Source of the DNA: Candidatus Nealsonbacteria bacterium
GTDB taxonomy: Bacteria > Patescibacteriota > Minisyncoccia > Minisyncoccales > JANBVM01
Reading direction: 5' to 3'
Assembly (NCBI GenBank): GCA_026016225.1
Contig: CP061210.1
Coordinates: 130,000 to 193,999, forward strand
Length of the DNA stretch: 64,000 nt
Shown: positions 1-64,000 of the stretch, piece after piece
Position numbering within the stretch: position 1 is the first letter of the stretch
Layout: every line of letters starts with the position of its first letter
Translations under genes and position numbers: made by a program
Notes under the pieces: model-generated
Told to the model about the DNA's origin: nothing
Database searches by the model: none
Seen by the model: the letters and a program-made list of their open reading frames with translations, nothing else

Positions 1-1419
1 GGTACAATCTTAGATGTAATTGATGCCGCAGCCTCAGCTATTAAAAAAGAGGCGGAAAAGGAATCAGATATTGTAAGCACTTTCAAGAAAGCAATAGAAA
101 AAGCCGGTCAAGCTCTTCTAGCAACAAGAGAAAAAATGGAAATTTTTAAAAAAGCTAATGTGGTTGATGCCGGCGGTTTAGGTTTTTTAATTATTTTGGA
201 AAGTTTTTTGGGAGCTTTGGAAAAGCCTTCCATAGTTTTAGCTGCAGAGGACAGGGAAGAAATACCTTCAAAAAAAATTAAAAGGTTTATTCAGGTTCTT
301 GCTAACCGATATGAAGTTGTTTCTTTAATTGAGAATTCAAATTTTGACGAAGAGGAAGTTCAAGAAAAATTAAAAAAATTAGGGAACTGTCTGGATATCG
401 TTAAAGTTAAAAATAAAATGAAAATCCACATTCATACTGACTATCCAGATGAAGTAAAGAAAGTTATGGGGAGTTTAGGCCAAATCCAAAAATTAAGGGT
501 TGAAGATATGGCAAAGGAAGTAGTGGGAGAAGAATCTGTCAGAAAGATTTCCATCGGTATTATTACTGATGAAATAGCTGATTTAACCCCAAAAATTATT
601 GAACGTTATCAAATTGAAGTTATACCTTGTAAAGTTGATTGGCCTGAATCCAAACGCCTCAAAGGTAAGAATATTTATCAAAAAATGAGGAATGTGGAAA
701 AACAAAAAATTAAAAATTTACCAAAAACTTCTCAGCCTTCACCAAAAGAGTTTCTGGAAGCGTATAAAAGACAACTGAAAAATTTTGAAAAAGTTTTATG
801 CATTTCCCCTTCTTCAAAACTTTCCGGTGTTTACAACTTAGCTTGTCAGACAAGAGAAATGTTACCAGAAAAACAAAGAAAAAAAGTTTTTGTTTTAGAT
901 TCTTATAATGGTAGTTGCGGCCAAGCACTTTTGATTTTAAAGGCAATTGAGTTAATTCAGAGCCAAACAGAAATAGGGGAAATTATGCTTGAATTAAAAA
1001 AGGAAATTTCAAAAATTCAATTATACGCATTTTTAGCTGATCCAAAGTGGTTAGAGTGGGGAGGAAGAATTAACCGCTCCCAGGCTAACTGGATAAGACG
1101 GCTTCAGAAAATAGGAATAAAGCCTTTGTTAGGATTAAAAAAAGGGAAGATAGAGAAAATTGGTTTTCGGGCTAGAACAAAAGAATCTTCTGAAGCAATT
1201 TTTCGGGAGATAAAATCAAAAAGTAAAAAAATAAGAAAACAAAATAAAAAAATCAGGGTAATAATAACTCACTGCGATAATTCAAAAGAAACTAAAAAAT
1301 TAAAAAAGAAACTAAAAGAGATTAAAGCAGAAGTTTCCTTTATCAATTTAACGAGTTCAGTGGTTGGCGCTCATATAGGACCTGGGTCTTTACTTGCGGC
1401 CTGGATGACAATAGAATAA
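1..1419 (+). CDS. DAK2/FakA-like domain fused to a DegV (FakB-like) fatty-acid-binding domain; 5' end truncated by window edge
   Basis: The reading frame is open from base 1 (GTILDVIDAAAS...), so the start lies upstream. VVDAGGLGFLIILESF and KIHIHTDYPDEV resemble YloV/FakA-type DAK2 proteins. The C-terminal half has DegV hallmarks (ISIGIITDEIADL, TSQPSPKEF, SSKLSGVYN, VLDSYNGSCGQ). Confidence 0.7.
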   Translation, partial: GTILDVIDAAASAIKKEAEKESDIVSTFKKAIEKAGQALLATREKMEIFKKANVVDAGGLGFLIILESFLGALEKPSIVLAAEDREEIPSKKIKRFIQVLANRYEVVSLIENSNFDEEEVQEKLKKLGNCLDIVKVKNKMKIHIHTDYPDEVKKVMGSLGQIQKLRVEDMAKEVVGEESVRKISIGIITDEIADLTPKIIERYQIEVIPCKVDWPESKRLKGKNIYQKMRNVEKQKIKNLPKTSQPSPKEFLEAYKRQLKNFEKVLCISPSSKLSGVYNLACQTREMLPEKQRKKVFVLDSYNGSCGQALLILKAIELIQSQTEIGEIMLELKKEISKIQLYAFLADPKWLEWGGRINRSQANWIRRLQKIGIKPLLGLKKGKIEKIGFRARTKESSEAIFREIKSKSKKIRKQNKKIRVIITHCDNSKETKKLKKKLKEIKAEVSFINLTSSVVGAHIGPGSLLAAWMTIE

Positions 1420-1430
1420 TATCAAATACT

Positions 1431-2555
1431 ATGTATATTAAAGGCGTAGGAATGACAAAATTTGATTATTCTCAAAAGCCGTGGTGGCAAATGGTTTTTG
1501 AGTCTGCAATGGAAGCACTCAAGGATTCCTCAATGAAAATATCTGAAATTGATGCTATTGTTTTATCAACTGTTTCCAGCGCAGCTGGCGGAGAACACCA
1601 GACTCACAAAATATCTTTGCTTTCTGATTTATTTAAAACTCATATCCCCATTATTGAAACCCCATCTGTCTGTGCTGGAGGAGGGGTAGCTATATGGACG
1701 GCGAACCGCCTTAATTTTAATAATATTTTGGTAGTTAGCGGAGAAAAATTAGTAGATAATCGTAGTGAGATAACAGTGGACTGGATATTGTCTGCAGCAG
1801 AAAGAGTAATTGAACAAACAGAAGGATTACTTTTTCCAGTACAAAATGCTTTGGTCTGGCAGCAATATATGAAAACATACAAAGCGACAATGGATGATTT
1901 AGCTCTAATTGCCTTTAAGAATCATCAAAATGCTGCCTTGAACCCAAAGGCTTATTATTATAAACGTCCAGTTTCTCTGGAAAAAATCAAAAGTTCTCCC
2001 CTCGTCACTTCTCCTTTTCGGCTTATGGATTGTTCTTTATCAGTTAATGGGGGAGCTGCTGTAATTCTTTCAAAGGAAAAAACCGACATCGAAATTGTCG
2101 GCTCCGGGTTTGCTACAGATTATCTTTTAACTTTTGGGAGAGAAGAACTTCATCATTTTAAAGCGACGAGGATTGCAGTCAAACAGGCTTTTGAACAAGC
2201 AAAACTAACACCTAAAGATATTAAAATTGCTGAAGTTCATGACGCCTTTACCTCAGTGGAATTATTTTCTTATGAAGATTTGGGTTTTGCCGAAATTGGA
2301 AAGGGAGCAGAATTAATAAGGTCAGGTAAAGTAAATTTGGACGGAGAATTACCAATTAATACTTCGGGCGGCTTAAAAGCTAAAGGTCACCCTATTTCAG
2401 CCACAGGCATAGCTCAGATATATGAAATTGTCAATCAGCTACGAGGAAAATGCGGTCAAAGACAGGTAAACCCTATCCCTAAAATTGGTCTCTGCCACAA
2501 TATTGGCGGAACAGGCGGCAGCGTTACGGTTCACATTCTCAGGAAGAATGCTTGA
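1431..2555 (+). CDS. thiolase-fold enzyme (SCP-x/archaeal acetoacetyl-CoA thiolase-like)
   Basis: 374 aa. It has a PSVCAGGG nucleophile-Cys region and the C-terminal NTSGGLKAKGHPISATG and HNIGGTGG motifs typical of thiolases. Confidence 0.8.
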   Translation: MYIKGVGMTKFDYSQKPWWQMVFESAMEALKDSSMKISEIDAIVLSTVSSAAGGEHQTHKISLLSDLFKTHIPIIETPSVCAGGGVAIWTANRLNFNNILVVSGEKLVDNRSEITVDWILSAAERVIEQTEGLLFPVQNALVWQQYMKTYKATMDDLALIAFKNHQNAALNPKAYYYKRPVSLEKIKSSPLVTSPFRLMDCSLSVNGGAAVILSKEKTDIEIVGSGFATDYLLTFGREELHHFKATRIAVKQAFEQAKLTPKDIKIAEVHDAFTSVELFSYEDLGFAEIGKGAELIRSGKVNLDGELPINTSGGLKAKGHPISATGIAQIYEIVNQLRGKCGQRQVNPIPKIGLCHNIGGTGGSVTVHILRKNA

Positions 2556-3030
2556 ACTTTTTTAAAAGTTCTTTAAAAGTCTTTTTCGTCTTTTCAGAAA
2601 CTTCAATTAAGCAAATTCCCTTGTCAAAAAAACCATAGACCACGGCGCTGTGTTTTTCAGAAAGCAAAACAGCCGGTATTACCAAAAGGTCTTCTTCACC
2701 ATCTATAAATACATTTTTATTTTCTTTTATTGCTTTTTTAATTGTCATCCAAACTTTCTCTTGAATTGTACCGGGTGGATTTGAACAATTTAAAGAAAAG
2801 GGTAAAGATTTTTTAATCTTCTTTCTATTTATTTTCCCATCAAAGATTTTAATATCAGAAGAAAGACTTAAAGAACAAGAGTCGCCAATGGTAATTATTT
2901 TCTTAAACTTCCTTTCTTTAATAAGTTTTTTATACTTTTTTGCAATTTCTTTTTTCTTTCCAAAAATCGGTATTCCCCAAACCTTTCTCAGTTTAGGCCG
3001 AAGTTCGTCTGGTAGATAAAGTGTTTTCAT
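2539..3030 (-). CDS. DUF359 family protein (archaeal-type GTP-dependent dephospho-CoA kinase-like)
   Basis: 163 aa. IITIGDSCS and VFIDGEEDLLVIPAVLL match the conserved VGD / DGEEDL..PA blocks of DUF359. Its 3' end overlaps the convergent thiolase by 17 nt. Confidence 0.55.
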   Translation of the reverse strand: MKTLYLPDELRPKLRKVWGIPIFGKKKEIAKKYKKLIKERKFKKIITIGDSCSLSLSSDIKIFDGKINRKKIKKSLPFSLNCSNPPGTIQEKVWMTIKKAIKENKNVFIDGEEDLLVIPAVLLSEKHSAVVYGFFDKGICLIEVSEKTKKTFKELLKKFKHSS

Positions 3031-3081
3031 ACAATCTTAGTTTATCAAAATTAAATCATTTAATAAATTAATTCCAAAAAG

Positions 3082-4140
3082 ATGTTTTATCAATGTTTAA
3101 AATGTAAAAAAGTCTGGCAATATCCGATTAAAAAATGTCCAGAATGTTTTTCAGAATTAGAAAAAATTGTAAGTGAGAAAATTAAAGTAATTGGTGTTTC
3201 AAAAGTTAATATCCCTACCATCTTACACCCAAAAGTTCCTTATTTTGTCCTGCTCTTGGAAGATGAAAAGGGAAATCGCTGGACTCACAAATCAATAAAG
3301 GAATATAAAATCGGCGATAACTTTGTTTTAGAATCTATTCGAAAAAAAACAGCCGTAGCTGTCTGGCGGGTAAAATATGATATCTTAACAGCTGTTGAAA
3401 AAGCTATTGATTTGATAGGAGAGATAAAAATTAAGCAAAACTCCAAGATTTTAGTTTTACCTGCTCTTTTGTCTCCAAAACATCCCTATTTTTCTGAAAA
3501 TACCAGCCCCCAATTTTTAGAAGCTATAATTGAATATTTAATCCAAAAAGGTGTTAAAGATAAAAACATTAAAATAGCTTCTCAAAGTTTTAATGATTTT
3601 CCGATTGAAGCTTCAGCCCAAAAATCTCAGCTGCTACGTGTCTGTAGGGAAAACAAGGTTACTCTTTTGGATTTATCTAAAACAAACTTTGTAAAAAAAG
3701 AAAAAGATGGATTTTTGTTTGAAATCTCAGAAGAAGTGTTTAATAACGATTTAATAATTAATCTACCAATATTAAAAATTGACCCTAAGATAAAAGTTAA
3801 AGGAGCTGCAGAAAATGTTTTAAAATTTCTTAAAAAAGAGTCGTATCTTTCTTTAAAGTATCTTCACCCATATCAAGATTTGTTAAGAAAAATAGAAGAG
3901 ATTTTACCAAATTATCTAACTGTTGCAGAAGGAATCTCAATCCAAAAATCAACAAAGTATACCGCTCTCTTGGGTTTAGTTTTTGTCAGTTTTAATCCCT
4001 TTAATTTAGATAGGGTTTTTGCTGAAATTGCAATGATAAAAGATTTGCCAGAGTACCTCAAAAGTATTAAAATCGAAGATGTCCCGATTACGGGAAGACA
4101 GATTGAAGAATTGCAATATGATGTTGAAAAATTCTACTAA
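3082..4140 (+). CDS. DUF35 (zinc ribbon + OB fold) domain fused to a DUF362-like domain
   Basis: The N-terminus has YQCLKCKKVWQYPIKKCPEC (a 4-Cys ribbon) followed by an OB-like segment, as in thiolase-associated DUF35 proteins. The remainder (KILVLPALLSP...TSPQFLEAIIEYLIQKG) resembles DUF362. Confidence 0.55.
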   Translation: MFYQCLKCKKVWQYPIKKCPECFSELEKIVSEKIKVIGVSKVNIPTILHPKVPYFVLLLEDEKGNRWTHKSIKEYKIGDNFVLESIRKKTAVAVWRVKYDILTAVEKAIDLIGEIKIKQNSKILVLPALLSPKHPYFSENTSPQFLEAIIEYLIQKGVKDKNIKIASQSFNDFPIEASAQKSQLLRVCRENKVTLLDLSKTNFVKKEKDGFLFEISEEVFNNDLIINLPILKIDPKIKVKGAAENVLKFLKKESYLSLKYLHPYQDLLRKIEEILPNYLTVAEGISIQKSTKYTALLGLVFVSFNPFNLDRVFAEIAMIKDLPEYLKSIKIEDVPITGRQIEELQYDVEKFY

Positions 4141-4726
4141 AGGGAAAAACATAACTTTGATTACAGCTGTTTTGCCGCGAATTGAAAATAATTCTTTAGT
4201 AATAGTAAAAAATGTTATTTTAGTTTTAAGTTTTTCAATTTTAACCGCAATCTCCTCCAAGTTAAAAATCGAAATTGGCCCGATTCCTATAACTATGCAG
4301 ACATTGGTGGTTCTTTTAAGCGGAGCTTTATTAGGAAAAAAGAGAGGAACAGCGTCTCAGATTACTTATCTTTTTTTGGGTTTAATTGGTCTCCCCTGGT
4401 TTTCCAGAGGAGGAGGAATAGCTTATATCTTAAGCCCAACTTTTGGTTATATTTTAGGCTTTATATTAGCTGCTTATTTAGTCGGAGCTCTGTTCGAAAA
4501 GGGATGGGGTAAAAATATAATTTCGGCTTTTTTTGTAATGCTGATTGGAAATTATCTAATTTATATTCCCGGCCTTTTGTGGTTAGGAAACTTTATAGAA
4601 CCTTCAAGAATATTAATAATTGGTCTTTACCCTTTCATTTTCGGAGACCTTTTAAAAATATTTTTGGGAGGAATTATCTTATCTTTCAGCTGGAAAACTA
4701 TTAGCAAAAACAATAAAGTCGTATAA
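4118..4726 (+). CDS. bioY: biotin transporter BioY
   Basis: PIPITMQTLVVLLSGALLG and GYILGFILAAY are typical BioY blocks. The start was moved to the ATG at 4118, because the track start at 4079 overlaps the upstream gene. Confidence 0.8.
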   Translation: MMLKNSTKGKNITLITAVLPRIENNSLVIVKNVILVLSFSILTAISSKLKIEIGPIPITMQTLVVLLSGALLGKKRGTASQITYLFLGLIGLPWFSRGGGIAYILSPTFGYILGFILAAYLVGALFEKGWGKNIISAFFVMLIGNYLIYIPGLLWLGNFIEPSRILIIGLYPFIFGDLLKIFLGGIILSFSWKTISKNNKVV

Positions 4727-4762
4727 GCTGAATATAGTTAAAATTATTAATTTTAATTTATT

Positions 4763-5503
4763 ATGTTAGAAGAAAAAGTAGTTCTTATTACGGGTTCTGC
4801 CCAAGGAATCGGCAGGGCAATTGCTTTAAAGTTTGCTTCTTTGAAAACCAGAATTGCTTTAAACGACATTCAAACCCAGGAAGAAAATTTAAAAAAACTA
4901 AAAGAAGAAATCGAAAAAAAGAACACAAAAGCTCAATATTTTTTAGCCGATGTTTCAAGATTAGAAGAGGTTGAAGAAATGATTCAAAAAATAGAAGCAG
5001 AATTTGGAAGATTAGATATTTTGGTTAACAATGCCGGAATTTGTAAAGACAAAACTTTAGCAAAAATGACAAAAGAGGAATGGCAGAAAGTAATTGATAT
5101 AGACTTAACCGGTGTATTTAACTGCACCAAAGCCAGCTTACCATTAATTATCCAAAATCAAGGAAAGATTATTAATGTTTCTTCTGTGGTCGGACAAAGA
5201 GGAAATTTTGGTCAAACAAACTATGCAGCAGCTAAAGCAGGAATAATTGGCTTTACTAAATCTTTATCTAAAGAAATAGGAAGGTTCGGAGTAACCGTAA
5301 ATGCTATTGCTCCAGGTTTTATTGAAACTAAACTTAGTGAAAATTTGTCAGATGAACTAAAGGTGATGATTAAAAAGTTAACTTCTTTGGGTAGATTTGG
5401 TAAACCAGAAGAAGTAGCTGAATTAGTTGCTTTTTTAGCTTCAGAAAATTCAAATTTTATAACCGGAGCTGTTATTAATATTGATGGTGGATTATCAATA
5501 TGA
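4763..5503 (+). CDS. fabG: 3-oxoacyl reductase (SDR, FabG-like)
   Basis: TGSAQGIGRA cofactor motif, NNAG, and YAAAKAG catalytic YxxxK; 246 aa. Confidence 0.85.
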   Translation: MLEEKVVLITGSAQGIGRAIALKFASLKTRIALNDIQTQEENLKKLKEEIEKKNTKAQYFLADVSRLEEVEEMIQKIEAEFGRLDILVNNAGICKDKTLAKMTKEEWQKVIDIDLTGVFNCTKASLPLIIQNQGKIINVSSVVGQRGNFGQTNYAAAKAGIIGFTKSLSKEIGRFGVTVNAIAPGFIETKLSENLSDELKVMIKKLTSLGRFGKPEEVAELVAFLASENSNFITGAVINIDGGLSI

Positions 5504-6993
5504 TGCTAAATAAAGACCAAATTAAAGAAATTATCCCTTATACAGAGCCTTTTTTATGGGTAGATGAAATAGAGAGCATCGAGGGTAACCTCATAATTGG
5601 TTATAAATATACCTCTCTGAAAGACTCTTATTTTAAGGGGCATTTTGTTGACTTTCCTATAATGCCTGGCGTATTGGTTATAGAAGGAATTGCCCAAACA
5701 GCAACTATTCTCTTAAGAAAAAAAATTGGTAAAATTCATAAACAAAAACATCTTTTAGCCCATCAGGTTAGAAGTGCTTTTTTTTATAAACCAATTTTTC
5801 CCGGGGATAAAATAAGGTATGAAGTTGAGCTTTTGGGATTTTATGGATATAAGATTGCTAATTTTAAAGGAGAAGCTTTTGTCGGAGATGAAAAAAAATG
5901 TGAAGTAAGATTTACAATTGCTGTTATAGAAAAAAAAGGATTTAAAGAAAAATACCAACAAAAAAAACAAGAAAAATCCCTACCTCAAACCAAATTGCCT
6001 CCTTTAAGAATTGGAGGACTTTTTGCAAAAATTCCAATTATTCAAGGTGGTATGGCAGTAAGAGTCTCATTGCATAATTTAGCCGGTAATGTGGCCAAAC
6101 AGGGAGCCGTAGGCATTATTGCTGTTTCTGGAATGAATAATCCTAATGAAGTTAAATCAGAAATAAAAAAAGCCAGGAAAATTGCAGGACCTAAAGGAAT
6201 TATTGGAATTAATATTATGGGAGTAGTAAGTCACTTTATTGAATTGGTAAAAGCTGCTATGGAAGAAAAAATTAATTTAGTCATCCAGGGAGCAGGATTT
6301 AGAAAAGATATCTTTGACTTGGGAGGAAAATATAATATTCCCATATTTTCAATGGCTTCTTCTGTCAGGGTTGCCAAAAAAGGAGAAGCTATGGGGGCAG
6401 AGGCAATAGTTGTTGAAGGAATGGAGGCCGGCGGTCATCTTGGTTTTCCAGAAAGTCACCCTTTTAGAAAAACAATTGATATTGTAAGAGAAGTTGTAAA
6501 AGCAGTAAAAACTCCGGTGATTGCAGCTGGAGGCATATTCAATGGAAAAGACATTGTAGAAATGTTAAGAGCGGGGGCTAAGGGAGTCCAGATGGCAACA
6601 AGGTTTGTTTCTACAAAAGAATGTGATGTTCATCAAAATTTTAAAGAGGCGCACCTGAAAGCAAAAAAAGAAGACGTTGTAATTATTCACTCTCCCGTGG
6701 GGCTTCCCGGCAGAGCAATCAAAAATACTTTGGTTGAAAAAATCTTAAAAGGGAAAGCTCCAAAACCAGACTTGAGAAAATGTCGGGGTTGTATAGGAAT
6801 GATTTGCGATAAAAGCTACTGCATCTTGGAAGTTTTAGAAAAAGCCCGTAAGGGTGACGTAGAAAATGGATTAATCTTTGCAGGTTCTAATGTCTGGAGA
6901 GTTAATAAAATAGTTTCTGTGAAAGAACTAATCCAGGAGTTAGTAAGGGAGGCTAACGAGATTTTAAAACATAAACCCTTAATGGAGTATTAA
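5500..6993 (+). CDS. FabZ-like hotdog dehydratase fused to FabK/nitronate-monooxygenase-like enoyl reductase domain
   Basis: The N-terminal roughly 140 aa carry GHFVDFPIMPGVLVIEGIAQ (FabZ/FabA signature). The C-terminal part has IIQGGMA, VVEGMEAGGHLG and AAGGI motifs of the FMN TIM-barrel FabK/NMO family. Confidence 0.7.
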   Translation: MMLNKDQIKEIIPYTEPFLWVDEIESIEGNLIIGYKYTSLKDSYFKGHFVDFPIMPGVLVIEGIAQTATILLRKKIGKIHKQKHLLAHQVRSAFFYKPIFPGDKIRYEVELLGFYGYKIANFKGEAFVGDEKKCEVRFTIAVIEKKGFKEKYQQKKQEKSLPQTKLPPLRIGGLFAKIPIIQGGMAVRVSLHNLAGNVAKQGAVGIIAVSGMNNPNEVKSEIKKARKIAGPKGIIGINIMGVVSHFIELVKAAMEEKINLVIQGAGFRKDIFDLGGKYNIPIFSMASSVRVAKKGEAMGAEAIVVEGMEAGGHLGFPESHPFRKTIDIVREVVKAVKTPVIAAGGIFNGKDIVEMLRAGAKGVQMATRFVSTKECDVHQNFKEAHLKAKKEDVVIIHSPVGLPGRAIKNTLVEKILKGKAPKPDLRKCRGCIGMICDKSYCILEVLEKARKGDVENGLIFAGSNVWRVNKIVSVKELIQELVREANEILKHKPLMEY

Positions 6994-7013
6994 AAATTAT
7001 TTTTAGAATTTTT

Positions 7014-7952
7014 ATGATAGGAACCAAACTCACCAAACTCTTAAATATTAAATATCCCATAATCCAGGGGGGGATGGCTGGAATTTCAGATTCAATTTTA
7101 GTTTCTGCTGTTTCTAATGCCGGAGGATTAGGGGTAATTGGTTCTGGTTTTCTTCCTCCAAAATGGTTAGAGGAAGAAATTAAAAAAACCAAAGAATTAA
7201 CTGATAAACCTTTTGGAGTTAATCTTTTAATGAGAAACCCGAAAGTAGCAGAATTAGCAAAAATTGTAATTCGAGAAAAAATTCCTGTTATTTTTACCGG
7301 AGGAGGAAATCCCCTTCCTTTATTTCCTCATTTAAAAAAGGTTGGTATTAAAGTTATTCCTGTAGTCGCCTTATCAAGATTAGCTAAAAAAATGGAAGAT
7401 AGCTATGCTGATGCTGTAGTAGTGGAAGGTTTTGAATCCGGAGGCCATATTGGCAGAGTGACAACAATAGCTTTGGTCCCTCAGACAAAAAAATTAATAG
7501 AAAAAATTCCTTTAATTGCTGCAGGCGGCATCTATGATGCAAAAACTGCTTTAGCTTGCTTTATCCTGGGAGCTGACGGCATTCAGATGGGCACAAGATT
7601 CTTAGTAAGCAAGGAATGTCAGATTCATGAGAATTATAAAAAAGCTGTTCTGGAAGCAACAGATGAAAATATCATCGTAGCAGCAAGGTTCACTGGTTAT
7701 CCGGTAAGAGCGATAGAAAATGAATTAACAAAAAGGGTTCAGAAGCTGGAAGAAAAAAATCCTTTCCCGGAAGAGATAAGGGCAGATAGATTCTCCAGCT
7801 CAAAAATAGAAAGCGGAAATATAGAGCAAGCTCCTCTTCTTTGCGGGCTTTGTGCTGGAGGAATTTCAAAGATAAAAAGCTGTAAAGAAATAATAGAGGA
7901 AATTATGGAAGGTTCAAAGAAAATAATAAAAGAAGTAGATAAAGATTTATAA
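7014..7952 (+). CDS. fabK: enoyl reductase II (FabK / NMO family)
   Basis: IIQGGMAGIS, VVEGFESGGHIG and AAGGIYD motifs; 312 aa. Confidence 0.75.
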   Translation: MIGTKLTKLLNIKYPIIQGGMAGISDSILVSAVSNAGGLGVIGSGFLPPKWLEEEIKKTKELTDKPFGVNLLMRNPKVAELAKIVIREKIPVIFTGGGNPLPLFPHLKKVGIKVIPVVALSRLAKKMEDSYADAVVVEGFESGGHIGRVTTIALVPQTKKLIEKIPLIAAGGIYDAKTALACFILGADGIQMGTRFLVSKECQIHENYKKAVLEATDENIIVAARFTGYPVRAIENELTKRVQKLEEKNPFPEEIRADRFSSSKIESGNIEQAPLLCGLCAGGISKIKSCKEIIEEIMEGSKKIIKEVDKDL

Positions 7953-7962
7953 GCTAAAGAGT

Positions 7963-8625
7963 ATGAACAGAGCAGTCTCTTGGTTTTGTAAAATATTTCT
8001 TGCTCCCATTGTCAAAAAACTATTAATAAAAGAAGTGGAAGGATGGAAAAACATTCCTAAAGGAAATTTTATCTTAGCTACAAATCATCAAAGTCATTTA
8101 GATGAGTTAGCTACCGGCTATGTCTGTGTTCCAAGACGGTATCACTTCATTGGTCAAACAGATAGTTACACAGGTCCTACCAAATTTTTACTCTATATTT
8201 TATATTTTATTGCCGGGGTAATTCCTTTAAACAGGAAATGTGAAGAATCAAAAAAAAGAGCAGTAAAAAAAGCAATCGAAGTTTTGAAAAAGGGAGATAT
8301 TTTAATAATTTATCCTGAGGGCACAAGAACAAGAACGGGGAAAATAGGAAGGGGTAAGTGGGGAACAGCCAGGATTTTTTTAAAAACAGGTGTCCCGATA
8401 TTGCCGGCAGGTATTAAGGGAACCTTTGAACTTATGCCTCCTGGAAAAAAATTTAAAATAAAAAAAATAATTAAAATTAACATTGGAAAACCTCTTTATT
8501 TTAAAGAAGAATTTGAAAAAGCAAAAAACTTAAATAAAAACTCAAAAGAGTATAGGTTCTTGCTTCAGAAAATAACTAATAAGATAATGGGAGAAATATC
8601 TAATTTGCAAAAAAGCATAAAATAA
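7963..8625 (+). CDS. plsC: 1-acyl-sn-glycerol-3-phosphate acyltransferase
   Basis: NHQSHLDE (HX4D) and YPEGTRT acyltransferase motifs. Confidence 0.8.
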   Translation: MNRAVSWFCKIFLAPIVKKLLIKEVEGWKNIPKGNFILATNHQSHLDELATGYVCVPRRYHFIGQTDSYTGPTKFLLYILYFIAGVIPLNRKCEESKKRAVKKAIEVLKKGDILIIYPEGTRTRTGKIGRGKWGTARIFLKTGVPILPAGIKGTFELMPPGKKFKIKKIIKINIGKPLYFKEEFEKAKNLNKNSKEYRFLLQKITNKIMGEISNLQKSIK

Positions 8626-8626
8626 T

Positions 8627-10168
8627 ATGACAATTAAAAAAATTCTCATTGCAAACAGGGGGGAGATTGCTCTGCGAATAATTAGAACATGTCAAGAAAT
8701 GGAAATTAAAACCGTTGCCCTTTGTCCTTTGCCAGGACAAGAACAAAATTTCCTTGAGACAAGACTGGCCGACGAATACTATTTCTTAAATAAAGAGGGA
8801 GCTGAAGGTTATCTGGATAAAAAAAAGATTGTTGAAATTGCCAAAAAAGCCAAAGTTGATGCTATTCATCCTGGTTATGGATTCTTATCTGAGAATTGGA
8901 GATTTGCCAGGCTTTGTCAGAAAAACAAAATTTGGTTTATTGGTCCCCATTTCAAGATGTTAAAAAAATTAGAAGATAAAATTGAAGCTAAAAGAATTGC
9001 TCAAAAAGCCGGTATCCCCACGCTTCCTGCAAGTAAGGGTCCCATTAAAACAAAAAAAGACTTGGTAAAATGGGTTGGGCAAATTAAGCCTCCTTTTGTC
9101 TTAAAAGCACAAAAAGGAGGAGGAGGAATCGGTATTCGGGTGATAAATGGAAAAATTGATTTTGGTAATCTTTTTACAATTTCCAGCGGAATTCAGAGGC
9201 AAATAGCTACGGCTTTTTCTGAAACAGATTTTTTCCTTGAAAAACATCTCCCAAATGCAAGGCATATTGAAGTTCAGATATTAGGAGATAAAAAAAAGGT
9301 ACTCCATCTCGGAGAAAGAGAATGTACTATTCAAAGAAGATTTCAAAAACTGTTCGAAGAAGCGCCCTCTCCTTTTCTTGATGATAAAGAAAGAGAAAAA
9401 ATAAGAAATTTAGCGGTAAAATTTGGCAAAAGATTAAGATATCGAGGAGTGGGCACGATTGAGTTTTTAGTGGATGAAAATAAAAATTTTTATTTTTTAG
9501 AAACCAATCCTCGACTCCAGGTAGAACACCCTATTACGGAAGCAATAACAGGTATCGATATGGTGGAACAGCAAATTAGAATTGCTCAAGGACAAGAGAT
9601 TCCTTTTTCTCAAGACGATGTTTTCTTTAATGGCTGGGCAGTAGAAGCACGAATTAATGCCGAAGACCCAAAAAAGAACTTTCAACCTGCACCTGGCGTT
9701 ATCCAGAAATATCTCCCTCCCGGAGGACAGGGAATTTTCTTGCATACCTTTTTACACGAGGGACAAGAAATTTATCCTTACTTTGATTCACTTTTAGCAA
9801 AGATTATTGCCCATGGAAAAACGAGGAAAGAAGCTATTTCTCGTTTAAAGAGGGTTTTAGATGAGATTGCTATTGAGGGAGTTCCAACCACTATTCCTTT
9901 TTTCAAGCTCCTTTTAAAAGATGAAAATTTCCTGAAAGGAAACTTTACCACTAACTTTATTGAAAAAAGCAAGATTTTACAAAAGTTATCCCCTCAAATT
10001 TGTCCCAAAAGACCCTTAAAAACCAGGGAGATAGAAGAAAAAGAATTAGCCAATATCATTTTTCAAATTTACAAAACTTTGAAAAGTTCAGAAAGTATTT
10101 CTCCTGAAAAAAAAGTTTCTGCATCAAACTGGGTAATGGCTGAAAGATCAAAAATGCTTAACGAATAA
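8627..10168 (+). CDS. accC: biotin carboxylase subunit of acyl-CoA carboxylase
   Basis: KILIANRGEIALRI, the ATP-grasp glycine-rich loop KAQKGGGGIGIRV, and EFLVDENKNFYFLETNPRLQVEHP. Confidence 0.9.
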   Translation: MTIKKILIANRGEIALRIIRTCQEMEIKTVALCPLPGQEQNFLETRLADEYYFLNKEGAEGYLDKKKIVEIAKKAKVDAIHPGYGFLSENWRFARLCQKNKIWFIGPHFKMLKKLEDKIEAKRIAQKAGIPTLPASKGPIKTKKDLVKWVGQIKPPFVLKAQKGGGGIGIRVINGKIDFGNLFTISSGIQRQIATAFSETDFFLEKHLPNARHIEVQILGDKKKVLHLGERECTIQRRFQKLFEEAPSPFLDDKEREKIRNLAVKFGKRLRYRGVGTIEFLVDENKNFYFLETNPRLQVEHPITEAITGIDMVEQQIRIAQGQEIPFSQDDVFFNGWAVEARINAEDPKKNFQPAPGVIQKYLPPGGQGIFLHTFLHEGQEIYPYFDSLLAKIIAHGKTRKEAISRLKRVLDEIAIEGVPTTIPFFKLLLKDENFLKGNFTTNFIEKSKILQKLSPQICPKRPLKTREIEEKELANIIFQIYKTLKSSESISPEKKVSASNWVMAERSKMLNE

Positions 10169-10174
10169 ATTTTT

Positions 10175-10561
10175 ATGAACTTAAAAATAAACATTCAAGG
10201 TAAAGAATACGATGTAGAAATTAAAAGATTAAACAAAGATAAAGTGAAGATAAAGGTAGGAAAAGAAGAGTTTATTTTTGAAGAGAAAGAAAAAGAGAAA
10301 GAGAAAATTGTAGTTGCAAAAACCGCTTTGCCTAAAAGAAAATTTAAAACAAAAGAAATTAAAGCCCCTATTGCGGGGACAGTTTCAGAAGTTTTTGTTA
10401 AAGAAAACGAATTCATTAAAAAAGGGAGGAAAGTTGTTTTGTTATCTGCAATGAAAATGGAAAATGAAATAATTTCTGAATTTGAAGGAAGGGTAAAAAA
10501 AATTTTGGCAAAAAAAGAGCAGAAGGTTAAAGAAGGGAAGGTCTTAATTATTTTAGAATAA
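10175..10561 (+). CDS. accB: biotin carboxyl carrier protein
   Basis: C-terminal biotinyl domain with the SAMKMENEI (AMKM) biotinylation motif. Confidence 0.8.
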   Translation: MNLKINIQGKEYDVEIKRLNKDKVKIKVGKEEFIFEEKEKEKEKIVVAKTALPKRKFKTKEIKAPIAGTVSEVFVKENEFIKKGRKVVLLSAMKMENEIISEFEGRVKKILAKKEQKVKEGKVLIILE

Positions 10562-10574
10562 CGTTAAAGAAATT

Positions 10575-11093
10575 ATGAAATTTAAAAAATATAAGAGAAT
10601 TTCTTCGACTAACGCTCTGGCAAAAAAGGTAAAGCATGAACCATGGCTGGTCATCTGGGCAGAAGAACAAACTGCGGGATACGGAAGAAAAAAAGATTAC
10701 TGGTTTTCTCCAAAAGGCGGACTTTATTTTTCGGTTGTTTTGCCAAAAAGCACCATTGATGATTTGCAAACTCTAACTATTTTAGCAGCTTTTGTAGTAG
10801 CTAAAGTGATGAAAGAAAATTTTAATGTAGAACCCATGATTAAATTACCAAATGATGTTTATCTAAACCAAAAAAAGATAGCTGGCATTTTAACAGAAAC
10901 TGTTGTGGGAACTAATGTTAAATTTTCAATAATGGGATTCGGTTTAAATACAAATATTGATAAATTTCCAAAAGATTTGGAAAATATTGCTACATCCCTT
11001 AAAATAGAATTAGGTAAAAAAGTAGACAATGAAAAAATTCTAAAACAAATAATAGAAGAGATAAAAAATCAATTAAGGACAATAAGCGAATAG
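10575..11093 (+). CDS. birA: biotin--protein ligase (short, no DNA-binding domain)
   Basis: GYGRKKDYWFSPKGGLYFSVVL matches the GRGRxWxSxxGxL BirA motif, and KLPNDVYLNQKKIAGIL is also typical. Confidence 0.7.
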   Translation: MKFKKYKRISSTNALAKKVKHEPWLVIWAEEQTAGYGRKKDYWFSPKGGLYFSVVLPKSTIDDLQTLTILAAFVVAKVMKENFNVEPMIKLPNDVYLNQKKIAGILTETVVGTNVKFSIMGFGLNTNIDKFPKDLENIATSLKIELGKKVDNEKILKQIIEEIKNQLRTISE

Positions 11094-11105
11094 TTTAAAT
11101 CCTAT

Positions 11106-12656
11106 ATGGCTTTTGAAAAAGAAATTAAAAAATTAAACGAAAAAATGCAAAGTCTGGAAAATCCAGATTTAATTGAAAAACAACACCAGAAAGGAAAACT
11201 AACTGCCAGAGAAAGGATTAACCTACTTTTAGACGTGGGTAGTTTTGTTGAATTAGATGCACTTGTTGAAACCAGATTTAGTAATCTTGGTCTGGATAAA
11301 AAGAAGTTCCCGGGCGATGCAGTAATTACTGGTTTTGGAAAAGTAAGTAAGAGGCAGGTTTATGTTTACAGCCAAGATTTTTCAAAAATAGGAGGTTCCT
11401 CAGGTGAAATGCACAGCAAAAAAATCATCAAGATTATTAATCTTGCCAGAAAAACAGGTTGTCCCTCAATAGGAATAATTGACTCTGGAGGAGCTAGAAT
11501 CCAGGAAGGGATATCAAGTCTTGAAGGATATGCGGGTATTTTTAGTGAAATGATTAAGTCCTCGGGAGTAATTCCTCAAATATCTATAATTGTTGGGCCA
11601 TCGGCCGGAGGCGCATCATACGCTCCTGGTTTATCAGACTTTGTATTCATGGTTGAGAGAATATCTCAAATGTATATCACGGGACCTAAAGTAATTAAAA
11701 AAGTTACAGGAGAAACGGTTTCTTTTGAAGATTTAGGAGGAGCTGTTGTCCACAGCTCAAAAAGCGGTTGTGCTCATTTTTCTTTTGATTCTGAAAAAGA
11801 GTGCTTTTTGGCAGTAAAAAGACTTCTTTCTTATTTACCGCAAAATAATATGGAAGACCCTCCAAGAGAAAGAAGTTTTCTTGCTGAACTCTTCGAAAAA
11901 GAACAAAGCTATAGGTTATTAGAGATATTGCCAGAAAAAGAAGAAAAGAGTTATGATATGAAAGAAATAATTGAGGAGATTTTTGATAAAAATTCTTTTT
12001 TTGAAGTTCAATCAAACTTTGCCGTAAATTCAATAGTGGGCTTTGTTAAATTAGGAGGTTTAGTGGTCGGCATTGTTGCCAACCAAACAAAATTTATGGC
12101 AGGCACCCTTGATATCGATTCTTCGGACAAAATCGCCCGTTTTGTTAGATTCTGTGATGCATTTAACATTCCCTTGATTAACTTGGTAGATACTCCCGGC
12201 TATCTTCCGGGAAAGGAACAAGAAAAAAAAGGAATAATCCGGCATGGAGCTAAAATATTGTATGCCTTCTCAGAAGCTACTGTTCCCAAAATCAGTTTAA
12301 TTATAAGAAAGGCCTTTGGAGGAGCTTATATTGCTTTAGCCTCTCGCCAGCTGGGGTATGATAAGATAATTGCCTGGCCATCAGCACAGATTGCGGTAAT
12401 GGGTCCTGAACAGGCAGTAAAAATTATCTATAAAAAAGAGCTGACAAAGAGTAAAGACCCAAAGAAATTAGAGAAAGATAAAGTTCAAGAATTAAAAGAA
12501 CTGTTCTTAAATCCCTATCAGGCAGCTAAACTCGGTTATATTGATATGATAATTAATCCAAAAGACACCAGGGTCATCCTAATAAAGTGTATGGAATCGC
12601 TTTTGAATAAAAGAGAAAGTAAAGTTGCCAAAAAACACGGAAATATACCTTTATAA
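11106..12656 (+). CDS. acyl-CoA carboxylase carboxyltransferase subunit (PccB/AccD5-like)
   Basis: 516 aa fused alpha/beta carboxyltransferase. It has QHQKGKLTARERI, GGARIQEG and FGGAY motifs. Confidence 0.85.
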   Translation: MAFEKEIKKLNEKMQSLENPDLIEKQHQKGKLTARERINLLLDVGSFVELDALVETRFSNLGLDKKKFPGDAVITGFGKVSKRQVYVYSQDFSKIGGSSGEMHSKKIIKIINLARKTGCPSIGIIDSGGARIQEGISSLEGYAGIFSEMIKSSGVIPQISIIVGPSAGGASYAPGLSDFVFMVERISQMYITGPKVIKKVTGETVSFEDLGGAVVHSSKSGCAHFSFDSEKECFLAVKRLLSYLPQNNMEDPPRERSFLAELFEKEQSYRLLEILPEKEEKSYDMKEIIEEIFDKNSFFEVQSNFAVNSIVGFVKLGGLVVGIVANQTKFMAGTLDIDSSDKIARFVRFCDAFNIPLINLVDTPGYLPGKEQEKKGIIRHGAKILYAFSEATVPKISLIIRKAFGGAYIALASRQLGYDKIIAWPSAQIAVMGPEQAVKIIYKKELTKSKDPKKLEKDKVQELKELFLNPYQAAKLGYIDMIINPKDTRVILIKCMESLLNKRESKVAKKHGNIPL

Positions 12657-12679
12657 GAACGTTTGGTTAATTGGTTAAT

Positions 12680-13273
12680 ATGAGTAAATTTTTTTCACTA
12701 TCAATCTTTGCCTACTTTTTAGGCTCAATTGTTTTCGGACACATTGTTGCTAAAATAAAAAAAGTTGACCTTTCCAAAATTGGCAGCAAATCTTATACCT
12801 CTACAAACGTTTCTCGGGCTTTTGGGTGGAGGTGGGGAATTTTAACAGCATTATTAGATTTTTCAAAGGGAACAATTCCCACCCTTTTAGCTCTTAATTA
12901 TTTACAAAATGAATGGCAGATTGTCGTTGTAGCAATATTACCTACGCTGGGACACATCTTCCCCGTTCTCTTTAAATTTAAGGGGGGAAAAGGAGGAGCT
13001 ACTTTCCTTGGAACCTGTCTGGCTTTGGTGGGTTTAAAAACTTTTATTCCTGCATTTTTAGTCTGGCTTCTTATCTTTGCTCTAACCAGAATTACAGCCT
13101 TCACAAACTTAATTTTTCCCTGGCTTTTTTCATTATTTTTATATTATTGGAATTTTCCTTTTTATTATTTTATGATTGGGGTTTTAGACTCTACACTAAT
13201 AACTTTTGCTTTAAGAAGTAATATAAAAAGATTCTTTAAAGGCAAAGAGCCTAAAACTCCCTTAAAACTTTAA
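12680..13273 (+). CDS. plsY: acyl-phosphate:glycerol-3-phosphate acyltransferase PlsY (paralog 1)
   Basis: Polytopic membrane protein with the GHIFPVLFKFKGGKGGATFLG PlsY block. The ATG at 12680 is preferred over the TTG at 12671. Confidence 0.7.
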   Translation: MSKFFSLSIFAYFLGSIVFGHIVAKIKKVDLSKIGSKSYTSTNVSRAFGWRWGILTALLDFSKGTIPTLLALNYLQNEWQIVVVAILPTLGHIFPVLFKFKGGKGGATFLGTCLALVGLKTFIPAFLVWLLIFALTRITAFTNLIFPWLFSLFLYYWNFPFYYFMIGVLDSTLITFALRSNIKRFFKGKEPKTPLKL

Positions 13274-13283
13274 TAATACATCT

Positions 13284-13952
13284 ATGGAAAATATTAATCT
13301 TTTTTGGATAATTTTTTCTTACATCTTAGGTTCGATTCCTTTTGGATACATAATTACCAAATTTTCAACAAAAAAGAATATTTTAGAAATTGGCTGGAGA
13401 AAAACTTCCGGTTCGAATGTTTTTAAGAATATCGGCAAATGGCAAGGGGCATTAACTGGAGTTTTAGATTTAGGTAAAGGGTTCTTGGCTGTTAAATTGG
13501 CGCAATTTTTGGGATTGTCAACATTAACCCAGGTTTTGTCAGGAGTAGCTGCTGTAACCGGCCATAATTGGTCGTGCTTTTTAAATTTTGCAGGCGGCAG
13601 AGGAATCGGAACTTTTGTCGGGGCCGGCTTAGCTTTAATTCCAAGAACTTTAGGACTTTCTTTAATCTTTCCTATTATATTAGCTCTAATATGGAACGCT
13701 TCAATTGGTACAATTTTACTTTTAATAACAATTATATTTCTATCTTCTCACTTTAATCAGTTTGAAACAGGAGGATTATTCGGTTTAATATCTTTAATAC
13801 CAATTTTTATTAAAAGGTTAAGTCCGATAAAAGAAATTAAAGCAGCTAAAGATAAAGGTGTTTTGATAAAGAATCGTTTAATTTTTGACGATGATAAAGC
13901 TTATTCGGAATTCAGAATAAAAAGAATAATCAGGAAGTTGACAAAAAAATGA
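13284..13952 (+). CDS. PlsY-like acyltransferase (paralog 2, divergent)
   Basis: GHNWSCFLNFAGGRGIGTFVG aligns with the PlsY core block of the upstream paralog, and the topology is similar. Confidence 0.6.
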   Translation: MENINLFWIIFSYILGSIPFGYIITKFSTKKNILEIGWRKTSGSNVFKNIGKWQGALTGVLDLGKGFLAVKLAQFLGLSTLTQVLSGVAAVTGHNWSCFLNFAGGRGIGTFVGAGLALIPRTLGLSLIFPIILALIWNASIGTILLLITIIFLSSHFNQFETGGLFGLISLIPIFIKRLSPIKEIKAAKDKGVLIKNRLIFDDDKAYSEFRIKRIIRKLTKK

Positions 13953-13973
13953 ATTTCAGTAAAGTTAAAATTA

Positions 13974-14000
13974 GTCCGCCCAAAACGGACACTATTTTTT
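13974..14000 (+). terminator. putative intrinsic terminator after the lipid gene block
   Basis: Stem GTCCG / CGGAC with a 7-nt loop, followed by ACTATTTTTT. Confidence 0.5.
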
Positions 14001-14042
14001 AAAATAATTGAAACCCCATATCAGAGGGGGTCAAGTATCATC

Positions 14043-15272
14043 ATGGATATAAAAAATTTTACATCAGCTATCACTCAAATTGGCGAAGAAAAAGGTCTTG
14101 CTAAAGAAAAGATTGTTGAAACTATTGAACAAGCTTTAGCCGCTGCCTATAAAAAGGACTACGGAGAAAAAGGGCAAATTATTAAAGCTAAAATTAACCC
14201 AGAATCAGGGGATGTTAAATTTTGGCAGGTGAAATTGGTTGTAGATGAAAATATGATTTATTCTGAGGAAGAATTAAAAAAAATAAAAGAAAAAAAAGGA
14301 GAAATCAAAGAAGAATCCCTGTCTGCTAAAGAAAAAGTTCGATTCAATCCGGAAAGGCATATTATGGTGTCAGATGCTAAAAAAATAAAATCAAAAATTA
14401 AAGCGGGAGAAGAATTAATTATTCCTTTGAAAGCTCAAAAAGATTACGGCAGAATTGCAGCCCAAACAGCAAAGCAGGTAATAATGCAGCGAATCAGAGA
14501 AGCAGAGAAAGAGGCTATTTTCCAAGAGTATAAAACAAAAGAAAACCAGATTGTTTCTGGAATCATCCAAAGAATAGAAGGTAGAAATATTCTTTTAGAT
14601 ATCGGCAAAACATTAGGAATATTAGCAAAAGAAGAACAGGTGCCGGGAGAGTTTTATCGCCCCGGTCAAAGATTAAAAGTTTATGTCTTAAAAGTTGAAG
14701 AAACACCTAAGGGTCCGAAAGTCTTCTTATCTAGAGCTTATCCCAGATTAGTATCCAAATTATTTGAGTTAGAAGTCCCGGAGATATCTTCTGGAGCAGT
14801 GGTAATAAAGTCTATAACTAGAGAAGCCGGCTCGAGAACAAAGATTGCGGTTGCTTCAAGTGAGGAAAGTATTGATCCGATTGGAGCAGCTGTTGGACAG
14901 AGAGGAACAAGGGTTCAGGTAGTAATAAATGAATTAGGAGGAGAAAAAATAGATATTATTGAATATTCAGAAGACCCCAAACAATATATAAGCAACTCTT
15001 TAAGTCCGGCTAAAGTATTAGAGGTAAAAATCCTACCCAAAAATAAAGCTTTAGCCATTGTTCCCGAAAACCAGTTATCTTTAGCTATTGGTAAAAATGG
15101 ACAAAATGTCAGATTAGCGGCAAAGCTAACCGGTTGGAAAATAGATGTTAGAGGTCCCGAATCTCAAAAAGAGGAAAAGCAAGAAGAAACAAAAGAAGAA
15201 TCCGCCTCTGTCAAGGCTTCAGCGGACAAAAAGAAAAAGAAAGAAAAAAAGAGTAAAGAACCTCTTTCTTAA
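14043..15272 (+). CDS. nusA: transcription termination/antitermination factor NusA
   Basis: N-terminal domain, then S1 and two KH regions (GAAVGQRGTRV, AIGKNGQNVRLAAKLTGWKIDV). Confidence 0.9.
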   Translation: MDIKNFTSAITQIGEEKGLAKEKIVETIEQALAAAYKKDYGEKGQIIKAKINPESGDVKFWQVKLVVDENMIYSEEELKKIKEKKGEIKEESLSAKEKVRFNPERHIMVSDAKKIKSKIKAGEELIIPLKAQKDYGRIAAQTAKQVIMQRIREAEKEAIFQEYKTKENQIVSGIIQRIEGRNILLDIGKTLGILAKEEQVPGEFYRPGQRLKVYVLKVEETPKGPKVFLSRAYPRLVSKLFELEVPEISSGAVVIKSITREAGSRTKIAVASSEESIDPIGAAVGQRGTRVQVVINELGGEKIDIIEYSEDPKQYISNSLSPAKVLEVKILPKNKALAIVPENQLSLAIGKNGQNVRLAAKLTGWKIDVRGPESQKEEKQEETKEESASVKASADKKKKKEKKSKEPLS

Positions 15273-15321
15273 TTTCTAATTTTATGTTAAAATAATCTAA
15301 GAGTTTTAATTTATTCAAACT

Positions 15322-15915
15322 ATGAATTTAATCCCCACTGTTATAGAAAAAACAAAATACGGAGCAAGAGCTTATGATATTTATTCAAGACTTTTAAAGG
15401 AAAGAATTATTTTTTTAGGAGGGCCAATTGTTGATCCTGTAGCAAATTCTGTTATTGCTCAAATGCTTTTCTTAACCTCCAAAGACCCTAAAAAAGATAT
15501 CCAGTTGTACATAAATTCCCCGGGTGGAATCCTTACCTCAGCCTTAGCCATCTATGACACAATGCAGTATGTGAAGTGCCCTATTTCTACTGTGTGTGTT
15601 GGCTCTGCTGCTTCTGGGGCTGCTGTTTTATTGGCAGCTGGAGCAAAAGGAAAAAGGTTTTCTCTGCCCAATGCTCAGATTTTACTACATCAGGTAGCTG
15701 TAAGCGGAGTAGGAGGAGCTGCAGTAGAAATTGAAATAACGGCTAAACACATCATTAATCTTAAACAAAGGGTAAATGAAATTTTAGCTAAGCACACGGG
15801 ACAAAAATTGAAAAGAATTGAAAAAGATACTGACCGAGATTTTTATCTTTCAGCTAAAGAAGCTAAAAACTACGGCCTCATTGATAAGGTAATAGAAACG
15901 AAAAAGCAAGTTTAA
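15322..15915 (+). CDS. clpP: ATP-dependent Clp protease proteolytic subunit
   Basis: [25 protein letters not shown], and [14 protein letters not shown] (catalytic Ser region). Confidence 0.9.
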
Positions 15916-15970
15916 AGAAAAATTTTTTATAACCGAAAAATTATGACTAACTCTTTAACCCTTTTAAATT

Positions 15971-17500
15971 ATGAATCAGTTAACTCCATTAATCGTGGGA
16001 ATATTTTCCCTTTCCTTAGGAATAATCTTAGGTTATTATTCTCGTCAATCAATTGCCAAAAGGGACTGGAAAACAATCGAAGCAAAACTCCAAAAGAGAA
16101 TTCAAAAAACAGTAAAAGATGCTGAAGGAATTTTATCTAAGGCAAAAGAAAAAGCCTCTTTAGTTTTAGAAGAAACAAAAAGAGAAAGGGAAGTTAGAAG
16201 AAGAAGGCTTTTTAAAACCGAACAACTACTCTCAAGAAGAGAAAATATCTTAGATAAAAAGATAGCTAATTTTGAATTGAAACAAAAAGAATTTCAAGAA
16301 AAAGTTGAAAAATTGAAAGAAATTAAATCGGCATTGGAAGAGTTAAAAAATAAAACCCTTAAAGATTTAGAAAGAACTTCAAGATTAAGTCAAAAAGAAG
16401 CAAAAGCAGAGCTATTTAAAAATTTGGAAGCAGAATATAAGATGGATATTTTAGAGAGAATAAAAAAAATAGAATCTGAGGGATACGAAAAATTTGAAAA
16501 AAAAGCTAAGGAAATCCTGACAACAGCCATTCAAAAATATGCTCTTTCTCAAGCCCAAGAGATTACTACCACCACTGTCTCTCTGCCAAATGAAGATATA
16601 AAGGGGAGAATAATCGGTAAGGAAGGAAGAAATATCAGGACATTGGAGAGATTAACCGGGGTAGAAATTATTATTGATGAAACCCCGGAAACAGTAGTGA
16701 TTTCAGGATTTGACCCTATCAGGAGACAGATAGCTAAGATTGCTTTAGAAAAATTGATTTTAGACGGAAGAATTCAACCTGTTAGAATTGAAGAAAAAGT
16801 ACAAGAGGCAACTAAAGAAATAAATACTCAAATTAAAAAAGCAGGGGAAACGGCAGTTTATGAATTAGGCCTTATTGGTTTAAACCCAAAATTAGTTCAA
16901 TTATTGGGGAGATTGAAATTCAGAACAAGTTATGGTCAAAATGTTTTGCTTCACTCAATTGAAGTAGCTTATTTAGCTTCATTTTTAGCTGAAGAGATTG
17001 GGGCTAATCCTTTAATTTGCAAAAAAGCTGGTTTGTTTCACGATATTGGAAAAGCAGTTGACCATCAGATTGAAGGATCTCATGTTGATATTGGAATAAA
17101 AATCTTAGAAAAGTTTGGTGTGGAAAAAGAGGTAATTAATGCTATGAAGTCTCATCATGAAGAATATCCATATGAAACTATTGAGTCGATTATTGTCCAG
17201 GTTGCTGATCAAATCTCAGGCTCAAGACCGGGAGCAAGAAAAGATACTTTAGAAAATTACTTAAAAAGGTTATCTTCTTTAGAAGAAATTGCCACTTCCT
17301 TTCCCGGAGTAAAAAGGGCTTGGGCTTTACAGGCTGGAAAAGAAATTAGAATTTTTGTAAATCCTGAAGAAGTTGACGATTTTGAGGCGAAAAAAATAGC
17401 TAGAAAAATCGCTAAAAGAATTCAAGAAGAGTTAAGGTATCCTGGAGAAATCAAAGTAACTGTTATCAGAGAAAAAAGAGTAATAGAATACGCAAAGTAA
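15971..17500 (+). CDS. rny: ribonuclease Y
   Basis: N-terminal TM helix, coiled coil, KH motif (GRIIGKEGRNIRTLE) and HD domain (LFHDIGKA). Confidence 0.9.
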   Translation: MNQLTPLIVGIFSLSLGIILGYYSRQSIAKRDWKTIEAKLQKRIQKTVKDAEGILSKAKEKASLVLEETKREREVRRRRLFKTEQLLSRRENILDKKIANFELKQKEFQEKVEKLKEIKSALEELKNKTLKDLERTSRLSQKEAKAELFKNLEAEYKMDILERIKKIESEGYEKFEKKAKEILTTAIQKYALSQAQEITTTTVSLPNEDIKGRIIGKEGRNIRTLERLTGVEIIIDETPETVVISGFDPIRRQIAKIALEKLILDGRIQPVRIEEKVQEATKEINTQIKKAGETAVYELGLIGLNPKLVQLLGRLKFRTSYGQNVLLHSIEVAYLASFLAEEIGANPLICKKAGLFHDIGKAVDHQIEGSHVDIGIKILEKFGVEKEVINAMKSHHEEYPYETIESIIVQVADQISGSRPGARKDTLENYLKRLSSLEEIATSFPGVKRAWALQAGKEIRIFVNPEEVDDFEAKKIARKIAKRIQEELRYPGEIKVTVIREKRVIEYAK

Positions 17501-17520
17501 TTTAATTGCTCTCTAATTAA

Positions 17521-17551
17521 AAGAACAGCTCTAATAAGCTGTTCTTTTTTT
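17521..17551 (+). terminator. intrinsic terminator downstream of rny
   Basis: 10-bp stem AAGAACAGCT / AGCTGTTCTT with a 6-nt loop, followed by a T-run. Confidence 0.8.
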
Positions 17552-17555
17552 AAAA

Positions 17556-17627
17556 AGCGGGCGAAGGGAATCGAACCCTCATCATGGCCTTGGAAGGGCC
17601 AGATAATAGCCGTTATACGACGCCCGC
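17556..17627 (-). tRNA. tRNA-Gly (anticodon UCC)
   Basis: The reverse complement folds as a cloverleaf. Acceptor is GCGGGCG/CGCCCGC, anticodon stem TGGCC/GGCCA with loop CTTCCAA, and T-arm GAGGG-TTCGATT-CCCTT. No encoded CCA. Confidence 0.85.
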
Positions 17628-17668
17628 AAATTCAGCGAAGGTGAATAGTTTTGCAAAGCAAAACTTAA

Positions 17669-17739
17669 TCGGGGCACCCAGATTTGAACTGGGATTAAAG
17701 CCTCCCAAAGGCCTCGTGCTACCATTACACCATGCCCCG
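17669..17739 (-). tRNA. tRNA-Pro (anticodon UGG)
   Basis: Reverse complement: acceptor CGGGGCA/TGCCCCG, anticodon stem AGGCC/GGCTT with loop TTTGGGA, and T-arm CCCAG-TTCAAAT-CTGGG. Confidence 0.85.
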
Positions 17740-17911
17740 ATAAAAATTCTAATTCAATTCCGAATTTTATCACTTTGTTCTTCTTGCGTCAATGAAAGGA
17801 AAAACAGCTAATTGCCTTTATAAATTATCTTTGTTTTCTTTACACTTTATTTTTGGCTGGTTTAATGTTATATTGGGCAGAGGGCGGTAAACGTAATACA
17901 GGTGAAAGTAT

Positions 17912-17985
17912 GCCCTCGTAGCTTAATTGGAAAAAGCAGGACCCTTCTAAGGTCAAGAGTGCAGGTTCGATTCCTGCCGAGGGCA
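17912..17985 (+). tRNA. tRNA-Arg (anticodon UCU)
   Basis: Acceptor GCCCTCG/CGAGGGC, D-arm GCTT-AATTGGAAA-AAGC, anticodon loop CTTCTAA, and T-arm GCAGG-TTCGATT-CCTGC. Confidence 0.85.
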
Positions 17986-18041
17986 CACAAAATGAAAATA
18001 AATTAATAGATGCAAGAAAGATATCTGCTTTTACAAAAACT

Positions 18042-18308
18042 ATGTTAAGTCAAAAAGAGAAAGAAGCAATCATCAAAAAATATAAAATACATACTTCTGA
18101 TACTGGCTCTCCCGAGGTTCAAATATCTTTATTAACAGAAGAAATCAGAAGTGTTTTGTTACATTTAAAAAAACATCCCAAAGACCTCCACTCAAAGAGA
18201 GGATTGTTAAAAATGGTATCGAAAAGAAGAAATTTTTTAAAATATTTACAAGAAAAAAACTCAAAAAGATACAATGCCATTATCAAAAAAATTGGTCTTA
18301 AAAAATGA
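18042..18308 (+). CDS. rpsO: 30S ribosomal protein S15
   Basis: 88 aa. SDTGSPEVQISLLTEEI and HLKKHPKDLHSKRGLLKMVSKRR are classic S15 blocks. Confidence 0.9.
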   Translation: MLSQKEKEAIIKKYKIHTSDTGSPEVQISLLTEEIRSVLLHLKKHPKDLHSKRGLLKMVSKRRNFLKYLQEKNSKRYNAIIKKIGLKK

Positions 18309-18309
18309 T

Positions 18310-18813
18310 ATGGAAATAAAACACTTAGGACAAAGAGTAGCAGTTTTAATTGATGTCCAAAACCTCTATCACTCTGCTAAGAATTTGTATGGAGCAAGGG
18401 TGAATTTTGGAGAGGTTTTGAAGTTAGCGGTTAGTCAAAGAGTTCTAATTAGAGCATTTGCCTATGTGGTTAAAACAAAAACCGGTGAAGAAAAAGCGTT
18501 TTTCGGAGCGCTAAAAAAAATAGGAATTGAAATCCGGGTAAGAGATTTACAAGAATTCTATGACGGTATGAAAAAAGCTGACTGGGATGTAGGAATTGCC
18601 GTTGATGCTATAAGAATCTCTCCAAGCGTCGATACAATTGTTTTAGCATCGGGAGATGGCGATTTTTTACAGTTAATTGAATATTTGAAAAACCAGGGCA
18701 AAAGAGTAGAAGTTATTGCTTTTAGTAAATCAGCTTCTTTAAAGTTAAAGAGGTCGGCCGATGAGTTTATTGAACTTGAAAAGAACTTAGAAAAATATCT
18801 CTTAAGAAAATAA
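18310..18813 (+). CDS. NYN/LabA-like domain protein (predicted RNase fold)
   Basis: VAVLIDVQNLYHS and LASGDGDF motifs of NYN/LabA domains. The ATG at 18310 lies 1 nt after the rpsO stop. Confidence 0.65.
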   Translation: MEIKHLGQRVAVLIDVQNLYHSAKNLYGARVNFGEVLKLAVSQRVLIRAFAYVVKTKTGEEKAFFGALKKIGIEIRVRDLQEFYDGMKKADWDVGIAVDAIRISPSVDTIVLASGDGDFLQLIEYLKNQGKRVEVIAFSKSASLKLKRSADEFIELEKNLEKYLLRK

Positions 18814-18833
18814 TATTAATTAAGTATTTTATT

Positions 18834-20954
18834 GTGAGCAAAAAATTCAAATTAGAAATTGGTAAAAGAGAATTGGTAGCTGATATTAAAAATCTGGCAG
18901 AACAAAGTAATGGTTCTGTTTTTCTTCAGTATGGAGATACGTTAGTCTTAGCTACTGCCGTGATGTCTGATTACGAAAAAGAAGAACTCAGTTTTTTCCC
19001 TTTAACTGTTAATTATGAGGAAAGATTCTATGCTGCAGGTAAAATCAAAGGGCCGAGATATATAAAGAGAGAAACAAGACCCTCTGACGAAGCCATTTGT
19101 AATGCCAGACTAATCGATAGGTCTATTAGGCCGCTATTTCCCAAAAATCTAAACAGGGAAGTCCAGGTAGTAATAACCGTTCTTTCCTGGGACGGTCAAA
19201 ACGAACCCGATATTTTAGGTTTATTAGCGTCTTCTTTAGCTCTTGGAATCTCAGATATACCCTGGAAAGGACCTTTAGCTACCGTGAGAGTGGGACAAAT
19301 TGAAGATAAGTTTATTTTAAATCCAACCTATGAAGAAAGAGAAAAAAGTAAAATTGACATTGTTTTTACCTGTATCGAAAAAGAGGATGTTTTGATTAAT
19401 ATGATTGAGGGAAACTTCGATGAGATAAATGAAAAATTAATCTTAAAGGCATATCAATTCTCAAAACCATATTTAAAAAAGCTCATTAATTTTGAAAAAG
19501 AAATTTTTGAAAAAATCGGCAAAGAAAAAATTCCTCTAACTATCCCTGAAACAGAGCCGGAATTAGAAAAAGACATAAAAGATTTTATAAAAGATAAATT
19601 GGAAAACGCCGTCTACCAAAAGAAAGGGGGGAAAAACGGTATGGCTCAATTAAAAGAGGAGTTAAGTGTTTTTTGCCAAGAAAATTATCCTGAGAAAATA
19701 AGCTATGCCGGGAAATTTTTTGAAAAAGAAATAGAGAAAATAATACATAAAAACATACTCTATAACGAAAAAAGGCCCGATGGGAGAAAATTAGATGAAA
19801 TAAGAGAACTTCACTGTGAAGTAGGAATTATTCCAAGAACTCACGGCTCGGGTCTTTTCTGTCGAGGACAAACAAAATCTCTATCAATTTTAACTTTAGG
19901 TGCTCCCGGAGATGTTCAATTATTAGAAGGAATGGAAATTGTAGGAAAAAAACGCTTTATGCATCACTATAATTTCCCACCCTATTCGGTTGGAGAAACA
20001 AGACCAATAAGAGGACCCGGTAGAAGAGAAATCGGTCATGGAATGTTGGCAGAAAAAGCTATTTTACCCGTTATTCCTTCTTTCGACCAATTCCCCTATA
20101 CAACCCGTATTGTTTCTGAAATTTTATCTTCAAATGGTTCAACCAGTATGGCTTCAATATCCAGCTCTTCTTTAGCTTTAATGGATGCGGGAGTACCAAT
20201 AAAATCTCCTGTAGCCGGAATTGCTTTAGGTTTGATATCTGATAATAAAGGCAATTACAAATTATTAACCGACATCCAGGGTCCCGAAGACCACTATGGC
20301 AATATGGATTTCAAAATAGCAGGAACAAAAAAAGGTGTAACTGTAATTCAAATGGATGTTAAAATTGATGGAATTTCAGAAGAAATTTTTAAAAAGTCTT
20401 TGGAAAAAGGAAGGATAACCCGATTAGAAATTTTAGAGAATATGGCGAAAGTTTTAGAAAAACCAAGACCAAAACTCTCTCCTTTTGCTCCAAGAATTTT
20501 AATTATTCAAATTAATCCAGAAAAAATCAGAAAGGTAATCGGTCCCGGGGGAAAAATCATTAATGAAATAATTGAAGAATGTGGGGTCTCCATTGATATT
20601 GAAGAAACTGGTAGGGTTTTTATTACGGCTGAAAAAGAAGAGGCTGGTAAAAAGGCACTTGCCTGGATAAAGAATATTACCAGAGAAGTAAGGGTGGGAG
20701 AAGTTTTTCAGGGAAAGGTGAAAAGGATTTTAAATTTTGGAGCTTTTATAGAAATTGTACCGGGGCAAGAAGGTTTATTACATATTTCTCGGTTGGCTCC
20801 CCACAGAGTAAAAAGGGTAGAAGATGTTGTTAAAATTGGAGATATTGTTCCTGTCAAAGTAATCTCTATTGACGAACAAGGAAGAATAGATTTATCATTA
20901 AATAATAAAAAACACTATAGGGAAAGAAAAAAATCATATGCCAGAAGAAAATAA
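18834..20954 (+). CDS. pnp: polyribonucleotide nucleotidyltransferase (PNPase)
   Basis: Two RNase PH-like domains, a KH domain (IGPGGKIINEI) and an S1 domain (GEVFQGKVKRILNFGAFIEI). GTG start. Confidence 0.9.
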   Translation: MSKKFKLEIGKRELVADIKNLAEQSNGSVFLQYGDTLVLATAVMSDYEKEELSFFPLTVNYEERFYAAGKIKGPRYIKRETRPSDEAICNARLIDRSIRPLFPKNLNREVQVVITVLSWDGQNEPDILGLLASSLALGISDIPWKGPLATVRVGQIEDKFILNPTYEEREKSKIDIVFTCIEKEDVLINMIEGNFDEINEKLILKAYQFSKPYLKKLINFEKEIFEKIGKEKIPLTIPETEPELEKDIKDFIKDKLENAVYQKKGGKNGMAQLKEELSVFCQENYPEKISYAGKFFEKEIEKIIHKNILYNEKRPDGRKLDEIRELHCEVGIIPRTHGSGLFCRGQTKSLSILTLGAPGDVQLLEGMEIVGKKRFMHHYNFPPYSVGETRPIRGPGRREIGHGMLAEKAILPVIPSFDQFPYTTRIVSEILSSNGSTSMASISSSSLALMDAGVPIKSPVAGIALGLISDNKGNYKLLTDIQGPEDHYGNMDFKIAGTKKGVTVIQMDVKIDGISEEIFKKSLEKGRITRLEILENMAKVLEKPRPKLSPFAPRILIIQINPEKIRKVIGPGGKIINEIIEECGVSIDIEETGRVFITAEKEEAGKKALAWIKNITREVRVGEVFQGKVKRILNFGAFIEIVPGQEGLLHISRLAPHRVKRVEDVVKIGDIVPVKVISIDEQGRIDLSLNNKKHYRERKKSYARRK

Positions 20955-22986
20955 AAAAGAAGAACTACAGTCTCTTAAAGACAAGTTAAAAGAAGAGATG
21001 CCCGGGGAAAAAGAGGAAAGGTTAGAGTTTTTAAAAAGAGAAGAAATAAGAACAATGAAAAAAGATATTGAAAAACTTCGTGAGGTTGAAGCTGAAAAAG
21101 AAAAAGAAAGAATTACTACTTTAGAGTCTGGGAAAGAAATAAAGAAAGAAGAAGTTGAAAAAGAAGAAGTTAAGGAAGAAGAAGAAGTTAAAGGAGAAGT
21201 AAAAAAGCCGGAACCAGAATACGAACCTCAACCTCAAGGAACACTTATTCCCACCCCTCCTAAAAAAGCTTCTTCTTTAAAAAAGGTTTTGGTTAGAATT
21301 GGTTTTGTTCTAATCTTTATTTTTATTCTGGGATTTATTTATTGGTTTTTTGCTCCTGAAATAACAATCTTTAAAGATATCTTTCCCCGTAAAGAAGAAC
21401 CTGTTACGGAAGAGGAAGAACCTGTTACAGAAGAAGTTGAAGAAGAAGAGGAAGAAGTTGAAATTTCTGTTCCCTCTCCTTTGCTTTCGGTTGAGAAAGT
21501 TCTCACTTTTGAAATCTCTGAAAACGAAGAAATCCCTTCAATTATAGAACAATTAATAATTGAAGAATTGCCCCAGAATAGCTTCACTCAAATTGTAATT
21601 AAAAATGAAAAAGAAAATCAGCTGGCAGATTTAGAAGATATTGCTCAAGCTTTTCAGATTGAGATGGTCCCTGAGGTGATACAAAAATTAGATGTAAAAG
21701 ACTTTAACTTACTAATCTACCCCCAAGAAGAAGGCAGAAAAGAAGTTTTTATAATTAAAATTAAAGAGGAGGAAAATTTGCCGGAGGCTCTAAAAATTTG
21801 GGAGACAAAAATAACCCAAGAAGGACTATTTATCTCAAACAATAAAATTTCAACCATATCCTTTTCTTTCAAAACTTTTATATTTAAAGAAGATAAATTT
21901 TCTATTCGATATCTGACTATTTCTAAAAATGATTCAGGGGTATGTTATACTTTATTTGAAAATTACCTTATTTTATCTTCTTCATTTAAGAGCATGCAAA
22001 AAGCTGTTAGAGAACTAAGAGTCTCAATAGCTTCTAAATTGCAAGAAAAAATTGGTCAGTTGTTTATTGTTGGTTTTGAAGGAAAAACAGTAACTCCGCA
22101 ATTGGAAGATTTTTTCAAAAAATACAAACCGGGAGGAGTCTTATTGCTTTCTAAAAATATTGAAAACGAACAACAGTTAAAAAGTCTAATTAAAGACCTC
22201 CAAGACCTTTCTAAAAAAGAAACTGGTCTTTCACTTTTTGTTGCCGTTGACCAAGAGGGAGGACCAATATCCCGAATCGCATTTTTAGAAGAAAAAACTG
22301 TTCAATCAGAAATTGAGGATACGTATAGTTCTTATGAAATCGGGCTGAAAAGAGGTGAAGAACTTAAAGAATTGGGAGTAAATGTCAATTTAGCGCCACT
22401 TTTAGACTATATGAAAGAAGAGGATTTTTGGTTTAATCGTTCTTTTCAAAAATCACCCCAATTATCCGGAGAGTTAGCAAAATCTTTAATTTTAGGACAG
22501 AAAGAAGCTGGAATTTTAACAGCTATTAAACACTTCCCCGGATATGTAAATATTCCTTTTAATCCGGAGGTAAAACTGGCAACGGTTTTGACTCCAGAAA
22601 TATCACAATTCAAAAAAGCAATGGAGGCTAAACCTGAACTAATAATGGTTTCAAATACAGTATACACAGATATTGATTCTCTTCTGCCCTTTACGTTTTC
22701 CCAAAAAGGAATTCAATATCTAAAAACTAATTTAGATTCCGAAGCTTTAGTAGTTTCGGACGATTTAGCACAGAACTCTTTGTTGGAAAAGTTCTCTATA
22801 AAAGAAATAGTAACCAAACCAATCAAAGCCGGAGTAGATATGCTTATTTTTTCTGGTTGGGGGGCTCCGGTTAATCAAGCTTTAGATAGTTTCTTGACAG
22901 CTGTAATAAACAAAGAAATCTCTGAAATAAAAATTGATATAGCTGTTTCAAAAATTATTCAATTAAAAGAAACATTATTAAAATAA
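20938..22986 (+). CDS. glycoside hydrolase family 3 (NagZ-like beta-N-acetylhexosaminidase) with Glu-rich N-terminal region and TM anchor
   Basis: The C-terminal half has GQLFIVGFEG, AVDQEGG, KHFPGY and SDDL motifs of GH3/NagZ. The N-terminus is a K/E-rich coiled region plus one TM helix. Confidence 0.75.
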   Translation: MPEENKKEELQSLKDKLKEEMPGEKEERLEFLKREEIRTMKKDIEKLREVEAEKEKERITTLESGKEIKKEEVEKEEVKEEEEVKGEVKKPEPEYEPQPQGTLIPTPPKKASSLKKVLVRIGFVLIFIFILGFIYWFFAPEITIFKDIFPRKEEPVTEEEEPVTEEVEEEEEEVEISVPSPLLSVEKVLTFEISENEEIPSIIEQLIIEELPQNSFTQIVIKNEKENQLADLEDIAQAFQIEMVPEVIQKLDVKDFNLLIYPQEEGRKEVFIIKIKEEENLPEALKIWETKITQEGLFISNNKISTISFSFKTFIFKEDKFSIRYLTISKNDSGVCYTLFENYLILSSSFKSMQKAVRELRVSIASKLQEKIGQLFIVGFEGKTVTPQLEDFFKKYKPGGVLLLSKNIENEQQLKSLIKDLQDLSKKETGLSLFVAVDQEGGPISRIAFLEEKTVQSEIEDTYSSYEIGLKRGEELKELGVNVNLAPLLDYMKEEDFWFNRSFQKSPQLSGELAKSLILGQKEAGILTAIKHFPGYVNIPFNPEVKLATVLTPEISQFKKAMEAKPELIMVSNTVYTDIDSLLPFTFSQKGIQYLKTNLDSEALVVSDDLAQNSLLEKFSIKEIVTKPIKAGVDMLIFSGWGAPVNQALDSFLTAVINKEISEIKIDIAVSKIIQLKETLLK

Positions 22987-22991
22987 CCCCT

Positions 22992-23357
22992 GTGAACCAA
23001 AAAGCACTTAAGAAAATAAAAGAAAAATTAAAAAGAGAAAAACTACAAATTGAAAAAGAACTTGAGAGTTTCGCTAAAAGAGATAAGAAAGTAGAAGGAG
23101 ATTGGGATGCTCGTTTCCCCAAGTGGAATGGAGGAGGAAGCAGTTCTAATATGGAAATTGCTGCTGATGAGGTTGAAGAATACAGTAAACTTTTATCTTT
23201 AGAATATGTTTTGGAGATACGTCTTAAAAATATCAATTTAGCTTTAGAAAAGATTAAAAAGAAAAAGTATGGAGTTTGTGAAAAATGCGGCAAAAAAATT
23301 CCTAATAATCGTTTGGAAGTATATCCTGAAGCAAGATATTGTTTAAAATGTAAATAA
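22992..23357 (+). CDS. DksA/TraR-family C4 zinc-finger protein
   Basis: C-terminal CEKCGKKI...ARYCLKC four-Cys finger preceded by a coiled coil. GTG start. Confidence 0.65.
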   Translation: MNQKALKKIKEKLKREKLQIEKELESFAKRDKKVEGDWDARFPKWNGGGSSSNMEIAADEVEEYSKLLSLEYVLEIRLKNINLALEKIKKKKYGVCEKCGKKIPNNRLEVYPEARYCLKCK

Positions 23358-23495
23358 TATTAATAAAGCTGTTCTTTCTCCTCTCGCTCTTTTTTTTGTT
23401 TCCTCTCTTCTCGTTTTCTTACTATTTCTCGCCAATCCATTACATATCATCTTCTTTAATTTACTGCTTTACAAATAAAATATCTTTGAGCTTTT

Positions 23496-23540
23496 GTCAA
23501 AGTTTAAAACCTTTGACTTTTTGTTTTTGGAATAAAAAAA
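23496..23540. repeat. terminator-like hairpin module, inverted copy of 29943-29988
   Basis: GTCAAAG-8 nt-CTTTGAC followed by TTTTTGTTTTT. Its reverse complement aligns with 29943-29988 over about 45 nt with few mismatches. Confidence 0.75.
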
Positions 23541-23586
23541 GATGTGTTTCTTGTACCTCTTTGATTGAAAAAATAAAGGACAATAA

Positions 23587-24327
23587 TTATTTCTCGGCTG
23601 TCACTTCTTTTGTTTCTTCGATTCTCTCTTCTACTTTTATTCCACAGAAAGGACAAAACGAGACTATTGATGTTAATTGTACTCCACAAGAGGGACAATA
23701 GAATTCACTTGCCTTTTCCTTAACTTGTGCAACCTTCGCGAGCTTCTCTCTTAATTTCTCAATTGTTTTTTTAGCTTTCTCTTCTACCTCTCTTTTAGCT
23801 TGTTCAATTTTTACTAGTTTCTTTTTTAACTCCCTAATTGTTTTTTTTGTTTTTCTTTCCGCTTTTTCCTCAGACTTCTTTTTAGATTTCTTTTCATGCA
23901 TTTCTTTAGGTTTTTCCTTCACTTCAGGCTCATTTTCATCTTTGATATTTCTTTGGACTACAGTGACTTTAATACTTTTCTGTTTAAGACTTAAGTGAGT
24001 AGGATATCTTTTAAGTGTATCTACAAAAAGAGCTTTCTTAGTTATTTTCCTTCTTTTGCCATCAAACGAAGTTTTCATAACCGTATCCAATACTGCACTT
24101 CCTTCCTTTAAATCTACCCACACATGGCTATTACATCTTTCACAGAATAATGGCAGAAATTTACTGTTGTAGTGGTAGTATCCCTTATAATCTTTAATTT
24201 CTGCTTCAGTAATTTCTTTAACTTCTATTTTACCCTGACACTCTTTATGGTATATAATATCTCCAACATTAACTTCTTTACCCTCAATTGTTTCTTCAAC
24301 CGCAATAGTAAAAGTTCTTTTTGTCAT
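23587..24327 (-). CDS. hypothetical protein with Lys/Glu-rich coiled coil and C-terminal zinc ribbon
   Basis: 246 aa. It has a C-terminal YCPSCG...FCPFCG ribbon and an internal CERC. A strong promoter/RBS module lies upstream. Confidence 0.6.
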   Translation of the reverse strand: MTKRTFTIAVEETIEGKEVNVGDIIYHKECQGKIEVKEITEAEIKDYKGYYHYNSKFLPLFCERCNSHVWVDLKEGSAVLDTVMKTSFDGKRRKITKKALFVDTLKRYPTHLSLKQKSIKVTVVQRNIKDENEPEVKEKPKEMHEKKSKKKSEEKAERKTKKTIRELKKKLVKIEQAKREVEEKAKKTIEKLREKLAKVAQVKEKASEFYCPSCGVQLTSIVSFCPFCGIKVEERIEETKEVTAEK

Positions 24328-24412
24328 TTTACATCACCTTTTAATTCTGATTTTATTTAATTATAAATTTACCATTTTTATCTTACCTCATCTTTCAATT
24401 TTTGTCAAATGG
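24328..24412 (-). promoter_or_regulatory. promoter/RBS module (TTGACA-17-TAAGAT, downstream TATAAT, AAAGGTGAT RBS); inverted copy of 29645-29725
   Basis: The reverse complement reads TTTGACAAAAATTGAAAGATGAGGTAAGAT...TATAATTAAA...AATTAAAAGGTGATGTAAAATG. It aligns block by block with the region upstream of 29726. Confidence 0.7.
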
Positions 24413-24450
24413 TTTTGTTTTGGGAATTGGAAAATTCTGCTATATTAAAG

Positions 24451-24553
24451 CAATATGCCCTCTAAAGTCTTCTCAATAGCCATTGTGGGCTTGTCAACTC
24501 AAATCATTGAAATAAAAATAAATGCCTCATACGGATTGAGGCATTTTGAAATT
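24451..24553 (+). repeat. 103-bp direct repeat, copy A (comM 5' end)
   Basis: It aligns without gaps to 27964-28066 with 6 mismatches by my count. Confidence 0.9.
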
Positions 24554-24583
24554 AAGGGGTTTCTCTCGGATTTTTGTTTTTAA
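24455..24583 (+). pseudogene. orphan 5' fragment of comM/yifB (first 33 codons, then divergent tail and stop)
   Basis: It encodes MPSKVFSIAIVGLSTQIIEIKINASYGLRHFEI. The intact gene at 27968 begins MPSKVFSTAIVGLSAQIIEIETDASYGLRHFEI. Similarity ends at 24553 and a stop follows at 24581. Confidence 0.8.
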
Positions 24584-24638
24584 GTTATTTTTGATAAAAT
24601 AGTAATAAGAGGGAGGTTATAAAGAAATTCAAAAAAAT

Positions 24639-25031
24639 ATGAAAATTAATCCCAAAAAAGAAAGAAAAGAACTACCACCAGAAAAGGTTAAAGAAACACC
24701 TGAAAAATTGTATATAGAAAGAGAAACAAAAATAGAAAAAGAAAAACCTTTAACCGAAGAAGAAAGAAGAAGAATTAAAGAAAAGTATGAAGAGGAATTT
24801 AGAAAAATGAAGCTGAGTCCTGATATGGAAGAAGAAGCAAAAGAGGAAGCAAAACAGATTAAAACGCTTGAAAAAGAAGGAAAAATTAATCGATTATTAA
24901 ATATTGCTAAAGAGAAAGGAGTATATTTTGCAGTAAAAGTAGCAGAAAATATGAACGACCCTTATACCTTAGACATCCTTCATGATATTTTGGCTAAAGA
25001 TGCATTTTATAAAAGGTTTTTAAAACAATAA
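24639..25031 (+). CDS. hypothetical Lys/Glu-rich protein
   Basis: 130-aa ORF immediately upstream of, and co-oriented with, the coupling-protein gene. No recognisable motif. Confidence 0.45.
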   Translation: MKINPKKERKELPPEKVKETPEKLYIERETKIEKEKPLTEEERRRIKEKYEEEFRKMKLSPDMEEEAKEEAKQIKTLEKEGKINRLLNIAKEKGVYFAVKVAENMNDPYTLDILHDILAKDAFYKRFLKQ

Positions 25032-25034
25032 ATT

Positions 25035-27488
25035 ATGGAGATTTTATATTGGATAGTTCTCATTTTGATTTCAGTAATAGGGGGAGTGCTGATTTTTCTC
25101 TTTTTAAAGAAAAAAGAAAAGGGACAAGTTTTAGGGAGCTTAGATATGTCCCTTTTTTTAGTGAGTATGCCAAAGCACAGATTAAAAAAAGAAGAAATGA
25201 CAGGAAAAGAAGAAAAAACCTTAATTGGCCAGATGGAACAGGTTTTAAGTAGTTTTCTTTATCTAAAAAAGCCAGGCTTTTTTGAAAGAATTATTTTTGG
25301 TTCTCCGAGGGTAGTCCTTGAGATTGCTTCTCAGATCGGTGGAACCGATATTTCTTTTTATGTAGCTGTACCTAAATTTTTGGAAACTGCTCTTGAAAAG
25401 TATATCCAGGGGGTTTATCCTCGAGCTTTGGTAGAAAAAATTCCCCAAGATTACACTATTTTTGAACCGGGTGGTTTTACTGCAGGCTGTTATTTAAAAT
25501 TAAAAGAACCTCTTCTTTTTCCAATTAATACATACAAAAACTTAGAAAAAGACCCTTTAGCTACTATAACCAATACCTTAAGTAAAATTGCCCCAGATGA
25601 AGGAGCAGCAGTTCAAATAATTATTAAACCCTCACCATTGAATTTAAAAAAAATAGGCGACAAAGCTTTAGCGAAAATCAGAGAAGGCAAAACCGTGAAA
25701 AATGCGATTTCTGAAGCATGTAGGTCTCCTGCTCTTAGTTTTTTAATAGAGCTATTTAAGGTTTTTTCAGCCCAACCTGGCAAAAAGCCAGATGAAAGAA
25801 GAATGGAAGAATTCAGGAGGACCGGCTCTAAGATTGATGAAAGCACTATTCAATCTATTCAAACTAAAATCCAAAAACCAATTTTCGAAACCAATATTAG
25901 ATTGCTAACTTCAGCTCCAACTTTAGAAAGAGCAAAAGAAATCTTGAGCCATCTTCAAGGAGCTTTCAGTCAATTTTCACTTTTTGTTTCCAATAGTTTC
26001 TATATGGTTGAATTGAAGAAAAAACGCCTTAAAAAACTTGTTTATGATTTTAGTTTTAGAAACTTTAACCCAAATCAAAGGGTTATTTTAAACATTGAAG
26101 AACTAACCAGTATTTACCATTTTCCCACTTATTATACTGAAACTCCTTATATTAAAGCTGCCAAAAGCGGGGTAGCAGCTCCTCCTGCTGAACTTCCAGA
26201 AAAGGGATTAAATTTAATTGGCAAAGTTCTTTTCCGGGGAGAAGAAAAAAGAGTTTCTTTTGCTACCAGAGAAGACAGAAGAAGGCATTTTTACATTATA
26301 GGTCAAACCGGAACCGGAAAAAGCAGCTTATTGCGAGAAATGATCCGCCAGGATATTCAAAATGGCGAAGGAGTAGCAGTTATAGATCCCCACGGCGATT
26401 TAATTGAGGACACCTTGGCTAATATCCCAAAAGAAAGAATAAAAGATGTAGTTTTATTCGAACCTTTTGATATCAGCCGACCTATAGGCTTAAACATGCT
26501 TGAATATGAAAGCCCCAGCCAAAAAGATTTTGCCGTCCAGGAAATGATAGCTATTTTCCATAAACTTTTCCCGCCAGAGATTATAGGTCCAATGTTTGAG
26601 CATTATATGAGAAATGCTATGTTAGCCATAATGGCAAACAAAGAAGACCCAGGTACTTTGGTTGAAATCCCCAGAATGTTTACTGATGAAGAGTTTATGT
26701 CTCATAAACTGAAAAGTGTTACAGACCCTATAGTTAAAAGCTTCTGGCTAAAAGAGTGGAAACAAACAACAGGTGCTACCAGGTCTGATATGTTAGGATA
26801 TGTTGTTTCCAAAATTGGTCGTTTTATTGGAAATGAAATGATGAGAAATATTATTGGTCAACCTCATTGTGGTTTTGATTCAGGAAAAATAATGGAGGAA
26901 GGTAAGATTTTCTTAGCCAATCTTTCCAAAGGATTAACAGGCGAAGTAAATTCTTCTTTGTTGGGCTTAATTTTGGTTTCAAAAATGCAAATGGCAGCAA
27001 TGAGAAGAGCCAAGGTTCCAGAAGAAAAAAGAAAAGATTTTTATTTATACATTGATGAGTTTCAAAATTTCACCACCAACAGTATCGCCACAATTCTTTC
27101 TGAAGCCAGAAAATACCGCTTAAATTTGATTTTAGCTCACCAATATATTCCTCAACTTGTTCCTGAAATCAGAAATGCTGTTTTGGGTAATGTGGGAACA
27201 ATTGGAGCCTTCAGAATTGGAGCCGACGATGCTGAATTTTTGGAAAAACAATTTGAGCCAGAATTCTCTCGGTTTGATTTGGTTAATCTTGACAATTTCA
27301 ATTTAGTGGTAAAGATGATGATTAAAAATAATATCTCAGAAGCTTTTAGAATTCAAACATTTCCTCCTAAAAAAGGAAATCTAAAAATTATTGAATTAAT
27401 CAAAAAAATCTCAAAACAAAAATACGGCCGGCCAAAAGCGTTGGTTGAGACTGAAATCTTAAAAAGGTCAAGGTTAATCAGTCTTTAA
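25035..27488 (+). CDS. VirD4/TraD-like type IV coupling protein (membrane-anchored P-loop ATPase)
   Basis: N-terminal TM helix, Walker A GQTGTGKSS, Walker B LYIDEFQNF, and EARKYRLNLILAHQYIPQL, which is typical of T4CP/TraD-like ATPases. Confidence 0.75.
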   Translation: MEILYWIVLILISVIGGVLIFLFLKKKEKGQVLGSLDMSLFLVSMPKHRLKKEEMTGKEEKTLIGQMEQVLSSFLYLKKPGFFERIIFGSPRVVLEIASQIGGTDISFYVAVPKFLETALEKYIQGVYPRALVEKIPQDYTIFEPGGFTAGCYLKLKEPLLFPINTYKNLEKDPLATITNTLSKIAPDEGAAVQIIIKPSPLNLKKIGDKALAKIREGKTVKNAISEACRSPALSFLIELFKVFSAQPGKKPDERRMEEFRRTGSKIDESTIQSIQTKIQKPIFETNIRLLTSAPTLERAKEILSHLQGAFSQFSLFVSNSFYMVELKKKRLKKLVYDFSFRNFNPNQRVILNIEELTSIYHFPTYYTETPYIKAAKSGVAAPPAELPEKGLNLIGKVLFRGEEKRVSFATREDRRRHFYIIGQTGTGKSSLLREMIRQDIQNGEGVAVIDPHGDLIEDTLANIPKERIKDVVLFEPFDISRPIGLNMLEYESPSQKDFAVQEMIAIFHKLFPPEIIGPMFEHYMRNAMLAIMANKEDPGTLVEIPRMFTDEEFMSHKLKSVTDPIVKSFWLKEWKQTTGATRSDMLGYVVSKIGRFIGNEMMRNIIGQPHCGFDSGKIMEEGKIFLANLSKGLTGEVNSSLLGLILVSKMQMAAMRRAKVPEEKRKDFYLYIDEFQNFTTNSIATILSEARKYRLNLILAHQYIPQLVPEIRNAVLGNVGTIGAFRIGADDAEFLEKQFEPEFSRFDLVNLDNFNLVVKMMIKNNISEAFRIQTFPPKKGNLKIIELIKKISKQKYGRPKALVETEILKRSRLISL

Positions 27489-27539
27489 TTAAAATCTGCC
27501 TGAAAAAGGGGAAAACAGATATTTCCTTAAATCATCCGC

Positions 27540-27569
27540 TTGACAATGGTTTTATTCAAAAGCTAAAAT
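27540..27569 (+). promoter_or_regulatory. putative sigma70-type promoter (TTGACA-18-TAAAAT)
   Basis: TTGACA at 27540-27545 and TAAAAT at 27564-27569, 24 nt upstream of the ATG at 27593. Confidence 0.5.
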
Positions 27570-27592
27570 AAGACAGATAAAGAGAATAAATT

Positions 27593-27862
27593 ATGCCGAA
27601 GAAAAAAAGCAAACAATCGACCTCTTTGAAAGAAATAGAAAAGTTGCTATCTCAACAGACTGTTGTTATTCTTTCGGCTGTAGATGAAAGATTAAAGAAA
27701 ACAGAACTTCGAATTAATAAAAAGATTGATAAACTCACAACAACCCTTGATAGATTCTTAAAAGGACTAAAAGATATTGAAGACGAATTTCAGGCAATGA
27801 AACTCGATATTAATCGAATGAAAAAAGTAATTAAAGAAAAACTTGACGTAGATTTGTTTTAG
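27593..27862 (+). CDS. hypothetical coiled-coil protein
   Basis: 89-aa ORF with its own promoter-like and terminator-like signals. Confidence 0.5.
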   Translation: MPKKKSKQSTSLKEIEKLLSQQTVVILSAVDERLKKTELRINKKIDKLTTTLDRFLKGLKDIEDEFQAMKLDINRMKKVIKEKLDVDLF

Positions 27863-27907
27863 AATTAACCTTTTTCAGGTTACATTTTCACTGTAAATCT
27901 TAAGACT

Positions 27908-27926
27908 GCCCGGAAACGGGCTTTTT
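27908..27926 (+). terminator. intrinsic terminator
   Basis: GCCCG-GAAA-CGGGC followed by TTTTT. Confidence 0.7.
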
Positions 27927-27963
27927 ATTCTGGATTATGCTTTAAGATTTTGTTAAACTTAAA

Positions 27964-28066
27964 CAATATGCCCTCCAAAGTCTTCTCAACAGCCATTGTG
28001 GGCTTGTCAGCTCAAATCATTGAAATAGAAACAGATGCCTCATACGGATTGAGGCATTTTGAAATT
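27964..28066 (+). repeat. 103-bp direct repeat, copy B (5' end of intact comM)
   Basis: Partner of 24451-24553. Confidence 0.9.
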
Positions 28067-29488
28067 GTGGGACTCCCTGACAAAGCAGTGCAGGAATCAA
28101 GGGAGAGAGTAGGGGCTGCGATTGAAAGCTCAGGATTTAAATCTCCTCATCGTCAGCCTGTCAGGGTTCTGGTCTCTTTAGCACCGGCTGACCTTAAAAA
28201 ACAAGGTTCATTGTACGATTTGCCAATCGCCTTAGGTTATCTTTTAGCTGACAAAAAAATTAATTTTAATCCCGGAGGAAAAATAATCTTGGGTGAATTA
28301 GCTTTAGACGGCAGATTAAGACCCGTAAAAGGTGTGATATCTTTTGCTATAGCTTGCAAAGAAAAAGGTTTTTCTGAACTAATCTTGCCAAAGGAAAATG
28401 CTAACGAAGCGAGCTTAATAAAAGGGGTAAAAGTAATTGGCATAGAAAATTTAAGAGAAACTGTTGATTATTTAGAAGGAAAAAAGGAAATTAAACCTCG
28501 AGAAATAGAAATTAAGGATTTTCTCCAACATCCTGAGTATTCAATTGATTTAGGATATATTAAAGGACAAGAGTTAAGTAAAAGAGCCCTGGAAATTGTA
28601 GCTGCCGGCGGCCATAATCTTTTAATGATAGGACCGCCCGGGGCTGGAAAAACTCTTTTAGCAAAAGCTATTCCTTCAATCCTGCCTCCTCTTTCTTTTA
28701 AAGAATCATTAGAAGTAACAAAGATTTACAGTGTAGCTGGATTATTAGCTAAAAACAAACCTTTGATTTCGCAGAGACAATTCCGCTCACCGCATCACAG
28801 TTCCTCTGAAACAGCTTTAATTGGCGGTGGAATCCCTCCGAGACCTGGCGAAATAACTTTGGCTCATCGGGGAGTTTTATTTTTAGACGAATTTCCAGAA
28901 TTCCATCGCGATGTTTTAGAATCTTTGCGTCAACCAATCGAAGAAGGTAAAATAACAATTTCAAGAGCAAGATATTCCCTGACCCTGCCTGCGCGTTTCA
29001 CCTTAGTGACTGCCTCAAACCCTTGTCCCTGCGGTTATTACAAAGACCCTGAAAGAAACTGTACCTGCACTAATTCTCAAATCCAAAAATACAAAAGAAA
29101 ACTTTCAGGTCCCTTAATGGATAGAGTTGACCTTTTTATAACTGTTCCTCAATTAAAATATGATAAATTAACGGCAGCCGATGAGGAAAATTCAAGTCTA
29201 AAAATAAGAGAAAGGGTTGCCAAAACTCGTCAAATCCAACGAGAAAGATTTAAAGCAGAAAAAACCAACTCAGAAATAAAGATTCCCCAGATAAAAAAAT
29301 ACTGCCAGGTTGATCTTGCGAGTCAAAGTCTTTTAAGAAAATATGTTGATTCTGGAAAATTATCAGCCAGGGGTTATCATCGGGTTTTAAGGGTAGCACG
29401 CACTATTGCTGATTTGGAAAACTCAGAAAAAATCAGCTATCCGCACATTTCAGAAGCCCTAATGTATAGAATAAGAGAAGATGTTTAA
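27968..29488 (+). CDS. comM: YifB/ComM-family Mg-chelatase-like AAA+ ATPase
   Basis: Lon-like N-domain (LAPADLKKQGSLYDLPIALG), Walker A GPPGAGKT, Walker B FLDEFPEF, and the C-terminal ARGYHRVLRVARTIADL block. The ATG at 27968 is preferred over the TTG at 27950. Confidence 0.9.
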   Translation: MPSKVFSTAIVGLSAQIIEIETDASYGLRHFEIVGLPDKAVQESRERVGAAIESSGFKSPHRQPVRVLVSLAPADLKKQGSLYDLPIALGYLLADKKINFNPGGKIILGELALDGRLRPVKGVISFAIACKEKGFSELILPKENANEASLIKGVKVIGIENLRETVDYLEGKKEIKPREIEIKDFLQHPEYSIDLGYIKGQELSKRALEIVAAGGHNLLMIGPPGAGKTLLAKAIPSILPPLSFKESLEVTKIYSVAGLLAKNKPLISQRQFRSPHHSSSETALIGGGIPPRPGEITLAHRGVLFLDEFPEFHRDVLESLRQPIEEGKITISRARYSLTLPARFTLVTASNPCPCGYYKDPERNCTCTNSQIQKYKRKLSGPLMDRVDLFITVPQLKYDKLTAADEENSSLKIRERVAKTRQIQRERFKAEKTNSEIKIPQIKKYCQVDLASQSLLRKYVDSGKLSARGYHRVLRVARTIADLENSEKISYPHISEALMYRIREDV

Positions 29489-29512
29489 GATTTAGTTGAA
29501 AAAAGAAGCTTG

Positions 29513-29537
29513 AAAAAAGGAGCTTAGCTCCTTTTTT
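29513..29537 (+). terminator. intrinsic terminator after comM
   Basis: 11-bp stem AAAAAAGGAGC / GCTCCTTTTTT around a TTA loop. Confidence 0.75.
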
Positions 29538-29540
29538 CAC

Positions 29541-29651
29541 TTCCACAACTTCCATAGACCTCATCAGTCTCTAGGTTATATTCCACCTATTAATTTTCAG
29601 ACAAAATACCTAAAAGTGTTACCTATGTACCCTTCTAGTACATCTGTTTGA
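29541..29651 (+). pseudogene. C-terminal remnant of a DDE (rve-type, IS3/IS481-like) transposase
   Basis: It translates to FHNFHRPHQSLGYIPPINFQTKYLKVLPMYPSSTSV*, which matches the conserved YNxxRPHxSLGYxxP tail of rve integrase-core transposases. No upstream coding part remains. Confidence 0.65.
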
Positions 29652-29725
29652 CAAAAACTAAAAGATGAGGTAAAAATAGGTAGATTAAAATTATAATTAA
29701 AAATTACAAATTAAAGGTGATGTTT
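29645..29725 (+). promoter_or_regulatory. promoter/RBS module (TTGACA 29648-29653, TATAAT 29692-29697, AAAGGTGAT RBS); inverted copy of 24328-24412
   Basis: It shares the blocks TTTGACAAAAA.T.AAAGATGAGGTAA, TATAATTAAA and AATTAAAGGTGATGT with the reverse complement of 24328-24412. Confidence 0.7.
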
Positions 29726-29914
29726 ATGGTTTATGGAGAGCAATGGGAATATAAGGTTATAGAATTGGATTGGGAGCCCAAAAAACGAGAAAAGCAATTG
29801 AATCATCTTGGATTTCAAGGATGGGAATTAGCAGCTGTAACAGCATATGAAGCATATAAAGGGTGGTCAGGTACTCCAATGAGATATGCATACCTTAAAC
29901 GAAAGAAAGTTTAA
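29726..29914 (+). CDS. small DUF4177-like protein
   Basis: WEYKVIELD...QLNHLGFQGWELAAV resembles the DUF4177 pattern (YEYKV...LN.lG.eGWELV). The ATG at 29726 sits 5 nt after the GGTGA RBS. Confidence 0.5.
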   Translation: MVYGEQWEYKVIELDWEPKKREKQLNHLGFQGWELAAVTAYEAYKGWSGTPMRYAYLKRKKV

Positions 29915-29927
29915 TCTATTCAACATT

Positions 29928-29951
29928 TGGTGCTTAGCACCATTTTTTTTT
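29928..29951 (+). terminator. intrinsic terminator
   Basis: TGGTGC-TTA-GCACCA followed by nine T. Confidence 0.8.
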
Positions 29952-29988
29952 ATTTCAAAACAAAAAGTCAAAGGTTTTATACTTTGGC
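29943..29988. repeat. terminator-like hairpin module, inverted copy of 23496-23540 (serves the minus-strand M23 gene)
   Basis: GTCAAAG-8 nt-CTTTGGC. On the minus strand it is followed by TTTTTGTTTTG. It aligns to the reverse complement of 23496-23540. Confidence 0.75.
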
Positions 29989-30023
29989 TTTTAAGGTTAA
30001 AATAGAGTTAGAGTGTTTAGGGA

Positions 30024-31070
30024 TTAGTAGGCGAAAGGATTTCTGGCTCCGCTGACTCCAAAATGTACATGGCAACCTGTAGACATTCCTGCTCCCGGTG
30101 TTCCGGACTGTCCGCCCATTAAAGCTATTATTTGCCCCTGATAAACTTGATCGCCAGGATTAACAAAACTGCTCAAAATATGTCCGTACATTGTTACTAC
30201 TCCATTTGGGTGTAAAATTGTTAAATGATTCCCGGCGCCTCCAAAAGCCCAGCGGGAAGTAGAATTGGTTAATTTAACTTTCAGCACCGTGCCGCCGGCA
30301 GCAGCATATATTGACTCTCCGCATTTGCCGTGACTAAAATCAATCGCATTATACCAGTGAAGACCTTGAGTAATTCGACAGGGTAAAGATATTGGACAGA
30401 TAAAATAACTTTTACCTAACGGAACCCAGGTGGAAGCAGTTTGTACGGTAGGAGAAGGCATTACTCCGTTTGGAACAACTAAAATATCTCCAATAAAAAT
30501 ATCAGCCTCGCCTGAAAGCTGATTGAAAGAAACTATTTCTTCTGTTTTAGCTTTATAGTTTTTTGCAATAGCGCTAACAGTATCTCCTGATTTAACGTGG
30601 TGGATTATACCGGACACGGGCGGAATAATTAGTTTTTGTCCGGGTTGAATTGTTGTTTTTTGCAAATCATTAGCCCAGAGAATGCTATTTACAGAAACAT
30701 CAAATTTAGCAGCGATTGACCACAAACTATCTCCTTGTTCAACAATATACTCAACAATTGTTTTTTGAACGTCTTTAAAATCAAAACCTTCAAACAAAGC
30801 CCCCAAAACTTTTGGGGTAATGGTAAAAGGTGGACAGATTGCCCGAAAGCTATTCCTTTGCTCTAAAATAAATTCTGGTAGTTCTGGTTGTGATTTTTGA
30901 GACAAGCTCGCAAAAACATTCTGGGAATTGACAACACTTGCTGAAAATAAATCTAAAACCAAAACCTTCTCAGTGTTTCTTAAAGAACAGACGTAAACAA
31001 AGGTGATTAAAATAAGCGCTCCAAAAAGCGGTTTTAAAATTTCTTTCACTTTGTTATAAGAATCAGACAT
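30024..31070 (-). CDS. LysM-domain M23 family peptidoglycan metallopeptidase
   Basis: N-terminal TM helix, two LysM repeats (GDSLWSIAAKF..., GDTVSAIAKNY...), and M23 motifs HWYNAIDF and GCHVHFG. Confidence 0.85.
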   Translation of the reverse strand: MSDSYNKVKEILKPLFGALILITFVYVCSLRNTEKVLVLDLFSASVVNSQNVFASLSQKSQPELPEFILEQRNSFRAICPPFTITPKVLGALFEGFDFKDVQKTIVEYIVEQGDSLWSIAAKFDVSVNSILWANDLQKTTIQPGQKLIIPPVSGIIHHVKSGDTVSAIAKNYKAKTEEIVSFNQLSGEADIFIGDILVVPNGVMPSPTVQTASTWVPLGKSYFICPISLPCRITQGLHWYNAIDFSHGKCGESIYAAAGGTVLKVKLTNSTSRWAFGGAGNHLTILHPNGVVTMYGHILSSFVNPGDQVYQGQIIALMGGQSGTPGAGMSTGCHVHFGVSGARNPFAY

Positions 31071-31131
31071 TTTTTTCTATATCTTTCTATACTTCTATTT
31101 TCTAATATCATACATAAATGTCAAGTTTTAT

Positions 31132-31962
31132 ATGGACATCAAAACTGTAAAAAACTTGTTAAAAAAATACTGCATCAGACCTTTAAAAGGTTTAGGACAG
31201 AATTTTTTAATTAACAAAAGAGTTCTCAAAAAAATAATTAAAACAGCTAACCTTTCCCAAAATGACACTGTCTTAGAAATAGGACCTGGAATTGGAAATT
31301 TAACTTTGGAATTAGCAAAAAAGGCAAAAAAGGTTATTGCAATAGAAAAAGACAAAAAAATGTGTAAAGTTTTGAAAGAAGTGTTGGATTGTCAGAATAT
31401 TGGAAATGTTGAAATTATAAAAGGAGATGTTTTAAAGATTAAAAATGGTTCAATGGTTAAATGGCTAAATAGCTACAAAGTAGTTGCCAACCTACCATAT
31501 TACATAACCTCTCCTGTTATCAGAAAGTTTTTAGAAATAGAAAATCAGCCAAAAGAAATTGTTTTAATGGTTCAAAAAGAAGTTGCCAGAAGAATCTGTT
31601 CCCAGCCCCCGAAAATGAGTATATTAGCAGTTTCAGTCCAGTTTTATGCAAAACCTGAAATTATCTCTTTTGTCTCAAAAAAATCCTTTTGGCCCCAACC
31701 TAATGTGGACTCAGCCATCATCAAAATAACTCCAAAAAAAATCTCAACGAGAACAGTTCTCGTTGATTCGTTCTTTAAAATTGTTAAAGCTGGATTTTCT
31801 CATCCGAGAAAACAGCTAATAAATAATTTCTCTAAAGAATTAAAAATGAATAAAGAAAAAGTAAAAAATTGGCTTTTAAAAAACGGGATTCAGCCCAGCC
31901 AAAGAGCAGAAACTTTGTCTGTTAAAGATTGGTTAAAATTAGTTAAAGGTTATAACAATTAA
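31132..31962 (+). CDS. rsmA: 16S rRNA (adenine1518/1519-N6)-dimethyltransferase
   Basis: GQNFL, the VLEIGPGIGNLT SAM motif, and NLPYYITSP. Confidence 0.9.
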   Translation: MDIKTVKNLLKKYCIRPLKGLGQNFLINKRVLKKIIKTANLSQNDTVLEIGPGIGNLTLELAKKAKKVIAIEKDKKMCKVLKEVLDCQNIGNVEIIKGDVLKIKNGSMVKWLNSYKVVANLPYYITSPVIRKFLEIENQPKEIVLMVQKEVARRICSQPPKMSILAVSVQFYAKPEIISFVSKKSFWPQPNVDSAIIKITPKKISTRTVLVDSFFKIVKAGFSHPRKQLINNFSKELKMNKEKVKNWLLKNGIQPSQRAETLSVKDWLKLVKGYNN

Positions 31963-31998
31963 GTTGATATATCAAAGGAGTCATTATAAAATAAATTA

Positions 31999-32646
31999 AT
32001 GAAAGATTATAAAACTCTCATTTTAATAATTCTTTTTATTCTTCTTTTGAGCTTCATTACCTGGAAACGATTTGAAACTCTACAAGAGCCCTTTTCTTTA
32101 TATGAAACTAACTTTCCTAAATTTGAAATGCCAAAATTTGAATCTTTCTTTTCCCAAGAAGACAAGGGTTCTGAAGAATTTGTAAGCCCGGATGGAAAGT
32201 TGAAATTAAAATACTCTTCTAACTGGATAAAAATGGAAGAGGAAAGCTTAGAAACATTTAATAAAGAAATAGCAAGAGAAGGAGCGAAAAATTTATTTTT
32301 TGCCCAGAAGTCTAAAATTGAAGAAAATGCTCTCGCTATTCTAATCGTTCAGGAGCTAACTTTGGAAAAAGAAATAAGTTTAGAAGAAATTATTGAAGAA
32401 ATGAAAGAAAAAACAAAAGAAAAAGATGGGGAAATGGAAATTGAAAAATCGGAATTTGATGATAAAATAGCTTACCTTGAAGTAAAATATAAGCGAGATG
32501 AAACTCCTATTTTCTATTCAAAGGAAAAAATAATCCTTGAAGAAGATAAAGCTTATCTAATTATTTTCTTAAATTCCAATAATAATTGGTCGGGATTTGA
32601 AGAAGAAATAAATGAAATTTTTAATTCTATTCAAATTATTGATTAA
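31999..32646 (+). CDS. hypothetical membrane-anchored acidic protein
   Basis: 215-aa ORF with an N-terminal TM helix and a Glu-rich body. No recognisable motif. Confidence 0.4.
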   Translation: MKDYKTLILIILFILLLSFITWKRFETLQEPFSLYETNFPKFEMPKFESFFSQEDKGSEEFVSPDGKLKLKYSSNWIKMEEESLETFNKEIAREGAKNLFFAQKSKIEENALAILIVQELTLEKEISLEEIIEEMKEKTKEKDGEMEIEKSEFDDKIAYLEVKYKRDETPIFYSKEKIILEEDKAYLIIFLNSNNNWSGFEEEINEIFNSIQIID

Positions 32647-32685
32647 TTTGTGGTATAATTTAAATATAAGTATTATAATTAGAAT

Positions 32686-33948
32686 ATGAAGAAATTTATT
32701 AGGAATAAAAAAATTCTCCTTTTATTTGTACTTTTGGGATTTTTTTTCATTGTTTCAAAAACATTTGCTTTAGAAATAGACTGGCCAAAGTCTCCCGTAA
32801 GCGATACTCAATTAAATGATGACAGCGTGCTCGGAGATATGGTTAAGTATTTTTATGAGTGGGGAATTACTATGGGTGGATTAGTAACGTTTTTTTCTTT
32901 ATTAATTGGTGGATTCAAATATTTAACTTCAATAGGAAGTCCAACAGTAATGAAGGAAGCAACTGACCAAATAACCTCAGCTTTTTTAGGTCTCATTTTA
33001 CTTTTATCGTCCTGGTTGATTCTAAACACAATCAGCCCTCAATTTACAACTTTTCAAGCAAATCCTTTTAAGAAAAATCCCTATGGGGGAGAGTGGGGTG
33101 ATTTTTCATTCAAACAACAACCTTCTTGTGATTACGCCATTTTATATGACAATAGTGGAAACGAAATAGAAATTGAGGGAACCACGGAAACTGAATTAAC
33201 TGAAGACTTAGGGATAGTCCATTTAAAATCATCTCCTGTCTCTATTAGAGCCTTCCGCAAAGAAGAAGAGAAAGATAAAGAGTGTGGCCCAGAGGCATGT
33301 TTATGCTATGTAAAATTATATGCAGATGTCGATGAGGGAAGCTGTAATTTTATGGTAGCAGAGCATTTTGCATATCATAATGATCTTCCTAGCTTAATAG
33401 ATCCAGAATACAAACCTATAAAGTGTATACAATTAAAAGCGGGAGGAGCTTGTCGTCCCTGTTATAAGCCCGATGAAAGCGGTAAATGTATTTGGGTTGG
33501 AGACACTAATTGGGGAGAAGGCTTAGCTGAATGTTATGGAGATAACAAACGCTGTTTTGATAAAAAATGTAGAACTTGCGAGGGCTGGTGGGACAATGAC
33601 GGACTGGGTGGAAAGGGCTGCTGGTATAAAGAGAAAGGAGGAGAAGCTGGTCATAGTTGTAATAATGAAATTTGTAAAGACCATGGTGGATGTGTAGATG
33701 CAAATTGGAATGATGATGAGAATTGCACTATCTGCAGGCACTTTTTTGGTTCTGATGCTGGCTGTATTGACGATGCTCATCACCACGCCCCTTTTTGGGG
33801 AAACTCATGGCTCAAATATCCAACTCCCTACTGCTATTATAGGACGGGCGAGCAAGGCAGTTATGACCAGGATTGCGATTCAGGCATTCCAAAGCACTCT
33901 GCATCTTGGGAGAATTGGGAGTGGCGTATATGCGTGTGTGAGTATTAA
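32686..33948 (+). CDS. VirB2/TrbC-like T4SS pilin domain fused to a large cysteine-rich C-terminal domain
   Basis: A signal/TM segment is followed by two hydrophobic helices (GITMGGLVTFFSLLIGGFKYL, AFLGLILLLSSWLILNTI), arranged as in T4SS pilins. The C-terminal roughly 290 aa contain about two dozen Cys plus many Trp, Gly and Asp. Confidence 0.5.
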   Translation: MKKFIRNKKILLLFVLLGFFFIVSKTFALEIDWPKSPVSDTQLNDDSVLGDMVKYFYEWGITMGGLVTFFSLLIGGFKYLTSIGSPTVMKEATDQITSAFLGLILLLSSWLILNTISPQFTTFQANPFKKNPYGGEWGDFSFKQQPSCDYAILYDNSGNEIEIEGTTETELTEDLGIVHLKSSPVSIRAFRKEEEKDKECGPEACLCYVKLYADVDEGSCNFMVAEHFAYHNDLPSLIDPEYKPIKCIQLKAGGACRPCYKPDESGKCIWVGDTNWGEGLAECYGDNKRCFDKKCRTCEGWWDNDGLGGKGCWYKEKGGEAGHSCNNEICKDHGGCVDANWNDDENCTICRHFFGSDAGCIDDAHHHAPFWGNSWLKYPTPYCYYRTGEQGSYDQDCDSGIPKHSASWENWEWRICVCEY

Positions 33949-34007
33949 AATTTGTATTTATATAGAAAGCATTAAAAAATCACTTATCGATTTTTATAAC
34001 TAATAAT

Positions 34008-36533
34008 ATGAATGTGAGAAACAAACTCAAATATCTATTTTTAATAATTACAATAGGCAGTTTGCTTCTTCCTAAACCAACCTTAGCTTTCATTGGAACC
34101 GGAGTTTTTGACTTTTTCAGCACCGCCCTAGGAGGAATAGAAGAAATTTCAGGTCCTGTAGCTAAAATGCTCTTCATTGTTTTAATGGCTTATATTATTG
34201 GCATTGTATGTCTTTATACTTCTGCTTCTCTTTTAGAGCTTGTAATTGAAAATCCTGGATGGCTTTCTTTATCTGGAAACACGATGGTGAAAAGTGGTTG
34301 GGACATAATTTCTGGTCTATCCAATATGTTTTTCATCTTAGTCTTTATAATTATTACTTTGGCTATTATTTTAAAAATTGAAAGCTCCGAGGCAAAAAAG
34401 CTTTTACCAAAATTATTAATTGTTGCTCTTTTAGTTAATTTCAGCTTAGTTTTTATTGGAATATTGGTTGATATTTCAACTATTTTCTATAATACTATTT
34501 TAACAGAAGAAAACGAAGGTCTTCCCACCAAAGCAATTAATATCCTTGGAGTAGACGGACAAAATATCGTAGAGCAAATAATTACTCAAATTATAGCTCT
34601 TGCTGTAGCTTTTGTAGTACCTATTTTTGGTCCTTTCGCTCAACTTGGACTAGTTCTCGGAATAATAACTCTTGGTTATATTTCAAATATTATAATTTGG
34701 ATAGTCCAAAGTATTTGTTTTTTTATGATGAGTGGAATATTCTTTACTTATGCTTTCTTATTTGCCGCCAGGATATATATTATTCAATTATTAGCAATGT
34801 TAGCTCCTTTGGCTTTCCTGTGTTCTGTCTTGCCTCAGACTAAGAAATATTGGGATGAATGGCTTAAAACGATTGTGGAGTGGATTTTTTTAGGAATAAT
34901 CCTTTTCTTATTTTTGGTTTTAGGATTAAGGGCTGCAGATTCTTTACTTCCATCTGAAGGTATAACTTCTATTCCCCTTTTAGCCTGGGGAAATCTACCT
35001 GCCTATTTTCCTTATTATTTCTTCTTGTTTGTTTATTTAACAACTACTCTCTGGCTCAGCAAAAAATATATGCCAGAGCTTGCTGGCGCTATGATTGAGC
35101 AAGGCAAAGCCTGGGGTGGAATGGTATGGTCAAGAGGACTAAAACCACTCGGTAGAGCTGCACAACCAGCTGCAGAAAAAGTAGGGGAGGCAGTTGGAAA
35201 GAGGGTCGGAGGAAGACTTGCAGGATGGGGAGAAAAACAGAGAATAACTGGGGTTGAGAAGTCTAAAAAACTAGAGGAGAAAAAAGGTGCTAAGGCATGG
35301 TTCAGTAGAAGGGGTAGAGGTTGGCAACGAAGAATCGGAACGGGGGCAGAAATAACTGGCAGGGGAATAGCGGCTGGGATAGAAGAATCTAAGATTAGAA
35401 GAATCGAAGAACTAAAAGAGAAAACAAAAGGAAAAACAGAACAGACACAATTTTTTGAACTTCAAAAGGCACTAACTCAAAAACTCCCCGAAGAAGCACT
35501 TGGGATTACGGAAGCCATGATTGAAGACAATACTTTGGAAAAGGCTGAAAAAGCTGGTATTTTTGGGGATAAAGAACATAAAGAGTTAGTAAGGCGTAGT
35601 AAAGAATTGGGTAGAAAGACTATTTATAATTATAAACCAGACATAGCGGCTCCGATAGTAGAAAAAGAAAAGTGGGAAAGGGCAGAAAGTCTAATAAAAA
35701 AAGGAGGAATGCTTAAAGAAGAAGGTTCAGATGAAGAAGGAAATAAACTTATCAAAGAAGGAGAAGAATCCAAAAAAGAAATTTTGTCTGACATGCTTAA
35801 GGGAATTAAACCTTCACAAGTAGCTCAAATATCAGAAGAATCACTTAAAAATAACAAAATAAAAGAAGCTATAATAGATAGCTTTACTGGTAGTCAAATG
35901 GCTGAAATCGGTAGAAATTTTGAAGTAGATACCGTGGAAGGTATCCAAAGAAAAATTGATAAGATAGAAGATTTTGAAGAGTTTGCAGAGAAAAATCCTT
36001 CTCTTACTCTTTGGCTTCATGGAAATGCAGCTCAAAATTTAGGCTTTAGATCACCTACTTCTATTGTTGGTCTTCCTCGAGATGACTTAAGAAAAAGAGT
36101 TGCTGATACCCGGGTATCAGCGGAAAAAACTCGTTCCGACAAGAAAGAGAAGATTAAAATAAAATATTTTCCAGGAAAAGAAGTAATGATGTTTAAAGAT
36201 TATTATCGAAAAGACACTCTAAACACGACTAAATCCTTTATTAAAGAAATTGTGGCTAAAAAAGGAAAAACTATTCCTCTGGAGACTGAAGTTAAAAGAA
36301 GAATTGGAAAGTTTGAAAAAGAATACGATAAACTAAATAAAGAATGGTGGAAAACTTGGAAAAACTTCAAAGAAATAAGGGATGAATATCAGTCGGCGGA
36401 TAGCCCAACTGACGAGCAAGAGCAAGCTTTCCAAAAAGCTAAATCAGATATTGAGAAAAAGAAAACTAAAATCGATGAAACTCAAGCAAAGCTGATAGAA
36501 TCCGAACAAAACGCCTTAAAAGATCTCTGGTAA
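34008..36533 (+). CDS. polytopic membrane protein (VirB6/TrbL-like) with long Lys/Glu-rich coiled-coil C-terminal half
   Basis: A signal peptide and many hydrophobic helices occupy the first roughly 370 aa, and it sits immediately after the pilin-like gene. The C-terminal roughly 470 aa are charged and coiled. Confidence 0.45.
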   Translation: MNVRNKLKYLFLIITIGSLLLPKPTLAFIGTGVFDFFSTALGGIEEISGPVAKMLFIVLMAYIIGIVCLYTSASLLELVIENPGWLSLSGNTMVKSGWDIISGLSNMFFILVFIIITLAIILKIESSEAKKLLPKLLIVALLVNFSLVFIGILVDISTIFYNTILTEENEGLPTKAINILGVDGQNIVEQIITQIIALAVAFVVPIFGPFAQLGLVLGIITLGYISNIIIWIVQSICFFMMSGIFFTYAFLFAARIYIIQLLAMLAPLAFLCSVLPQTKKYWDEWLKTIVEWIFLGIILFLFLVLGLRAADSLLPSEGITSIPLLAWGNLPAYFPYYFFLFVYLTTTLWLSKKYMPELAGAMIEQGKAWGGMVWSRGLKPLGRAAQPAAEKVGEAVGKRVGGRLAGWGEKQRITGVEKSKKLEEKKGAKAWFSRRGRGWQRRIGTGAEITGRGIAAGIEESKIRRIEELKEKTKGKTEQTQFFELQKALTQKLPEEALGITEAMIEDNTLEKAEKAGIFGDKEHKELVRRSKELGRKTIYNYKPDIAAPIVEKEKWERAESLIKKGGMLKEEGSDEEGNKLIKEGEESKKEILSDMLKGIKPSQVAQISEESLKNNKIKEAIIDSFTGSQMAEIGRNFEVDTVEGIQRKIDKIEDFEEFAEKNPSLTLWLHGNAAQNLGFRSPTSIVGLPRDDLRKRVADTRVSAEKTRSDKKEKIKIKYFPGKEVMMFKDYYRKDTLNTTKSFIKEIVAKKGKTIPLETEVKRRIGKFEKEYDKLNKEWWKTWKNFKEIRDEYQSADSPTDEQEQAFQKAKSDIEKKKTKIDETQAKLIESEQNALKDLW

Positions 36534-36674
36534 AGAAAAAAGGGGAATAAGTAGATAATAAAAATAGTTCAGATTTATATTAAAGAAGTAAAAAGAGAAC
36601 TTTTAAAAAGTAAAAAAAAAGCAGTTTAACGACATGCCGGTCTAATTTAGGTATTTAGGACAAAAAAGAGCTAT

Positions 36675-37208
36675 TTAATCTCTTTGATAATTGTTTAGCT
36701 GATCTTGAAACTCTGTAATCAATGCATTTTTTTCATCTTCTGTTAATCTCTCGTCATCTCCTATTCTTTTTAATAGACGTGTCAAACTAGCTCTATGACG
36801 ACTAGTAGTTCCTGGCTGAGTTTGATGAGCTTGATGTAAGGCTTGATGCAATGGTGCTTGTGATGGTTGAACTTGTGGGGATTGAGAAGTATCGGTGCTA
36901 TCTTGACGATTTTCACGAACTATATCTTCCACTTGTCTCCTCACTCCTCTACTTTGATCATTTATATTTCCTGAATCGCTAACCGCTTGATTTTTCTTGG
37001 TAATTCTACTAATCACCTTGTTCCATTCCTTCATTTTTTTCCCCGACTTTTTAATTTCTTTCCGAAGTCTAATTGCCTCCTTGATTGCCCTTTTGCCCTC
37101 TTTTTTTAATTCTTTATCCGACAACTGTTGCTGATTTTGTTGCTGCTGCTGTTGCTGATTTTGTTGCCGAAGACTCTCTTCTTTATCGTCTAAATTGGAC
37201 AATATCAT
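36675..37208 (-). CDS. hypothetical Gln-rich protein
   Basis: 177-aa ORF with a QQNQQQQQQQNQQQ tract. A near-consensus promoter and a GGAGG lie upstream. Confidence 0.5.
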   Translation of the reverse strand: MILSNLDDKEESLRQQNQQQQQQQNQQQLSDKELKKEGKRAIKEAIRLRKEIKKSGKKMKEWNKVISRITKKNQAVSDSGNINDQSRGVRRQVEDIVRENRQDSTDTSQSPQVQPSQAPLHQALHQAHQTQPGTTSRHRASLTRLLKRIGDDERLTEDEKNALITEFQDQLNNYQRD

Positions 37209-37291
37209 TTTTAATTATAACCTCCAATATTTAATTTTTATTTTTCCCCTTAGTTTTATTATATGATTTATACTAAAGAGATTCTATTTAA

Positions 37292-37319
37292 ATTATATCA
37301 TATAATAAAATTTTGTCAA
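37292..37319 (-). promoter_or_regulatory. sigma70-type promoter TTGACA-16-TATAAT for the Gln-rich gene
   Basis: The minus strand reads ACCCTTGACAAAATTTTATTATATGATATAAT, with both hexamers perfect. Confidence 0.7.
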
Positions 37320-37329
37320 GGGTTAACAT

Positions 37330-37755
37330 ATGATTAAAGAATTAACACAAAAAGAATACTGGGAACTTTTTCAAAAACTTCCTGACGAATTAAAAACTCA
37401 AACCTTATCTGAAGAAACAGCTAAGAATATTTTTGATATTTGTCAAAGAAATGACGTAAATGTAGAAGAAATATCAAAAGTAGCCAGTTATGTCGGTCAA
37501 GTTCTACTTGGAATACTTCCACCAGATGAATTTCAAGAAGCGATAGAAAAAGAAGTAAAGTTAGAAAAAGAAATTGCAAAAAAGGTTGCGCAGGAAATTT
37601 ATCGTTTTGTTTTTTATCCGGTAAAATCGAGTTTAGAAGAACTCTATAAAATAGAAATTGCACCTTTAGCCAAAATGAAGATTACCCCGCCTCCGCAAGA
37701 AAAACCACCCACTCCGCCCAAGAAAGAGGATGTATATAGAGAACCGGTTAAGTAA
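37330..37755 (+). CDS. hypothetical protein with Pro-rich C-terminus
   Basis: 141-aa ORF inside the T4SS-like locus. No motif recognised. Confidence 0.45.
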   Translation: MIKELTQKEYWELFQKLPDELKTQTLSEETAKNIFDICQRNDVNVEEISKVASYVGQVLLGILPPDEFQEAIEKEVKLEKEIAKKVAQEIYRFVFYPVKSSLEELYKIEIAPLAKMKITPPPQEKPPTPPKKEDVYREPVK

Positions 37756-37770
37756 TTTGTATCTACTAAT

Positions 37771-38184
37771 ATGCGTTTTACAATTCCTCAATTTATTGAA
37801 CACGAAGCAAAAATAATAGGTCCCTTAACCTTCAAACAGTTTATTTTTGTGGGCATTGCAGGAGCTATTTGTTTTGTGCTTTATTTTACTGTTTCTTTCA
37901 CTATATTTTTACTCTCCTGTATTGTTTTGGGAGGAATAGCTTTAGCGTTTGCTTTTTTAAAGATAAATAATATGCCTCTTCCCGGTTTTATTGCCAATTT
38001 TCTAAAATATAATCTTTCGCCAAAAATGTACCTTTGGGAGAAAAAAGGGATTAAAGAAAGGGAATTTGAAGAACAAATAATTATAAAAAAAGAAGAAATC
38101 GCGGAAGATGAACTTCCTTTAAAAATTGGAGGAAAGAGTCGTTTAAAAAAGATGAAAACACAAATTGAAACAAGAGGTAAATAA
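37771..38184 (+). CDS. PrgI-like (VirB3-analogous) small membrane protein
   Basis: MRFTIPQFIEHEAKIIGPLTFKQFIFVG followed by two TM helices, the pattern of PrgI-family proteins that precede VirB4 in Gram-positive T4SS. Confidence 0.6.
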   Translation: MRFTIPQFIEHEAKIIGPLTFKQFIFVGIAGAICFVLYFTVSFTIFLLSCIVLGGIALAFAFLKINNMPLPGFIANFLKYNLSPKMYLWEKKGIKEREFEEQIIIKKEEIAEDELPLKIGGKSRLKKMKTQIETRGK

Positions 38185-38228
38185 TAATTCACATTACATA
38201 TAAATAATAAAAAATTATAGATTCTTTA

Positions 38229-38873
38229 TTGTCTATGCCTAAATCTGCTACCCAACAACTTTTAGAAGTAGATAAAATTAAAGAGGGAGTAGTTGTTTTG
38301 AAAAATAAGGCTTTAAGGGGAATACTAATGGTCTCTTCACTTAATTTTGCTTTAAAATCTGAAGAAGAACAAAAAGCTATTATCTATCAATTCCAGAGTT
38401 TTTTAAACTCTCTTGATTTTTCTTTAGAGATAATTATCCAATCAAGAAAATTAAATATCACCGGCTATCTGGATAAATTAAAAGAGTTGGGAATTAAAGA
38501 AAAAAACGAACTTTTAAAACTACAAATTGGAGAGTATGAAAAATTTATCGAAGAGTTAATTGCGGGCGGAGCAATTATGTCAAAGAATTTTTTTGTGGTT
38601 GTGCCCTTTATCCTTGCCGAACTTCCAAGATTAATAAAAAGCGAAGACGATGCAAAAAAGACAAAAAAAACCCTTACGGAAGAAAGGTTTCAAAGAGCTA
38701 AAATACAGCTCTGGCAAAGAATGGAATTTGTCGCTTTAGGTCTAAGGAGGTGCGGTCTTCAGGGCATACCTTTAAATACTATTGAATTAATTGAGCTTTT
38801 CTGGAGTTTATACCACCCTGAACAAGCAGAGGTCGGATATTATCCAGAAATCCCTCCTGAGTTATCACAATAA
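38229..38873 (+). CDS. hypothetical T4SS-locus protein resembling the non-ATPase N-terminal region of VirB4-type proteins
   Basis: 214 aa. LEVDKIKEGVVVLKNKALRGILMVSSLNFALKSEEEQKAIIYQFQSFLNSL follows the pattern seen at VirB4/TraE N-termini. The stop lies 1 nt before the VirB4-like start. Confidence 0.35.
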   Translation: MSMPKSATQQLLEVDKIKEGVVVLKNKALRGILMVSSLNFALKSEEEQKAIIYQFQSFLNSLDFSLEIIIQSRKLNITGYLDKLKELGIKEKNELLKLQIGEYEKFIEELIAGGAIMSKNFFVVVPFILAELPRLIKSEDDAKKTKKTLTEERFQRAKIQLWQRMEFVALGLRRCGLQGIPLNTIELIELFWSLYHPEQAEVGYYPEIPPELSQ

Positions 38874-38874
38874 G

Positions 38875-41800
38875 ATGAAATTTCCATTTTTTAAAAAAAG
38901 AAAAGAGCTTCCAAAACAAATCTTTGAAGCTACAACAATAGGGATAAAAGATATTATTGCTCCTTCAGCCCTCACCTCATTAAAACCAGACTATTTAAAA
39001 TTGGGTAAAAGATTAGCCAAGTCTTTTTTTATCTTTTCTTATCCAAGATATATAACTACCGGATGGTTTTCTCCCATTGTTAATCTGGACACACCAATGA
39101 ACATTGCTGTTCACATCAATCCTATCGACACTGGAACCATTTTAAAAGAGTTAAGAAAGAAGGTGACAGAGGTTACGGCTGAAATTATGGAAAGACAGGA
39201 AAAGGGGCTTATCAGAGACCCTGCTTTAGAAATTGCATATAGAGACCTTGAAGATTTAAGGGATAAATTACAAACTGCCCAAGAAAGGATGTTTAAACTT
39301 GGCGTTTATTTAACCGTTCTCGGAGATAACACTCAGCAATTAAAAGAGGTGGAAACAACCTTAAGGTCGATGTTGGAGTCAAGATTAATTTATATTAAAC
39401 CTGCTCTTTACCAACAGCTGGAGGGTTTTAATTCTACAGCTCCTTATGGTTTAGACCAACTTCGAGTCTACACCTCAATGAACACCGCTCCCCTTTCATC
39501 AACCTTCCCCTTTGTTTCTTTTGACCTGAGTTCCAGTGAAGGAATTTTATACGGTATTAACAGACACAACAATTCTTTAATTTTATTTGACCGCTTTAGT
39601 CTGGAAAATGCTAATGAAGTTTTATTTGGTAAGGCGGGCTCAGGAAAGTCAATCCTCGGTTCTGAACCAGTTTTAATAAAAAATAAAGATAAAGTTCAAT
39701 TAATAAAAATAGGGCCTTTAGTGAAAAAGTTAATTAAAAAACACGGGATAACTCAAATTGATGAAGAATTAGAAGGAGTAATTAATCCTGAAATTAGAGT
39801 TTATAGTTTTGATAAAAACTTAAAAGGAAAGTGGTCAAAGGTTACGGTAGCCGCCAGAAAAAAAGCGCCAAAAATTTTCTATAAATTCACTACTAAGAGT
39901 GGTAGAAAAATTACTACAACTGGCGATCATAATATGTTGATTCTAAAAAATGGGAAAATAGTGGCCGCTAAAAGCTCTGAAATAAGAGAGGGTGAATTTG
40001 TTCCTTTACCCCGGGAGGTCTCTGAAACTGACTCTCCTTTAAAATCTTTAAATCTTTTAGAATTACTTAGATATTCAAAAGGGATTTATGTAACAGGTGG
40101 AGAACATTTAATTAGAGAAAATTATAAGAAATTAAAGAGGGCTAATTTAGATAAAAGCTTTAATCGCTATCTTTACAATTATAAATCTGGCCGTCGTGTT
40201 CCTCTTCAATATCTCTGGAAAATATTGGATTACCTTAAAATTAAACCTAATAGCCTAAAACTTAAAAACTTAAAAGTTATTTCAAAAAACGGGAAAAAGC
40301 AATATTCTTTAGATGTTAATTTTCAAATCACGTCAGAGTTTTTAAAGCTAGCTGGTTTCATTGCAGCTGAAGGAACAATTGGAGCCGATTTCATAATGAT
40401 TAGTAATAAAGATAGAGAAGTTCTTAGGGAAATAGATTGCTCTCTTTCGAAATTGAAAGTTCCTTTTTATTATGGAAACCGAGGTATAGTCATTGCTTCT
40501 CGAGTATTTATAGAAATAGTAAAAGCTTTAGGGGGGCAAGGAAAATCAAAACAAAAGAAAATTTTACCGGTTATATTTAATTTAAAAAAAGAAAAAATTG
40601 CTAAATATTTATCAGCTTATTTTGAAGGAGATGGAGGAGTAGAAAATAATGTTTATATTTCAGCAGTCTCAAAATCTAAAAGATTAATTTCAGAAATCAG
40701 CTATCTTCTATATTATTTTGGAATTATTGGGAGAATATCAAAGGCAAAAAAGAAAGCTCCTAATTGGAAGTATAAGAAGGTTTACTGGAAGATTACTATT
40801 TCAGGACAAAAAAACCTCCGGAAGTTTGCCGAGAATATTAATTTTATTTCGGAAAGAAAAAGGAAACAACTTTCTGAAACTATTAAAAAAGAGGGGAACA
40901 CCAATGTCGATATCATTCCAAGATTAGAACCCATCTTTAAAGAGATTTACGAGCTCTTCTCTCCTCATCTTTATGGAATAACAGAAATATCTGAATGGAA
41001 AAGAGGGGTTCGTCATCCTTCTCCTCATCATTTACTAAAAGTAATCAATAAAATTGAAGAAAGAATTAAGCATTTTAAAGATTTAGCTTCTACTTTTAGA
41101 ATCTTAAGCGAGCTCCCAGAATTAGTTACAATAGTTAATTTAGGGAAGAATAATAAAAAATTAAATAGGGCTTTATGGCAAGCTTTGGGTCAGAACTGGC
41201 GAGTAGTAAAAAATGAAGGAGTTAAACCCTTTTGCCGTAATGCTTTTAAAATAATTGAAACAGTAAATGATCAATTTTATTCTTTAAAAAATCTTAAAAA
41301 AACAATCCATTTAGGCTTTCAAGAAATGGGTCTTCCTGTGAAATATTACGATCCCTCTTTACAATCAGCTCTAGTGACAAGACCTGAAAGTAATACAAAT
41401 TACGAAACAATTCAAAAAGCCGCTCAGTTTATTTGGCAAAATTATCAAGAGACTTTAGTAAATAAAATTCCTCAGGTTGAGGAAAAATTGGCTCAACTGA
41501 AAATTTTAGCCGATTCTGATCTTTTCTGGGACCCAATTGTTAAAATTAAGAGAATTAAAAACAAAAAAGAGAAATATGTTTATGACTTAACTGTTGATAA
41601 TGAAGTGTTTTTGGCTGGTGCTGAAGGGATGTTTGTTCATAACTCTTACGCTGTTAAAGTAGATATTATAAGGTCTTTAATGTTAGGGGTTGATGTAATG
41701 GTCCTTGACCCCGAAAACGAGTATAAACACTTAGCTGAGGCAGTAGGAGGCTCTTTTTTCAATATTTCTTTAGCTTCACCAAATCATATCAATCCTTTTG

Positions 41801-42657
41801 ATTTACCTACTCCAAGAGAAGATGAAAAACCAGAAGATGTTTTGAGGTCAAATATTATCAATTTAGTAGGACTCTTGAGAATTATGTTGGGAGGGCTTAC
41901 ACCCGAAGAAGATGCAATTATAGACCAGGCTTTAGCTGAAACCTATGCTGCAAAAGATATTACACCTGAAAGCAACCCATCCACCTGGCAGGAAAGGATA
42001 CCCCTAATGAAGGATTTTGAAGCTGTTTTAGAGGGAATGGAAGGAGCTGAGTCACTGGTAAGAAGAGTAAGGAAATTTACCAAAGGAACCTTTTCTCAGT
42101 TTTTCAACCAACCAACAAACATCACTATGGATAAACCTTTTGTTTCTTTTGGAATAAGGGATATGGAAGATGAATTAAGACCGATAGCAATGTTTATCAT
42201 TATGCGCTATATCTGGAATAAAGTCAGGTCAGAACTAAAAAAGAGAGTTTTAGTTGTTGATGAGGCTTGGTGGATAATGCAAAACGAAGATGGAGCTTCT
42301 TTCCTTTATGGAATCTGTAAGAGGGGTAGAAAATATTGGTTAGGGGTAACCACTATATCGCAAGACCTTAATGATTTTATGAAGTCTGCCTACGGACAAC
42401 CAATTATTACCAACTCTTCCTTGCAGATTTTAATGAAACAATCACCAGCCACTATTGATGCTGTAAAAAAAGCTTTTAACTTAACCGAGGAGGAAAAATA
42501 CATCTTATTGGAAGCTGAGGTAGGGGAAGGAATATTTTTTGCAGGACAAAAGCATGTGGCTATGAAAGTGGTAGCTTCTTACACCGAAGACCAAATAGTT
42601 ACCACCAGCCCTGAAGAGGTTTTAAGGATAAAAAAAGCTAAAGAAGGAACTCTTTAG
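38875..42657 (+). CDS. VirB4-like T4SS ATPase interrupted by an intein
   Basis: Walker A FGKAGSGK|S is split by the insert, Walker B is VLVVDEAWWIM, and GVTTISQDLNDF is also present. The ATG at 38875 is preferred over the track start at 38791. Exteins sum to about 595 aa. Confidence 0.85.
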   Translation: MKFPFFKKRKELPKQIFEATTIGIKDIIAPSALTSLKPDYLKLGKRLAKSFFIFSYPRYITTGWFSPIVNLDTPMNIAVHINPIDTGTILKELRKKVTEVTAEIMERQEKGLIRDPALEIAYRDLEDLRDKLQTAQERMFKLGVYLTVLGDNTQQLKEVETTLRSMLESRLIYIKPALYQQLEGFNSTAPYGLDQLRVYTSMNTAPLSSTFPFVSFDLSSSEGILYGINRHNNSLILFDRFSLENANEVLFGKAGSGKSILGSEPVLIKNKDKVQLIKIGPLVKKLIKKHGITQIDEELEGVINPEIRVYSFDKNLKGKWSKVTVAARKKAPKIFYKFTTKSGRKITTTGDHNMLILKNGKIVAAKSSEIREGEFVPLPREVSETDSPLKSLNLLELLRYSKGIYVTGGEHLIRENYKKLKRANLDKSFNRYLYNYKSGRRVPLQYLWKILDYLKIKPNSLKLKNLKVISKNGKKQYSLDVNFQITSEFLKLAGFIAAEGTIGADFIMISNKDREVLREIDCSLSKLKVPFYYGNRGIVIASRVFIEIVKALGGQGKSKQKKILPVIFNLKKEKIAKYLSAYFEGDGGVENNVYISAVSKSKRLISEISYLLYYFGIIGRISKAKKKAPNWKYKKVYWKITISGQKNLRKFAENINFISERKRKQLSETIKKEGNTNVDIIPRLEPIFKEIYELFSPHLYGITEISEWKRGVRHPSPHHLLKVINKIEERIKHFKDLASTFRILSELPELVTIVNLGKNNKKLNRALWQALGQNWRVVKNEGVKPFCRNAFKIIETVNDQFYSLKNLKKTIHLGFQEMGLPVKYYDPSLQSALVTRPESNTNYETIQKAAQFIWQNYQETLVNKIPQVEEKLAQLKILADSDLFWDPIVKIKRIKNKKEKYVYDLTVDNEVFLAGAEGMFVHNSYAVKVDIIRSLMLGVDVMVLDPENEYKHLAEAVGGSFFNISLASPNHINPFDLPTPREDEKPEDVLRSNIINLVGLLRIMLGGLTPEEDAIIDQALAETYAAKDITPESNPSTWQERIPLMKDFEAVLEGMEGAESLVRRVRKFTKGTFSQFFNQPTNITMDKPFVSFGIRDMEDELRPIAMFIIMRYIWNKVRSELKKRVLVVDEAWWIMQNEDGASFLYGICKRGRKYWLGVTTISQDLNDFMKSAYGQPIITNSSLQILMKQSPATIDAVKKAFNLTEEEKYILLEAEVGEGIFFAGQKHVAMKVVASYTEDQIVTTSPEEVLRIKKAKEGTL
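39649..41643 (+). mobile_element. 665-aa intein with LAGLIDADG homing-endonuclease domain, inserted in the VirB4 P-loop
   Basis: It starts SILGSEPVLIK (Ser1, block A-like). Block B is TTTGDHNML. The LAGLIDADG motifs are LKLAGFIAAEGTIG and LSAYFEGDGGVE. The C-terminus is VYDLTVDNEVFLAGAEGMFVHN, followed by +1 Ser (SYAVK). Confidence 0.8.
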
Positions 42658-42725
42658 TAAATCTTTTATGCTCGCACTAATAAAAAAAGAGGGGTTAAAT
42701 AAAACTCCCTCGTTTTAAAATTTGA

Positions 42726-43916
42726 TTATAGAAGCCATTCAGCGTAGTAACCTTGAGTAAGTTCAGTTTTAGCCGTAGCATCAGACCTTATAGTGTAAAT
42801 GTAACTGTCTTCATAAGACGGACCGACCGCATAAACAAGCCATTGTCCATCAGGCGACCAGGAAGGAGATTCTACTTCTACATATACTCTACCCAATTCT
42901 ATTTTACCAGTCCCGTCAGTGTTTATAATATAATAGATATTTCCCGCAGTAAAATTACTATAGTAGAGAATCTTTGTTCCGTCGGGCGACCAAATTAAAC
43001 AACTATCCCACTTGTCTACCTCAGAATCTACCTTAGTTTTACCTGTTCCATCAGGATTTATAAAACAGAGAGTTGAATTTTGTTCAATTACGTAGGCAAT
43101 TTTTTCTCCATTAGGTGACCATCTAATGCGGCTGCCTCCTATTTTTTCATCATCTATCTTAGTTTTTCCCGTTCCGTCAACGTTTATGATACAAAGGTAT
43201 CCAGAATCATCTCCGTAAACAATTTTTTCTCCATTAGGAGACCAAGAAGGTAGGTGTCCACCACAGCTATCAAGTTGAATTTTTCCGGTTCCGTCAACAT
43301 TAATGACATATAAAGAGCCATCCCAGCCAAGGCAGAGAATCTTTGTTCCATCAGGTGACCAGAAAGCAGTGAAGGGGTTATCAAGTAGTTGAATTTTTCC
43401 GGTTCCGTCAACGTTAATGACATGTATAGACATATTCCAACGGCAGAGAAGCTTTGTTCCATCAGGTGACCATTCAGCAACACTACATCCCTCATCAAGC
43501 ACAGTTTTACCTGTGCCATCAGTGTTTATAACATATAAGGTAGAGGATATAGTATAGGCAATCTTTTCCCCATCAGGTGATAAATGGGGAAAAAAGATAG
43601 AATGGGAAAAAATTCCTGTATCAATCTCTATCTTGTCTGTTCCGTCAGCATTAATAATGGATATATTGCAAAATGTCTCTCCCGTTGATGTTTTTCCTTG
43701 TGAAATAAAAAGGATTTTTCTTTCAGGTAGAATTTCTTCTGGTTCTTCGTCTGGTTCTTCGTCTATTATTTCTTCATCCTCATCTTCTCCTGGAACTCCA
43801 TCTTCTATTTCATTTTCTGACATCTGCATAAGATAGCAAGCAAGTCCTATCCCTCCAGATATCATAATAGCAATCAACACCACAGCAACAATAGCTATTT
43901 TAATCTTCTTTTTCAT
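42726..43916 (-). CDS. membrane-anchored beta-propeller repeat protein (PD40/TolB-like repeats)
   Basis: An N-terminal TM helix and an acidic linker are followed by about 8 repeats of the I/VINxDGTGK...WSPDG(T/E)KI pattern. Confidence 0.7.
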   Translation of the reverse strand: MKKKIKIAIVAVVLIAIMISGGIGLACYLMQMSENEIEDGVPGEDEDEEIIDEEPDEEPEEILPERKILFISQGKTSTGETFCNISIINADGTDKIEIDTGIFSHSIFFPHLSPDGEKIAYTISSTLYVINTDGTGKTVLDEGCSVAEWSPDGTKLLCRWNMSIHVINVDGTGKIQLLDNPFTAFWSPDGTKILCLGWDGSLYVINVDGTGKIQLDSCGGHLPSWSPNGEKIVYGDDSGYLCIINVDGTGKTKIDDEKIGGSRIRWSPNGEKIAYVIEQNSTLCFINPDGTGKTKVDSEVDKWDSCLIWSPDGTKILYYSNFTAGNIYYIINTDGTGKIELGRVYVEVESPSWSPDGQWLVYAVGPSYEDSYIYTIRSDATAKTELTQGYYAEWLL

Positions 43917-43968
43917 TCTATTATCACCACTTTTTAATATATTTTTATTTAAATGTTCTATTATTTAT

Positions 43969-43996
43969 ATAATATATACTTTTAAAATTTTGTCAA
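43969..43996 (-). promoter_or_regulatory. putative promoter TTGACA-16-TATTAT for the propeller gene
   Basis: The minus strand reads ACCCTTGACAAAATTTT..., sharing a 17-mer with the promoter at 37292-37319. It overlaps the jag stop codon. Confidence 0.45.
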
Positions 43997-44454
43997 GGGT
44001 AGGGTCTTATTATTACTCTTCTTTCAGGTTCTTTGCCAATACTCTCTGTAGCTATATTGCTTCTCTCTGCTAATTCCATATGAATAACTCTTCTTTCATA
44101 AGCTGGCATAGGGGGAAGATTTTTTTCTTCTTTCATTAAAGAAACTTCATCTGCAACCGACCTGGCTAATTCTTTTAAATACTCAACTTTTTTCTTTTTG
44201 TAGCCGTTAATATCTAAATCAATATAGAAGTTTTCTTGAATTTTTCTTTTTAAAATTGCTTTTAATAAGCGCTGTATATCAACTAAGGTCTGCCCTTTTT
44301 CCCCGATTAAAATCTGGGGCTCTTCTGTTTCTAAGTTTATGGGCAGGGTAATGTCTTTTTGAGGTAAAAACTCAATTTCTACATCAAAAGTAGTTTTTTT
44401 AAAAAATTCTTTTGTAATTTGTTTAATTTCTTCTAAATTACTTGGGCTTATCAT
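43993..44454 (-). CDS. jag: Jag/SpoIIIJ-associated RNA-binding protein (KH + R3H)
   Basis: GEKGQTLVDIQRLL (KH-like) and PMPAYERRVIHMELAE (R3H). It lies downstream of yidC. Confidence 0.8.
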   Translation of the reverse strand: MISPSNLEEIKQITKEFFKKTTFDVEIEFLPQKDITLPINLETEEPQILIGEKGQTLVDIQRLLKAILKRKIQENFYIDLDINGYKKKKVEYLKELARSVADEVSLMKEEKNLPPMPAYERRVIHMELAERSNIATESIGKEPERRVIIRPYP

Positions 44455-45166
44455 GATTTCTTAAGATATATTGCTGCCCCATTGAAAACAAAGAAGTGGT
44501 TATCCAATATAGTCCGAGAGCTGCTGGTAGTTTGGTAAGAAAAACAAAAGTAAAAACAGAAAGGAAATAAGGCGTTTGTTTTTGAGTCATTTCTGAAAAC
44601 CGCGAAATACTGTCTTTTTTCTTTGTTTTTTTAGATTTTATCTTTGGGCTTGCTGTTTTTAATTGAAAGAATTGAACAACAGCGGTCAAAACTGCCAATA
44701 ATATGTTGGGTTCAGGGAGACTTATTAAACCCAAAAAAAGATAGTTAATTTCTCCGGGGTGGGAAATAAAACCGTAAAGATTATTCATTGACTCTGGCTG
44801 CAGGCCGCTCCTGAACACCTGAAAAAGAGCAATTAAAAGAGGTAATTGAATTAATAATGGTAAAAACACGCTAAAAGGACTTATTTTCTTTTCTTTATAA
44901 ACGTTTATTATTTCTTTTGCCTGTTGTTCTTGATTATTCTTATATTTTTTTTGAATTTCCTGAATTTTGGGCTGGATTTCACTCACGGTCTGTTGATATC
45001 TTATACTCTGTGTCATTAACGGATAAAGAATTAATCTCAGTAAAAAAGTTAAAACAATTACCGCCAAACCAAAATCATTACCGGGTAAATATTTATATAA
45101 TAAAATCAAGACGTTAAACAACGGTCGATACAATAAGGTGTGAAAAGTTTCTGTGAGTAAATTCAT
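44438..45166 (-). CDS. yidC: membrane protein insertase YidC
   Basis: GLAVIVLTFLLRLILYPL, the PLLIQLPLLIALF helix, and position in the rnpA-yidC-jag order. Confidence 0.85.
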   Translation of the reverse strand: MNLLTETFHTLLYRPLFNVLILLYKYLPGNDFGLAVIVLTFLLRLILYPLMTQSIRYQQTVSEIQPKIQEIQKKYKNNQEQQAKEIINVYKEKKISPFSVFLPLLIQLPLLIALFQVFRSGLQPESMNNLYGFISHPGEINYLFLGLISLPEPNILLAVLTAVVQFFQLKTASPKIKSKKTKKKDSISRFSEMTQKQTPYFLSVFTFVFLTKLPAALGLYWITTSLFSMGQQYILRNHDKPK

Positions 45167-45188
45167 AAATTTCTTGATTACGAAGTAA

Positions 45189-45533
45189 TCAAAAGTTCAA
45201 AATTTCTGCCCTTTTAAATAGCTTTTCTATTGTTTTTTTGATTGTCTGAAAATCTTTTGTCTCCAAACCTGGAAGGGCTATTAATACAATGTCTGCCTTT
45301 TTACTTATATTTTTTGCTATTTCTTTAATTGCTTCGCGAAGTCTTCTTTTAACTTTATTTCTGACAACAGCTTTTTTGGAAACCTTCTGAGAAACTATAA
45401 ATCCAAAACGAAGTTCTTTTATTTTATTTTTTTTAATTTTCAAAATTAAAAAATCTTCCTTAAAACCCTTACCATTTTTAAAAACCTTTTCAAAGTCCTT
45501 TTTTTTTCTCAATCGATTCTTCTTTGGCAACAT
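45189..45533 (-). CDS. rnpA: ribonuclease P protein component
   Basis: 114 aa, basic. RFGFIVSQKVSKKAVVRNKVKRRLRE is the RnpA core. It follows rpmH. Confidence 0.85.
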   Translation of the reverse strand: MLPKKNRLRKKKDFEKVFKNGKGFKEDFLILKIKKNKIKELRFGFIVSQKVSKKAVVRNKVKRRLREAIKEIAKNISKKADIVLIALPGLETKDFQTIKKTIEKLFKRAEILNF

Positions 45534-45537
45534 TGAG

Positions 45538-45672
45538 TTATACTGTTAGTCTTTTCCGACCTTTTCTCCTTCTTCTTTTTAAAACTCTTCTTCCTGTCTT
45601 GGTTTTTTTTCTTTTTAAAAAACCGTGTGTTTTCTTTCTTTTTCTTTTTTTAGGATGATAAGTAATAGACAT
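45538..45672 (-). CDS. rpmH: 50S ribosomal protein L34 (below the ORF-track length cutoff)
   Basis: The reverse complement encodes [44 protein letters not shown], a typical L34. Confidence 0.9.
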
Positions 45673-45980
45673 ATTATTTATTTTAAGCACAAAAATAAAC
45701 TAAGTCAATTTTTACAAATAAAAAAGGAACTAAGTTCCTTTAACACGTTTAAGTTGGAATTTTTATTTAAAAGTTAGGAACACTAATGCACAACTTTTAC
45801 CCAGTTTATCAACAAAACAGGGATCTTTACCCTAATTTTACATTCTCTTGACTTGTAGTATAATTATAGAAGAACAAAAGAATAAAAGAATTAACCCCGG
45901 ACTTATTTTACAAAAAAAAGCATTCTTTCTTAAAATTAAAAATCCGCATAATTACTGCGGAATTTATCGCCTAATTCTTT

Positions 45981-47327
45981 ATGAACCAAGAAGAGCTCTG
46001 GCAGGCAGTTTTAGCCCAAATTCAATTACAAATTTCCTCCGCAAATTTTGCAACCTGGTTTAAAAATACCCAGATTGTCTCCCAGAGAGATGGGCTTGTC
46101 TTTGTTTCCGTTCCTAACTCATTCGCTAAAGAATGGCTTGAACAAAAATATAATAAAACTATTTTTAAGGTCTTACATAATTTAGATAAACAAATTAAGG
46201 GGGTAAGGTATGAAACGGGAAAAACAGGTTTAAAAACTCTAAAAAAGATAACCTTCTTTCCGAAAACCGAGCAATTAGAGTTTCAAGAATTTGAAGTTGA
46301 AAGAGAAACAAATCTTAACCCAAGATATACTTTTAACAATTTTGTCGTGGGACCCTTCAATGAATTGGCTCACGCAGCAGGATGGGCAATAACGCAAAAC
46401 CCTGGCAAGGTTTATAACCCTCTCTTTGTTTATGGAGGGGTTGGCTTGGGAAAAACTCATCTTTTACAAGCTATTGGTAATAAAATAATAAAGAATTTCC
46501 ACCAAAAAAAAGTCAAGTACATCCCAACGGAAAAATTTGTCTCAGAGGTTATATCTGCAATTAGAAATCGTCAAATTGAAAAACTTAAATTAGAATATCA
46601 AAAAAATGATGTTTTAATTATAGATGATGTTCAATTCTTAGCCGGCAAGGAAAAAACGCAAGAAGAATTCTTTTATACTTTTAATAGTTTATATGAAAAA
46701 AACAAACAAATAGTTCTTTCTTCTGACCACTCGCCAAAAGCTATTCCATCCTTAACGGAAAGATTAAGGTCCCGCTTTGAGGGGGGGATGATGGCTGACA
46801 TATCTCTTCCCGACCTGGAAACAAGAATAGCTATTTTAAAATCTAAATGCCAGGAAAGAAAGACTGAACTCCCCGAAGATATTTTAAACTATATCGCCTC
46901 TATTATTAAACGAAACATTAGAGAGTTAGAGGGGGCCCTAAATATATTAATCGCCTATCAAAAATTAAATGGTTCTCAGCCCGATTTAAAAACAACAAAA
47001 TCTCTATTAAAAAATTTAATTTCTTCTCAAAATAAAATTGTTAATGCAAAGAGAATAATTCACACAGTAGCTAATTTTTATGATTTAAGGGAAAAAGATT
47101 TAATCTCTGTATCAAGAAAAAGAGAAATTGTCCTCCCAAGGCAGATAGCAATGTATTTATTAAGAAAGGAACTAAAAGCATCCTTTCCCTTTATCGGTAG
47201 AAAGCTTGGCGGTAAAGACCACACTACGGCTATTCATGCCTGTGAAAAAATCAATAGAGAAATAGAAAAAGATGAAGGTTTAAACCAGGAAATCGGGTTA
47301 ATAAGACAGAGAATTTTATATGGATAA
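45981..47327 (+). CDS. dnaA: chromosomal replication initiator DnaA
   Basis: WQAVLAQIQLQIS N-terminus, Walker A GGVGLGKTHLL, DDVQFL, and the C-terminal DNA-binding block GRKLGGKDHTTAIHA. Confidence 0.95.
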   Translation: MNQEELWQAVLAQIQLQISSANFATWFKNTQIVSQRDGLVFVSVPNSFAKEWLEQKYNKTIFKVLHNLDKQIKGVRYETGKTGLKTLKKITFFPKTEQLEFQEFEVERETNLNPRYTFNNFVVGPFNELAHAAGWAITQNPGKVYNPLFVYGGVGLGKTHLLQAIGNKIIKNFHQKKVKYIPTEKFVSEVISAIRNRQIEKLKLEYQKNDVLIIDDVQFLAGKEKTQEEFFYTFNSLYEKNKQIVLSSDHSPKAIPSLTERLRSRFEGGMMADISLPDLETRIAILKSKCQERKTELPEDILNYIASIIKRNIRELEGALNILIAYQKLNGSQPDLKTTKSLLKNLISSQNKIVNAKRIIHTVANFYDLREKDLISVSRKREIVLPRQIAMYLLRKELKASFPFIGRKLGGKDHTTAIHACEKINREIEKDEGLNQEIGLIRQRILYG

Positions 47328-47387
47328 ATATGGGGAAAAAATTAAGAAAACTAAAGGCCGAAAATATACAATTTAAAAAATAACAAT

Positions 47388-47396
47388 TTATCCACA
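47388..47396 (+). promoter_or_regulatory. perfect DnaA box TTATCCACA in the dnaA-dnaN spacer
   Basis: Exact 9-mer match to the consensus. A one-mismatch box, TTATCAACA, lies at 45806-45814 in the rpmH-dnaA spacer. Confidence 0.6.
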
Positions 47397-47480
47397 ATAA
47401 ATCCCGAAAAAATCCCCAAATATTACCCAATTCATTTCCTCTAAAAAACCAAAGAATAAACAATAACAACAACAATAACA

Positions 47481-48605
47481 ATGAAATTAATTATATTAAA
47501 AGAAAAATTAAAAGAGGGTATAAATATAGTTGAAAAAATTTCACAAAAATCCTTAACCCTACCTATTTTACAGAATACGTTTTTAAAGGCGGAAAAAAAT
47601 TTTTTAAAACTCTCAACAACTAATTTAGAGTCGGGTATAAGTTGGCAGAACTTAGCTAAGATAGAAAAAGAAGGAAAAATATGTATTCCAACCCGATTTT
47701 TATCCACCCTTCTTAATTTTTTACCCGACAAACCCATAAGCTTAGAACTAAAAGATTTTACCCTATCTTTGGAGTGTGAAAATTATACTACTAAAATAAA
47801 GGGATTGAATCCGGAAGACTTCCCAATTATTCCTCAACCAAAAGAAGGAGAGAGTGTTAGTATTTCTAATTCTAAGTTTTGCCAGGCTTTAAATCAAATT
47901 GTTAATATTCCCTCCCCATCTACAACAAGGCCCGAAATTTCAGGAATTTTTTTAATTCTTCAAAAAGATTTAATTAAAATGGTAGCAACCGATAGTTTTA
48001 GATTGGCCGAGAGAAAAATCTTCATTAAAACAAATCTTTCTAAGGAGTATTCTTTAATCCTTCCTCACTCAGCAGCAAAAGAAATTATTAGTATTTTTGG
48101 CGAAAAAGAAGGTGATTTAAAAATCTACCTTTCACCCAATCAAATTTTATTTGAATATATAACAGGTGAAATTTCTCAACCTCAAATTCAATTTACGTCA
48201 CGGCTTATTGAAGGAGAATACCCAAATTATGAAGAAATAATACCTAAAAAATATGAAACCCAAATTCAGGTTCAAAAGAAAGATTTTCTAAATCAGATTA
48301 AAACGGCCAGTCTTTTCAGTGGTAAAATAAACGAAGTTAAATTAAGTATTGATTCAAAAAAAGGAAAAATTAATGTTTTTAGTCAGAGCCCTGATTTGGG
48401 GGAGTATAAAGGGTTTTCAAAAGGAAATATTAAGGGAAAAGATATTGTGATTTCTTTTAATCACCGCTTTTTAATTGATGGTATTTCAGAAGTAAAAGGA
48501 AAAGAATTGAATTTTGAACTAACAAACGAAGATGGACCGGCTGCCTTAAAACCCCTGGGCAGCCAGGACTATCTTTATATAATAATGCCCATTAAGGCTA
48601 GTTAA
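47481..48605 (+). CDS. dnaN: DNA polymerase III beta sliding clamp
   Basis: 374 aa immediately after dnaA, with a three-domain clamp pattern (ATDSFRLAE, SRLIEGEYPNYE). Confidence 0.9.
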   Translation: MKLIILKEKLKEGINIVEKISQKSLTLPILQNTFLKAEKNFLKLSTTNLESGISWQNLAKIEKEGKICIPTRFLSTLLNFLPDKPISLELKDFTLSLECENYTTKIKGLNPEDFPIIPQPKEGESVSISNSKFCQALNQIVNIPSPSTTRPEISGIFLILQKDLIKMVATDSFRLAERKIFIKTNLSKEYSLILPHSAAKEIISIFGEKEGDLKIYLSPNQILFEYITGEISQPQIQFTSRLIEGEYPNYEEIIPKKYETQIQVQKKDFLNQIKTASLFSGKINEVKLSIDSKKGKINVFSQSPDLGEYKGFSKGNIKGKDIVISFNHRFLIDGISEVKGKELNFELTNEDGPAALKPLGSQDYLYIIMPIKAS

Positions 48606-48701
48606 TCCAACAAAAAAACACTTTTTTAAAGTGAAATAATTCATAGAAGGAACCAGTCGCTCCGCTCCCTGTAATTACTTCGTAATTGAGAAAGCATTAT
48701 T

Positions 48702-50672
48702 TTATGGAGTTATATTGGGTTCTTGTTCAGGGGGTTTAAATTCTTCTTTTTGGAATTCTGGCAATACCTGTTCCATAAAATTATGGAAAATAGGTCCTGC
48801 TAAAACAACTCCTGGTTTTTCCGACATAGCTTCATTATTATTATTGCCCACCCAAACCCCAACAACTATCGAAGGGGAATATCCAATTGTCCAGGCATCT
48901 CTAGAGTTTTGAGTTGTTCCGGTCTTAGCTGCTACTTGATAATCTTTAAAATATAAATTTGATGAAGGGCCGAACATGGGAGTTCGAGCCTCATTGTCTG
49001 ATAAAATATTATTTATTAAACGTGCTGTTTCATTATTTAAAACTCTCATTGGGGTTTTTTTGTTTTCTTCAATAATACTTCCAGATGAATCTTCTATTTT
49101 TAAAATAGAAACAGGGGGGATTCTTAGACCATCATTAGCAAAAACCCCATAAGCAGAAGTAATTTCTAATAGTTTTACTTCCCAGCTGCCCAGAACAATG
49201 GCGGGTCCGTAAGGAGGATTTAACGTGGTGATACCTAAATCTTTGGCTGTTTTTATACTTTCTGGTAAACCCGCCAAATTAAGGAGAACTTTTACTGAAG
49301 GAACATTAAGAGATTGAGCTAAGGCAGTTCTTAAAGTTACTTCTCCCCGGAAAATACCATCATAATTCTTGGGGATATAATCTTCTCCTCCCCAAGGTCC
49401 AAAATTAGTAAGTTTGTCTATAACAGTGTTTTTGTCATTATATCCTTTTTGAAAAGCGGTAGCATAGACAAAAGGCTTAAACGCCGAACCGGGCTGACGG
49501 CCAGGATTAGTTTCCGTTCCAACCACCACGTTAAATTGAGGATCAAATAAACAAGTTTGACCCTCAATACAGTTTTCTGGAAAAGGTTGAGCATAATAAT
49601 TCCCCGTTCCCACTGTCATAGCTAAAATTTCACCGTTTTTTGGATTAATTGCTACCAAACCCGCATTATGAGCGTTGTATATTTTATTTTCCTTAACTCT
49701 TTCCCTTACTATCCCTTCAGCCATTTGTTGGATTTCCCAATTTAAAGAAGTATATATTTTTAACCCCTTTTTCCTTAAAAACTCTTCACTATATTTTTTT
49801 TCTAACTGTTGTTTTACCCATAAGGTGAAATAAGGAGCTTTAATTTGAACTGATTTTTCAATAAAGCTTATCTCTTCTTTTTTAGATTCATCAGCTTTTT
49901 CTTTAGATAAAAAACCTTCTTTCACCATTCTATCTAAAACATAATCTTTTCTAACTAAAAGATTATCCTTATTCTCTCCATAGGGAGAAAGACGGTAGGG
50001 AGCTTGAATTAAGGCAGCCAAAACAGCTGATTCAGAAACTGAAATTTCAGATACAGATTTATTAAAATAGGTTTGACTTGCTGCCTCCGCCCCATAGGCG
50101 TTTTGACCAAACGGAACCTGGTTTAAATACCATTCAAGAATTTCATTTTTAGAGTAGCGACGATCCAATTCGAGAGATAAAATAATTTCACGGAATTTTC
50201 TCTCGGGCGTTTTTTCTAACGATAGAAAGGTGGACCTAATCAACTGTTGGGGGATTGTGGAACCTCCATAAACAAGCCTTCCGATTTTTAAATCAGCTAA
50301 AACAGCTCTAATAATTCCTTTCAAATCAACTCCAAAATGATTATAAAAATTCGCATCTTCAGCTGAAATTACAGCCTGTTTTAAATAGTAGGGTATGGAG
50401 TCTAAAGAAACCCAGGTCCTCTTTTCCTCACCGTAAATCTCATATAAGAGGATTTGGCCCGTTTTATCATAAATTTTAGTAGATTGAGCAAGTTGTCTTT
50501 CGGTAAATATTTCAGGTCTTGGGAAGTCTTTGGCATAATAGATAAACAGGAAGAGAAAACAAAAAGCAGAAAACAGAAAACAGAAAAAAATAAGTTTAAT
50601 GATTAAATTTATACCCCTCTTTTTCTTTTTGGTTTTTTTATAGGTTTTTCTATAATATTTTCTTTTTGGCAT
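48702..50672 (-). CDS. class A penicillin-binding protein (glycosyltransferase + transpeptidase)
   Basis: GT51 motifs EDANFYNHFGVD and GGSTIPQQL. Transpeptidase motifs SAFKPF (SxxK), SLN (SxN) and KTGTT. Confidence 0.9.
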   Translation of the reverse strand: MPKRKYYRKTYKKTKKKKRGINLIIKLIFFCFLFSAFCFLFLFIYYAKDFPRPEIFTERQLAQSTKIYDKTGQILLYEIYGEEKRTWVSLDSIPYYLKQAVISAEDANFYNHFGVDLKGIIRAVLADLKIGRLVYGGSTIPQQLIRSTFLSLEKTPERKFREIILSLELDRRYSKNEILEWYLNQVPFGQNAYGAEAASQTYFNKSVSEISVSESAVLAALIQAPYRLSPYGENKDNLLVRKDYVLDRMVKEGFLSKEKADESKKEEISFIEKSVQIKAPYFTLWVKQQLEKKYSEEFLRKKGLKIYTSLNWEIQQMAEGIVRERVKENKIYNAHNAGLVAINPKNGEILAMTVGTGNYYAQPFPENCIEGQTCLFDPQFNVVVGTETNPGRQPGSAFKPFVYATAFQKGYNDKNTVIDKLTNFGPWGGEDYIPKNYDGIFRGEVTLRTALAQSLNVPSVKVLLNLAGLPESIKTAKDLGITTLNPPYGPAIVLGSWEVKLLEITSAYGVFANDGLRIPPVSILKIEDSSGSIIEENKKTPMRVLNNETARLINNILSDNEARTPMFGPSSNLYFKDYQVAAKTGTTQNSRDAWTIGYSPSIVVGVWVGNNNNEAMSEKPGVVLAGPIFHNFMEQVLPEFQKEEFKPPEQEPNITP

Positions 50673-50753
50673 ATTATCTAATCATTATAATTACTTTTTA
50701 TTTTTTTTCAAAAAGAGAGTTGAAATTTTTAAATTTTAATTTATGATAAAAAT

Positions 50754-51947
50754 ATGATTAACAGCAACCCTAAAAAAATAGAAGAAGTTTTAAGTAAAGG
50801 AGTAAGCCAGATTTTGCCAGGCAAAAAAGGATTAAAGAGCTTGATGAGAAAACGCAAAATTAAGCTTTATCTTGGGATTGATCCGACATCTCCTAACATT
50901 CATCTTGGGAATGCTGTTTGTTTAAGAAAATTAAAAGAATTTCAAAACCTTGGGCATGAAATAATTTTTCTTATTGGAAGTTTTACTGCCCAGGTTGGTG
51001 ACCCTTCAGAAAGAGATAAAAAAAGGAAACCTTTAACCTTGACTCAGATAAAAGAAAACATGACTGCTTACAAAAAACAGGTAGCAAAAATACTTGATAT
51101 TTCTAAAGTTAAAGTTAAATACAACTCTAATTGGTTAACAAAACTTAAATTTAAAGATTTAATAGCCTTAGCTTCTCATTTTACCACCTCCCGTTTATTA
51201 GAAAGAGATATGTTTCAAAAAAGATTAAAACAAGGAAGAGAGGTATGGTTAAGTGAATTATTATATCCTTTAATGCAAGGTTATGATTCGGTAGCAATGA
51301 ACGTTGATTTGGAGATAGGTGGCACCGATCAAACTTTTAATATGTTGGTAGGGAGGAAATTACAAAGGATTTATAATAAGAAAGAAAAGTTTATTTTAAC
51401 AGTTCCTTTGCTAACCGGTTTAGATGGTAGGAAAATGAGTAAAACCTATAATAATGTTGTTAATTTAACCGATAAACCAAACGAGATGTATGGAAAAATT
51501 ATGTCTTTGAAAGATAATTTAATTACTCATTATTTTGAGTTATGTGTTGGAAGTCCTTTAGCCGAGATTAAAAAAATGGAAAAAATGTTGAAATTAAAGA
51601 AAGTTAACCCAAGAGATTTAAAAGCTAAATTAGCCAAAGAAATTGTTAGAATTTATTATGGGACAAGAGCAGCAAAAAAAGCTGAACAAGACTTTAATAG
51701 AGTTTTTAAGGAAAAGAAACTGCCATTAAAAATCGAGGAAATAAAGATAAAAGAAAAAGAACTTAATATCTTGGTTCTTTTATTAAAAACAAAAAAAGTT
51801 GCTTCAAAATCTGAGGCAAAAAGATTAATTTTACAAAGAGCAATTAAAATTGATAAGGTTTTAAAGGAAAATTGGCGAGAGGTGGTTAAAATAAAAAAAG
51901 GTTCTGTAATTAAAATCGGTAAAAAAAAGTTTATAAAAATAATTTAA
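50754..51947 (+). CDS. tyrS: tyrosine--tRNA ligase
   Basis: The HIGH-type motif PNIHLGN, KMSKT, and a C-terminal S4-like domain. Confidence 0.85.
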   Translation: MINSNPKKIEEVLSKGVSQILPGKKGLKSLMRKRKIKLYLGIDPTSPNIHLGNAVCLRKLKEFQNLGHEIIFLIGSFTAQVGDPSERDKKRKPLTLTQIKENMTAYKKQVAKILDISKVKVKYNSNWLTKLKFKDLIALASHFTTSRLLERDMFQKRLKQGREVWLSELLYPLMQGYDSVAMNVDLEIGGTDQTFNMLVGRKLQRIYNKKEKFILTVPLLTGLDGRKMSKTYNNVVNLTDKPNEMYGKIMSLKDNLITHYFELCVGSPLAEIKKMEKMLKLKKVNPRDLKAKLAKEIVRIYYGTRAAKKAEQDFNRVFKEKKLPLKIEEIKIKEKELNILVLLLKTKKVASKSEAKRLILQRAIKIDKVLKENWREVVKIKKGSVIKIGKKKFIKII

Positions 51948-51962
51948 GAATAGAAGTTTGTT

Positions 51963-52430
51963 TTAAGCCTCCTTTAGAAGATAAGTGATGGCAATTGCCA
52001 GGGCGTCAGCAGCATGGCTTGGTTTTGGAACCTCTTTTAGTTTAAGCATTTTCTTTATTTTTTTCTGAACTTCTTTTTTGTCCGCCCGCCCGTTCCCGGT
52101 AATTGCTAACTTTACCTGAAGAGGGCTAAATTCATAGACCGGAACTTTTTTTTTCGCTGCCGTCAAAAGAATTGAACCTTTAGCTTGCGAGACAGGAATG
52201 GCTGTTTTTAAATTTTTAAAAAAATAAACGTTTTCTATTGCTAAAACGTCAGGTTTATACTCTTTTATTATTTTAGAGAGCTTGTTGTTTATTATTCTTA
52301 AGCGTTCCCCTGGATTTGAATTAGGAACAGTATGAATTACATTATAGTTTAAACACTTTAAAGTTTTGGCTTTCTTAACAATCCCATAACCCGTATTAGC
52401 CGTACCGGGATCAATACCTAAGACAATCAT
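51963..52430 (-). CDS. ruvC: crossover junction endodeoxyribonuclease RuvC
   Basis: IVLGIDPG and AIENVYF at the N-terminus, and a C-terminal HAADALAIA. Confidence 0.9.
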   Translation of the reverse strand: MIVLGIDPGTANTGYGIVKKAKTLKCLNYNVIHTVPNSNPGERLRIINNKLSKIIKEYKPDVLAIENVYFFKNLKTAIPVSQAKGSILLTAAKKKVPVYEFSPLQVKLAITGNGRADKKEVQKKIKKMLKLKEVPKPSHAADALAIAITYLLKEA

Positions 52431-53161
52431 AGTTCCACATTAGAGTATATGTCTTGTACGTCATCGTTTTCATCTAAGGCTTCAAAAAGTTTTAAACAAG
52501 AAGCTTTTTCTTTTTCTTTTAAATTAATTGTTTCTTTAGGTTTCCAATCTAAGGAGCTTGATTCAATTTTAACTTCTTTTTCTTCTAATATTTTTTTTGC
52601 TTCTTCCAAACTTTCAGTACTAACATAGATGTCTAAATTACCGTTGCGCCAGCCAACATCTTCGGCCCCGGCTTCAATAGCTATTAATTCCAGGTTTTCT
52701 TTATTTTGTAACTCTTCTTTTTGTTCTTTTATATTTATAGTAATACACCCCTTCCTTTCAAACATCCATCTTACAGCTCCCTCTTTTACTAATTTTCCGT
52801 TATACTGGTTTAATGTTTTTTTAACCTCTCCGAGAGCTCTATTTTTGTTATCGGTGATTCCTTCAATAAGGAGAGCTGTTCCTGCTGGACCATAAGCCTC
52901 AAAAAGAATTTCTTCAAGTTTTTCTCCGGTAAGTTCTCCGCTGCTCCTTTTTATAGCTCTCTCTATATTGTCATTGGGCATATTATAAGAGCGAGCCGTT
53001 TCAATAGCTATTCGTAATTTAGTATTAATTTCAGGATTAGGTCCCCCTTCTTTTACTGCAACGGAAATTAATCTGGCCATTTTCGAAAAAATCTTGCCTC
53101 TTTTTTTAGCATCCAGGTCTTTTTTATGTTTTACGGTTCTGGCATGAGAATGTCCTGACAT
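52427..53161 (-). CDS. yebC: YebC/PmpR family DNA-binding regulator
   Basis: MSGHSHARTVKHKKDLDAKKRGKIFSK is the canonical YebC N-terminus. Confidence 0.9.
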   Translation of the reverse strand: MSGHSHARTVKHKKDLDAKKRGKIFSKMARLISVAVKEGGPNPEINTKLRIAIETARSYNMPNDNIERAIKRSSGELTGEKLEEILFEAYGPAGTALLIEGITDNKNRALGEVKKTLNQYNGKLVKEGAVRWMFERKGCITINIKEQKEELQNKENLELIAIEAGAEDVGWRNGNLDIYVSTESLEEAKKILEEKEVKIESSSLDWKPKETINLKEKEKASCLKLFEALDENDDVQDIYSNVEL

Positions 53162-53220
53162 AAAAATAAGTGAATTAGTAAATAAATTAGTGAGTTAATA
53201 AGTATTTTTCTAAATTAACC

Positions 53221-54021
53221 TTATCTTATTTTTGGTAATAAATCAAATTTTTTTATTTTCTTTTTTAAAAATAAGATTGTTATAGCGGAGAATACAGCTA
53301 AGGCCAGGGCAATTAAAAAAACATCAGAAGAATCAGGCTTCTCTTCAAAAACCTGTTTACCGACAGCAGCTAATCCCTCTTTTTCAGCTTCTTCCTCTTT
53401 TTTATCTTTCGGCTGTTCGGTTTCTTTCACAATTTCCAGAAACCCTGCTTCTATGGATTTTAAGCTGTTTTTTGTTTTTGGTGTACCGCCAGAATTTTGG
53501 GAGATTTGCCAATTTTTAGAATTATTTCCAGTAAGCTGGGGGCTTTTTCTTTCCATTGTTTGTTTGGTAGAGTTGTCGCCCGCAAACCAGTCATTAGTAC
53601 AACTTACCTCGTCAATTAGATTATTTTGTTTATCAAGAAGCTTTAGATACTCTCCTTTATTATTTAAAGCCCCGGTATATATTTGGTCAGCCACTATATC
53701 AGGAAGAGTAGTATCATCAGTTCTTTCTAATAAGTAAAAACCCTTACCGGGGATTATTCCTGTAAGGTTAATTTCTGGAGTGCCGTCAGCGGCTTTTAGC
53801 GACCATCCATCAAGATTTATTGATAAATCGGTATTATTATATAGCTCAATCCATTCGTCACTATATGAAGTTTTAGTACCCATCCATGCTATTTCGTTAA
53901 CAACAATATCAAAGGGACTAGCTGCTTTAACAGGAAGTGTAATAAAAATTAAAAGCAGTATTATACCTGCTTTTAATATAGAAGATAAAAAGGTAGTGGG
54001 AGGGGTTGACAAATTTTCCAT
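53221..54021 (-). CDS. lamin-tail-domain (LTD) surface protein with N-terminal signal and C-terminal TM anchor
   Basis: IVVNEIAWMGT...DEWIELYNNTDLSINLDGWSL matches the LTD pattern. Hydrophobic segments are present at both ends. Confidence 0.65.
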   Translation of the reverse strand: MENLSTPPTTFLSSILKAGIILLLIFITLPVKAASPFDIVVNEIAWMGTKTSYSDEWIELYNNTDLSINLDGWSLKAADGTPEINLTGIIPGKGFYLLERTDDTTLPDIVADQIYTGALNNKGEYLKLLDKQNNLIDEVSCTNDWFAGDNSTKQTMERKSPQLTGNNSKNWQISQNSGGTPKTKNSLKSIEAGFLEIVKETEQPKDKKEEEAEKEGLAAVGKQVFEEKPDSSDVFLIALALAVFSAITILFLKKKIKKFDLLPKIR

Positions 54022-54048
54022 AATATATTAAAATAAAGAATATAAATA

Positions 54049-54172
54049 GAGCCCCAAGGCTGGGGGTTGGGAGTTTTTCTTAGTCGGATAACTTGGCTCA
54101 GGCTGAGTTACTCCTCGGAAAAATTCTAAGCTTTGCGTTCCTAATACCTAGTGACCCCCAGCCTTGGGGCTT
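54049..54172. other. GC-rich structured element closed by a 16-bp perfect stem (candidate ncRNA or miniature inverted-repeat element)
   Basis: GCCCCAAGGCTGGGGG (54051-54066) pairs perfectly with CCCCCAGCCTTGGGGC (54155-54170) around an 88-nt core that contains further pairing (CTTAG/CTAAG, GGATAAC/GTTACTCC). The surrounding intergenic DNA is AT-rich. Confidence 0.5.
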
Positions 54173-54173
54173 T

Positions 54174-55511
54174 TTACTCTTCGCCTGTTACCCGTTCTAC
54201 TTCTTCAATAGTGGTTATTTTTTCTAAAACCTTTGTCATTCCGTCTTGATACATAGTAATCATTCCTTTTTTTATCGCTTTTTCTCTTAAAGCAGCGATG
54301 GAAGGAAAAGTTAAAATAAGTTTTTCTAATTCATCATCAATTAAGAAAGCTTCATATAATCCGGTTCTTTCTCGATAACCGGTAAAATTACAATCTTTAC
54401 AACCTACGGCTTTAGGAATTTTTATCTCAGGTTTTATTTTCCAACCTTTATTTATTTTTGGAATATCCTTTAAGGCTTTTTTAAGCTTTTTTAAATCAGA
54501 AGGCGAAATTTTTTCAAGTTTAAAACAGCTTTTACAGACCTTTCTGACAAGCCTTTGAGCAATAGCTATATTTATAGCCGGAGCTATATTAATCGGTTTT
54601 TCTCCTAAGGCCTGCAGTCTGGCGATTGTACCGGCTGCATCATTTGTGTGTAAAGTGGTAAAAACCAGATGTCCGGTTAAAGCAGCTTGAAGAGCGATAC
54701 TGGCTGTCTCCAAATCCCTGATTTCTCCTACTAAAACAACGTCAGGGTCCTGACGCATAATAGACCTTAGACCATTAGCAAAATCATAACCTTTAGCAGG
54801 ATTTACCTGGGTCTGAGAGATGCCTTTTAAGTGATACTCAATCGGGTCTTCGATAGTAATGATTTTGTTTTCTGGCTTTTGAACTTTTTTTAAAAAAGCA
54901 TATAAAGTAGTAGTTTTACCAGACCCCGTAGGGCCTGTAACTATCACCATGCCGTTAGGTTTTTTTATTTCTTTATTAACGAGTTTCAATAAATCTTCTC
55001 TTAATCCTAAAGTTTCCAGGTCAATTAAACTTTTAGGGTTTAAGATTCTCAGGACTATTGTTTCTCCATACTCTGTTGGAAGGGTGGAGGTTCTAATCTC
55101 TATCATATAAGATTTTGTTATAGCTTTTGTCACATCTTCTGGTATTAAAACAGAAAATCGGCCGTCCTGAGGCCGATCATCAATATTTAACTTAAGCCCT
55201 GAAACAAGCTTAATTCTTGAAACAAGTTTTTGATATATTTTTTTGTCGATAGAAAAAACATCCTGTAAAAGACCGTCAATCCTAACTCGGATTTTTACCT
55301 CTTTTTCTTTAGGTTCAATATGAATATCAGAAGCGCCTAAATTAATCGTTCCCCCTAAAATAATCTCCAAGAGTTCAGTCAGTCTTCCCTTTAAAGAATC
55401 TTCAATTTTATCTTTAAAAGAGGGAAGGTTTTTTATTTCTTTTTGGATTTCAGTTAGAATCTCAGTAGGGATTATTACTTGCCCCGTAATCTTTTTTGAA
55501 ATTTCAGGCAT
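54174..55511 (-). CDS. GspE/PilB-family type II/IV secretion (type IV pilus) ATPase
   Basis: Walker A GPTGSGKTT, the Asp box, Walker B VVLVGEIRD, the His box, and a C-terminal Cys cluster (CKSC...CKDC). Confidence 0.85.
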   Translation of the reverse strand: MPEISKKITGQVIIPTEILTEIQKEIKNLPSFKDKIEDSLKGRLTELLEIILGGTINLGASDIHIEPKEKEVKIRVRIDGLLQDVFSIDKKIYQKLVSRIKLVSGLKLNIDDRPQDGRFSVLIPEDVTKAITKSYMIEIRTSTLPTEYGETIVLRILNPKSLIDLETLGLREDLLKLVNKEIKKPNGMVIVTGPTGSGKTTTLYAFLKKVQKPENKIITIEDPIEYHLKGISQTQVNPAKGYDFANGLRSIMRQDPDVVLVGEIRDLETASIALQAALTGHLVFTTLHTNDAAGTIARLQALGEKPINIAPAINIAIAQRLVRKVCKSCFKLEKISPSDLKKLKKALKDIPKINKGWKIKPEIKIPKAVGCKDCNFTGYRERTGLYEAFLIDDELEKLILTFPSIAALREKAIKKGMITMYQDGMTKVLEKITTIEEVERVTGEE

Positions 55512-55627
55512 AAGAGTTTAAAATGAAAATAATCTAAAGGTTAATTAATTGAATTTATCTCATTCTTTTTAAAAAGTCAATCTTGAGGAGAGATTATAAT
55601 CTCCCTTAAAAATTTTTAGACAAGTAA

Positions 55628-56179
55628 ATGGTATTAAAATATATAACTAATAATTCTTCTCAGACAAAGAAAATAGGAGAGTGTTTGGCAAAAAGAATTC
55701 TTAATAAAAAAAGAAGAGGCAGAAAAGCTCAGGTTTTGGCTTTGCAGGGAGAGTTAGGGGGAGGAAAAACAACTTTTTTACAAGGGTTTGCCAGAGGGTT
55801 GGGAATCAAAGAAAAAGTTTTAAGCCCTACTTTTGTAATTCTTAAAAAGTTCAAGATTTCTAATGAGAACTTTAATTTTTTCTATCATATTGATTGTTAT
55901 CGAATTAAAAAACCAAAAGAGGTTTTAAGTTTGGGTTTTAAAAAAATTACTTCTGACCCTCGAAATATTGTCGCTGTTGAGTGGGCTGACCATATACAAA
56001 AAGTTTTGCCCCCAAAAACAATTCTGATTACTTTTGAATTTTATAATGCAAAGCATTTCAAGGTTCTGAAACGCAAAGCGTTTCATGGTTCTTATAATGC
56101 AAAGCATTTCAAGGTTCTGGCAAAGCCAGGTTCTTATAATAAAAATAAAAGAAAAATCACCGTCAAAATTTCATCTTGA
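55628..56179 (+). CDS. tsaE: tRNA t6A37 biosynthesis ATPase TsaE with repeat-derived C-terminal extension
   Basis: LQGELGGGKTTFLQG P-loop, SPTFVI, HIDCYR and VEWAD motifs. The last roughly 45 codons are encoded by the hairpin repeat array. Confidence 0.8.
   Translation: MVLKYITNNSSQTKKIGECLAKRILNKKRRGRKAQVLALQGELGGGKTTFLQGFARGLGIKEKVLSPTFVILKKFKISNENFNFFYHIDCYRIKKPKEVLSLGFKKITSDPRNIVAVEWADHIQKVLPPKTILITFEFYNAKHFKVLKRKAFHGSYNAKHFKVLAKPGSYNKNKRKITVKISS
56041..56140 (+). repeat. tandem array of short hairpin units with GC-AAA-GC apex separated by GGTTCT
   Basis: The perfect 28-mer TTATAATGCAAAGCATTTCAAGGTTCTG occurs at 56041 and again at 56092. The interleaved units are AAACGCAAAGCGTTTCATGGTTC and GCAAAGCCAGGTTC. 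Confidence 0.85.
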
Positions 56180-56195
56180 CTAATCCTTGATTAAA

Positions 56196-57146
56196 ATGGA
56201 GCAACAAAAAAAACGATTAATCATCATTGATAGTAATTCTATTATACATAGAGCTTTTCATGCCCTGCCGCCCTTAACTACTAAAAAAGGAGAGTTGGTT
56301 AATGCTGTTTACGGATTTTTGTTAGTTTTTTTTAAAGCAATTAAGGAGTTTCAGCCAGATTTTATTGCAGCCTGTTTTGATTTTCCCGCCCCCACTTTTC
56401 GTCATAAAAAGTTTAAAGATTATAAAGCAAAAAGACCGCCAACTCCGAAAGAGCTTTATGAGCAAATTCCCAGAATAAAAAAGATTTTACAAATTTTTAA
56501 TGTTTCCATTTTTGAAAAACAAGGTTTTGAAGCAGACGATATCATAGGTACAATCAGCAAAAAATTTCCTGAGAAACAAATTTTTCCAGAAGTGGAAACA
56601 ATTATTTTAAGCGGAGACTTAGATACCCTTCAATTAGTTGACAGACATACAAAGGTATACCTTTTAAAAAAGGGAGTAAAAAATACAATTTTATATGACG
56701 AGAAATTAGTCAATGAGAGGTATTCGGGATTAAATCCTAATCAACTGGTTGATTTTAGAGCATTAAAAGGAGACCCTTCAGATAATATCCCGGGTGTGAT
56801 TGGTATTGGAGAAAAAACAGCAATTAATCTGCTAAAAGAATTTAGAACGCTTGAGAATATTTATAAACAATTAAAACAAAAAAATAAAAAGTTTAATAAC
56901 GTAAAACCTAAAATAAAGAAAGCATTACTTCAACAAAAAGAACAAGCCTTTTTTAGCAAAGATTTAGCTGAAATTGAAAAAAATGTTCCAATTAGTTTTA
57001 CTCCCAAGAAGATTCAGTGGGGTAAATACGATAAAGAAAAGATTATTCAGATACTCGAAAAACTGGAGTTTTATAGTTTAATTAAAAGATTGCCTAAAAA
57101 TAAAGAAAAAACAATAGCAGACAGGAAAAATTTAAAGCTATGGTAA
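56196..57146 (+). CDS. 5'-3' exonuclease / flap endonuclease (Pol I N-terminal domain homolog)
   Basis: LIIIDSNSIIHRAFHALP, GFEADDIIGT and GDPSDNIPGV motifs. There is no polymerase domain. Confidence 0.85.
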   Translation: MEQQKKRLIIIDSNSIIHRAFHALPPLTTKKGELVNAVYGFLLVFFKAIKEFQPDFIAACFDFPAPTFRHKKFKDYKAKRPPTPKELYEQIPRIKKILQIFNVSIFEKQGFEADDIIGTISKKFPEKQIFPEVETIILSGDLDTLQLVDRHTKVYLLKKGVKNTILYDEKLVNERYSGLNPNQLVDFRALKGDPSDNIPGVIGIGEKTAINLLKEFRTLENIYKQLKQKNKKFNNVKPKIKKALLQQKEQAFFSKDLAEIEKNVPISFTPKKIQWGKYDKEKIIQILEKLEFYSLIKRLPKNKEKTIADRKNLKLW

Positions 57147-57215
57147 AATAAAAAAAGAAAGTGACAATTTTCTCTTTCACTGTTCCAATTCATGGCGGGT
57201 AACCATTTTAAAATA

Positions 57216-57329
57216 ATGCCTGAATTACCAGAAGTAGAAACAACAGTCAGGGGTTTAACGGCAAAAGCTATCAACAAGACCTTTTTTAATATTAAACTAG
57301 TTTTATCTTTTAATGCATATTATAAATAA
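57216..57329 (+). pseudogene. N-terminal remnant of formamidopyrimidine-DNA glycosylase (mutM/fpg)
   Basis: It encodes MPELPEVETTVRGLTAKAINKTF, the signature Fpg N-terminus, then an unrelated tail and a stop after 37 codons. Confidence 0.6.
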
Positions 57330-57375
57330 GTTGAAATAAAGGTCAGAAAATATCTAAAATTTAACAAAAAAGAAT

Positions 57376-57591
57376 ATGGATAAATATTATTTCAATCTTA
57401 TTATAAATGAGATGAAGAAATTCAAAAAATTACAGAAACAATGGGATTATGAGAATTTAGATGATTTAATTGCTCACTATATTGAGGAAAACGTAATTTC
57501 TTCGAAAGAAGAACTGGGAAAAGTATTAAAAATTTTAGAGACGAAATTGGGAATTAAAACTAAAGTGCAAACTTTTAATAGTTGGTGGTAA
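57376..57591 (+). CDS. hypothetical small protein
   Basis: 71-aa ORF between the mutM remnant and nth. No motif recognised. Confidence 0.35.
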   Translation: MDKYYFNLIINEMKKFKKLQKQWDYENLDDLIAHYIEENVISSKEELGKVLKILETKLGIKTKVQTFNSWW

Positions 57592-57653
57592 TCCACCACT
57601 GTGATAATAGTAATGTTCATTTTTTTAAAGATGAATTTCTAATAATTAATAAT

Positions 57654-58289
57654 ATGATTCAAAAAACTGAAATACTTATTAAATTATTAAGGAAAGAATA
57701 CCCTTCTGTTAAACTTGCCTTGAATTTTAGTAATCCATTGGAACTTTTGATAGCAACCATTCTCTCTGCACAGTGTACCGATGAAAGAATAAACAGAGTA
57801 ACAAAAAATCTGTTTAAGAAATATAGAAATGTAAGAGATTACGCAAAGGCTGATTTGAAGATTTTTGGAGAAGACATAAAAGCTACAGGTTTTTATAAAA
57901 ATAAAGCAAAGAATATAATCGCTGCTTGCCAAAAAATAATAGAGAAATTTAAAGGAAAAGTACCACGAAAAATGGAAGAGATAACAATCCTACCAGGAGT
58001 TGGAAGAAAAACAGCAAATATCGTTCTTACTTTTGCCTTTAAGAGAATAGAAGGAATTGCTGTTGATACTCACGTTAGGAGATTATCAAAACGGTTAGGA
58101 TTATCAAAAAATGATGATCCAAATAAAATTGAACAAGATTTAATAAAAATAATTCCAAAAAAAGACTGGGGAAATTTTAGTTGCCTTTTAATAGAACATG
58201 GAAGGAATGTTTGTTTAGCGAAGAAACCACTTTGTAGAGAATGTATACTTAAAAACATTTGTCCATCTTTTAACTATTTTATAAAATAA
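57654..58289 (+). CDS. nth: endonuclease III
   Basis: LIATILSAQCTD, the helix-hairpin-helix LPGVGRKTANIVL, the catalytic-Asp region VDTHV, and the 4Fe-4S cluster C-x6-C-xx-C-x5-C. The ATG at 57654 is preferred. Confidence 0.85.
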   Translation: MIQKTEILIKLLRKEYPSVKLALNFSNPLELLIATILSAQCTDERINRVTKNLFKKYRNVRDYAKADLKIFGEDIKATGFYKNKAKNIIAACQKIIEKFKGKVPRKMEEITILPGVGRKTANIVLTFAFKRIEGIAVDTHVRRLSKRLGLSKNDDPNKIEQDLIKIIPKKDWGNFSCLLIEHGRNVCLAKKPLCRECILKNICPSFNYFIK

Positions 58290-58320
58290 TTTTTTTAGAT
58301 TTTTAAGAATATTTTTATTT

Positions 58321-58923
58321 ATGGTTAGGTATAAAAATGCTAGTGAGTATAGGAGGATTATAGGAATTAGAACAATTCGGGATATTATTTTTTATCAATA
58401 TGCTAAAATTATTACAAAAAGTGCTTTCAAGGTTCAAGATGGAAGAAAAGCAAAGAAAAAACACTTCGGTTTCATAAAGAAAACATTTCTGGAGTTTAAA
58501 AATGGTAGCAAGTCCTGGTCTGACATAACTCGAGAAGATTGGCAATTTGTCGAAGCTAAGAAGGAATGTATATATTGTGGTACTAAAAATAATCTTCATA
58601 AGGAGCATATTGTACCAAAATCACTACTCATTAAGCAGGAGTGTAAAACCTGTAGCACAATACAAAGTATTCACAATCAAATATGGGCATGTAGACAATG
58701 TAACTCCGTTAAAGGTACAAAGGGTCTTTATGAGTTTTTTAAATTAAAATATTCCAACAAGAAAAAATTCTATGACTTTATTCCACTATTATTAGAGAAG
58801 AAATATTTAAAGACAATTTATAATTGTCATAAATGTGCTAAAACATTAGAGAAAGAGGATTTAGATGGCGATGGAAAAATAACTGTACTCGATATTGATT
58901 TTATAATTCATCGCTCGGTTTAA
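58321..58923 (+). CDS. HNH endonuclease-domain protein with C-terminal DxDxDG calcium-binding-like motif
   Basis: CIYCGTKNNLHKEHIVPKS ... IWACRQCNSVKG forms the HNH core. The C-terminus has DLDGDGKITVLDIDFII. Confidence 0.6.
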   Translation: MVRYKNASEYRRIIGIRTIRDIIFYQYAKIITKSAFKVQDGRKAKKKHFGFIKKTFLEFKNGSKSWSDITREDWQFVEAKKECIYCGTKNNLHKEHIVPKSLLIKQECKTCSTIQSIHNQIWACRQCNSVKGTKGLYEFFKLKYSNKKKFYDFIPLLLEKKYLKTIYNCHKCAKTLEKEDLDGDGKITVLDIDFIIHRSV

Positions 58924-58940
58924 TAAATTGAGATTACACT

Positions 58941-59867
58941 ATGATTATTTTTCTTTACGGTCCTGATACATATAGGTCTCGCCAGAAATTAAGTGAGATA
59001 ATTAAGCGATATAATAAGCTTCATAAAAGCGGCTTGAATTTAAAGTATTTTGATTGCAGTAAGTTAAATTTTCAAGACTTTTATGACAATACAAGACAAT
59101 CCTCGATGTTTAAAGAGAAAAAAATGATAATTTTAACCAATTCTTTTTCAAGCACTGAGTTTAAAGAAAAATTTATGGAAAAAGAAAAATTTTTTGTTGA
59201 CTCTAAAAACATAATAGTATTTTATGTAGAAAATCAAATTTCAAAAAAAGACCCCTTGTTTACTTTTTTAAAAAAACATGCCGAAGCTCAAGAATTTAAG
59301 TTTTTGCAAGGCATTAACTTAAAGAACTGGGCGAAAAAGGAATTTGAGAAATTGGAAGCTAAGATTGAAGATAGGGCACTGGATAAGCTTATTTTTTTTG
59401 TTGATAACAATCTTTGGCAAATGGCAAATGAGATTAAAAAACTATCCACTTTTAAAACAGGTGAAGAGATTAAAGCAGGAGATGTTGAGCTTTTGGTAAA
59501 GCCAAAGATTGAATCAGATATTTTTAAAACAATTGATGCTATAGCTTCAAAAGATAAAAAGAAAGCTTTGAATTTATTAAAAGCTCATTTAGAAAAAGGT
59601 GATAGTCCTTTTTATCTTTTTTCAATGATTAACTTTCAGTTTCGTAACCTTCTTATTATTAAAGACCTTATTATAAAAAATCTTTCCCCCTTTACTTTAA
59701 CTGATTTACACCCTTTTGTTGTTAAAAAAAGTTATCTTTTAGCGAAAAAATTTGAAATTTCAGAACTAAAAAAAATCTACCAGAAAATTTTTGAAGTAGA
59801 TTTAGCCGTAAAAACAGGTAAGATAGGGCCGGAGGCAGCATTGGAATTACTTATTGCAGAAATATAA
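58941..59867 (+). CDS. holA: DNA polymerase III delta subunit
   Basis: 308 aa with the IIFLYGPDTY N-terminus and an overall pattern typical of HolA. The motif support is modest. Confidence 0.6.
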   Translation: MIIFLYGPDTYRSRQKLSEIIKRYNKLHKSGLNLKYFDCSKLNFQDFYDNTRQSSMFKEKKMIILTNSFSSTEFKEKFMEKEKFFVDSKNIIVFYVENQISKKDPLFTFLKKHAEAQEFKFLQGINLKNWAKKEFEKLEAKIEDRALDKLIFFVDNNLWQMANEIKKLSTFKTGEEIKAGDVELLVKPKIESDIFKTIDAIASKDKKKALNLLKAHLEKGDSPFYLFSMINFQFRNLLIIKDLIIKNLSPFTLTDLHPFVVKKSYLLAKKFEISELKKIYQKIFEVDLAVKTGKIGPEAALELLIAEI

Positions 59868-59904
59868 CAATCGCCGTGGACGTGCGATGTCTAAATTGGA
59901 TTGT

Positions 59905-60186
59905 TTATTTGATGTTTGGTGTTTGAGATTTAGTATTTATTAATTTTGTTATTCTTGATTTTTTTCTTCTTGCAGTACCTTTTTTGATTAGTCCGATTTT
60001 AGATACTTTATCTAAAGTCTTATATACCTCGGGTAAGATTTTTTTTGCCTCTCCTATTTTCTTTTGAGCAACCAAAGTTTTAACCTTCTTTAAAAGGTTT
60101 TTTAATTTTTTCTTTTTTTTGAGATTTTCTTTTTTTCTCTTTTTGCTCTGGCGCAATGCTTTTTTGGCAGATTTAGTGATAGGCAT
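59905..60186 (-). CDS. rpsT: 30S ribosomal protein S20
   Basis: MPITKSAKKALRQSKKRKKEN N-terminus; a 93-aa basic protein. Confidence 0.85.
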   Translation of the reverse strand: MPITKSAKKALRQSKKRKKENLKKKKKLKNLLKKVKTLVAQKKIGEAKKILPEVYKTLDKVSKIGLIKKGTARRKKSRITKLINTKSQTPNIK

Positions 60187-60331
60187 AGTAGTGCTACAAA
60201 TATTCTAAACTATTTTGATTTTTTAATCAAATCCCTGATGGTCGGGTTTCGTAATAAATAATTTCGTAAATTAAACACTGAATTTTGATAGATTCGTGAT
60301 ATAATTATTTTAGAGCTATTGAGGTTGTAAT

Positions 60332-61627
60332 ATGAAAATTTTTAATAAATTAAAAAATTTAATCAGGAAGATTCTACCTCCTTTTTTAATAAGCTGGTAC
60401 CATTTTTTATTAGCGCTTTTGGCAGCTATTATTTATTGTTTTCCCTCTTATCAAAAAAAATTGAAGGTAATTGGAATAACAGGAACGAACGGAAAATCAA
60501 CCGTGGTTAAAATGGCTTCTAAGATTTTAGAGGAAGCAGGTTTCTCGGTTGCCTATTCCTCGTCAATAAAATTTAAAATTGGAAAAAAGGAAACAGAGAA
60601 TGTTTTAAGAATGACAATGCCGGGTCGTTTTAAGATGCAAAGATTTTTAAGACAAGCTTTAAACAATAATTGTCAGTATGCTGTCTTGGAGGTAACCTCA
60701 GAAGGAATAAAGCAACATAGACATAGATTTATTGATTTTGATGTAGTTTTGTTTACTAATTTGACACCAGAACATATTGAAGCTCACGGCTCTTTTGAAA
60801 AGTATCGTGAAGCTAAAGGAAAACTTTTTAAAACTACTGGAAATATCCATATTCTAAACTTAGACGACAAAAACATTGAATATTTTTTAAAGTTTCCAGC
60901 TGAAAAGAAGTATGGATATACAATAAATTCAGAGTTAAAGATTAAAGATGAAAAAATAAAAGTAGTCAAAGCAAAGAATTGCTTAATATTAGATAAAGGG
61001 ATAAAATTTTCTGTTAACAATAGCGAAATTAATTTGAGATTACTGGGTAACTTTAATATTTATAATGCCTTAGCTTCAATTTGTGTTGGTTTGTCTCAAG
61101 GAATCGATTTAAGAACCTGTAAGTCAGCCTTAGAGAAAATAGAGGGAATTCCAGGCAGAATGGAAATAGTAATTTCAAAGCCATTTAAAGTTTTGGTTGA
61201 TTATGCTTTTACTCCTGACGCTTTAGAAAAGGTTTACCAGACAATTAAAAACAATTTTGGTTCTCAAAAAATGATATGTGTTTTAGGTGCTGCTGGCGGA
61301 GGCAGGGATAAGTGGAAAAGACCTGTTTTAGGAAAAATCGCAGCAAAGTATTGTGATAATATTATTATTACCAATGAAGATCCTTATAATGAAGACCCAA
61401 TGGAAATTATAAATCAAGTTGCAGAAGGAGCGGGATTAAAAGCAAAAAAGATATTAGATAGAAGAAAAGCAATTAGACAATCCCTAAAAGAAGCTAAGAA
61501 AGGAGACATAGTAGTCATTACAGGTAAAGGTTCTGAACCTTGTATATGTATAGCCGGAGGCAAGAAAATACCATGGGATGATAGAAAAGTAGCGAGAGAG
61601 GAATTTAAGAGATTAAAGCGATCCTAA
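60332..61627 (+). CDS. murE: Mur ligase family enzyme (MurE-like UDP-MurNAc-tripeptide synthetase)
   Basis: GITGTNGKST P-loop, the central Mur ligase domain, and C-terminal ITNEDPYNEDP. Substrate specificity cannot be inferred. Confidence 0.7.
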   Translation: MKIFNKLKNLIRKILPPFLISWYHFLLALLAAIIYCFPSYQKKLKVIGITGTNGKSTVVKMASKILEEAGFSVAYSSSIKFKIGKKETENVLRMTMPGRFKMQRFLRQALNNNCQYAVLEVTSEGIKQHRHRFIDFDVVLFTNLTPEHIEAHGSFEKYREAKGKLFKTTGNIHILNLDDKNIEYFLKFPAEKKYGYTINSELKIKDEKIKVVKAKNCLILDKGIKFSVNNSEINLRLLGNFNIYNALASICVGLSQGIDLRTCKSALEKIEGIPGRMEIVISKPFKVLVDYAFTPDALEKVYQTIKNNFGSQKMICVLGAAGGGRDKWKRPVLGKIAAKYCDNIIITNEDPYNEDPMEIINQVAEGAGLKAKKILDRRKAIRQSLKEAKKGDIVVITGKGSEPCICIAGGKKIPWDDRKVAREEFKRLKRS

Positions 61628-61748
61628 CCTACAGCATCCGAACAGCGCAACCCTCGACCTTCGGTTTCGGGGTATCCGAAAGCGCCCATCCGAAAAAAAA
61701 CACATATAATCTATTCGGAGAATTCGGATCGCTTTAAGATTTTAGAAT

Positions 61749-61817
61749 ATAGAGCTGATTAACACTACTACCTTGCCGGGTATTGTGAAATATACCTTAG
61801 CTATGCCTGACAATCAT
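61749..61817 (+). pseudogene. decayed 5' fragment of an rtcB-like gene
   Basis: It encodes IELINTTTLPGIVKYTLAMPDNH; intact RtcB at 62449 reads LEQLVNIAFLPGIVKYSLAMPDIH. Roughly four-fifths of the nucleotides match over the core (my by-eye count). A weaker, frameshifted resemblance may extend upstream to about 61670. Confidence 0.6.
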
Positions 61818-61869
61818 CATTTCTTTGTATTACCGTTTGTGTTATAATTATAGTATAATCTATGATTAT

Positions 61870-62376
61870 ATGAAAAATTCACCGGAAACATTAAGAAAAA
61901 GAAATAAATTAAAAAGAATGTGGAAGAGAAAAATAGATATAAATTCTTTTCCACATGAAATAAGGAGAAAATGTAAAGAATGCGGAAAGATAAAATTATG
62001 CCAATGGCAGCATTCTTTTACGCAAACAGGCAAGCCAGAATATAGGGCGAGGTGTAGGAATTGTCAAAAGATTTATTTGAAGAGGATTAGGAGTCAAGAG
62101 AAATATAAAAATTATAGAAATAAAAGGAGAAAAGAAATTCAAATTGAAAGAAAAAAATATGCAGTAGATAAATTGGGTGGTAAATGCGAATTGTGTGGAT
62201 ATAATAAATCTTTATCAGTACTAACGTTTCATCATAGAAACCCAAAGGGAAAAGAAAAAACCGTTGGACAAATGTTAGATTATTCACTAAAGAAACTTGA
62301 TAGAGAATTAAAAAAGTGCCAATTACTATGTTTCAATTGTCATATGGAACTACATGAAAAATTAAATGAAACATAG
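61870..62376 (+). CDS. free-standing HNH endonuclease
   Basis: CELCGYNKSLSVLTFHHRNP ... LLCFNCHMELH forms the HNH core, with additional CxxC pairs. Two TATAAT hexamers lie at 61843 and 61854. The ATG at 61870 is preferred over the TTG at 61825. Confidence 0.7.
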   Translation: MKNSPETLRKRNKLKRMWKRKIDINSFPHEIRRKCKECGKIKLCQWQHSFTQTGKPEYRARCRNCQKIYLKRIRSQEKYKNYRNKRRKEIQIERKKYAVDKLGGKCELCGYNKSLSVLTFHHRNPKGKEKTVGQMLDYSLKKLDRELKKCQLLCFNCHMELHEKLNET

Positions 62377-62448
62377 GAATACATACAAAGTTCAACTTTC
62401 AACAATTTCTCAGATAAAAAGTTGAAACAAAGATAAGTTTTTCGTTAA

Positions 62449-63888
62449 ATGATTTCTAAGAATAACTTTAAAAAAGTAAAAAATTATTTATGGGAGATTC
62501 CTAAGAGTTTTCGAGTTGGCATGAGAGTTCCAGCGCGTATTTATATTTCTGAAAAGATATGGGAACAGGTTGAAAGCAAAGCATTGGAGCAACTGGTAAA
62601 TATTGCTTTTTTGCCTGGAATTGTAAAATATTCTTTAGCTATGCCAGATATTCATACCGGCTACGGCTTTGTTATTGGTGGAGTGGCAGCCACTAAATTC
62701 CCAAATGGAGTAATTTCCCCCGGCGGAATAGGATTCGATCAGAATTGTGGGGTTAGATTGTTGAAATCAGAATATACTGAAAAAGACGTTAAATCCCATT
62801 TAGATAGATTAGCTACTGAGATACAAAAAGAAGTTCCTTCTGGTTTAGGGAGAGGCAGGAAAATAAAATTAAGCATTGAACAGATTAATAAGATTTTAGA
62901 GGGTGGAGTTTCTTATCTTGTAAAACAGGGCTATGGAGAAAAAGAAGATATTGAAAACTGTGAAGAAAGAGGAAGATTGGAACAAGCAGAGGCTTCAGTT
63001 GTTTCTGATCGAGCTAAAAACAGAGGGAGAAATCAAGTTGGGACTCTCGGATCAGGGAATCATTTTTGTGAAGTTCAAAAAGTAGACGAGATTTTTAACG
63101 AAGAAGTAGCAGAAGCATTTGGGTTATTTAAAAACCAAGTAGTGATAATGATACATACTGGTTCAAGGGGCTTGGGTCATCAAAACTGTACAGATTATTT
63201 GAGGGTAATGGCGCGAGTTATGCCCAAATACAGTATAAAATTACCAGACAGAGAACTAGCCTGTGTTCCTTTCAACTCGCCAGAAGGGCAAATATTTTTT
63301 AAAGCAATGTGCGCTGGAGCAAACTACGCCTGGGCTAATCGTCATATGATAGCTCACCATGTAAGGAAAGCTTGGAAAAAGATATTAGGAGAAAAAGAAG
63401 AACTTAGTTTGCTTTATGATGTTGCCCATAATATCGCTAAAATTGAGGAGCATGAAGTTAACGGAGAGAGAGTGAAATTAATTGTACATCGAAAGGGAGC
63501 GACAAGAGCTTTTCCTCCTCATCATCCTGAAATCCCGGAAAGATACCAAGCAGTTGGGCAGCCAGTTTTAATTCCGGGCTCAATGGGAACAGCTTCTTAT
63601 ATTTTGGCAGGGACAGAACAATCTAAGGAAACATGGCATTCTGTTTGCCATGGCGCAGGACGAATAATGTCCCGACGTCAGGCTACAAGGACAATTTCTG
63701 GGCAAGAAGTGGTGAAAGATTTAGAGCAAAAAGGGATTATTATTAAATGCCAGAGTTTGAGAGGAATTGCCGAGGAAGCCCCAATGGCCTATAAAGATAT
63801 TGATAATATTGTCCAGATAGTCCATAATGCTGGATTGTCTAAAAGAGTGGCAAAATTAAGACCACTAGCTGTTATTAAGGGAGAATAA
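62449..63888 (+). CDS. rtcB: RNA-splicing ligase RtcB
   Basis: MPDIHTGYGF, GFDQNCGVR, GSGNHF, HTGSRGLGH and HGAGR motifs; 479 aa. Confidence 0.9.
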   Translation: MISKNNFKKVKNYLWEIPKSFRVGMRVPARIYISEKIWEQVESKALEQLVNIAFLPGIVKYSLAMPDIHTGYGFVIGGVAATKFPNGVISPGGIGFDQNCGVRLLKSEYTEKDVKSHLDRLATEIQKEVPSGLGRGRKIKLSIEQINKILEGGVSYLVKQGYGEKEDIENCEERGRLEQAEASVVSDRAKNRGRNQVGTLGSGNHFCEVQKVDEIFNEEVAEAFGLFKNQVVIMIHTGSRGLGHQNCTDYLRVMARVMPKYSIKLPDRELACVPFNSPEGQIFFKAMCAGANYAWANRHMIAHHVRKAWKKILGEKEELSLLYDVAHNIAKIEEHEVNGERVKLIVHRKGATRAFPPHHPEIPERYQAVGQPVLIPGSMGTASYILAGTEQSKETWHSVCHGAGRIMSRRQATRTISGQEVVKDLEQKGIIIKCQSLRGIAEEAPMAYKDIDNIVQIVHNAGLSKRVAKLRPLAVIKGE

Positions 63889-64000
63889 CAAAAAATGTAA
63901 AATTCAAATTGCAAAATGCAGAACGAAAATTTAAAATTCAAAATTTCTAAGAAATTTTATTATTTAAATGAAAGAGAAAAGGATGCCAAAATCATTACGG

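Follow-up and report, generated by a model that had tools for sequence, protein, structure and literature searches.

A Dak2-DegV fusion gene conserved in Patescibacteria probably encodes a FakA-type fatty acid kinase subunit with a complete DegV domain

Does a gene of Candidatus Nealsonbacteria in which a Dak2-like segment runs straight into a DegV domain encode a fatty acid kinase in a single chain, and which fatty acid would such a protein phosphorylate? The question arises at the very start of the window, the 64,000-nucleotide stretch of contig CP061210.1 analysed here, where the initial annotation proposed a single-chain fatty acid kinase that would supply two downstream PlsY paralogues in the scavenging of host fatty acids. 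Frame 1 of the forward strand (window 1-1419) is open for 472 codons up to a TAA stop at 1417-1419, the 5' end of the gene lying beyond the window start, and it contains all the motifs on which that proposal drew (VVDAGGLGFLIILESF, KIHIHTDYPDEV, TSQPSPKEF, SSKLSGVYN and VLDSYNGSCGQ). The coordinates of this gene, its domains and the lipid genes discussed below are collected in Table 1.

Table 1. Features of the window relevant to the putative fatty acid kinase (positions in the window)
Feature	Position	Strand	Basis
fakA-type gene, 3' part (472 codons and stop)	1-1419	+	Full gene of 599 codons in 97%-identical relatives
Dak2/DhaL ATP-binding domain, C-terminal part	1-210	+	PF02734, aa 1-70; invariant columns in 65 homologues
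FakA middle domain (dimerisation/metal site)	307-519	+	PF21645, 57.2 bits; conservation
Complete DegV (FakB-like) domain in the FakA_C position	550-1392	+	PF02645; DegV structure alignments; Foldseek
PlsC-like 1-acylglycerol-3-phosphate acyltransferase	7963-8625	+	PF01553; TIGR00530, 74 bits, under cut-off
PlsY paralogue 1, acyl-phosphate:glycerol-3-phosphate acyltransferase	12671-13273	+	PF02660, 127.8 bits
PlsY paralogue 2	13284-13952	+	PF02660, 106.4 bits

Profile searches bore out one continuous frame from a Dak2-like segment into a full DegV domain, both scoring above cut-off, with a third domain between them. In the window protein, Pfam Dak2 matched residues 1-70 over profile positions 97-173 of 174 (43.8 bits, cut-off 27), FakA-like_M residues 103-173 (cut-off 24.9) and DegV residues 184-464 over profile positions 1-273 of 280 (171.2 bits, E = 3.9e-50, cut-off 27), the last being also recognised by NCBIfam DegV (TIGR00762; 193.9 bits, cut-off 99.7). 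FakA_C (PF13684) gave no match at E ≤ 0.1 in the Pfam scan of this protein and the C-terminal domain is ~290 aa long, in agreement with the suggestion that a DegV domain takes the place of the usual FakA C-terminal domain. With the truncated window protein as query, scores were far under cut-off for NCBIfam FakA_VfrB (FakA, NF038248; 64.6 bits against 975) and YloV (TIGR03599; 131.3 bits against 396.1), and the FakB1 equivalog profile was likewise under its cut-off (113.8 bits against 350); the DegV domain is the C-terminal portion of a 599-aa protein, not a free-standing FakB-like protein of ~280-300 aa.

Since codons 1-127 precede the window start, we inferred the N-terminus from two relatives, one in the complete Ca. 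Nealsonbacteria genome CP179891.1 (locus L001) and the other at locus L002, where the gene encodes 599 aa and is 97% identical to the window part. The Dak2 domain is complete in the full-length relative (PF02734 profile positions 1-173 of 174) and includes the Mg-ATP motifs, an ATP-binding domain that the missing N-terminus presumably shares. In a wider survey, the three domains lie in a single uninterrupted ORF at every one of the 82 fetched loci (the window copy being the 83rd, and a few loci being clipped by contig ends); all 120 of the closest homologues likewise have the three Pfam domains in the same order in one polypeptide, and 141 of 165 tested sequences (150 representatives of 50% clusters and 15 cluster members) contain all three. 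Relatives are encoded by 477 species genomes, the best 80 of them all from Patescibacteria. An assembly or sequencing artefact masking a frameshift or stop at the boundary of a fakA-like and a degV gene, the reservation attached to the initial annotation, has a negligible probability in the face of these 82 loci, which are independent and come from a variety of assemblies and studies, and we consider it ruled out: besides the 141 three-domain sequences, the junction is uninterrupted in four complete genomes (CP179891.1, CP179887.1, CP179889.1 and AP038758.1) and in the chromosome-level MAG OZ246399.1. The fusion gene is real and widely conserved in the tiny, parasitic CPR/Paceibacteria. Its three-domain layout is already visible in public database annotation. 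Our literature searches for a described case of naturally fused FakA and FakB, or for a Fak system in CPR bacteria, gave no more than a brief remark on Dak2-DegV fusions, made in a heliorhodopsin preprint that cites Erni 2006 (10.1101/2021.02.16.431466).

The N-terminal and middle domains resemble those of FakA. Dak2 residues D37, D39, T40, G41, N43, G80-N81-G83, G128-T129 and D183-A-G-G (full-length numbering; in the window, T129 of the G-T motif is at nt 4-6 and D183 of the VVDAGG motif at nt 166-168) are invariant in 65 homologues, and so are, in the middle domain, the His-x-His pair H270 and H272 (nt 427-435) and E232 (nt 313-315). An AlphaFold model of the fusion (mean pLDDT 82.4) is confident for the domains and not for the inter-domain arrangement (pTM 0.54; monomer). 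Foldseek superimposed its N-domain on S. aureus FakA_N with a TM-score of 0.9 and an rmsd of 1.5 Å at 30% identity, and matched the whole chain to S. suis FakA (7w7h) with an E value of 2e-29. The S. aureus and S. suis proteins (7W7H, 7RM7 and 6W6B, with separate FakB1/2/3) thus share with the fusion the N-terminal DhaL/Dak2 ATP domain, the His-x-His middle domain and a C-terminal domain of DegV/EDD fold, and have fakB genes nearby, much as standalone DegV genes lie near the fusion. The window-type fusion differs in its Dak2 motifs (PVPDQDTG and AQGNAG compared to PVPDGDTG and ARGNSG in canonical FakA) and in replacing a zinc-ligand Cys by the invariant Glu, E232, a correspondence set through distant fusions that keep 'FRYCTE', as the alignment with the S. 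suis FakA PDB entry covered residues 260-319 only and not Cys244.

These distant fusions, 25-35% identical to the window protein and exemplified by MBL7052847.1 of Ca. Marinimicrobia and MBD3234902.1 of Zixibacteria, share the Dak2-FakA_M-DegV order (PF02734, PF21645 and PF02645 in 75/75 scanned) and differ by retaining the canonical Dak2 motifs and the canonical Cys (C in 67/74; E in the CPR clade). A weak FakA-like_C match overlies the DegV domain in 38/75, and databases annotate them as 'DegV family EDD domain-containing protein'.

The C-terminal domain also sets the fusion apart from known FakA proteins. Canonical FakA consists of DhaL, a zinc-finger domain and a degenerate DegV-like C-terminal domain (PMC9136124, PMC10848957, PMC10146087), the latter being of ~220 aa and lacking three insertions and the fatty-acid tunnel (PMC9136124), whereas the fusion has a full DegV domain of ~290 aa with the T/S/R/H pocket residues. 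Since FakA_C is already DegV-like, the window protein is best described as a FakA with a non-degenerate C-terminal domain and not simply as FakA plus FakB; we see in it a known enzyme with a variant architecture. The domain aligns end to end with DegV structures over ~280 residues, and that of the AlphaFold model matches some 45 DegV/FakB chains with a TM-score of ~0.8 in Foldseek. With FakB/DegV proteins (4X9X, 5WOO, 1PZX, 2DT8 and 1MGP) it shares TSQPSP, SSKLSG, DS, GGR and HxGPG, and it differs from them in being covalently joined to the kinase. Based on motif spacing and DegV structure alignments, T370 (nt 727-729), S402 (nt 823-825), H585 (nt 1372-1374) and R483 (nt 1066-1068) correspond to T61, S93, H266 and R170 of SaFakB2, of which the Thr, Ser and His bind the carboxylate and the Arg is catalytic. 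In the window clade T370 and S402 are each conserved in 65/65, R483 in 63/65 and H585 in 54/65 sequences; in distant fusions the counts are T 67/74, S 74/74, R 73/74 and H 67/74, the two examples above having all four intact, and [T/S]-S-R is kept in 125/127 near-complete three-domain sequences (50%-cluster representatives and a few cluster members). Fused DegV domains fall in a clade separate from standalone CPR DegVs (mean identity 35%) and carry invariant residues specific to the fusions, among them K325, a position occupied by E or D in standalone copies. A C-terminal Glu, considered as a FakB-docking residue akin to Glu548/554 of canonical FakA, was dismissed as coincidence, the last residue being unconserved (K in 30, I in 13 and E in 12 of 79).

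In FakB1, the R173A mutant retains fatty acid exchange and is kinase-dead (PMC9136124). Because this catalytic Arg, needed in FakB only for phosphotransfer, is conserved in the fusion, it can be argued that the fused pocket holds a fatty acid that is itself phosphorylated. Judging from sequence, we put at roughly 60% the probability that the gene encodes the FakA-type subunit of a fatty acid kinase, with a complete DegV domain in place of the degenerate FakA_C, whose fused-pocket fatty acid would be phosphorylated for PlsY.

Standalone DegV genes complicate this picture. At L001 the fusion gene occupies 8190-9989 and a standalone DegV 4832-5713, which places the latter 2.5 kb upstream, and L002 has one at the same distance. 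Of the 79 fused copies that could be scored, 52 have one to three within the fetched flanks, and in all we counted 98 standalone DegV ORFs alongside 83 fusion ORFs (82 loci and the window), with the pocket T, S and R each present in 94/94. A classical FakA plus FakB mode is therefore available to most of these organisms, and the literal view of a FakA fused to FakB that replaces the two-component system is rejected. One may then suppose that the enzyme is a classical two-component kinase in which the fused DegV is a structural or docking equivalent of FakA_C, only the fatty acid of the standalone DegV is phosphorylated and any lipid of the fused pocket has a structural role. The fused domain sits exactly in the position of FakA_C, which has a FakB-like fold and binds FakB and FakA'_N (PMC9136124, PMC10848957), and besides the numbers and intact residues of the standalone ORFs, a Minisyncoccales-type sister clade speaks for this supposition. 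There the fused domain is without Thr, Arg and His, as in FakA_C: 30 such domains read I/V-S-x-N with the GGR loop deleted, and each is directly followed by one to three standalone DegV genes, in which the T-S-R-H set is nearly always complete. Similar losses of Thr/Arg/His are scattered elsewhere (L042, L045, L051, L071 and L073), and some of the copies with such losses are also shortened. Fatty-acid binding by the fused domain must therefore be dispensable in close relatives. Against this, a domain that served docking alone should drift in sequence, as has happened in the sister clade, and the Arg needed only for phosphotransfer is kept in the window clade and in distant phyla; moreover, no standalone DegV was found within 8 kb of the PlsY-fused (see below) and Zixibacteria versions. 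We hence regard the docking-only reading as rather unlikely. The single-chain kinase of the initial annotation is partly borne out: its architecture is real, and the flanking standalone genes and the losses in the sister clade make its self-sufficiency doubtful.

If the fused pocket is the substrate site, the protein would dimerise through its middle domain, as FakA does, and the DegV domain of one chain would pack against its partner's Dak2 domain, much as FakA_C does on FakA'_N and DhaK on DhaL; a fatty acid bound in the fused DegV pocket would then react with ATP to give acyl-phosphate. The standalone DegV near the fusion in the closest genome would probably act as an extra, exchangeable fatty-acid carrier. 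Dihydroxyacetone kinases offer a precedent: E. coli DhaK/DhaL shares the logic of an EDD-fold substrate domain paired with a DhaL/Dak2 nucleotide domain, and in the single-chain Dak of Citrobacter freundii the same two domains are fused and work across the dimer. They differ in domain order (reversed, K then L, in Dak), in being without the middle domain and in using dihydroxyacetone, not a fatty acid, as substrate.

The two PlsY paralogues placed ~11 kb downstream by the initial annotation are real, the first scoring slightly under cut-off on TIGR00023 (132.5 bits against 137.2). Both would consume the kinase product, acylating glycerol-3-phosphate with acyl-phosphate, and the PlsC-like protein is the presumptive partner for the next step. 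A scan of ten ORFs located at 30-62 kb of the window, each 265-431 aa long, detected no PlsX. A functional link to PlsY is supported by the two copies in the adjacent lipid array and by proteins of other Patescibacteria in which PlsY-Dak2-FakA_M-DegV form one polypeptide (P0142, P0147 and P0154/MEK7482616.1): these share with the window protein the CPR-type module, Glu for Cys, His-x-His and T-S-R, and differ in having PlsY at the N-terminus, whereas in the window PlsY is separate and in two copies. The fusion gene also adjoins genes for FabG, FabZ-FabK, FabK, thiolase and acyl-CoA carboxylase, and at L001 it is preceded by genes for a CDP-alcohol phosphatidyltransferase and a CarS-like protein. 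The probable role of the fusion is to supply membrane lipid synthesis with fatty acids. That these are scavenged from a host is one reading, not the sole one, given the Fab, thiolase and carboxylase neighbours and the occurrence of family members in parasites of archaea, namely Minisyncoccus archaeiphilus (L082) and Ca. Microsyncoccus archaeolyticus (L067).

Archaeal hosts, with their archaeal lipids, are unlikely suppliers of fatty acids, and a streptococcal DegV protein reportedly regulates membrane lipid content. Both points would suit a protein that acts on or senses another lipid, such as a lysolipid or isoprenoid acid, or that senses lipids in a regulatory role, as some DegV proteins do. 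We find this improbable: the carboxylate-binding tetrad is that of FakB, the protein is fused in relatives to PlsY, whose donor is acyl-phosphate, and the neighbourhood is one of fatty-acid and phospholipid genes.

It is possible, if doubtful, that the window-type protein is a self-sufficient kinase, binding a fatty acid itself and phosphorylating it between the chains of a domain-swapped dimer, and, in addition, represents the ancestral state of FakA, FakA_C being a decayed fused DegV. If so, Paceibacteria would display the decay in progress, from an intact pocket (window clade) through domains without Thr, Arg and His accompanied by two or three standalone DegVs (Minisyncoccales) to shortened ones (some Nealsonbacteria); PlsY-fused lineages would channel fatty acid straight to lysophosphatidate; and the protein would bear on the disputed site of the fatty acid during phosphorylation, FakB or the FakA_C/FakA'_N cavity. 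A FakA with pocket residues and a catalytic Arg in its C-terminal domain is a natural test case for the two rival models of how Fak works, and the window clade together with the decayed-pocket sister clades informs the origin of FakA_C. CPR/Patescibacteria are thought to be without lipid synthesis, and the source of their membrane fatty acids is an acknowledged gap, explicitly so in the description of Minisyncoccus archaeiphilus (PMC12281837). The fusion, standalone DegV and PlsY/PlsC together make up a candidate route, from fatty acid to acyl-phosphate, lysophosphatidate and phosphatidate, by which fatty acids may enter the membrane, conserved across hundreds of species.

The fusion gene opens the window as 472 codons in frame 1, and its 5′ part extends beyond the window start. 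All motifs cited in the initial annotation are present in its translation, in which Pfam recognises the end of a Dak2 domain, a FakA middle domain and a complete DegV domain; the protein also scores 193.9 bits with the NCBIfam DegV family TIGR00762 (cut-off 99.7). The upstream sequence could be recovered from relatives on two public contigs, L001 (CP179891.1, a complete Ca. Nealsonbacteria genome of 694,748 bp) and L002 (a Logan contig), both of which encode a thiolase-like neighbour protein identical to that of the window. In both, the gene has 599 codons, is 97% identical to the part in the window and encodes a complete Dak2 domain (profile 1-173/174), and hence the window lacks codons 1-127. 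HMMs built for each of the three parts and run against all fetched loci found them in a single uninterrupted ORF in 82/82 (the window copy is the 83rd) and no Dak2-only ORF in these 82. The proposed continuous frame from Dak2 into DegV is therefore real, and a hidden stop or misassembly between the parts is excluded.

In canonical FakA, the N-domain is DhaL-like and binds ATP, the middle domain mediates dimerisation and bears Cys-His-His, and FakA_C, which binds FakB, has a FakB-related fold without three insertions and hence no fatty-acid tunnel (PMC9136124). In the S. suis complex FakA_C also packs against the N-domain of its partner chain, much like DhaK on DhaL (PMC10848957), and a review describes FakA as DhaL, zinc finger and C-terminal DegV domain (PMC10146087). 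The window protein differs in having a full DegV domain where FakA_C sits, as initially suspected, with no FakA-like_C (PF13684) match in the Pfam scan. Since canonical FakA_C is already FakB-like, the most fitting description of the protein is a FakA with a non-degenerate C-terminal domain. N-terminally incomplete as it is, it scores far under the NCBIfam equivalog cut-offs for FakA (64.6 versus 975), YloV (131 bits versus 396) and FakB1 (114 bits versus 350).

Among 65 homologues (alignment A2), the Dak2 nucleotide/Mg motifs PVPDQDTGxN, AQGNAG, GT and VVDAGG are invariant, as are middle-domain H270 and H272 (599-residue numbering), the His-x-His of canonical FakA (His282/284 in S. aureus, His289/291 in S. 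suis). Where canonical FakA has the zinc-ligand Cys, the CPR clade invariably has Glu (E232, 'RYE' versus 'RYC'), but 67/74 distant fusions have Cys; in the CPR clade the metal site may take a carboxylate ligand or be lost. An AlphaFold model of the homologue P0001 (mean pLDDT 82.4, pTM 0.54) has low-confidence linkers at 203-229 and 298-308. In fold searches the whole chain matched S. suis FakA (7w7h, E 2e-29) and the N-domain matched S. aureus FakA_N (TM 0.9, rmsd 1.5 Å), while the C-domain matched about 45 DegV/FakB chains (TM about 0.8).

Alignments of the fused DegV domain to DegV/FakB proteins of known structure span its full length, and TSQPSP, SSKLSG, DS, GGR and HxGPG are all present. 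By spacing, T370, S402, R483 and H585 correspond to S. aureus FakB2 T61, S93, R170 and H266, and they are conserved in 65, 65, 63 and 54 of the 65 homologues, respectively. Fusions of other phyla, only 25-35% identical, retain T in 67/74, S in 74/74, R in 73/74 and H in 67/74, and [T/S]-S-R is present in 125/127 near-complete three-domain sequences. The Arg is especially telling because FakB1 R173A, though still able to exchange fatty acid, shows no activity in the kinase reaction (PMC9136124). Judged by its residues, the fused domain of the window's own clade looks fully competent as a fatty-acid site.

We give a probability of roughly 60% to the reading that the protein is the organism's FakA-type kinase, with its own DegV domain as working fatty-acid site, and would feed PlsY, probably together with a standalone DegV. 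The main rival, which we rate as less probable and in which the fused domain merely docks standalone DegV proteins, draws on the 98 standalone DegV ORFs found beside the 83 fusion ORFs; L001 and L002 each have one 2.5 kb upstream of the gene. T, S and R are kept in 94/94 standalone copies, and 78/79 fused domains form one pure clade (35% identity to standalone copies on average, 47% in L001). At ~47% identity to the window protein, the Minisyncoccales-type clade (loci L043-L082) has a fused domain with PKIEPISP/SSRLSKNY/SINACPQS and a deleted GGR loop; it has lost the Thr, Arg and His, and with them the carboxylate site. All 30 Minisyncoccales-type loci have 1-3 standalone DegV genes directly downstream, nearly all T-S-R-H. 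As a fatty-acid site the fused domain is therefore dispensable there; it behaves like FakA_C in these relatives, in what looks like a repeat of the Firmicutes FakA_C degeneration. It is also degenerate or shortened in other scattered lineages (L042, L045, L051, L071, L073). A single-chain kinase, as initially proposed, is thus only partly supported: the conserved pocket of the window clade speaks for a working site in the fused domain and makes docking alone less likely for the window protein, but the common standalone partners and the lost pocket of the Minisyncoccales-type clade speak against self-sufficiency.

The product would be acyl-phosphate and its consumer PlsY, as initially proposed, a link supported by the two tandem PlsY genes in the window and by PlsY-Dak2-FakA_M-DegV as one polypeptide in several Patescibacteria, the latter being the strongest evidence for such coupling. 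The two PlsY copies of the window might differ in acyl-phosphate or glycerol-phosphate specificity. These proteins, annotated at NCBI merely as 'glycerol-3-phosphate acyltransferase', join a membrane acyltransferase to the kinase making its acyl donor; one such locus, L084, has no standalone DegV within 8 kb.

A thiolase-like gene lies directly downstream of the fusion gene and one minus-strand gene follows the pair, beyond which runs an unbroken plus-strand array: DUF362, BioY, FabG, FabZ-FabK fusion, FabK, PlsC-like, AccC, BCCP, biotin ligase, mmdA-like carboxyltransferase and the PlsY genes. Among the lipid genes at 1431-12656, the thiolase is archaeal-type and FabK occurs twice, once fused. 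KAS (FabH/FabF), FabD, ACP and PlsX were absent from the array and ten other window ORFs scanned, and the array looks like a condensing-enzyme-poor acyl-chain pathway, possibly ACP-independent. The description of Minisyncoccus archaeiphilus reports the same partial gene set and calls fatty-acid supply unexplained (PMC12281837). With the genes upstream in L001, steps from fatty acid to head-grouped phospholipid are encoded within about 20 kb. The CarS-like gene there, which by synteny would lie just before the window, belongs to the CDP-archaeol synthase family, here in a bacterium. Scavenging of host fatty acids, also proposed initially, may occur but need not be invoked, given that the products of neighbouring genes could synthesise or extend acyl chains.

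With one genome scanned per GTDB species, 477 genomes proved to encode relatives of the fusion protein; the best 80 cover the entire protein, are all Patescibacteria, span Paceibacteria/Parcubacteria, Nealsonbacteria and Minisyncoccales, and include cultured M. archaeiphilus PMX.108. When 1.84 billion cluster representatives were searched with a profile, 20,072 matched with E <= 0.001, of which 2,367 reached E <= 1e-30, and 141 of 165 HMM-tested sequences (the best 150 representatives and 15 cluster members) have all three domains. The architecture is already in databases; outside the CPR it occurs, among others, in Ca. Marinimicrobia and Zixibacteria, where the proteins are labelled 'DegV family EDD domain-containing protein', and the Zixibacteria gene has no DegV gene within 8 kb. 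According to a single sentence of a heliorhodopsin preprint (10.1101/2021.02.16.431466), Dak2-DegV fusions have been reported and are present in Chloroflexi and Firmicutes; this is the only mention we found, and the literature searched contained no discussion of a Fak system in CPR bacteria.

Elsewhere in the window, the ORF directly upstream of dnaN could be dnaA, in which case the chromosomal replication origin may lie within the window. Genes at 30024-43916 possibly have cell-surface or host-interaction roles.

Coordinates of the fusion gene, its domains and residues, and related features (window nucleotides unless indicated; aa ranges counted in the 472-residue window part, single residues in the 599-residue protein)
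Feature	Location	Strand	Remarks
Fusion ORF	1-1419	+	TAA at 1417-1419
Dak2	aa 1-70		last 77 profile positions; Pfam 43.8 bits
FakA-like_M	aa 103-173		Pfam 57.2 bits
DegV, complete	aa 184-464		Pfam profile 1-273/280; 171.2 bits, E 3.9e-50
E232	313-315
T370	727-729	+
S402	823-825	+
R483	1066-1068	+
H585	1372-1374	+
PlsY paralogue 1	12671-13273	+	PF02660; TIGR00023 132.5 bits, just under cut-off 137.2
PlsY paralogue 2	13284-13952	+	PF02660; TIGR00023 99.3 bits, well under cut-off 137.2
LysM + M23 peptidase	30024-31070	-
T4SS-pilin-like protein	32686-33948
1288-aa ORF	38791-42657
Beta-propeller protein	42726-43916	-
448-aa ORF	45981-47327		candidate dnaA
dnaN	47481-48605
Genes upstream of fusion gene	L001:4832-7521		standalone DegV (T-S-R-L), CDP-alcohol phosphatidyltransferase, PHP-domain protein, CarS-like
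M. archaeiphilus locus	L082:10001-13607		pocket-less fusion gene, then two or three intact standalone DegV genes
Four-domain PlsY fusions	P0142; P0147; P0154 (MEK7482616.1)		868, 866 and 838 aa; T-S-R intact in all three
PlsY-Dak2-FakA_M-DegV, other loci and handles	L084:8001-10517; P0174/P0300; P0230

Altogether, the fusion is genuine and conserved, an uncharacterised variant of fatty acid kinase architecture. Its clade-by-clade pocket decay, together with the PlsY fusions, makes it useful as a natural experiment on how Fak works and how CPR bacteria acquire lipids.

What the first reader, a model, noticed from the sequence alone, without database searches (positions are those of the whole stretch)
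1431..4140. Thiolase next to a DUF35-DUF362 fusion
Seen: the 352-aa protein starts with a 4-Cys zinc ribbon plus an OB-like segment (DUF35 pattern) and continues into a roughly 230-aa region resembling DUF362. It lies 527 bp downstream of the thiolase gene, and the DUF359 gene sits convergent between the two. Known: in archaea DUF35 proteins scaffold thiolase (and HMG-CoA synthase) complexes. No HMG-CoA synthase is present in this window. Inference: the DUF362 addition could supply a new partner activity or cofactor site to a thiolase complex. I do not recognise this domain combination as described.
Basis: partly seen in the sequence, partly recalled or inferred. Interest (0 to 1): 0.55.

Follow-up and report, generated by a model that had tools for sequence, protein, structure and literature searches.

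The report
Thiolase adaptor in ACP-free lipid cluster
The 352-aa protein is a real fusion of a thiolase-binding zinc-ribbon/OB module (DUF35) with a stripped-down LarA-like (DUF362) domain, and it lies in a gene cluster conserved in tiny symbiotic bacteria and archaea that looks like a fatty-acid synthase built on a thiolase and coenzyme A instead of the usual ketosynthase and acyl carrier protein.

Summary
ORF 3082-4140 (+) is one intact 352-aa protein. It has a DUF35-type C-x2-C-x10-C-x2-C zinc ribbon and OB fold (about res 1-98). Pfam misses this part, but fold comparison recovers it. A DUF362/LarA-like domain follows (Pfam E=1.8e-14). It is not a frameshift artefact: 533 homologues were found, and the 120 listed are nearly all full length.

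The fusion follows a thiolase in 63 of 75 related loci, often 4-20 bp apart. The pair heads a conserved Patescibacteria cluster: FakA/FakB, thiolase, a CoA-synthesis gene, the fusion, BioY, FabG, FabZ-FabK, FabK, PlsC, a biotin acyl-CoA carboxylase, biotin ligase and PlsY x2. I found no ACP, FabD, FabH/F, AcpS or PlsX.

A longer form (~485 aa) sits in a similar cluster in DPANN archaea. The window's DUF362 domain lacks the family's Lys/His motif residues and the last ~130 aa of the fold. The partner thiolase has Ala where SCP2-type thiolases carry the HDCF cysteine reported as catalytic.

Best reading: it is the adaptor subunit of a thiolase-based, CoA-dependent condensing enzyme that probably uses malonyl-CoA. 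This could explain the "incomplete" fatty-acid pathway reported for the cultured Minisyncoccus archaeiphilus. What the DUF362 remnant does is still inferred.

The parts
136..1419 (+). FakA-middle + DegV/FakB-like fatty-acid kinase fusion; the 5' end is cut by the window edge
   Evidence: Pfam DegV 2.9e-50 and FakA-like_M 1.6e-15. NCBIfam DegV and FakB1. The full 594-aa Dak2-FakA_M-DegV version is seen in L001.
1431..2555 (+). Archaeal/SCP2-type thiolase, 374 aa. Cys81, His270-Asp271, His320 and Asn357 are conserved, but the motif is HDAF (Ala272) instead of HDCF.
   Evidence: Pfam Thiolase_C_1 2.5e-43. NCBIfam PRK06064 9.2e-96. PDB 7yvy 2.5e-62 and 6esq_A 2.9e-48. Motif statistics over 68 thiolases.
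2539..3030 (-). DUF359 protein, a homologue of the archaeal GTP-dependent dephospho-CoA kinase, inserted between the thiolase and the fusion gene
   Evidence: Pfam DUF359 3.3e-28. NCBIfam deph_CoA_kin_Thcocales 1.2e-21, below its cut-off. Present at this position in 37 of 75 loci. Fused to a PPAT-like domain in L001.
3082..4140 (+). The 352-aa DUF35-DUF362 fusion protein (the finding)
3082..3375 (+). N-terminal DUF35-type module (about res 1-98): C4 zinc ribbon C5/C8/C19/C22 plus OB fold
   Evidence: Canonical C-x2-C-x10-C-x2-C spacing. Foldseek hits to 7pyt_A, 6ok1_D and 6esq_E at E about 4e-4. Profile hits to 6esq_E and 6htj. The Pfam models are below threshold.
3451..4023 (+). DUF362 / LarA-like domain (res 124-314), remodelled and C-terminally truncated. 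The conserved loop 131-143, SPKHPYFSENTSP, has low model confidence.
   Evidence: Pfam PF04015 1.8e-14. Foldseek 7s91 3.5e-8. Motif comparison. pLDDT <50 for residues 132-139.
4079..4726 (+). BioY biotin transporter. The real start is probably an internal Met near 4118.
   Evidence: Pfam BioY 1.1e-40.
4763..5503 (+). FabG-type 3-oxoacyl reductase
   Evidence: Pfam adh_short_C2 5.4e-68. NCBIfam 3oxo_ACP_reduc 2.6e-88. Found downstream of the fusion in 65 of 75 loci.
5500..6993 (+). FabZ-FabK fusion (dehydratase plus enoyl reductase II)
   Evidence: Pfam FabA 5e-19 and NMO 2.4e-54. NCBIfam FabZ and FabK.
7014..7952 (+). Second FabK enoyl reductase
   Evidence: NCBIfam enACPred_II 1.1e-106.
7963..8625 (+). 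PlsC-type acyltransferase
   Evidence: Pfam Acyltransferase 6.2e-25.
8627..12656 (+). Biotin-dependent acyl-CoA carboxylase set: biotin carboxylase 8627-10168, BCCP 10175-10561, biotin-protein ligase 10575-11093, carboxyltransferase 11106-12656
   Evidence: Pfam. NCBIfam accC 6.1e-164 and the mmdA/PccB-type carboxyltransferase 7.7e-216.
12671..13952 (+). Two PlsY glycerol-3-phosphate acyltransferases (12671-13273 and 13284-13952)
   Evidence: Pfam G3P_acyltransf 5.7e-37 and 2.1e-30.

Best explanation
The 352-aa protein is the adaptor subunit of a thiolase-based condensing enzyme. That enzyme belongs to a CoA-dependent, ACP-independent fatty-acid synthesis or elongation module of Patescibacteria.

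Proposed mechanism:
1. The N-terminal zinc ribbon and OB fold (DUF35) clamp onto the dimer of the neighbouring thiolase, as DUF35 does in the solved thiolase/HMGCS, BbsAB, Ltp2-ChsH2 and PhlABC complexes.
2. The fused LarA-like (DUF362) domain has lost the family's Lys/His chemistry and half of its cleft. It is held at the thiolase as a non-redox platform. It most likely holds or hands over CoA thioesters, or docks the next enzymes (FabG, FabZ-FabK), so that the 3-ketoacyl-CoA is pulled forward.
3. The thiolase lacks the HDCF cysteine (reported as the catalytic second Cys in SCP2-type thiolases), and a biotin acyl-CoA carboxylase is always co-encoded. Condensation is therefore probably decarboxylative, with malonyl-CoA as the extender.
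4. FabG, FabZ and FabK complete each cycle on CoA esters. PlsC, PlsY and FakA/FakB feed the products, or scavenged fatty acids, into phospholipid.

Shown: the domain identities, the conserved synteny, the motif losses, and the absence of ACP/KAS genes in the sequence available.
Inferred: the physical complex, malonyl-CoA use, and the role of the DUF362 remnant.
For: Domains.

Thiolase partnership:
- A thiolase is found within 4.5 kb upstream, on the same strand, in 63 of 75 loci. There are 53 complete pairs, many 4-20 bp apart or overlapping.
- The pairing persists in distant long forms outside any Fab cluster (L081, L082) and in DPANN archaea (L076, L084, L085).
- The same short DUF35 type is fused to 3-hydroxyacyl-CoA dehydrogenase in other proteins. 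This fits the rule that DUF35 tethers a pathway neighbour to a thiolase-fold enzyme (PMC12329534).

Pathway context, out of 75 loci: FabG 65, FabZ 56, FabK 49, PlsC 49, AccC 45, BCCP 44, BPL 40, CT 39.

No ACP or ketosynthase:
- tblastn found no ACP, FabD, FabH, FabF, AcpS or PlsX in the window or L001-L004 at E<=1, nor in the 75 related loci then held (L001-L075) at E<=1e-5.
- A CoA-biosynthesis gene (DUF359, with or without PPAT) is embedded in the cluster.

Thiolase chemistry:
- HDAF in 64 of 68 thiolases. These are the Patescibacteria thiolases and two L076 thiolases; the cluster thiolases of L084 and L085 also read HDAF.
- HDCF only in the three thiolases (L081, L082, L083) paired with motif-intact fusions outside carboxylase clusters; the HMGCS-linked L076 thiolase has HDSF.
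- PDB 4bi9 (HDCF) and 4bia (HDAF) show the same substitution between two deposited versions of one SCP2-type thiolase. The HDCF Cys is reported as the catalytic cysteine (PMC7682436).

Precedent: the S. acidocaldarius KT/DUF35 + FabG-like + dehydratase complex makes fatty acyl-CoAs without ACP.

Open question it answers: the complete genome of the cultured Minisyncoccus archaeiphilus carries MNSC_05910 thiolase, 05920 DUF362 protein, 05930 FabG, 05940 FabA-like, 05950 FabK and 05970 AccC. Its authors state that no complete pathway exists and that the role of these genes is unclear.
Against: - No physical or biochemical evidence exists.
- The Pfam DUF35 models do not reach threshold.
- In this window the thiolase and the fusion are separated by an opposite-strand gene, so they are not obviously co-transcribed here.
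- Absence of ACP/KAS was tested only in the window, about 20-kb flanks of 75 related loci, part of one annotation table, and one paper's statement. It was not tested on whole genomes.
- The HDAF argument is weaker than it looks. PDB 7yvy, deposited as acetyl-CoA acetyltransferase, also reads HDAF. An HMGCS-linked DPANN thiolase has HDSF. Cys201 is invariant in the HDAF set and its role was not assessed.
- The DUF362 remnant keeps a strictly conserved polar set: N140, T141, Q168, K181, S182, N227 and N245 in at least 78 of 80 sequences. It may therefore still be catalytic or ligand-binding rather than a passive scaffold.
- The S. acidocaldarius system was judged non-decarboxylative by its authors.
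Confidence: 0.55

Rival explanations
1. The DUF362 domain is still an enzyme or cofactor site. It would supply what the Cys-less thiolase lacks. For example, the invariant His134 loop could act as the general base, or the domain could provide a malonyl-CoA binding and decarboxylation site. The fusion would then be a catalytic subunit of a new kind of ketoacyl-CoA synthase.
For: - A distinct residue set is conserved: H134 in 75/80, N140 in 80/80, Q168 in 80/80, K181 in 78/80, N245 in 80/80. Q168 and the Lys-to-Glu change at position 244 are shared with the DPANN long forms.
- The conserved loop 131-143 has low model confidence, as mobile functional loops often do.
- The HDAF thiolases co-occur with exactly this remodelled clade.
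Against: - The positions aligned with the His (LELH) and Lys (GGHK) of the LarA homologue Mar2 are unconstrained: D, deleted, N or H at one; E, N, D or Q at the other.
- The second half of the LarA-like cleft is deleted.
- No known DUF362 activity exists to extrapolate from. In the literature it appears only as an uncharacterised outgroup of the LarA family.
Confidence: 0.25
2. The cluster does not synthesise fatty acids de novo. It remodels, elongates or degrades scavenged host lipids. The thiolase/fusion pair would work thiolytically or on a special CoA ester, and the carboxylase would serve another purpose.
For: - FakA/FakB and PlsY point to uptake of free fatty acids.
- These organisms are reduced-genome symbionts (PMC12281837).
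- The carboxyltransferase is of the MmdA/PccB type, so its substrate is undetermined.
Against: - FabG, FabZ and FabK are biosynthetic-direction enzymes.
- No acyl-CoA dehydrogenase/ETF or S-specific hydratase/dehydrogenase appears in the cluster.
- An ATP-dependent biotin carboxylase, BCCP, biotin ligase and BioY are conserved with it.
- Elongation of scavenged acyl chains would use the same proposed mechanism, so this rival differs mainly in the primer.
Confidence: 0.15
3. The N-terminal zinc ribbon and OB fold are not a thiolase adaptor but a nucleic-acid or other binding module, like the DUF35-fold translation recovery factor Trf (6htj). The DUF362 protein would then act independently of the thiolase.
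For: 6htj is among the top sequence and fold hits. The Pfam DUF35 models are below threshold.
Against: - Gene adjacency with a thiolase is conserved from Patescibacteria to DPANN, and also in unrelated contexts.
- Most of the fold hits are thiolase-bound DUF35 chains.
Confidence: 0.04
4. Artefact: two genes merged by a sequencing or assembly frameshift.
For: None found.
Against: - 533 homologues from independent assemblies were found. Of the 120 listed, nearly all are full length (346-388 aa, 98-100% query coverage).
- The alignment is contiguous across the domain junction.
- The single-chain model is confident, with pTM 0.87.
Confidence: 0.01

Closest known systems
[quoted passage not shown]
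   Same: The thiolase is of the same archaeal/SCP2 type (6esq_A, 2.9e-48). The partner has the same C4 zinc ribbon plus OB fold (6esq_E is the top sequence hit, and a fold hit with 28% identity). The idea that DUF35 holds the next enzyme at the thiolase is also shared.
   Different: There is no HMG-CoA synthase here. The partner is fused to a LarA-like domain instead of being a free 130-aa protein. The thiolase has HDAF, not HDCF. The context is fatty-acid synthesis, not mevalonate.
Archaeal fatty-acid synthase complex of Sulfolobus acidocaldarius (KT Saci_1121 / DUF35 Saci_1120 + FabG-like ACR + MaoC dehydratase; bioRxiv 10.1101/2024.07.05.601840)
   Same: A thiolase + DUF35 pair acts as the condensing enzyme of an ACP-independent, CoA-based fatty-acid pathway, with a FabG-type reductase and a hot-dog dehydratase.
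   Different: - Here the dehydratase is FabZ-type and the enoyl reductase is FabK, not MaoC and MDR types.
- An acyl-CoA carboxylase is part of the cluster, whereas the Sulfolobus pathway was judged non-decarboxylative.
- The DUF35 carries a DUF362 domain.
- The hosts are Patescibacteria and DPANN. Those authors reported their DUF35 clade as restricted to archaea.
DUF35 fused to pathway enzymes: ChsH2 and Shy (MaoC hydratase-DUF35) with Ltp2/Sal aldolases (6OK1, 9MYR), and DUF35-3-hydroxyacyl-CoA dehydrogenase fusions
   Same: DUF35 is used as a covalently attached tether that brings a second protein to a thiolase-fold enzyme (PMC12329534). The N-terminal module of the window protein is 40-47% identical to that of the dehydrogenase fusions.
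   Different: The attached domain is DUF362/LarA-like, of unknown function, with its family motifs lost. I found no paper describing this combination.
DUF362 (PF04015) and the LarA / DUF2088 lactate-racemase superfamily (Pfam clan CL0471)
   Same: The Pfam match is above threshold and the fold matches LarA and Mar2. T141, P143, N227 and N245 are shared with all DUF362 proteins examined.
   Different: The Lys of KPN, His of KTH, Lys of KN and the EGxGP motif are replaced. The C-terminal ~130 aa, including the Cys-rich or ferredoxin-like part, is absent. A nickel-pincer-type chemistry is not expected.
Bacterial type II fatty-acid synthesis with FabK (Streptococcus type)
   Same: FabG, FabZ, FabK, an acyl-CoA carboxylase, PlsC, PlsY and FakA/FakB homologues.
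   Different: No ACP, FabD, FabH/FabF, AcpS or PlsX was found in the window or in any related locus searched. A thiolase stands where the ketosynthase should be.

Membership tests
DUF35 (PF12172 zf-ChsH2 + PF01796 OB_ChsH2_C; COG1545) | C4 rubredoxin-like zinc ribbon, C-x2-C-x10-C-x2-C | tested here: met
   C5, C8, C19 and C22 have exactly this spacing. They are invariant in alignments A1 and A3. The canonical spacing is quoted in PMC12329534.
DUF35 (PF12172 zf-ChsH2 + PF01796 OB_ChsH2_C; COG1545) | OB fold following the ribbon; overall fold like solved DUF35 proteins | tested here: met
   Foldseek: 7pyt_A, 6ok1_D, 6esq_E, 5m3k_B, 9vbt and 6htj at E 4e-4 to 6e-3, probability 1.00, target TM 0.43-0.50. 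The long form gives the same hits.
DUF35 (PF12172 zf-ChsH2 + PF01796 OB_ChsH2_C; COG1545) | Scores above the curated Pfam thresholds | tested here: not met
   zf-ChsH2 gives 13.4 bits against a cut-off of 23.2. PF01796 is not hit. Ten of 35 relatives hit zf-ChsH2 with best E=0.0011, none above threshold. This is a divergent clade.
DUF35 (PF12172 zf-ChsH2 + PF01796 OB_ChsH2_C; COG1545) | Encoded next to, and complexed with, a thiolase-fold protein | tested here: inconclusive
   Adjacency is met: 63 of 75 loci, 53 complete pairs, many 4-20 bp apart. The physical complex cannot be tested with these tools.
DUF362 (PF04015) | Pfam model above the gathering score | tested here: met
   54.7 bits against 24, E=1.8e-14, profile positions 2-199 of 200.
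DUF362 (PF04015) | Family-conserved motifs KPN, T(T/N)xP, KTH, KN and EGxGP | tested here: not met
   Only T141-x-P143 and N245 are kept. The Lys of KPN is 0/80, the His of KTH 2/80 and the Lys of KN 0/80 in short forms, against 11/11 in intact forms.
DUF362 (PF04015) | C-terminal Cys-rich or ferredoxin-like extension completing the two-domain fold | tested here: not met
   The protein ends about 10 residues after the DUF362 core. The long form aligns with LarA over up to 485 columns, the window protein over about 250-300.
LarA-type nickel-pincer racemases (DUF2088) | Cofactor-tethering Lys and catalytic His | tested here: not met
   In the Mar2 alignment the His (LELH) and the Lys (GGHK) align with D234 and E244 of the window protein. 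That these are LarA's catalytic His and tethering Lys is from memory. Both positions are variable in the family.
LarA-type nickel-pincer racemases (DUF2088) | LarB/LarC/LarE cofactor-synthesis genes | not tested
   None appeared among the 39 window ORFs scanned with Pfam, but no dedicated search was made.
Archaeal thiolase/HMGCS/DUF35 mevalonate complex | HMG-CoA synthase partner gene | tested here: not met
   No HMGCS in the window, and no HMGCS-like gene in the four Patescibacteria loci whose gene calls were read (L001-L004). It is present only as a separate trio in DPANN loci L076 and L085.
ACP-independent archaeal-type fatty-acid synthase (KT/DUF35 based) | Thiolase + DUF35 pair with a FabG-like reductase and a hot-dog dehydratase in one genomic module | tested here: met
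   Thiolase 63, FabG 65 and FabZ 56 of 75 loci, in conserved order.
ACP-independent archaeal-type fatty-acid synthase (KT/DUF35 based) | No ACP, ACP synthase, FabD or KAS in the genome | tested here: inconclusive
   None in the window (or L001-L004) at E<=1, and none in the 75 related loci L001-L075 at E<=1e-5. None in the held part of the M. archaeiphilus annotation table, and its authors list none. Whole genomes could not be scanned.
ACP-independent archaeal-type fatty-acid synthase (KT/DUF35 based) | Non-decarboxylative condensation driven by channelling | not testable with these tools
   The co-encoded carboxylase and the HDAF thiolase argue for malonyl-CoA use instead. Only an enzyme assay can decide.
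Bacterial type II FAS | ACP, FabD and a FabH/FabF/FabB ketosynthase | tested here: not met
   tblastn with the E. coli and B. subtilis proteins found nothing.

The most novel reading that the evidence does not exclude
Patescibacteria (CPR) and DPANN archaea share a previously unrecognised fatty-acid synthase that has no acyl carrier protein and no ketosynthase. A thiolase that has lost its HDCF cysteine would work together with a DUF35-tethered, remodelled LarA-like domain as a new kind of malonyl-CoA-dependent ketoacyl-CoA synthase. This would mean that many "lipid-auxotrophic" ultra-small symbionts can in fact make or elongate fatty acids. It would also mean the module moved between the two domains of life.
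Probability: 0.3. Interest if true: 0.85.

Novelty: new variant of a known kind. Interest (0 to 1): 0.7.

Why it matters
CPR bacteria and DPANN archaea are usually described as unable to make their own membrane lipids. The description of the first cultured Patescibacterium says explicitly that its FabG/FabA-like/FabK/AccC genes form an incomplete pathway whose role is unclear (PMC12281837).

That paper's list of fatty-acid genes omits the two genes just upstream, a thiolase and this "DUF362 protein", even though its annotation table lists them. Together they are a plausible missing condensing enzyme, and they remove the need for ACP.

If this is right, it would:
- revise the metabolic picture of a very large part of microbial diversity;
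- extend the recently proposed archaeal DUF35-based fatty-acid synthase to bacteria;
- bear on the bacterial/archaeal "lipid divide";
- give DUF362, a domain with no assigned function in the papers I could search, its first pathway context;
- point to a thiolase-fold enzyme that may use malonyl-CoA, which is of interest for engineered CoA-based chain elongation.

Tried and rejected
- **Pfam and NCBIfam on the N-terminus.** Only sub-threshold zinc-ribbon hits. Sequence alone cannot place it in DUF35; fold and context were needed.
- **phmmer/hmmsearch against PDB with the full protein or alignment A1.** DUF35 and Mar2 came out on top, but at E 0.4-0.8. A more diverse N-terminal profile improved this only to E=0.015.
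- **Idea that the long DUF362 form is the missing enoyl reductase of the DPANN clusters, decaying after FabK arrived in Patescibacteria.** Set aside. DPANN MAGs are reported to carry a FabI-type reductase (PMC10936187), extra SDR genes sit in those loci, and only three DPANN loci were seen.
- **Contexts of motif-intact relatives (P0164, P0205).** Short contigs with glycan-type neighbours, uninformative.
- **Context of the DUF35-dehydrogenase fusion P0193.** The contig is only 1.6 kb.
- **Identity of PDB 7yvy, a thiolase that also reads HDAF.** No paper found, so it remains a caveat.
- **Model of the thiolase + fusion complex.** Paired sequences from 53 loci were prepared but never submitted. 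The structure tool folds one chain and accepts only unmodified window or database proteins. The second job went to the DPANN long form instead.
- **Frameshift-artefact reading.** Rejected.

Full report
**1. What is in the sequence**

The window is low-GC (about 33%) bacterial chromosome. It carries dnaA, dnaN, a class A PBP, a Mur ligase and RtcB. Close homologues of the protein are named Nealsonbacteria, Parcubacteria or Patescibacteria.

- Thiolase, 1431-2555 (+).
- DUF359, 2539-3030 (-). It overlaps the thiolase 3' end by 17 nt, and its start is 51 nt from the start of the next gene.
- A 352-aa ORF, 3082-4140 (+).

**2. The fusion is real**

*DUF362 half.* Pfam finds DUF362 at residues 124-314 (E=1.8e-14, nearly the whole model).

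*DUF35 half, by sequence.* The N-terminus reads C5-x2-C8-x10-C19-x2-C22. This is the canonical DUF35 zinc-finger spacing (PMC12329534). The Pfam DUF35 models stay below threshold. Profile searches put DUF35 structures first but only weakly: 6esq_E at E=0.015 and 6htj at E=0.017, and hhalign at E=8.9e-4.

*Both halves, by fold.* The AlphaFold2 model (pLDDT 87, pTM 0.87) matches:
- LarA and malate racemases with its C-terminal two thirds (7s91, E=3.5e-8).
- Thiolase-bound DUF35 chains with its first ~100 residues. These are BbsA 7pyt_A, ChsH2 6ok1_D, 6esq_E, PhlB 5m3k_B and MucB 9vbt, at E about 4e-4, probability 1.00 and target TM about 0.5.

*One gene, not two.* There are 533 homologues. Of the 120 listed, nearly all are full length at 59-99% identity and align contiguously across the junction.

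**3. It is a thiolase partner**

A scan of one genome per species found 71 loci. Almost all records are titled Patescibacteria, Paceibacterota, Nealsonbacteria, Minisyncoccales, "Saccharibacteria" or simply bacterium. Two are titled otherwise: L066, Pacearchaeota archaeon, and L067, Humimicrobiaceae. Complete genomes of about 650-690 kb are included.

Across these plus four metagenome loci:
- A thiolase lies upstream on the same strand in 63 of 75 loci.
- In 53 complete pairs the gap is often 4-20 bp, or the genes overlap.
- DUF359 is an insertion between the two genes in about half of the loci (37 of 75).

The pairing survives great divergence:
- Long relatives (460-495 aa, 30-40% identical) follow a thiolase in DPANN archaea (L076, L084 from a Woesearchaeota genome, L085).
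- They also follow a thiolase in unrelated contexts (L081, L082).
- The same short DUF35 module is fused to 3-hydroxyacyl-CoA dehydrogenase in other proteins.

This fits the known role of DUF35 as a tether between a thiolase-fold enzyme and a pathway neighbour.

**4.

In the window the pair heads this gene series:

| Gene | Role |
|---|---|
| FakA-DegV | fatty-acid kinase fusion |
| thiolase | condensing-enzyme candidate |
| DUF359 | dephospho-CoA kinase family |
| fusion | DUF35-DUF362 |
| BioY | biotin transporter |
| FabG | 3-oxoacyl reductase |
| FabZ-FabK | dehydratase + enoyl reductase |
| FabK | enoyl reductase |
| PlsC | acyltransferase |
| biotin carboxylase, BCCP, biotin ligase, carboxyltransferase | acyl-CoA carboxylase set |
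| PlsY, PlsY | G3P acyltransferases |

The order is conserved. Counts out of 75 loci are FabG 65, FabZ 56, FabK 49, PlsC 49, AccC 45, BCCP 44, BPL 40 and CT 39. These are limited mainly by contig ends.

tblastn with the E. coli and B. subtilis proteins found no ACP, FabD, FabH, FabF, AcpS or PlsX. The window and L001-L004 were searched at E<=1, and the 75 loci L001-L075 at E<=1e-5.

The only condensing-enzyme candidate is therefore the thiolase. A CoA-biosynthesis gene is embedded in the cluster, and in L001 it is fused to a PPAT-like domain.

The cultured Minisyncoccus archaeiphilus has the same series, MNSC_05910 to MNSC_05970. Its describers write that the genome lacks a complete fatty-acid pathway and that the role of AccC, FabK, FabG and the FabA-like gene "remains unclear". 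Their list of fatty-acid genes does not include the thiolase or the DUF362 protein. The held part of their annotation table has no ACP, FabD, FabH, FabF or PlsX orthologue numbers.

**5. State of the DUF362 domain**

I aligned stand-alone DUF362 proteins, long fusions and short fusions.

*Intact members* (6 stand-alone, 5 long) share:
- the motifs KPN, T(T/N)xP, KTH, KN and EGxGP;
- a C-terminal Cys-rich or ferredoxin-like part.

In a profile alignment to the LarA homologue Mar2, the positions that carry the His of KTH and the Lys of KN in intact DUF362 proteins fall on Mar2's His (LELH) and Lys (GGHK). From memory, these are the catalytic His and the cofactor-tethering Lys of LarA enzymes.

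*The 80 short Patescibacteria forms* differ:
- The Lys of KPN is always L, I or V.
- The His position is D (40), deleted (36), N (2) or H (2).
- The Lys of KN is E, N, D or Q, never K.

*The 38 DPANN long forms* are intermediate: KPN is kept, the His position is N or H, and the Lys is E in 35 of 38.

*Fold coverage.* The long form folds as DUF35 plus a complete two-domain LarA-like protein, with up to 485 aligned columns against 9eia. The window protein covers only about 250-300 columns. It has lost the last ~130 residues.

*What is still conserved.* N140, T141, Q168, K181, S182, N227 and N245 are essentially invariant. H134 is conserved in 75 of 80 and sits in a loop, SPKHPYFxENTSP, that the model cannot place (pLDDT <50).

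The pocket is therefore remodelled rather than simply decayed. LarA-like chemistry is very unlikely. Ligand binding or a docking role is likely.

**6. State of the thiolase**

Cys81, His270-Asp271, His320 and Asn357 are invariant in 68 thiolases from these loci.

The HDCF loop of SCP2/archaeal thiolases reads HDAF in 64 of the 68 thiolases aligned. These are the Patescibacteria ones and two L076 thiolases; the cluster thiolases of L084 and L085, checked separately, also read HDAF. It is HDCF only in the three thiolases paired with motif-intact fusions outside carboxylase clusters.

The HDCF cysteine is reported to be the catalytic second cysteine of this thiolase class (PMC7682436, citing Harijan 2013). 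PDB holds one such enzyme in both forms: 4bi9 with HDCF and 4bia with HDAF.

A thiolase without that cysteine, always co-encoded with an ATP-dependent acyl-CoA carboxylase, suggests a decarboxylative Claisen condensation with malonyl-CoA, as in ketosynthases.

Caveats:
- 7yvy, deposited as an acetyl-CoA acetyltransferase, also has HDAF.
- A DPANN thiolase linked to HMGCS has HDSF.
- Cys201 is invariant in the HDAF set and its role was not assessed.
- The carboxyltransferase is of the MmdA/PccB type, so its substrate is undetermined.

**7. Most likely mechanism**

Shown: the domain identities, the synteny, the motif losses, and the local absence of ACP and ketosynthase genes.

Inferred:
1. The DUF35 module binds the thiolase dimer.
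2. The tethered LarA-like remnant acts as a CoA-ester-holding or enzyme-docking platform.
3. The thiolase condenses acyl-CoA with malonyl-CoA made by the co-encoded carboxylase.
4. FabG, FabZ and FabK finish the cycle on CoA esters.
5. PlsC, PlsY and FakAB use the products or scavenged fatty acids.

The nearest precedent is the Sulfolobus KT/DUF35 + FabG-like + dehydratase complex. The nearest structural precedent is 6ESQ.

My confidence by step:
- Thiolase-adaptor role within a fatty-acid module: about 0.75-0.8.
- Non-catalytic role of DUF362: about 0.45.
- Malonyl-CoA use: about 0.4.

**8. Novelty**

- No paper in the searchable library mentions DUF35 together with DUF362.
- DUF362 appears in the literature only as an uncharacterised outgroup of LarA.
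- DPANN papers note FabG, FabI, FabZ and G3P dehydrogenase genes but not this pair.
- Database annotation occasionally shows both COG labels on one protein, so the architecture is implicit in databases but undescribed.

I class it as a new variant of a known kind, namely DUF35-mediated thiolase complexes and ACP-independent fatty-acid synthesis. It bears directly on an openly stated question for Patescibacteria.

Noticed in passing
window 5500-6993 (+) and 7014-7952 (+): A single ORF fuses a FabZ-type dehydratase (res 15-135) to a FabK enoyl reductase (res 246-484), and a second stand-alone FabK follows. In some relatives (L001) FabZ and FabK are separate genes.
   Followed up: partly
window 2539-3030 (-); L001 9060-9977: A homologue of the archaeal GTP-dependent dephospho-CoA kinase (DUF359) sits inside a bacterial lipid cluster. 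In L001 and L002 it is fused to a PPAT-like CTP_transf_like domain, so the last two CoA-synthesis steps would be in one protein.
   Followed up: partly
window 38791-42657 (+): A 1288-aa TraG/VirB4-like P-loop ATPase is interrupted by an intein with a LAGLIDADG homing-endonuclease domain (res 333-684). Nearby are a TrwB/VirD4-like coupling protein (25035-27488), a T4SS-pilin-like protein (32686-33948) and an 841-aa ORF with no Pfam hit (34008-36533).
   Followed up: no
window 45981-48605 (+): dnaA and dnaN lie side by side, so the window probably includes or adjoins the replication origin.
   Followed up: no
window 17556-17985: Three tRNA genes, two on the minus strand and one on the plus strand, between RNase Y and a NYN-domain gene.
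   Followed up: no
L076 8360-16818; L084 2793-14418; L085 371-19406: DPANN (Woesearchaeota-type) loci carry a ~485-aa long form of the fusion in a cluster of carboxylase genes, FabZ, thiolase, the fusion, a second HDAF thiolase and a CoA transferase. FabG follows the fusion directly in L076 and L084 and lies ~3.5 kb downstream in L085. L076 and L085 also have a separate HMGCS-like/thiolase/canonical DUF35 trio nearby. L084 also has a bacterial-type G3P dehydrogenase and two PlsC-like genes. No FabK was seen.
   Followed up: partly
P0193, P0198, P0211, P0232 (proteins): The same short DUF35 module (40-47% identical over ~85 aa) is fused to a complete 3-hydroxyacyl-CoA dehydrogenase (3HCDH_N + 3HCDH). 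This is a second way of tethering a pathway enzyme to a thiolase.
   Followed up: partly
L081 1476-6574: A motif-intact long fusion (P0154) follows an HDCF thiolase, and a GNAT acetyltransferase and a radical SAM enzyme come next instead of Fab genes. The ancestral thiolase + DUF35-DUF362 pair may therefore serve another, unknown pathway.
   Followed up: no
L084 8929-10004: In the Woesearchaeota genome GCA_016187465.1 the thiolase upstream of the fusion is called as two ORFs (174 aa and 135 aa). This is a possible frameshift or pseudogene.
   Followed up: no
L076 14371-15519; L085 16790-17899: The DPANN thiolases linked to the HMGCS-like gene lack the HDCF cysteine (HDSF in L076; no HDxF-type motif matched in L085) but have a Cys two residues before the GHP histidine (KACGHP). 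This may be an alternative position for the catalytic base.
   Followed up: no

Follow-up and report, generated by a model that had tools for sequence, protein, structure and literature searches.

Two small, unrelated genes on either side of comM in a Candidatus Nealsonbacteria chromosome are preceded by the same conserved module (P) and followed by terminator-like DNA, and what these modules frame differs between genomes that are otherwise nearly identical. The two genes and their modules are probably self-contained promoter–ORF–terminator cassettes, turned over by recombination and analogous to the PeSL cassettes of T4-type phages and to morons. The locus lies amid core genes on a 661-kb chromosomal contig, of which a 64-kb stretch, the window, was analyzed (Table 1).

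Table 1. Features in and around the two cassettes, in window coordinates.
Feature	Positions	Strand	Evidence
dksA/TraR-type zinc-finger gene	22992–23357	+	Pfam zf-dskA_traR, E 1.5e-11
P3, putative decayed third promoter module, no ORF behind	23420–23501	-	exact core-pattern match
T-left, outer module	23496–23540	-	inverted copy of 29944–29986
3′ untranslated stretch, left cassette	23541–23586	-	comparison with intact hairpins of L020 (left), L004, L001 and L003
Left-slot ORF, 246-aa zinc-ribbon protein (ZnR)	23587–24327	-	ORF list; Pfam; homologues P0001–P0003
P-left, putative promoter/5′UTR module	24328–24412	-	alignments; promoter scan 10/12
Displaced 5′ comM fragment, left end of 3.4-kb insert	24431–24558	+	direct repeat of 27944–28071
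Insert between cassettes, belonging to neither	24559–27943	+	Pfam TrwB_AAD_bind and DUF87
Intact comM (Mg-chelatase-like ATPase)	27950–29488	+	Pfam Mg_chelatase, E 1e-92
Transposase C-terminal remnant	29540–29651	+	translation; rve_3
P-right, putative promoter/5′UTR module	29647–29725	+	alignments; promoter scan; P-core profile
Right-slot ORF, 62-aa DUF4177-like protein	29726–29914	+	Pfam; homologues P0004–P0008
Putative terminator of right cassette	29929–29951	+	terminator scan; fold
T-right, outer module	29943–29988	+	repeat alignments; fold
LysM/M23 peptidase gene	30024–31070	-	Pfam LysM and Peptidase_M23; homologues

Comparison material

Exact look-ups of the two framed proteins of the window returned no record, and relatives were reached through homologues. 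The sample comprises three closely related genomes and a few short contigs, all found via genes of this neighborhood. The close relatives CP179892.1 (L020) and a JGI contig (L004) share 96–98% identity with the window in the flanking DNA. Metagenome-assembled contigs can be mis-joined at short repeats.

The upstream module

The regions upstream of the two genes are inverted copies of each other, as an earlier note had proposed: 24331–24409 (-) and 29647–29723 (+) are 79.3% identical over 82 columns (blastn against the whole window, E 2e-9). Their core, TTTGACAAAAAnTnAAAGATGAGGTAA, agrees at 25 of 27 positions, and the block AAAGGTGATGT stands directly ahead of both start codons. A search allowing up to three mismatches found P at two sites only in 64 kb (chance expectation 0.00–0.01). 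P-left is made up of a -35 TTGACA, a conserved 17-nt spacer, TAAGAT and an AT-rich unstructured leader, with AAAGGTGAT 5 nt ahead of the ATG; P-right has the same architecture and, compared with L004, an internal tandem duplication of 13–14 nt. Both modules are unstructured as RNA (z +0.9 for P-left and +1.4 for P-right), so that P is not read as a riboswitch or leader RNA; an Rfam search of 22.9–30.6 kb with E up to 1 returned nothing relevant.

The picture of two frames holds for these two copies but had missed an additional decayed one. The core of P3, at 23482–23501 (-), reads TTTGACAAAAGCTCAAAGAT, followed by AAAGCAGTAAATTAA and by an ATG with an immediate TAA, and its TTGAC shares bases with the 3′ arm of the outer hairpin. 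P3 matches the P-core profile weakly (E 0.076) and aligns with the putative promoter of a 169-aa gene in L003, 16 identical bases included.

Across the family, P combines a sigma-70-type TTGACA, a conserved 17-nt spacer with AAAGATGAGG, a weak -10 (TAGAAA in most copies, otherwise TAAGAT or TAAAAA) and then GAGGTAGATTAAAATTACAA, and its downstream part is an unstructured AT-rich leader with a strong ribosome-binding site. The spacer contains the direct repeat GAGGTAGA-N2-GAGGTAGA. Given the weak -10, P may depend on an activator or might not serve as the promoter.

The P-core profile returned 10 instances and one remnant in ~150 kb of Nealsonbacteria DNA, all at cassette sites and none outside them, a restriction that may be an ascertainment effect of neighborhood-based sampling. 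The strict promoter pattern matched once in the complete 689-kb genome of a relative (CP179887.1). Neither scan yielded the dozens of copies that the earlier note had named as the mark of a generic consensus. Over GTDB species genomes and metagenome contigs the strict pattern found one true relative, the rest being ordinary Firmicute promoters, and two scans of IMG/VR viral contigs gave only generic promoters or a coding match and no matching module.

Between cassettes with unrelated ORFs (DUF4177, ZnR and hydrophobic) the P core is 80–90% identical, the lineage background being ~76%. It also precedes 336-aa and 169-aa hypothetical genes and, in a different context in L028, a DUF4177 gene. The 3′ half of P and the two bases before TTGACA are ORF-specific, which suggests that the unit of exchange is the whole promoter–ORF–terminator cassette. 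The ribosome-binding stretch AATTAAAGGTGATGT is common to different cassettes in the lineage of the window, and the same ORFs elsewhere have another stretch. The 15-nt repeat ATTCCnAAAACAAAA flanks the left cassette, with one copy upstream of P-left and the other in T; it is borderline, being equalled in 7 of 100 shuffles, and was not taken as evidence for a recombination site.

The framed ORFs

The two framed ORFs are dissimilar (BLASTP E 2.8), as the earlier note had seen. Its zinc-ribbon and DUF4177-like labels correspond to Pfam matches, but both are below threshold (Zn_Ribbon_1, 24.2 bits vs. a cut-off of 25; DUF4177, E 8e-5, 23.2 bits vs. 25). Searches with PADLOC and PHROGs assigned the cassette proteins no convincing function, PDB sequence searches gave zinc-ribbon noise only, and the AlphaFold model of ZnR has a pLDDT of 45. 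The GC content of the cassettes (0.29–0.33) is the same as that of their surroundings, with no deviant composition. The ZnR gene is a mosaic: 23627–23860 (231 nt) is 94–95% identical by blastn to ZnR genes of lineages that are otherwise ~76% identical, indicating recombination across lineages.

The downstream modules

The proposed outer inverted pair of ~45 nt was likewise recovered: 23498–23544 and 29941–29986 are 91.5% identical over 47 columns (blastn against the whole window, E 2e-13), and the repeat search gave an ungapped repeat of 43 nt at 86%. This module (T) also has two sites only in 64 kb (up to three mismatches; chance expectation 0.00–0.01). T-left consists of the hairpin GTCAAAG-N8-CTTTGAC (23496–23517) and the tract TTTTTGTTTTTGGAATAAAAAAA; on the plus strand it is a predicted intrinsic terminator for dksA (terminator scan), and it is conserved in L020 and L004. 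T-right consists of a T-run, ATTTCAAAACAAAAA and the hairpin GTCAAAGG-N7-CTTTGGC. Its fold has an 11-bp extended stem (3′ region z -4.6), and it is predicted to terminate transcription in both directions, serving the convergent M23 gene as well. Orthologues of T-right adjoin M23 in L020, L022 and L026, and in L026 T occurs singly, with nothing inserted, between dksA and M23. The left and right T form two orthologous groups that are 2–3 fixed substitutions apart. The most plausible reading of T-left is that the resident M23-side terminator was copied once in inverted orientation and that this copy was fused to a decayed cassette promoter at the shared hexamer TTTGAC.

The right cassette has a predicted terminator of its own, formed by the hairpin GGTGCTTAGCACC (29929–29941) and a run of nine T. 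GGTGC-N-GCACC has a single instance in the window and is found in relatives at cassette 3′ ends only; the family-wide putative cassette terminator is a GGTGC-loop-GCACC hairpin, a T-run and ATTYC. In the left cassette the GGTGC..GCACC hairpin is degenerate (GGTACAAGAAACAC), with no strong hairpin in the fold (z -1.3). The idea of mirror-image terminator modules thus stood for the outer pair and failed for the right cassette's own hairpin, which is missing from the left copy. Promoter-like and terminator-like scores, together with the folds, fit the proposed roles of the modules.

Slot contents in relatives

The dksA-type gene is the conserved left neighbor, convergent with the left cassette and at the same position in L020, L004, L023 and L026; the M23 gene is the conserved right neighbor, convergent with the right cassette. 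No tRNA or att-like tRNA end was found near the slots in the window or L020.

Identity between the window and L020 is 98.3% over 20209–23540, 98.6% over 24291–27756, 97.6% over 27842–29487 and 94% over 29938–33578, and there is no nucleotide similarity across 23541–24290 or 29704–29937. The left slot of L020 encodes a 183-aa ZnR homologue (35% amino-acid identity) and the right slot an unrelated 246-aa hydrophobic protein; both L020 cassettes have P upstream, and a hairpin, T-run and T downstream. In L004, with both flanks 96–97% identical, P-DUF4177-hairpin occupies the left slot, where the window has ZnR. The breakpoints of similarity coincide with the upstream edge of P and with the outer module's T-run. 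Between the window and L004, the DUF4177 cassettes are ~81–85% identical and the flanks 96%, which excludes a simple recent move between slots.

Relatives without the segment, a comparison that the earlier note had called for, are L023, L021 and L026, whose corresponding sites hold no cassette. In L023, dksA, comM and M23 follow one another directly and no T module is present; in L021, comM is directly convergent with M23; and L026 has the arrangement given above. In more distant lineages, P and the GGTGC-loop-GCACC hairpin frame zinc-ribbon, DUF4177 and two hypothetical genes; their sites include the M23–rsmA interval and the position following an alaX-like gene. Taken across lineages, at least five unrelated ORF families lie between P and the terminator modules. 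A cassette-like frame with an exchangeable ORF was therefore right in that different ORFs lie between the same modules, with flanks 96–98% identical; but the frame is not fixed, and P travels with the ORF.

DNA between the cassettes

The comM duplication, coupling-protein insert and transposase remnant described between the frames are all real (128-nt repeat, Pfam TrwB/DUF87 and rve_3, respectively). The duplicated 5′ part of comM (128 nt, 88%) is present in L020 and L004 too. The insert carries ORFs of 130 aa, 817 aa (a TrwB/DUF87-type ATPase; phrog_5156, E 6e-80) and 89 aa, and is missing from L023, where comM directly follows dksA. A terminator is predicted for comM at 29511–29539 (terminator scan). 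The transposase remnant (41 aa; rve_3 positions 49–67 of 67, the C-terminal end; E 0.0018) is present in this genome only, with no counterpart in L020, and its frame ends at a TGA inside the TTGACA of P-right.

Proposed history and its alternatives

We propose that both mirror-image frames belong to a small family of self-contained expression cassettes. Each would comprise a conserved promoter/leader module, one small ORF of variable identity and a conserved terminator, and the cassette genes would be co-regulated. One cassette would lie on either side of comM, both directed outwards, each abutting a copy of a second hairpin with A- and T-tracts that would terminate the convergent outer gene (dksA or M23). 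Whole cassettes would be gained, lost and replaced between very close relatives, most likely by DNA uptake followed by homologous recombination through the shared modules and the conserved flanks. Natural competence is reported as demonstrated in Saccharibacteria, another group of the candidate phyla radiation (CPR) (PMC10187176). The replaced segments include the entire P, so that crossovers need not lie in P or T; crossovers in the long conserved flanks would look identical, and the shared modules might then be only regulatory.

In a second history, a promoter–DUF4177–terminator unit was duplicated once and inverted in the species ancestor, later replacements ran through the long flanks, and the modules are ordinary regulatory DNA of co-regulated genes with no role in exchange. 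Such an accident fits the two orthologous T groups, with their 2–3 fixed substitutions, as a single old duplication, and the whole P module does lie inside the replaced segments. The DUF4177 cassettes, left in L004 and right in the window at ~81–85% identity, resemble old paralogues. One duplication cannot, however, explain the family, because P and the GGTGC hairpin surround at least five unrelated ORFs far outside the species; and AATTAAAGGTGATGT, common to cassettes within a lineage and differing for the same ORFs elsewhere, points to exchange between cassettes. We consider this history unlikely, although it keeps some plausibility.

Inversion through the nested repeats is much less credible. 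An inversion at the outer modules and then one at the promoter modules would swap the ORFs in a shufflon-like manner, and both the two nested inverted-repeat pairs and the position of DUF4177 (left in L004, right in the window, outward in both) could be read in that way. A swap cannot, however, yield the third unrelated gene in the right slot of L020, and the DUF4177 cassettes differ by ~15–19% where the flanks differ by 4%. A double-inversion history was worked through and rejected. The repeats are also short (27-nt and 43-nt ungapped cores), and none of the ORFs in the segment has a Pfam match to an invertase or recombinase domain. The inner segment has one orientation in the window, CP179892.1 and L004, and inversion of the whole segment, which the earlier note had entertained, found no support in these few available genomes.

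More improbable still is another option of that note, a composite mobile island that would have inserted between dksA and M23 with the outer 45-nt pair as its terminal inverted repeats. The pair is inverted and at the outer ends, it encloses a transposase remnant and a TrwB-like ATPase, and dksA and M23 are adjacent in L026; but that empty site already holds the right module with the same M23-side flank, so the module is resident DNA and not an element end. Furthermore, comM stands between dksA and M23 in L023 and no module is present there, no target-site duplication extends beyond TTTT, the folds of the hairpins are those of terminators serving the outer genes (T-right as a bidirectional one), and there is no intact transposase, only the 41-aa remnant, which is missing in CP179892.1. 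A transposon history was worked through and rejected.

Finally, a generic promoter/terminator consensus of an AT-rich genome, or chance similarity, is scarcely believable: TTGACA-N17-TAnnnn is a common sigma-70 form and the strict-pattern matches in Firmicutes and viral contigs are ordinary promoters, but the chance expectation is 0.00–0.01 per window, the E-values are 2e-9 and 2e-13, no more copies occur in ~150 kb of related DNA, and conservation runs through spacer and leader, unlike in generic promoters.

Comparison with known systems

PeSL (promoter-early stem-loop) elements are regulatory cassettes of T4-type phages whose promoter/stem-loop motifs mediate orphan-gene shuffling, and for which circular intermediates and promoter/terminator activity have been demonstrated (Arbiol et al., 2010, PMC2839356; Comeau et al., 2014, PMC4122927). 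Exchangeable cassettes as proposed here resemble them in their short conserved composite motifs, in which a terminator stem-loop accompanies a sigma-70-like promoter whose -35 is preceded by an AT-rich stretch; by sequence, this make-up is present as TTGACA-N17-TAnnnn, ATTCCnAAAACAAAA, and a hairpin and T-run adjoining the P3 core (23482–23517). In both, copies of the motifs surround small orphan genes within a variable region (the cassette ORFs here are without assigned function), motif-bounded insertions, deletions and replacements occur between near-identical genomes (window vs. L020 and L004), and there is no dedicated recombinase. The present cassettes differ in that they reside in a CPR chromosome and not in a T4-type phage, are few (two and one remnant in 64 kb), have modules extending through a conserved spacer and leader, are mirror-oriented around a core gene and are described from their sequence.

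Morons of lambdoid phages and prophages, as Juhala et al. in 2000 and Hendrix and colleagues are said to have described them, are single ORFs with their own promoter and factor-independent terminator, located between genes that are adjacent in relatives. The cassettes have their own putative promoter and terminator, and their neighbors are adjacent in relatives (comM–M23 in L021 and L023; dksA–comM in L023). Unlike morons, they are accompanied by no prophage genes among the ORFs examined and their base composition is not deviant; that different ORFs share one promoter/terminator type lies outside the moron concept.

Putative mobile promoters are highly similar upstream DNAs ahead of non-homologous genes, with a cut-off of at least 80% over at least 50 nt (Matus-Garcia et al., 2012, PMC3488235). 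Here, the downstream ORFs are unrelated and the upstream neighbors (comM fragment and transposase remnant) are non-homologous, and the window pair, at 79.3% over 82 nt, is just below this cut-off. In contrast to mobile promoters, the 3′ module is shared too and the comparative data reveal whole-unit turnover. The minimal mobile elements of Neisseria are attributed to transformation and homologous recombination in the definition given in PMC3787668 (after Saunders and Snyder, 2002). The cassettes share with them variable content between fixed conserved genes among the closest relatives, without mobility genes, and differ in that alternative contents have portable promoter/terminator ends in common and the cassette type occurs at more than one site.

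Three further classes were rejected: integron gene cassettes (each cassette has its own promoter-like module, and the ORFs of 20.9–31.1 kb showed no integrase domain), composite transposons or islands (the L026 empty site keeps the right module, and only the 41-aa rve_3 remnant is present) and invertible segments or shufflons (inverted repeats are present, but no recombinase was found in the ORFs of the segment, and the three genomes have one orientation).

Implications

CPR genomes are tiny (~0.65 Mb here), and their gene gain and loss and their regulatory signals are poorly known. The locus offers a concrete, testable case, with defined promoter/leader and terminator modules that are better conserved than the genes they frame, and whole promoter–gene–terminator units that differ between genomes otherwise 96–98% identical. 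A bolder and rather doubtful extension is that this CPR clade possesses a cellular PeSL counterpart, a dedicated family of portable promoter/terminator modules that would make small accessory genes exchangeable between intergenic sites and between ~76%-identical lineages, possibly via circular intermediates or a site-specific step at the TTTGAC/hairpin junction, with the spacer and its direct repeat possibly serving one shared regulator.

If the modules drive exchange, modular shuffling of the T4-type-phage kind would also operate in a cellular chromosome. The modules would also be ready-made expression parts for genetics in these organisms. If they are only regulatory, they would still define a small co-regulated set of fast-evolving genes beside comM and a type IV secretion-like cluster.

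Mirrored Putative Promoter and Terminator Modules Frame Two Unrelated Genes

The regions upstream of ZnR (the left-slot ORF, between dksA and comM) and of DUF4177 (the right-slot ORF, between comM and the M23 peptidase gene) are inverted copies of one promoter/leader module, P, with 79.3% identity over 82 aligned columns (E-value 2e-9, blastn, whole window). A 27-nt core, TTTGACAAAAAnTnAAAGATGAGGTAA, is identical at 25 of 27 positions, and both copies have the RBS stretch AAAGGTGATGT 4–5 nt upstream of the ATG. The outer modules (T-left and T-right) match at 91.5% of 47 aligned columns (E 2e-13). At ≤3 mismatches, P and T were each found at only two sites in the 64 kb, with a chance expectation of 0.00–0.01. 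The P leaders fold into less structure than shuffled controls (z +0.9 and +1.4), and an Rfam search of the P region returned no relevant match.

As the earlier note had stated, the two framed ORFs are unrelated to each other, and the comM 5′-end duplication, the coupling-protein insert and the transposase remnant between the frames are real. The Pfam labels Zn_Ribbon_1 and DUF4177 both score slightly under the curated thresholds; each protein has a 100% identical counterpart in a Candidatus Nealsonbacteria MAG that includes a 661-kb contig. Within the comM insert, the ATPase is a full-length match to phrog_5156 (E 6e-80), and no integrase was found. At the position of the transposase remnant, the relative CP179892.1 has an unrelated 117-nt sequence. 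The tandem duplication in P-right is absent from the orthologous DUF4177 cassette (P, ORF and terminator hairpin) of the JGI contig L004.

Table. Features of the framed segment and of two relatives' loci (window positions unless a locus is named)
Feature	Position	Strand	Sequence or content
Decayed third promoter core (module 23420–23501)	23482–23501	−	TTTGACAAAAGCTCAAAGAT, between left outer hairpin and dksA end
T-left	23498–23544		
Direct repeat, one copy each side of left cassette	23519–23533; 24413–24427	−	ATTCCnAAAACAAAA
ZnR	23587–24327	−	246-aa zinc-ribbon ORF
ZnR, last third	23627–23860	−	C-terminal coiled coil and zinc ribbon
comM 5′-end duplication	24431–24558; 27944–28071		128 nt, first ~35 codons, 88% identity
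comM insert	within 24431–28071		3.4 kb; 130-aa protein, 817-aa TrwB/DUF87-type ATPase, 89-aa protein
Indel relative to CP179892.1	27757–27841		small ORF between ATPase gene and comM, 53 aa to 89 aa
Transposase remnant	29540–29651		41 aa matching C-terminal end of rve_3 integrase domain; frame stops at TGA within TTGACA of P-right
P layout			TTGACA, spacer 17–18 nt, weak −10 hexamer, AT-rich leader, strong RBS at leader end
P −10 hexamer			left TAAGAT; right TAAAAA/AAAAAT
P spacer direct repeat			GAGGTAGA-N2-GAGGTAGA
Tandem duplication in P-right	29686–29712		13–14 nt, AAAATTATAATTA / AAAATTACAAATTA
DUF4177	29726–29914	+	62-aa ORF
Right cassette's own terminator	3′ of DUF4177 ORF		GGTGCTTAGCACC + nine T
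T-right	29941–29986, 3′ of cassette terminator		ATTTCAAAACAAAAA, then second hairpin GTCAAAGG-N7-CTTTGGC
Further break in alignment with CP179892.1	33579–34010		inside type IV secretion-like gene cluster
comM 5′ fragment, locus L022	4040–4138	reverse	truncated; stop-codon end directly abuts M23-side T
tRNA-3′-end-like string, locus L028	within 500–1287		GTTCGAGTCCTGCCGCCGGAG, just 5′ of DUF4177-cassette terminator and promoter module

In the cassette sense, the A-tract of T pairs with the next U-tract in a predicted 11-bp stem, and the fold of the entire right 3′ region has a z-score of −4.6. On the opposite strand TTTTTGTTTT comes after the T hairpin, which there has the form of a terminator for the outer gene that converges on the cassette: dksA at the left end, M23 at the right. 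Because T is terminator-like on both strands, it is predicted to be a bidirectional terminator. The left cassette's own GGTGC hairpin is decayed. The direct repeat around the left cassette, of which a copy one base shorter lies in the right outer module, is borderline relative to chance (two matches in 7 of 100 shuffles).

Slot Contents Differ as Whole Units Between Near-Identical Genomes

The relatives compared here were identified from homologues of three genes of this neighbourhood (ZnR, DUF4177 and the M23 peptidase) and from the contigs that carry them. CP179892.1, whose M23 is 97% identical to that of the window, aligns with 98.3% identity over 20209–23540, 98.6% over 24291–27756, 97.6% over 27842–29487 and 94% over 29938–33578, and there is no nucleotide similarity across 23541–24290 or 29704–29937. 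Its left slot encodes a 183-aa zinc-ribbon protein with only 35% identity to ZnR, and its right slot a 246-aa hydrophobic protein unrelated to the window's right ORF. Both cassettes have P at the 5′ side and a GGTG(C/T)C...G(G/A)CACC hairpin, a T-run and the T module at the 3′ side. In L004, which is 96–97% identical to the window either side of the left slot, P-DUF4177-hairpin replaces ZnR there. Within one species-level lineage, the left-slot contents thus differ in three of three genomes and the right-slot contents between two.

The similarity breaks have one edge just 5′ of TTTGAC and the other within the T-run. Both the 3′ half of P and the dinucleotide 5′ of TTTGAC track the ORF, not the slot; the differing unit is therefore the whole promoter-ORF-terminator. 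The further break in the 94% alignment falls in a cluster annotated in CP179892.1 as pilin, PrgI, TraC-like and VirB4-like genes.

The Modules Probably Belong to a Small Family

In CP179887.1 and the JGI contig L003, whose genes are ~76% identical to those of the window, ZnR sits between M23 and rsmA and comes after another small gene, with a P-type module before each of the two; TTGGTGCCTAGCACCA and a T-run follow ZnR. L028 has an alaX-like gene followed by a DUF4177 gene that shares 55% identity with that of the window and has P and a GGTGC-type hairpin; a more distant DUF4177 gene (49%) in L027 has neither. L028 also contains two successive small genes, and behind each lie a T-run, ATTC and CAAA(A)CAGGTTCTAACATCGT; at its tRNA-like string (Table), ARAGORN detected no tRNA. 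Over its first 42 nt, P is 80–90% identical across these lineages and between cassettes with unrelated ORFs, and the ORFs behind this conserved P are unalignable or far more diverged than P.

A P-core profile was run against ~150 kb of Nealsonbacteria DNA, which took in 21 kb of the relative L023 as well as the remainder of the window, and gave no further copy. The complete 689-kb CP179887.1 contains one match to a strict P pattern; among GTDB species genomes the pattern matched no other Nealsonbacteria. GGTGC-N-GCACC occurs once in the window and, in Nealsonbacteria relatives, at cassette 3′ ends, save one further match in L027. Therefore, in the DNA covered by the ~150-kb profile search and the strict-pattern scan, P is not the generic consensus, present in dozens of copies, that the earlier note had considered.

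Sites Without Cassettes and the Probable Origin of T

In L023 (M23 71% identical), dksA, comM, M23 and rsmA are found with no cassette and no comM insert, and an uninterrupted comM directly follows dksA. Three further loci have M23 at 81% identity: in L021, comM is directly convergent with M23; in L026, convergent dksA and M23 have one T between them, which is oriented like the right copy of the window and shares its M23-side flank; and in L022, T adjoins M23, with a comM 5′ fragment before it. The cassettes, absent at these sites in less close relatives, are accessory. Since T lies beside M23 in both L026 and L022, T-right is DNA long resident next to M23. The junction of the comM fragment in L022 is another rearrangement at the same T-run.

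T-left was found in the window, CP179892.1 and L004 only, with 2–3 fixed substitutions relative to the right-hand group, and is best explained by a single inverted copying event in this lineage's ancestor. The decayed third promoter core starts exactly where T-left ends. Its alignment to the promoter that precedes a 169-aa gene of L003 includes 16 identical bases; behind the core there is only ATG-TAA, that is, an empty cassette promoter.

As a partial rival, a purely historical inverted duplication explains the mirror symmetry, but the spread of the family is left unexplained. Inversion of the segment finds no support: the orientation is the same in three of three close genomes, a search of the segment's ORFs showed no recombinase, and the right slot of CP179892.1 holds a third ORF type. 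The view of the T pair as terminal inverted repeats of an island is contradicted by L026, where the right-hand T is kept at an empty site, and no working transposase accompanies the pair.

Apparent Recombination and Related Systems

The last third of ZnR has 94–95% DNA identity to the ZnR genes of CP179887.1 and L003, the 5′ two-thirds are unalignable at the nucleotide level, and the neighbouring genes there are ~76% identical; ZnR is a recombinant mosaic. Within this lineage the ZnR cassette and the DUF4177 cassette have the RBS stretch AATTAAAGGTGATGT in common, and in other lineages the same ORFs carry different RBS stretches, a pattern that suggests homogenisation between cassettes.

Among described systems, the PeSL motif of T4-type phages comes closest. 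It joins a sigma-70-like promoter and an AT-rich stretch upstream to a terminator stem-loop; copies recur around orphan genes of hyperplastic regions, and near-identical phages differ by insertions, deletions and replacements that these motifs bound (PMC2839356; PMC4122927). Unlike the phage motif, the window cassettes sit in a bacterial chromosome, and a viral-contig search found no counterpart of the modules. Their likeness to PeSLs is one of sequence layout; they are not PeSL members in the strict sense. Morons, putative mobile promoters (PMC3488235) and Neisseria minimal mobile elements (PMC3787668) show partial likeness.

The evidence best supports a small family of putative self-contained expression cassettes, their functions being read from the DNA. 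Natural competence is reported as demonstrated in another CPR group (PMC10187176). At a few intergenic sites, whole cassettes would be acquired, lost or exchanged, with homologous recombination via the shared modules or conserved flanks as the likeliest mechanism.
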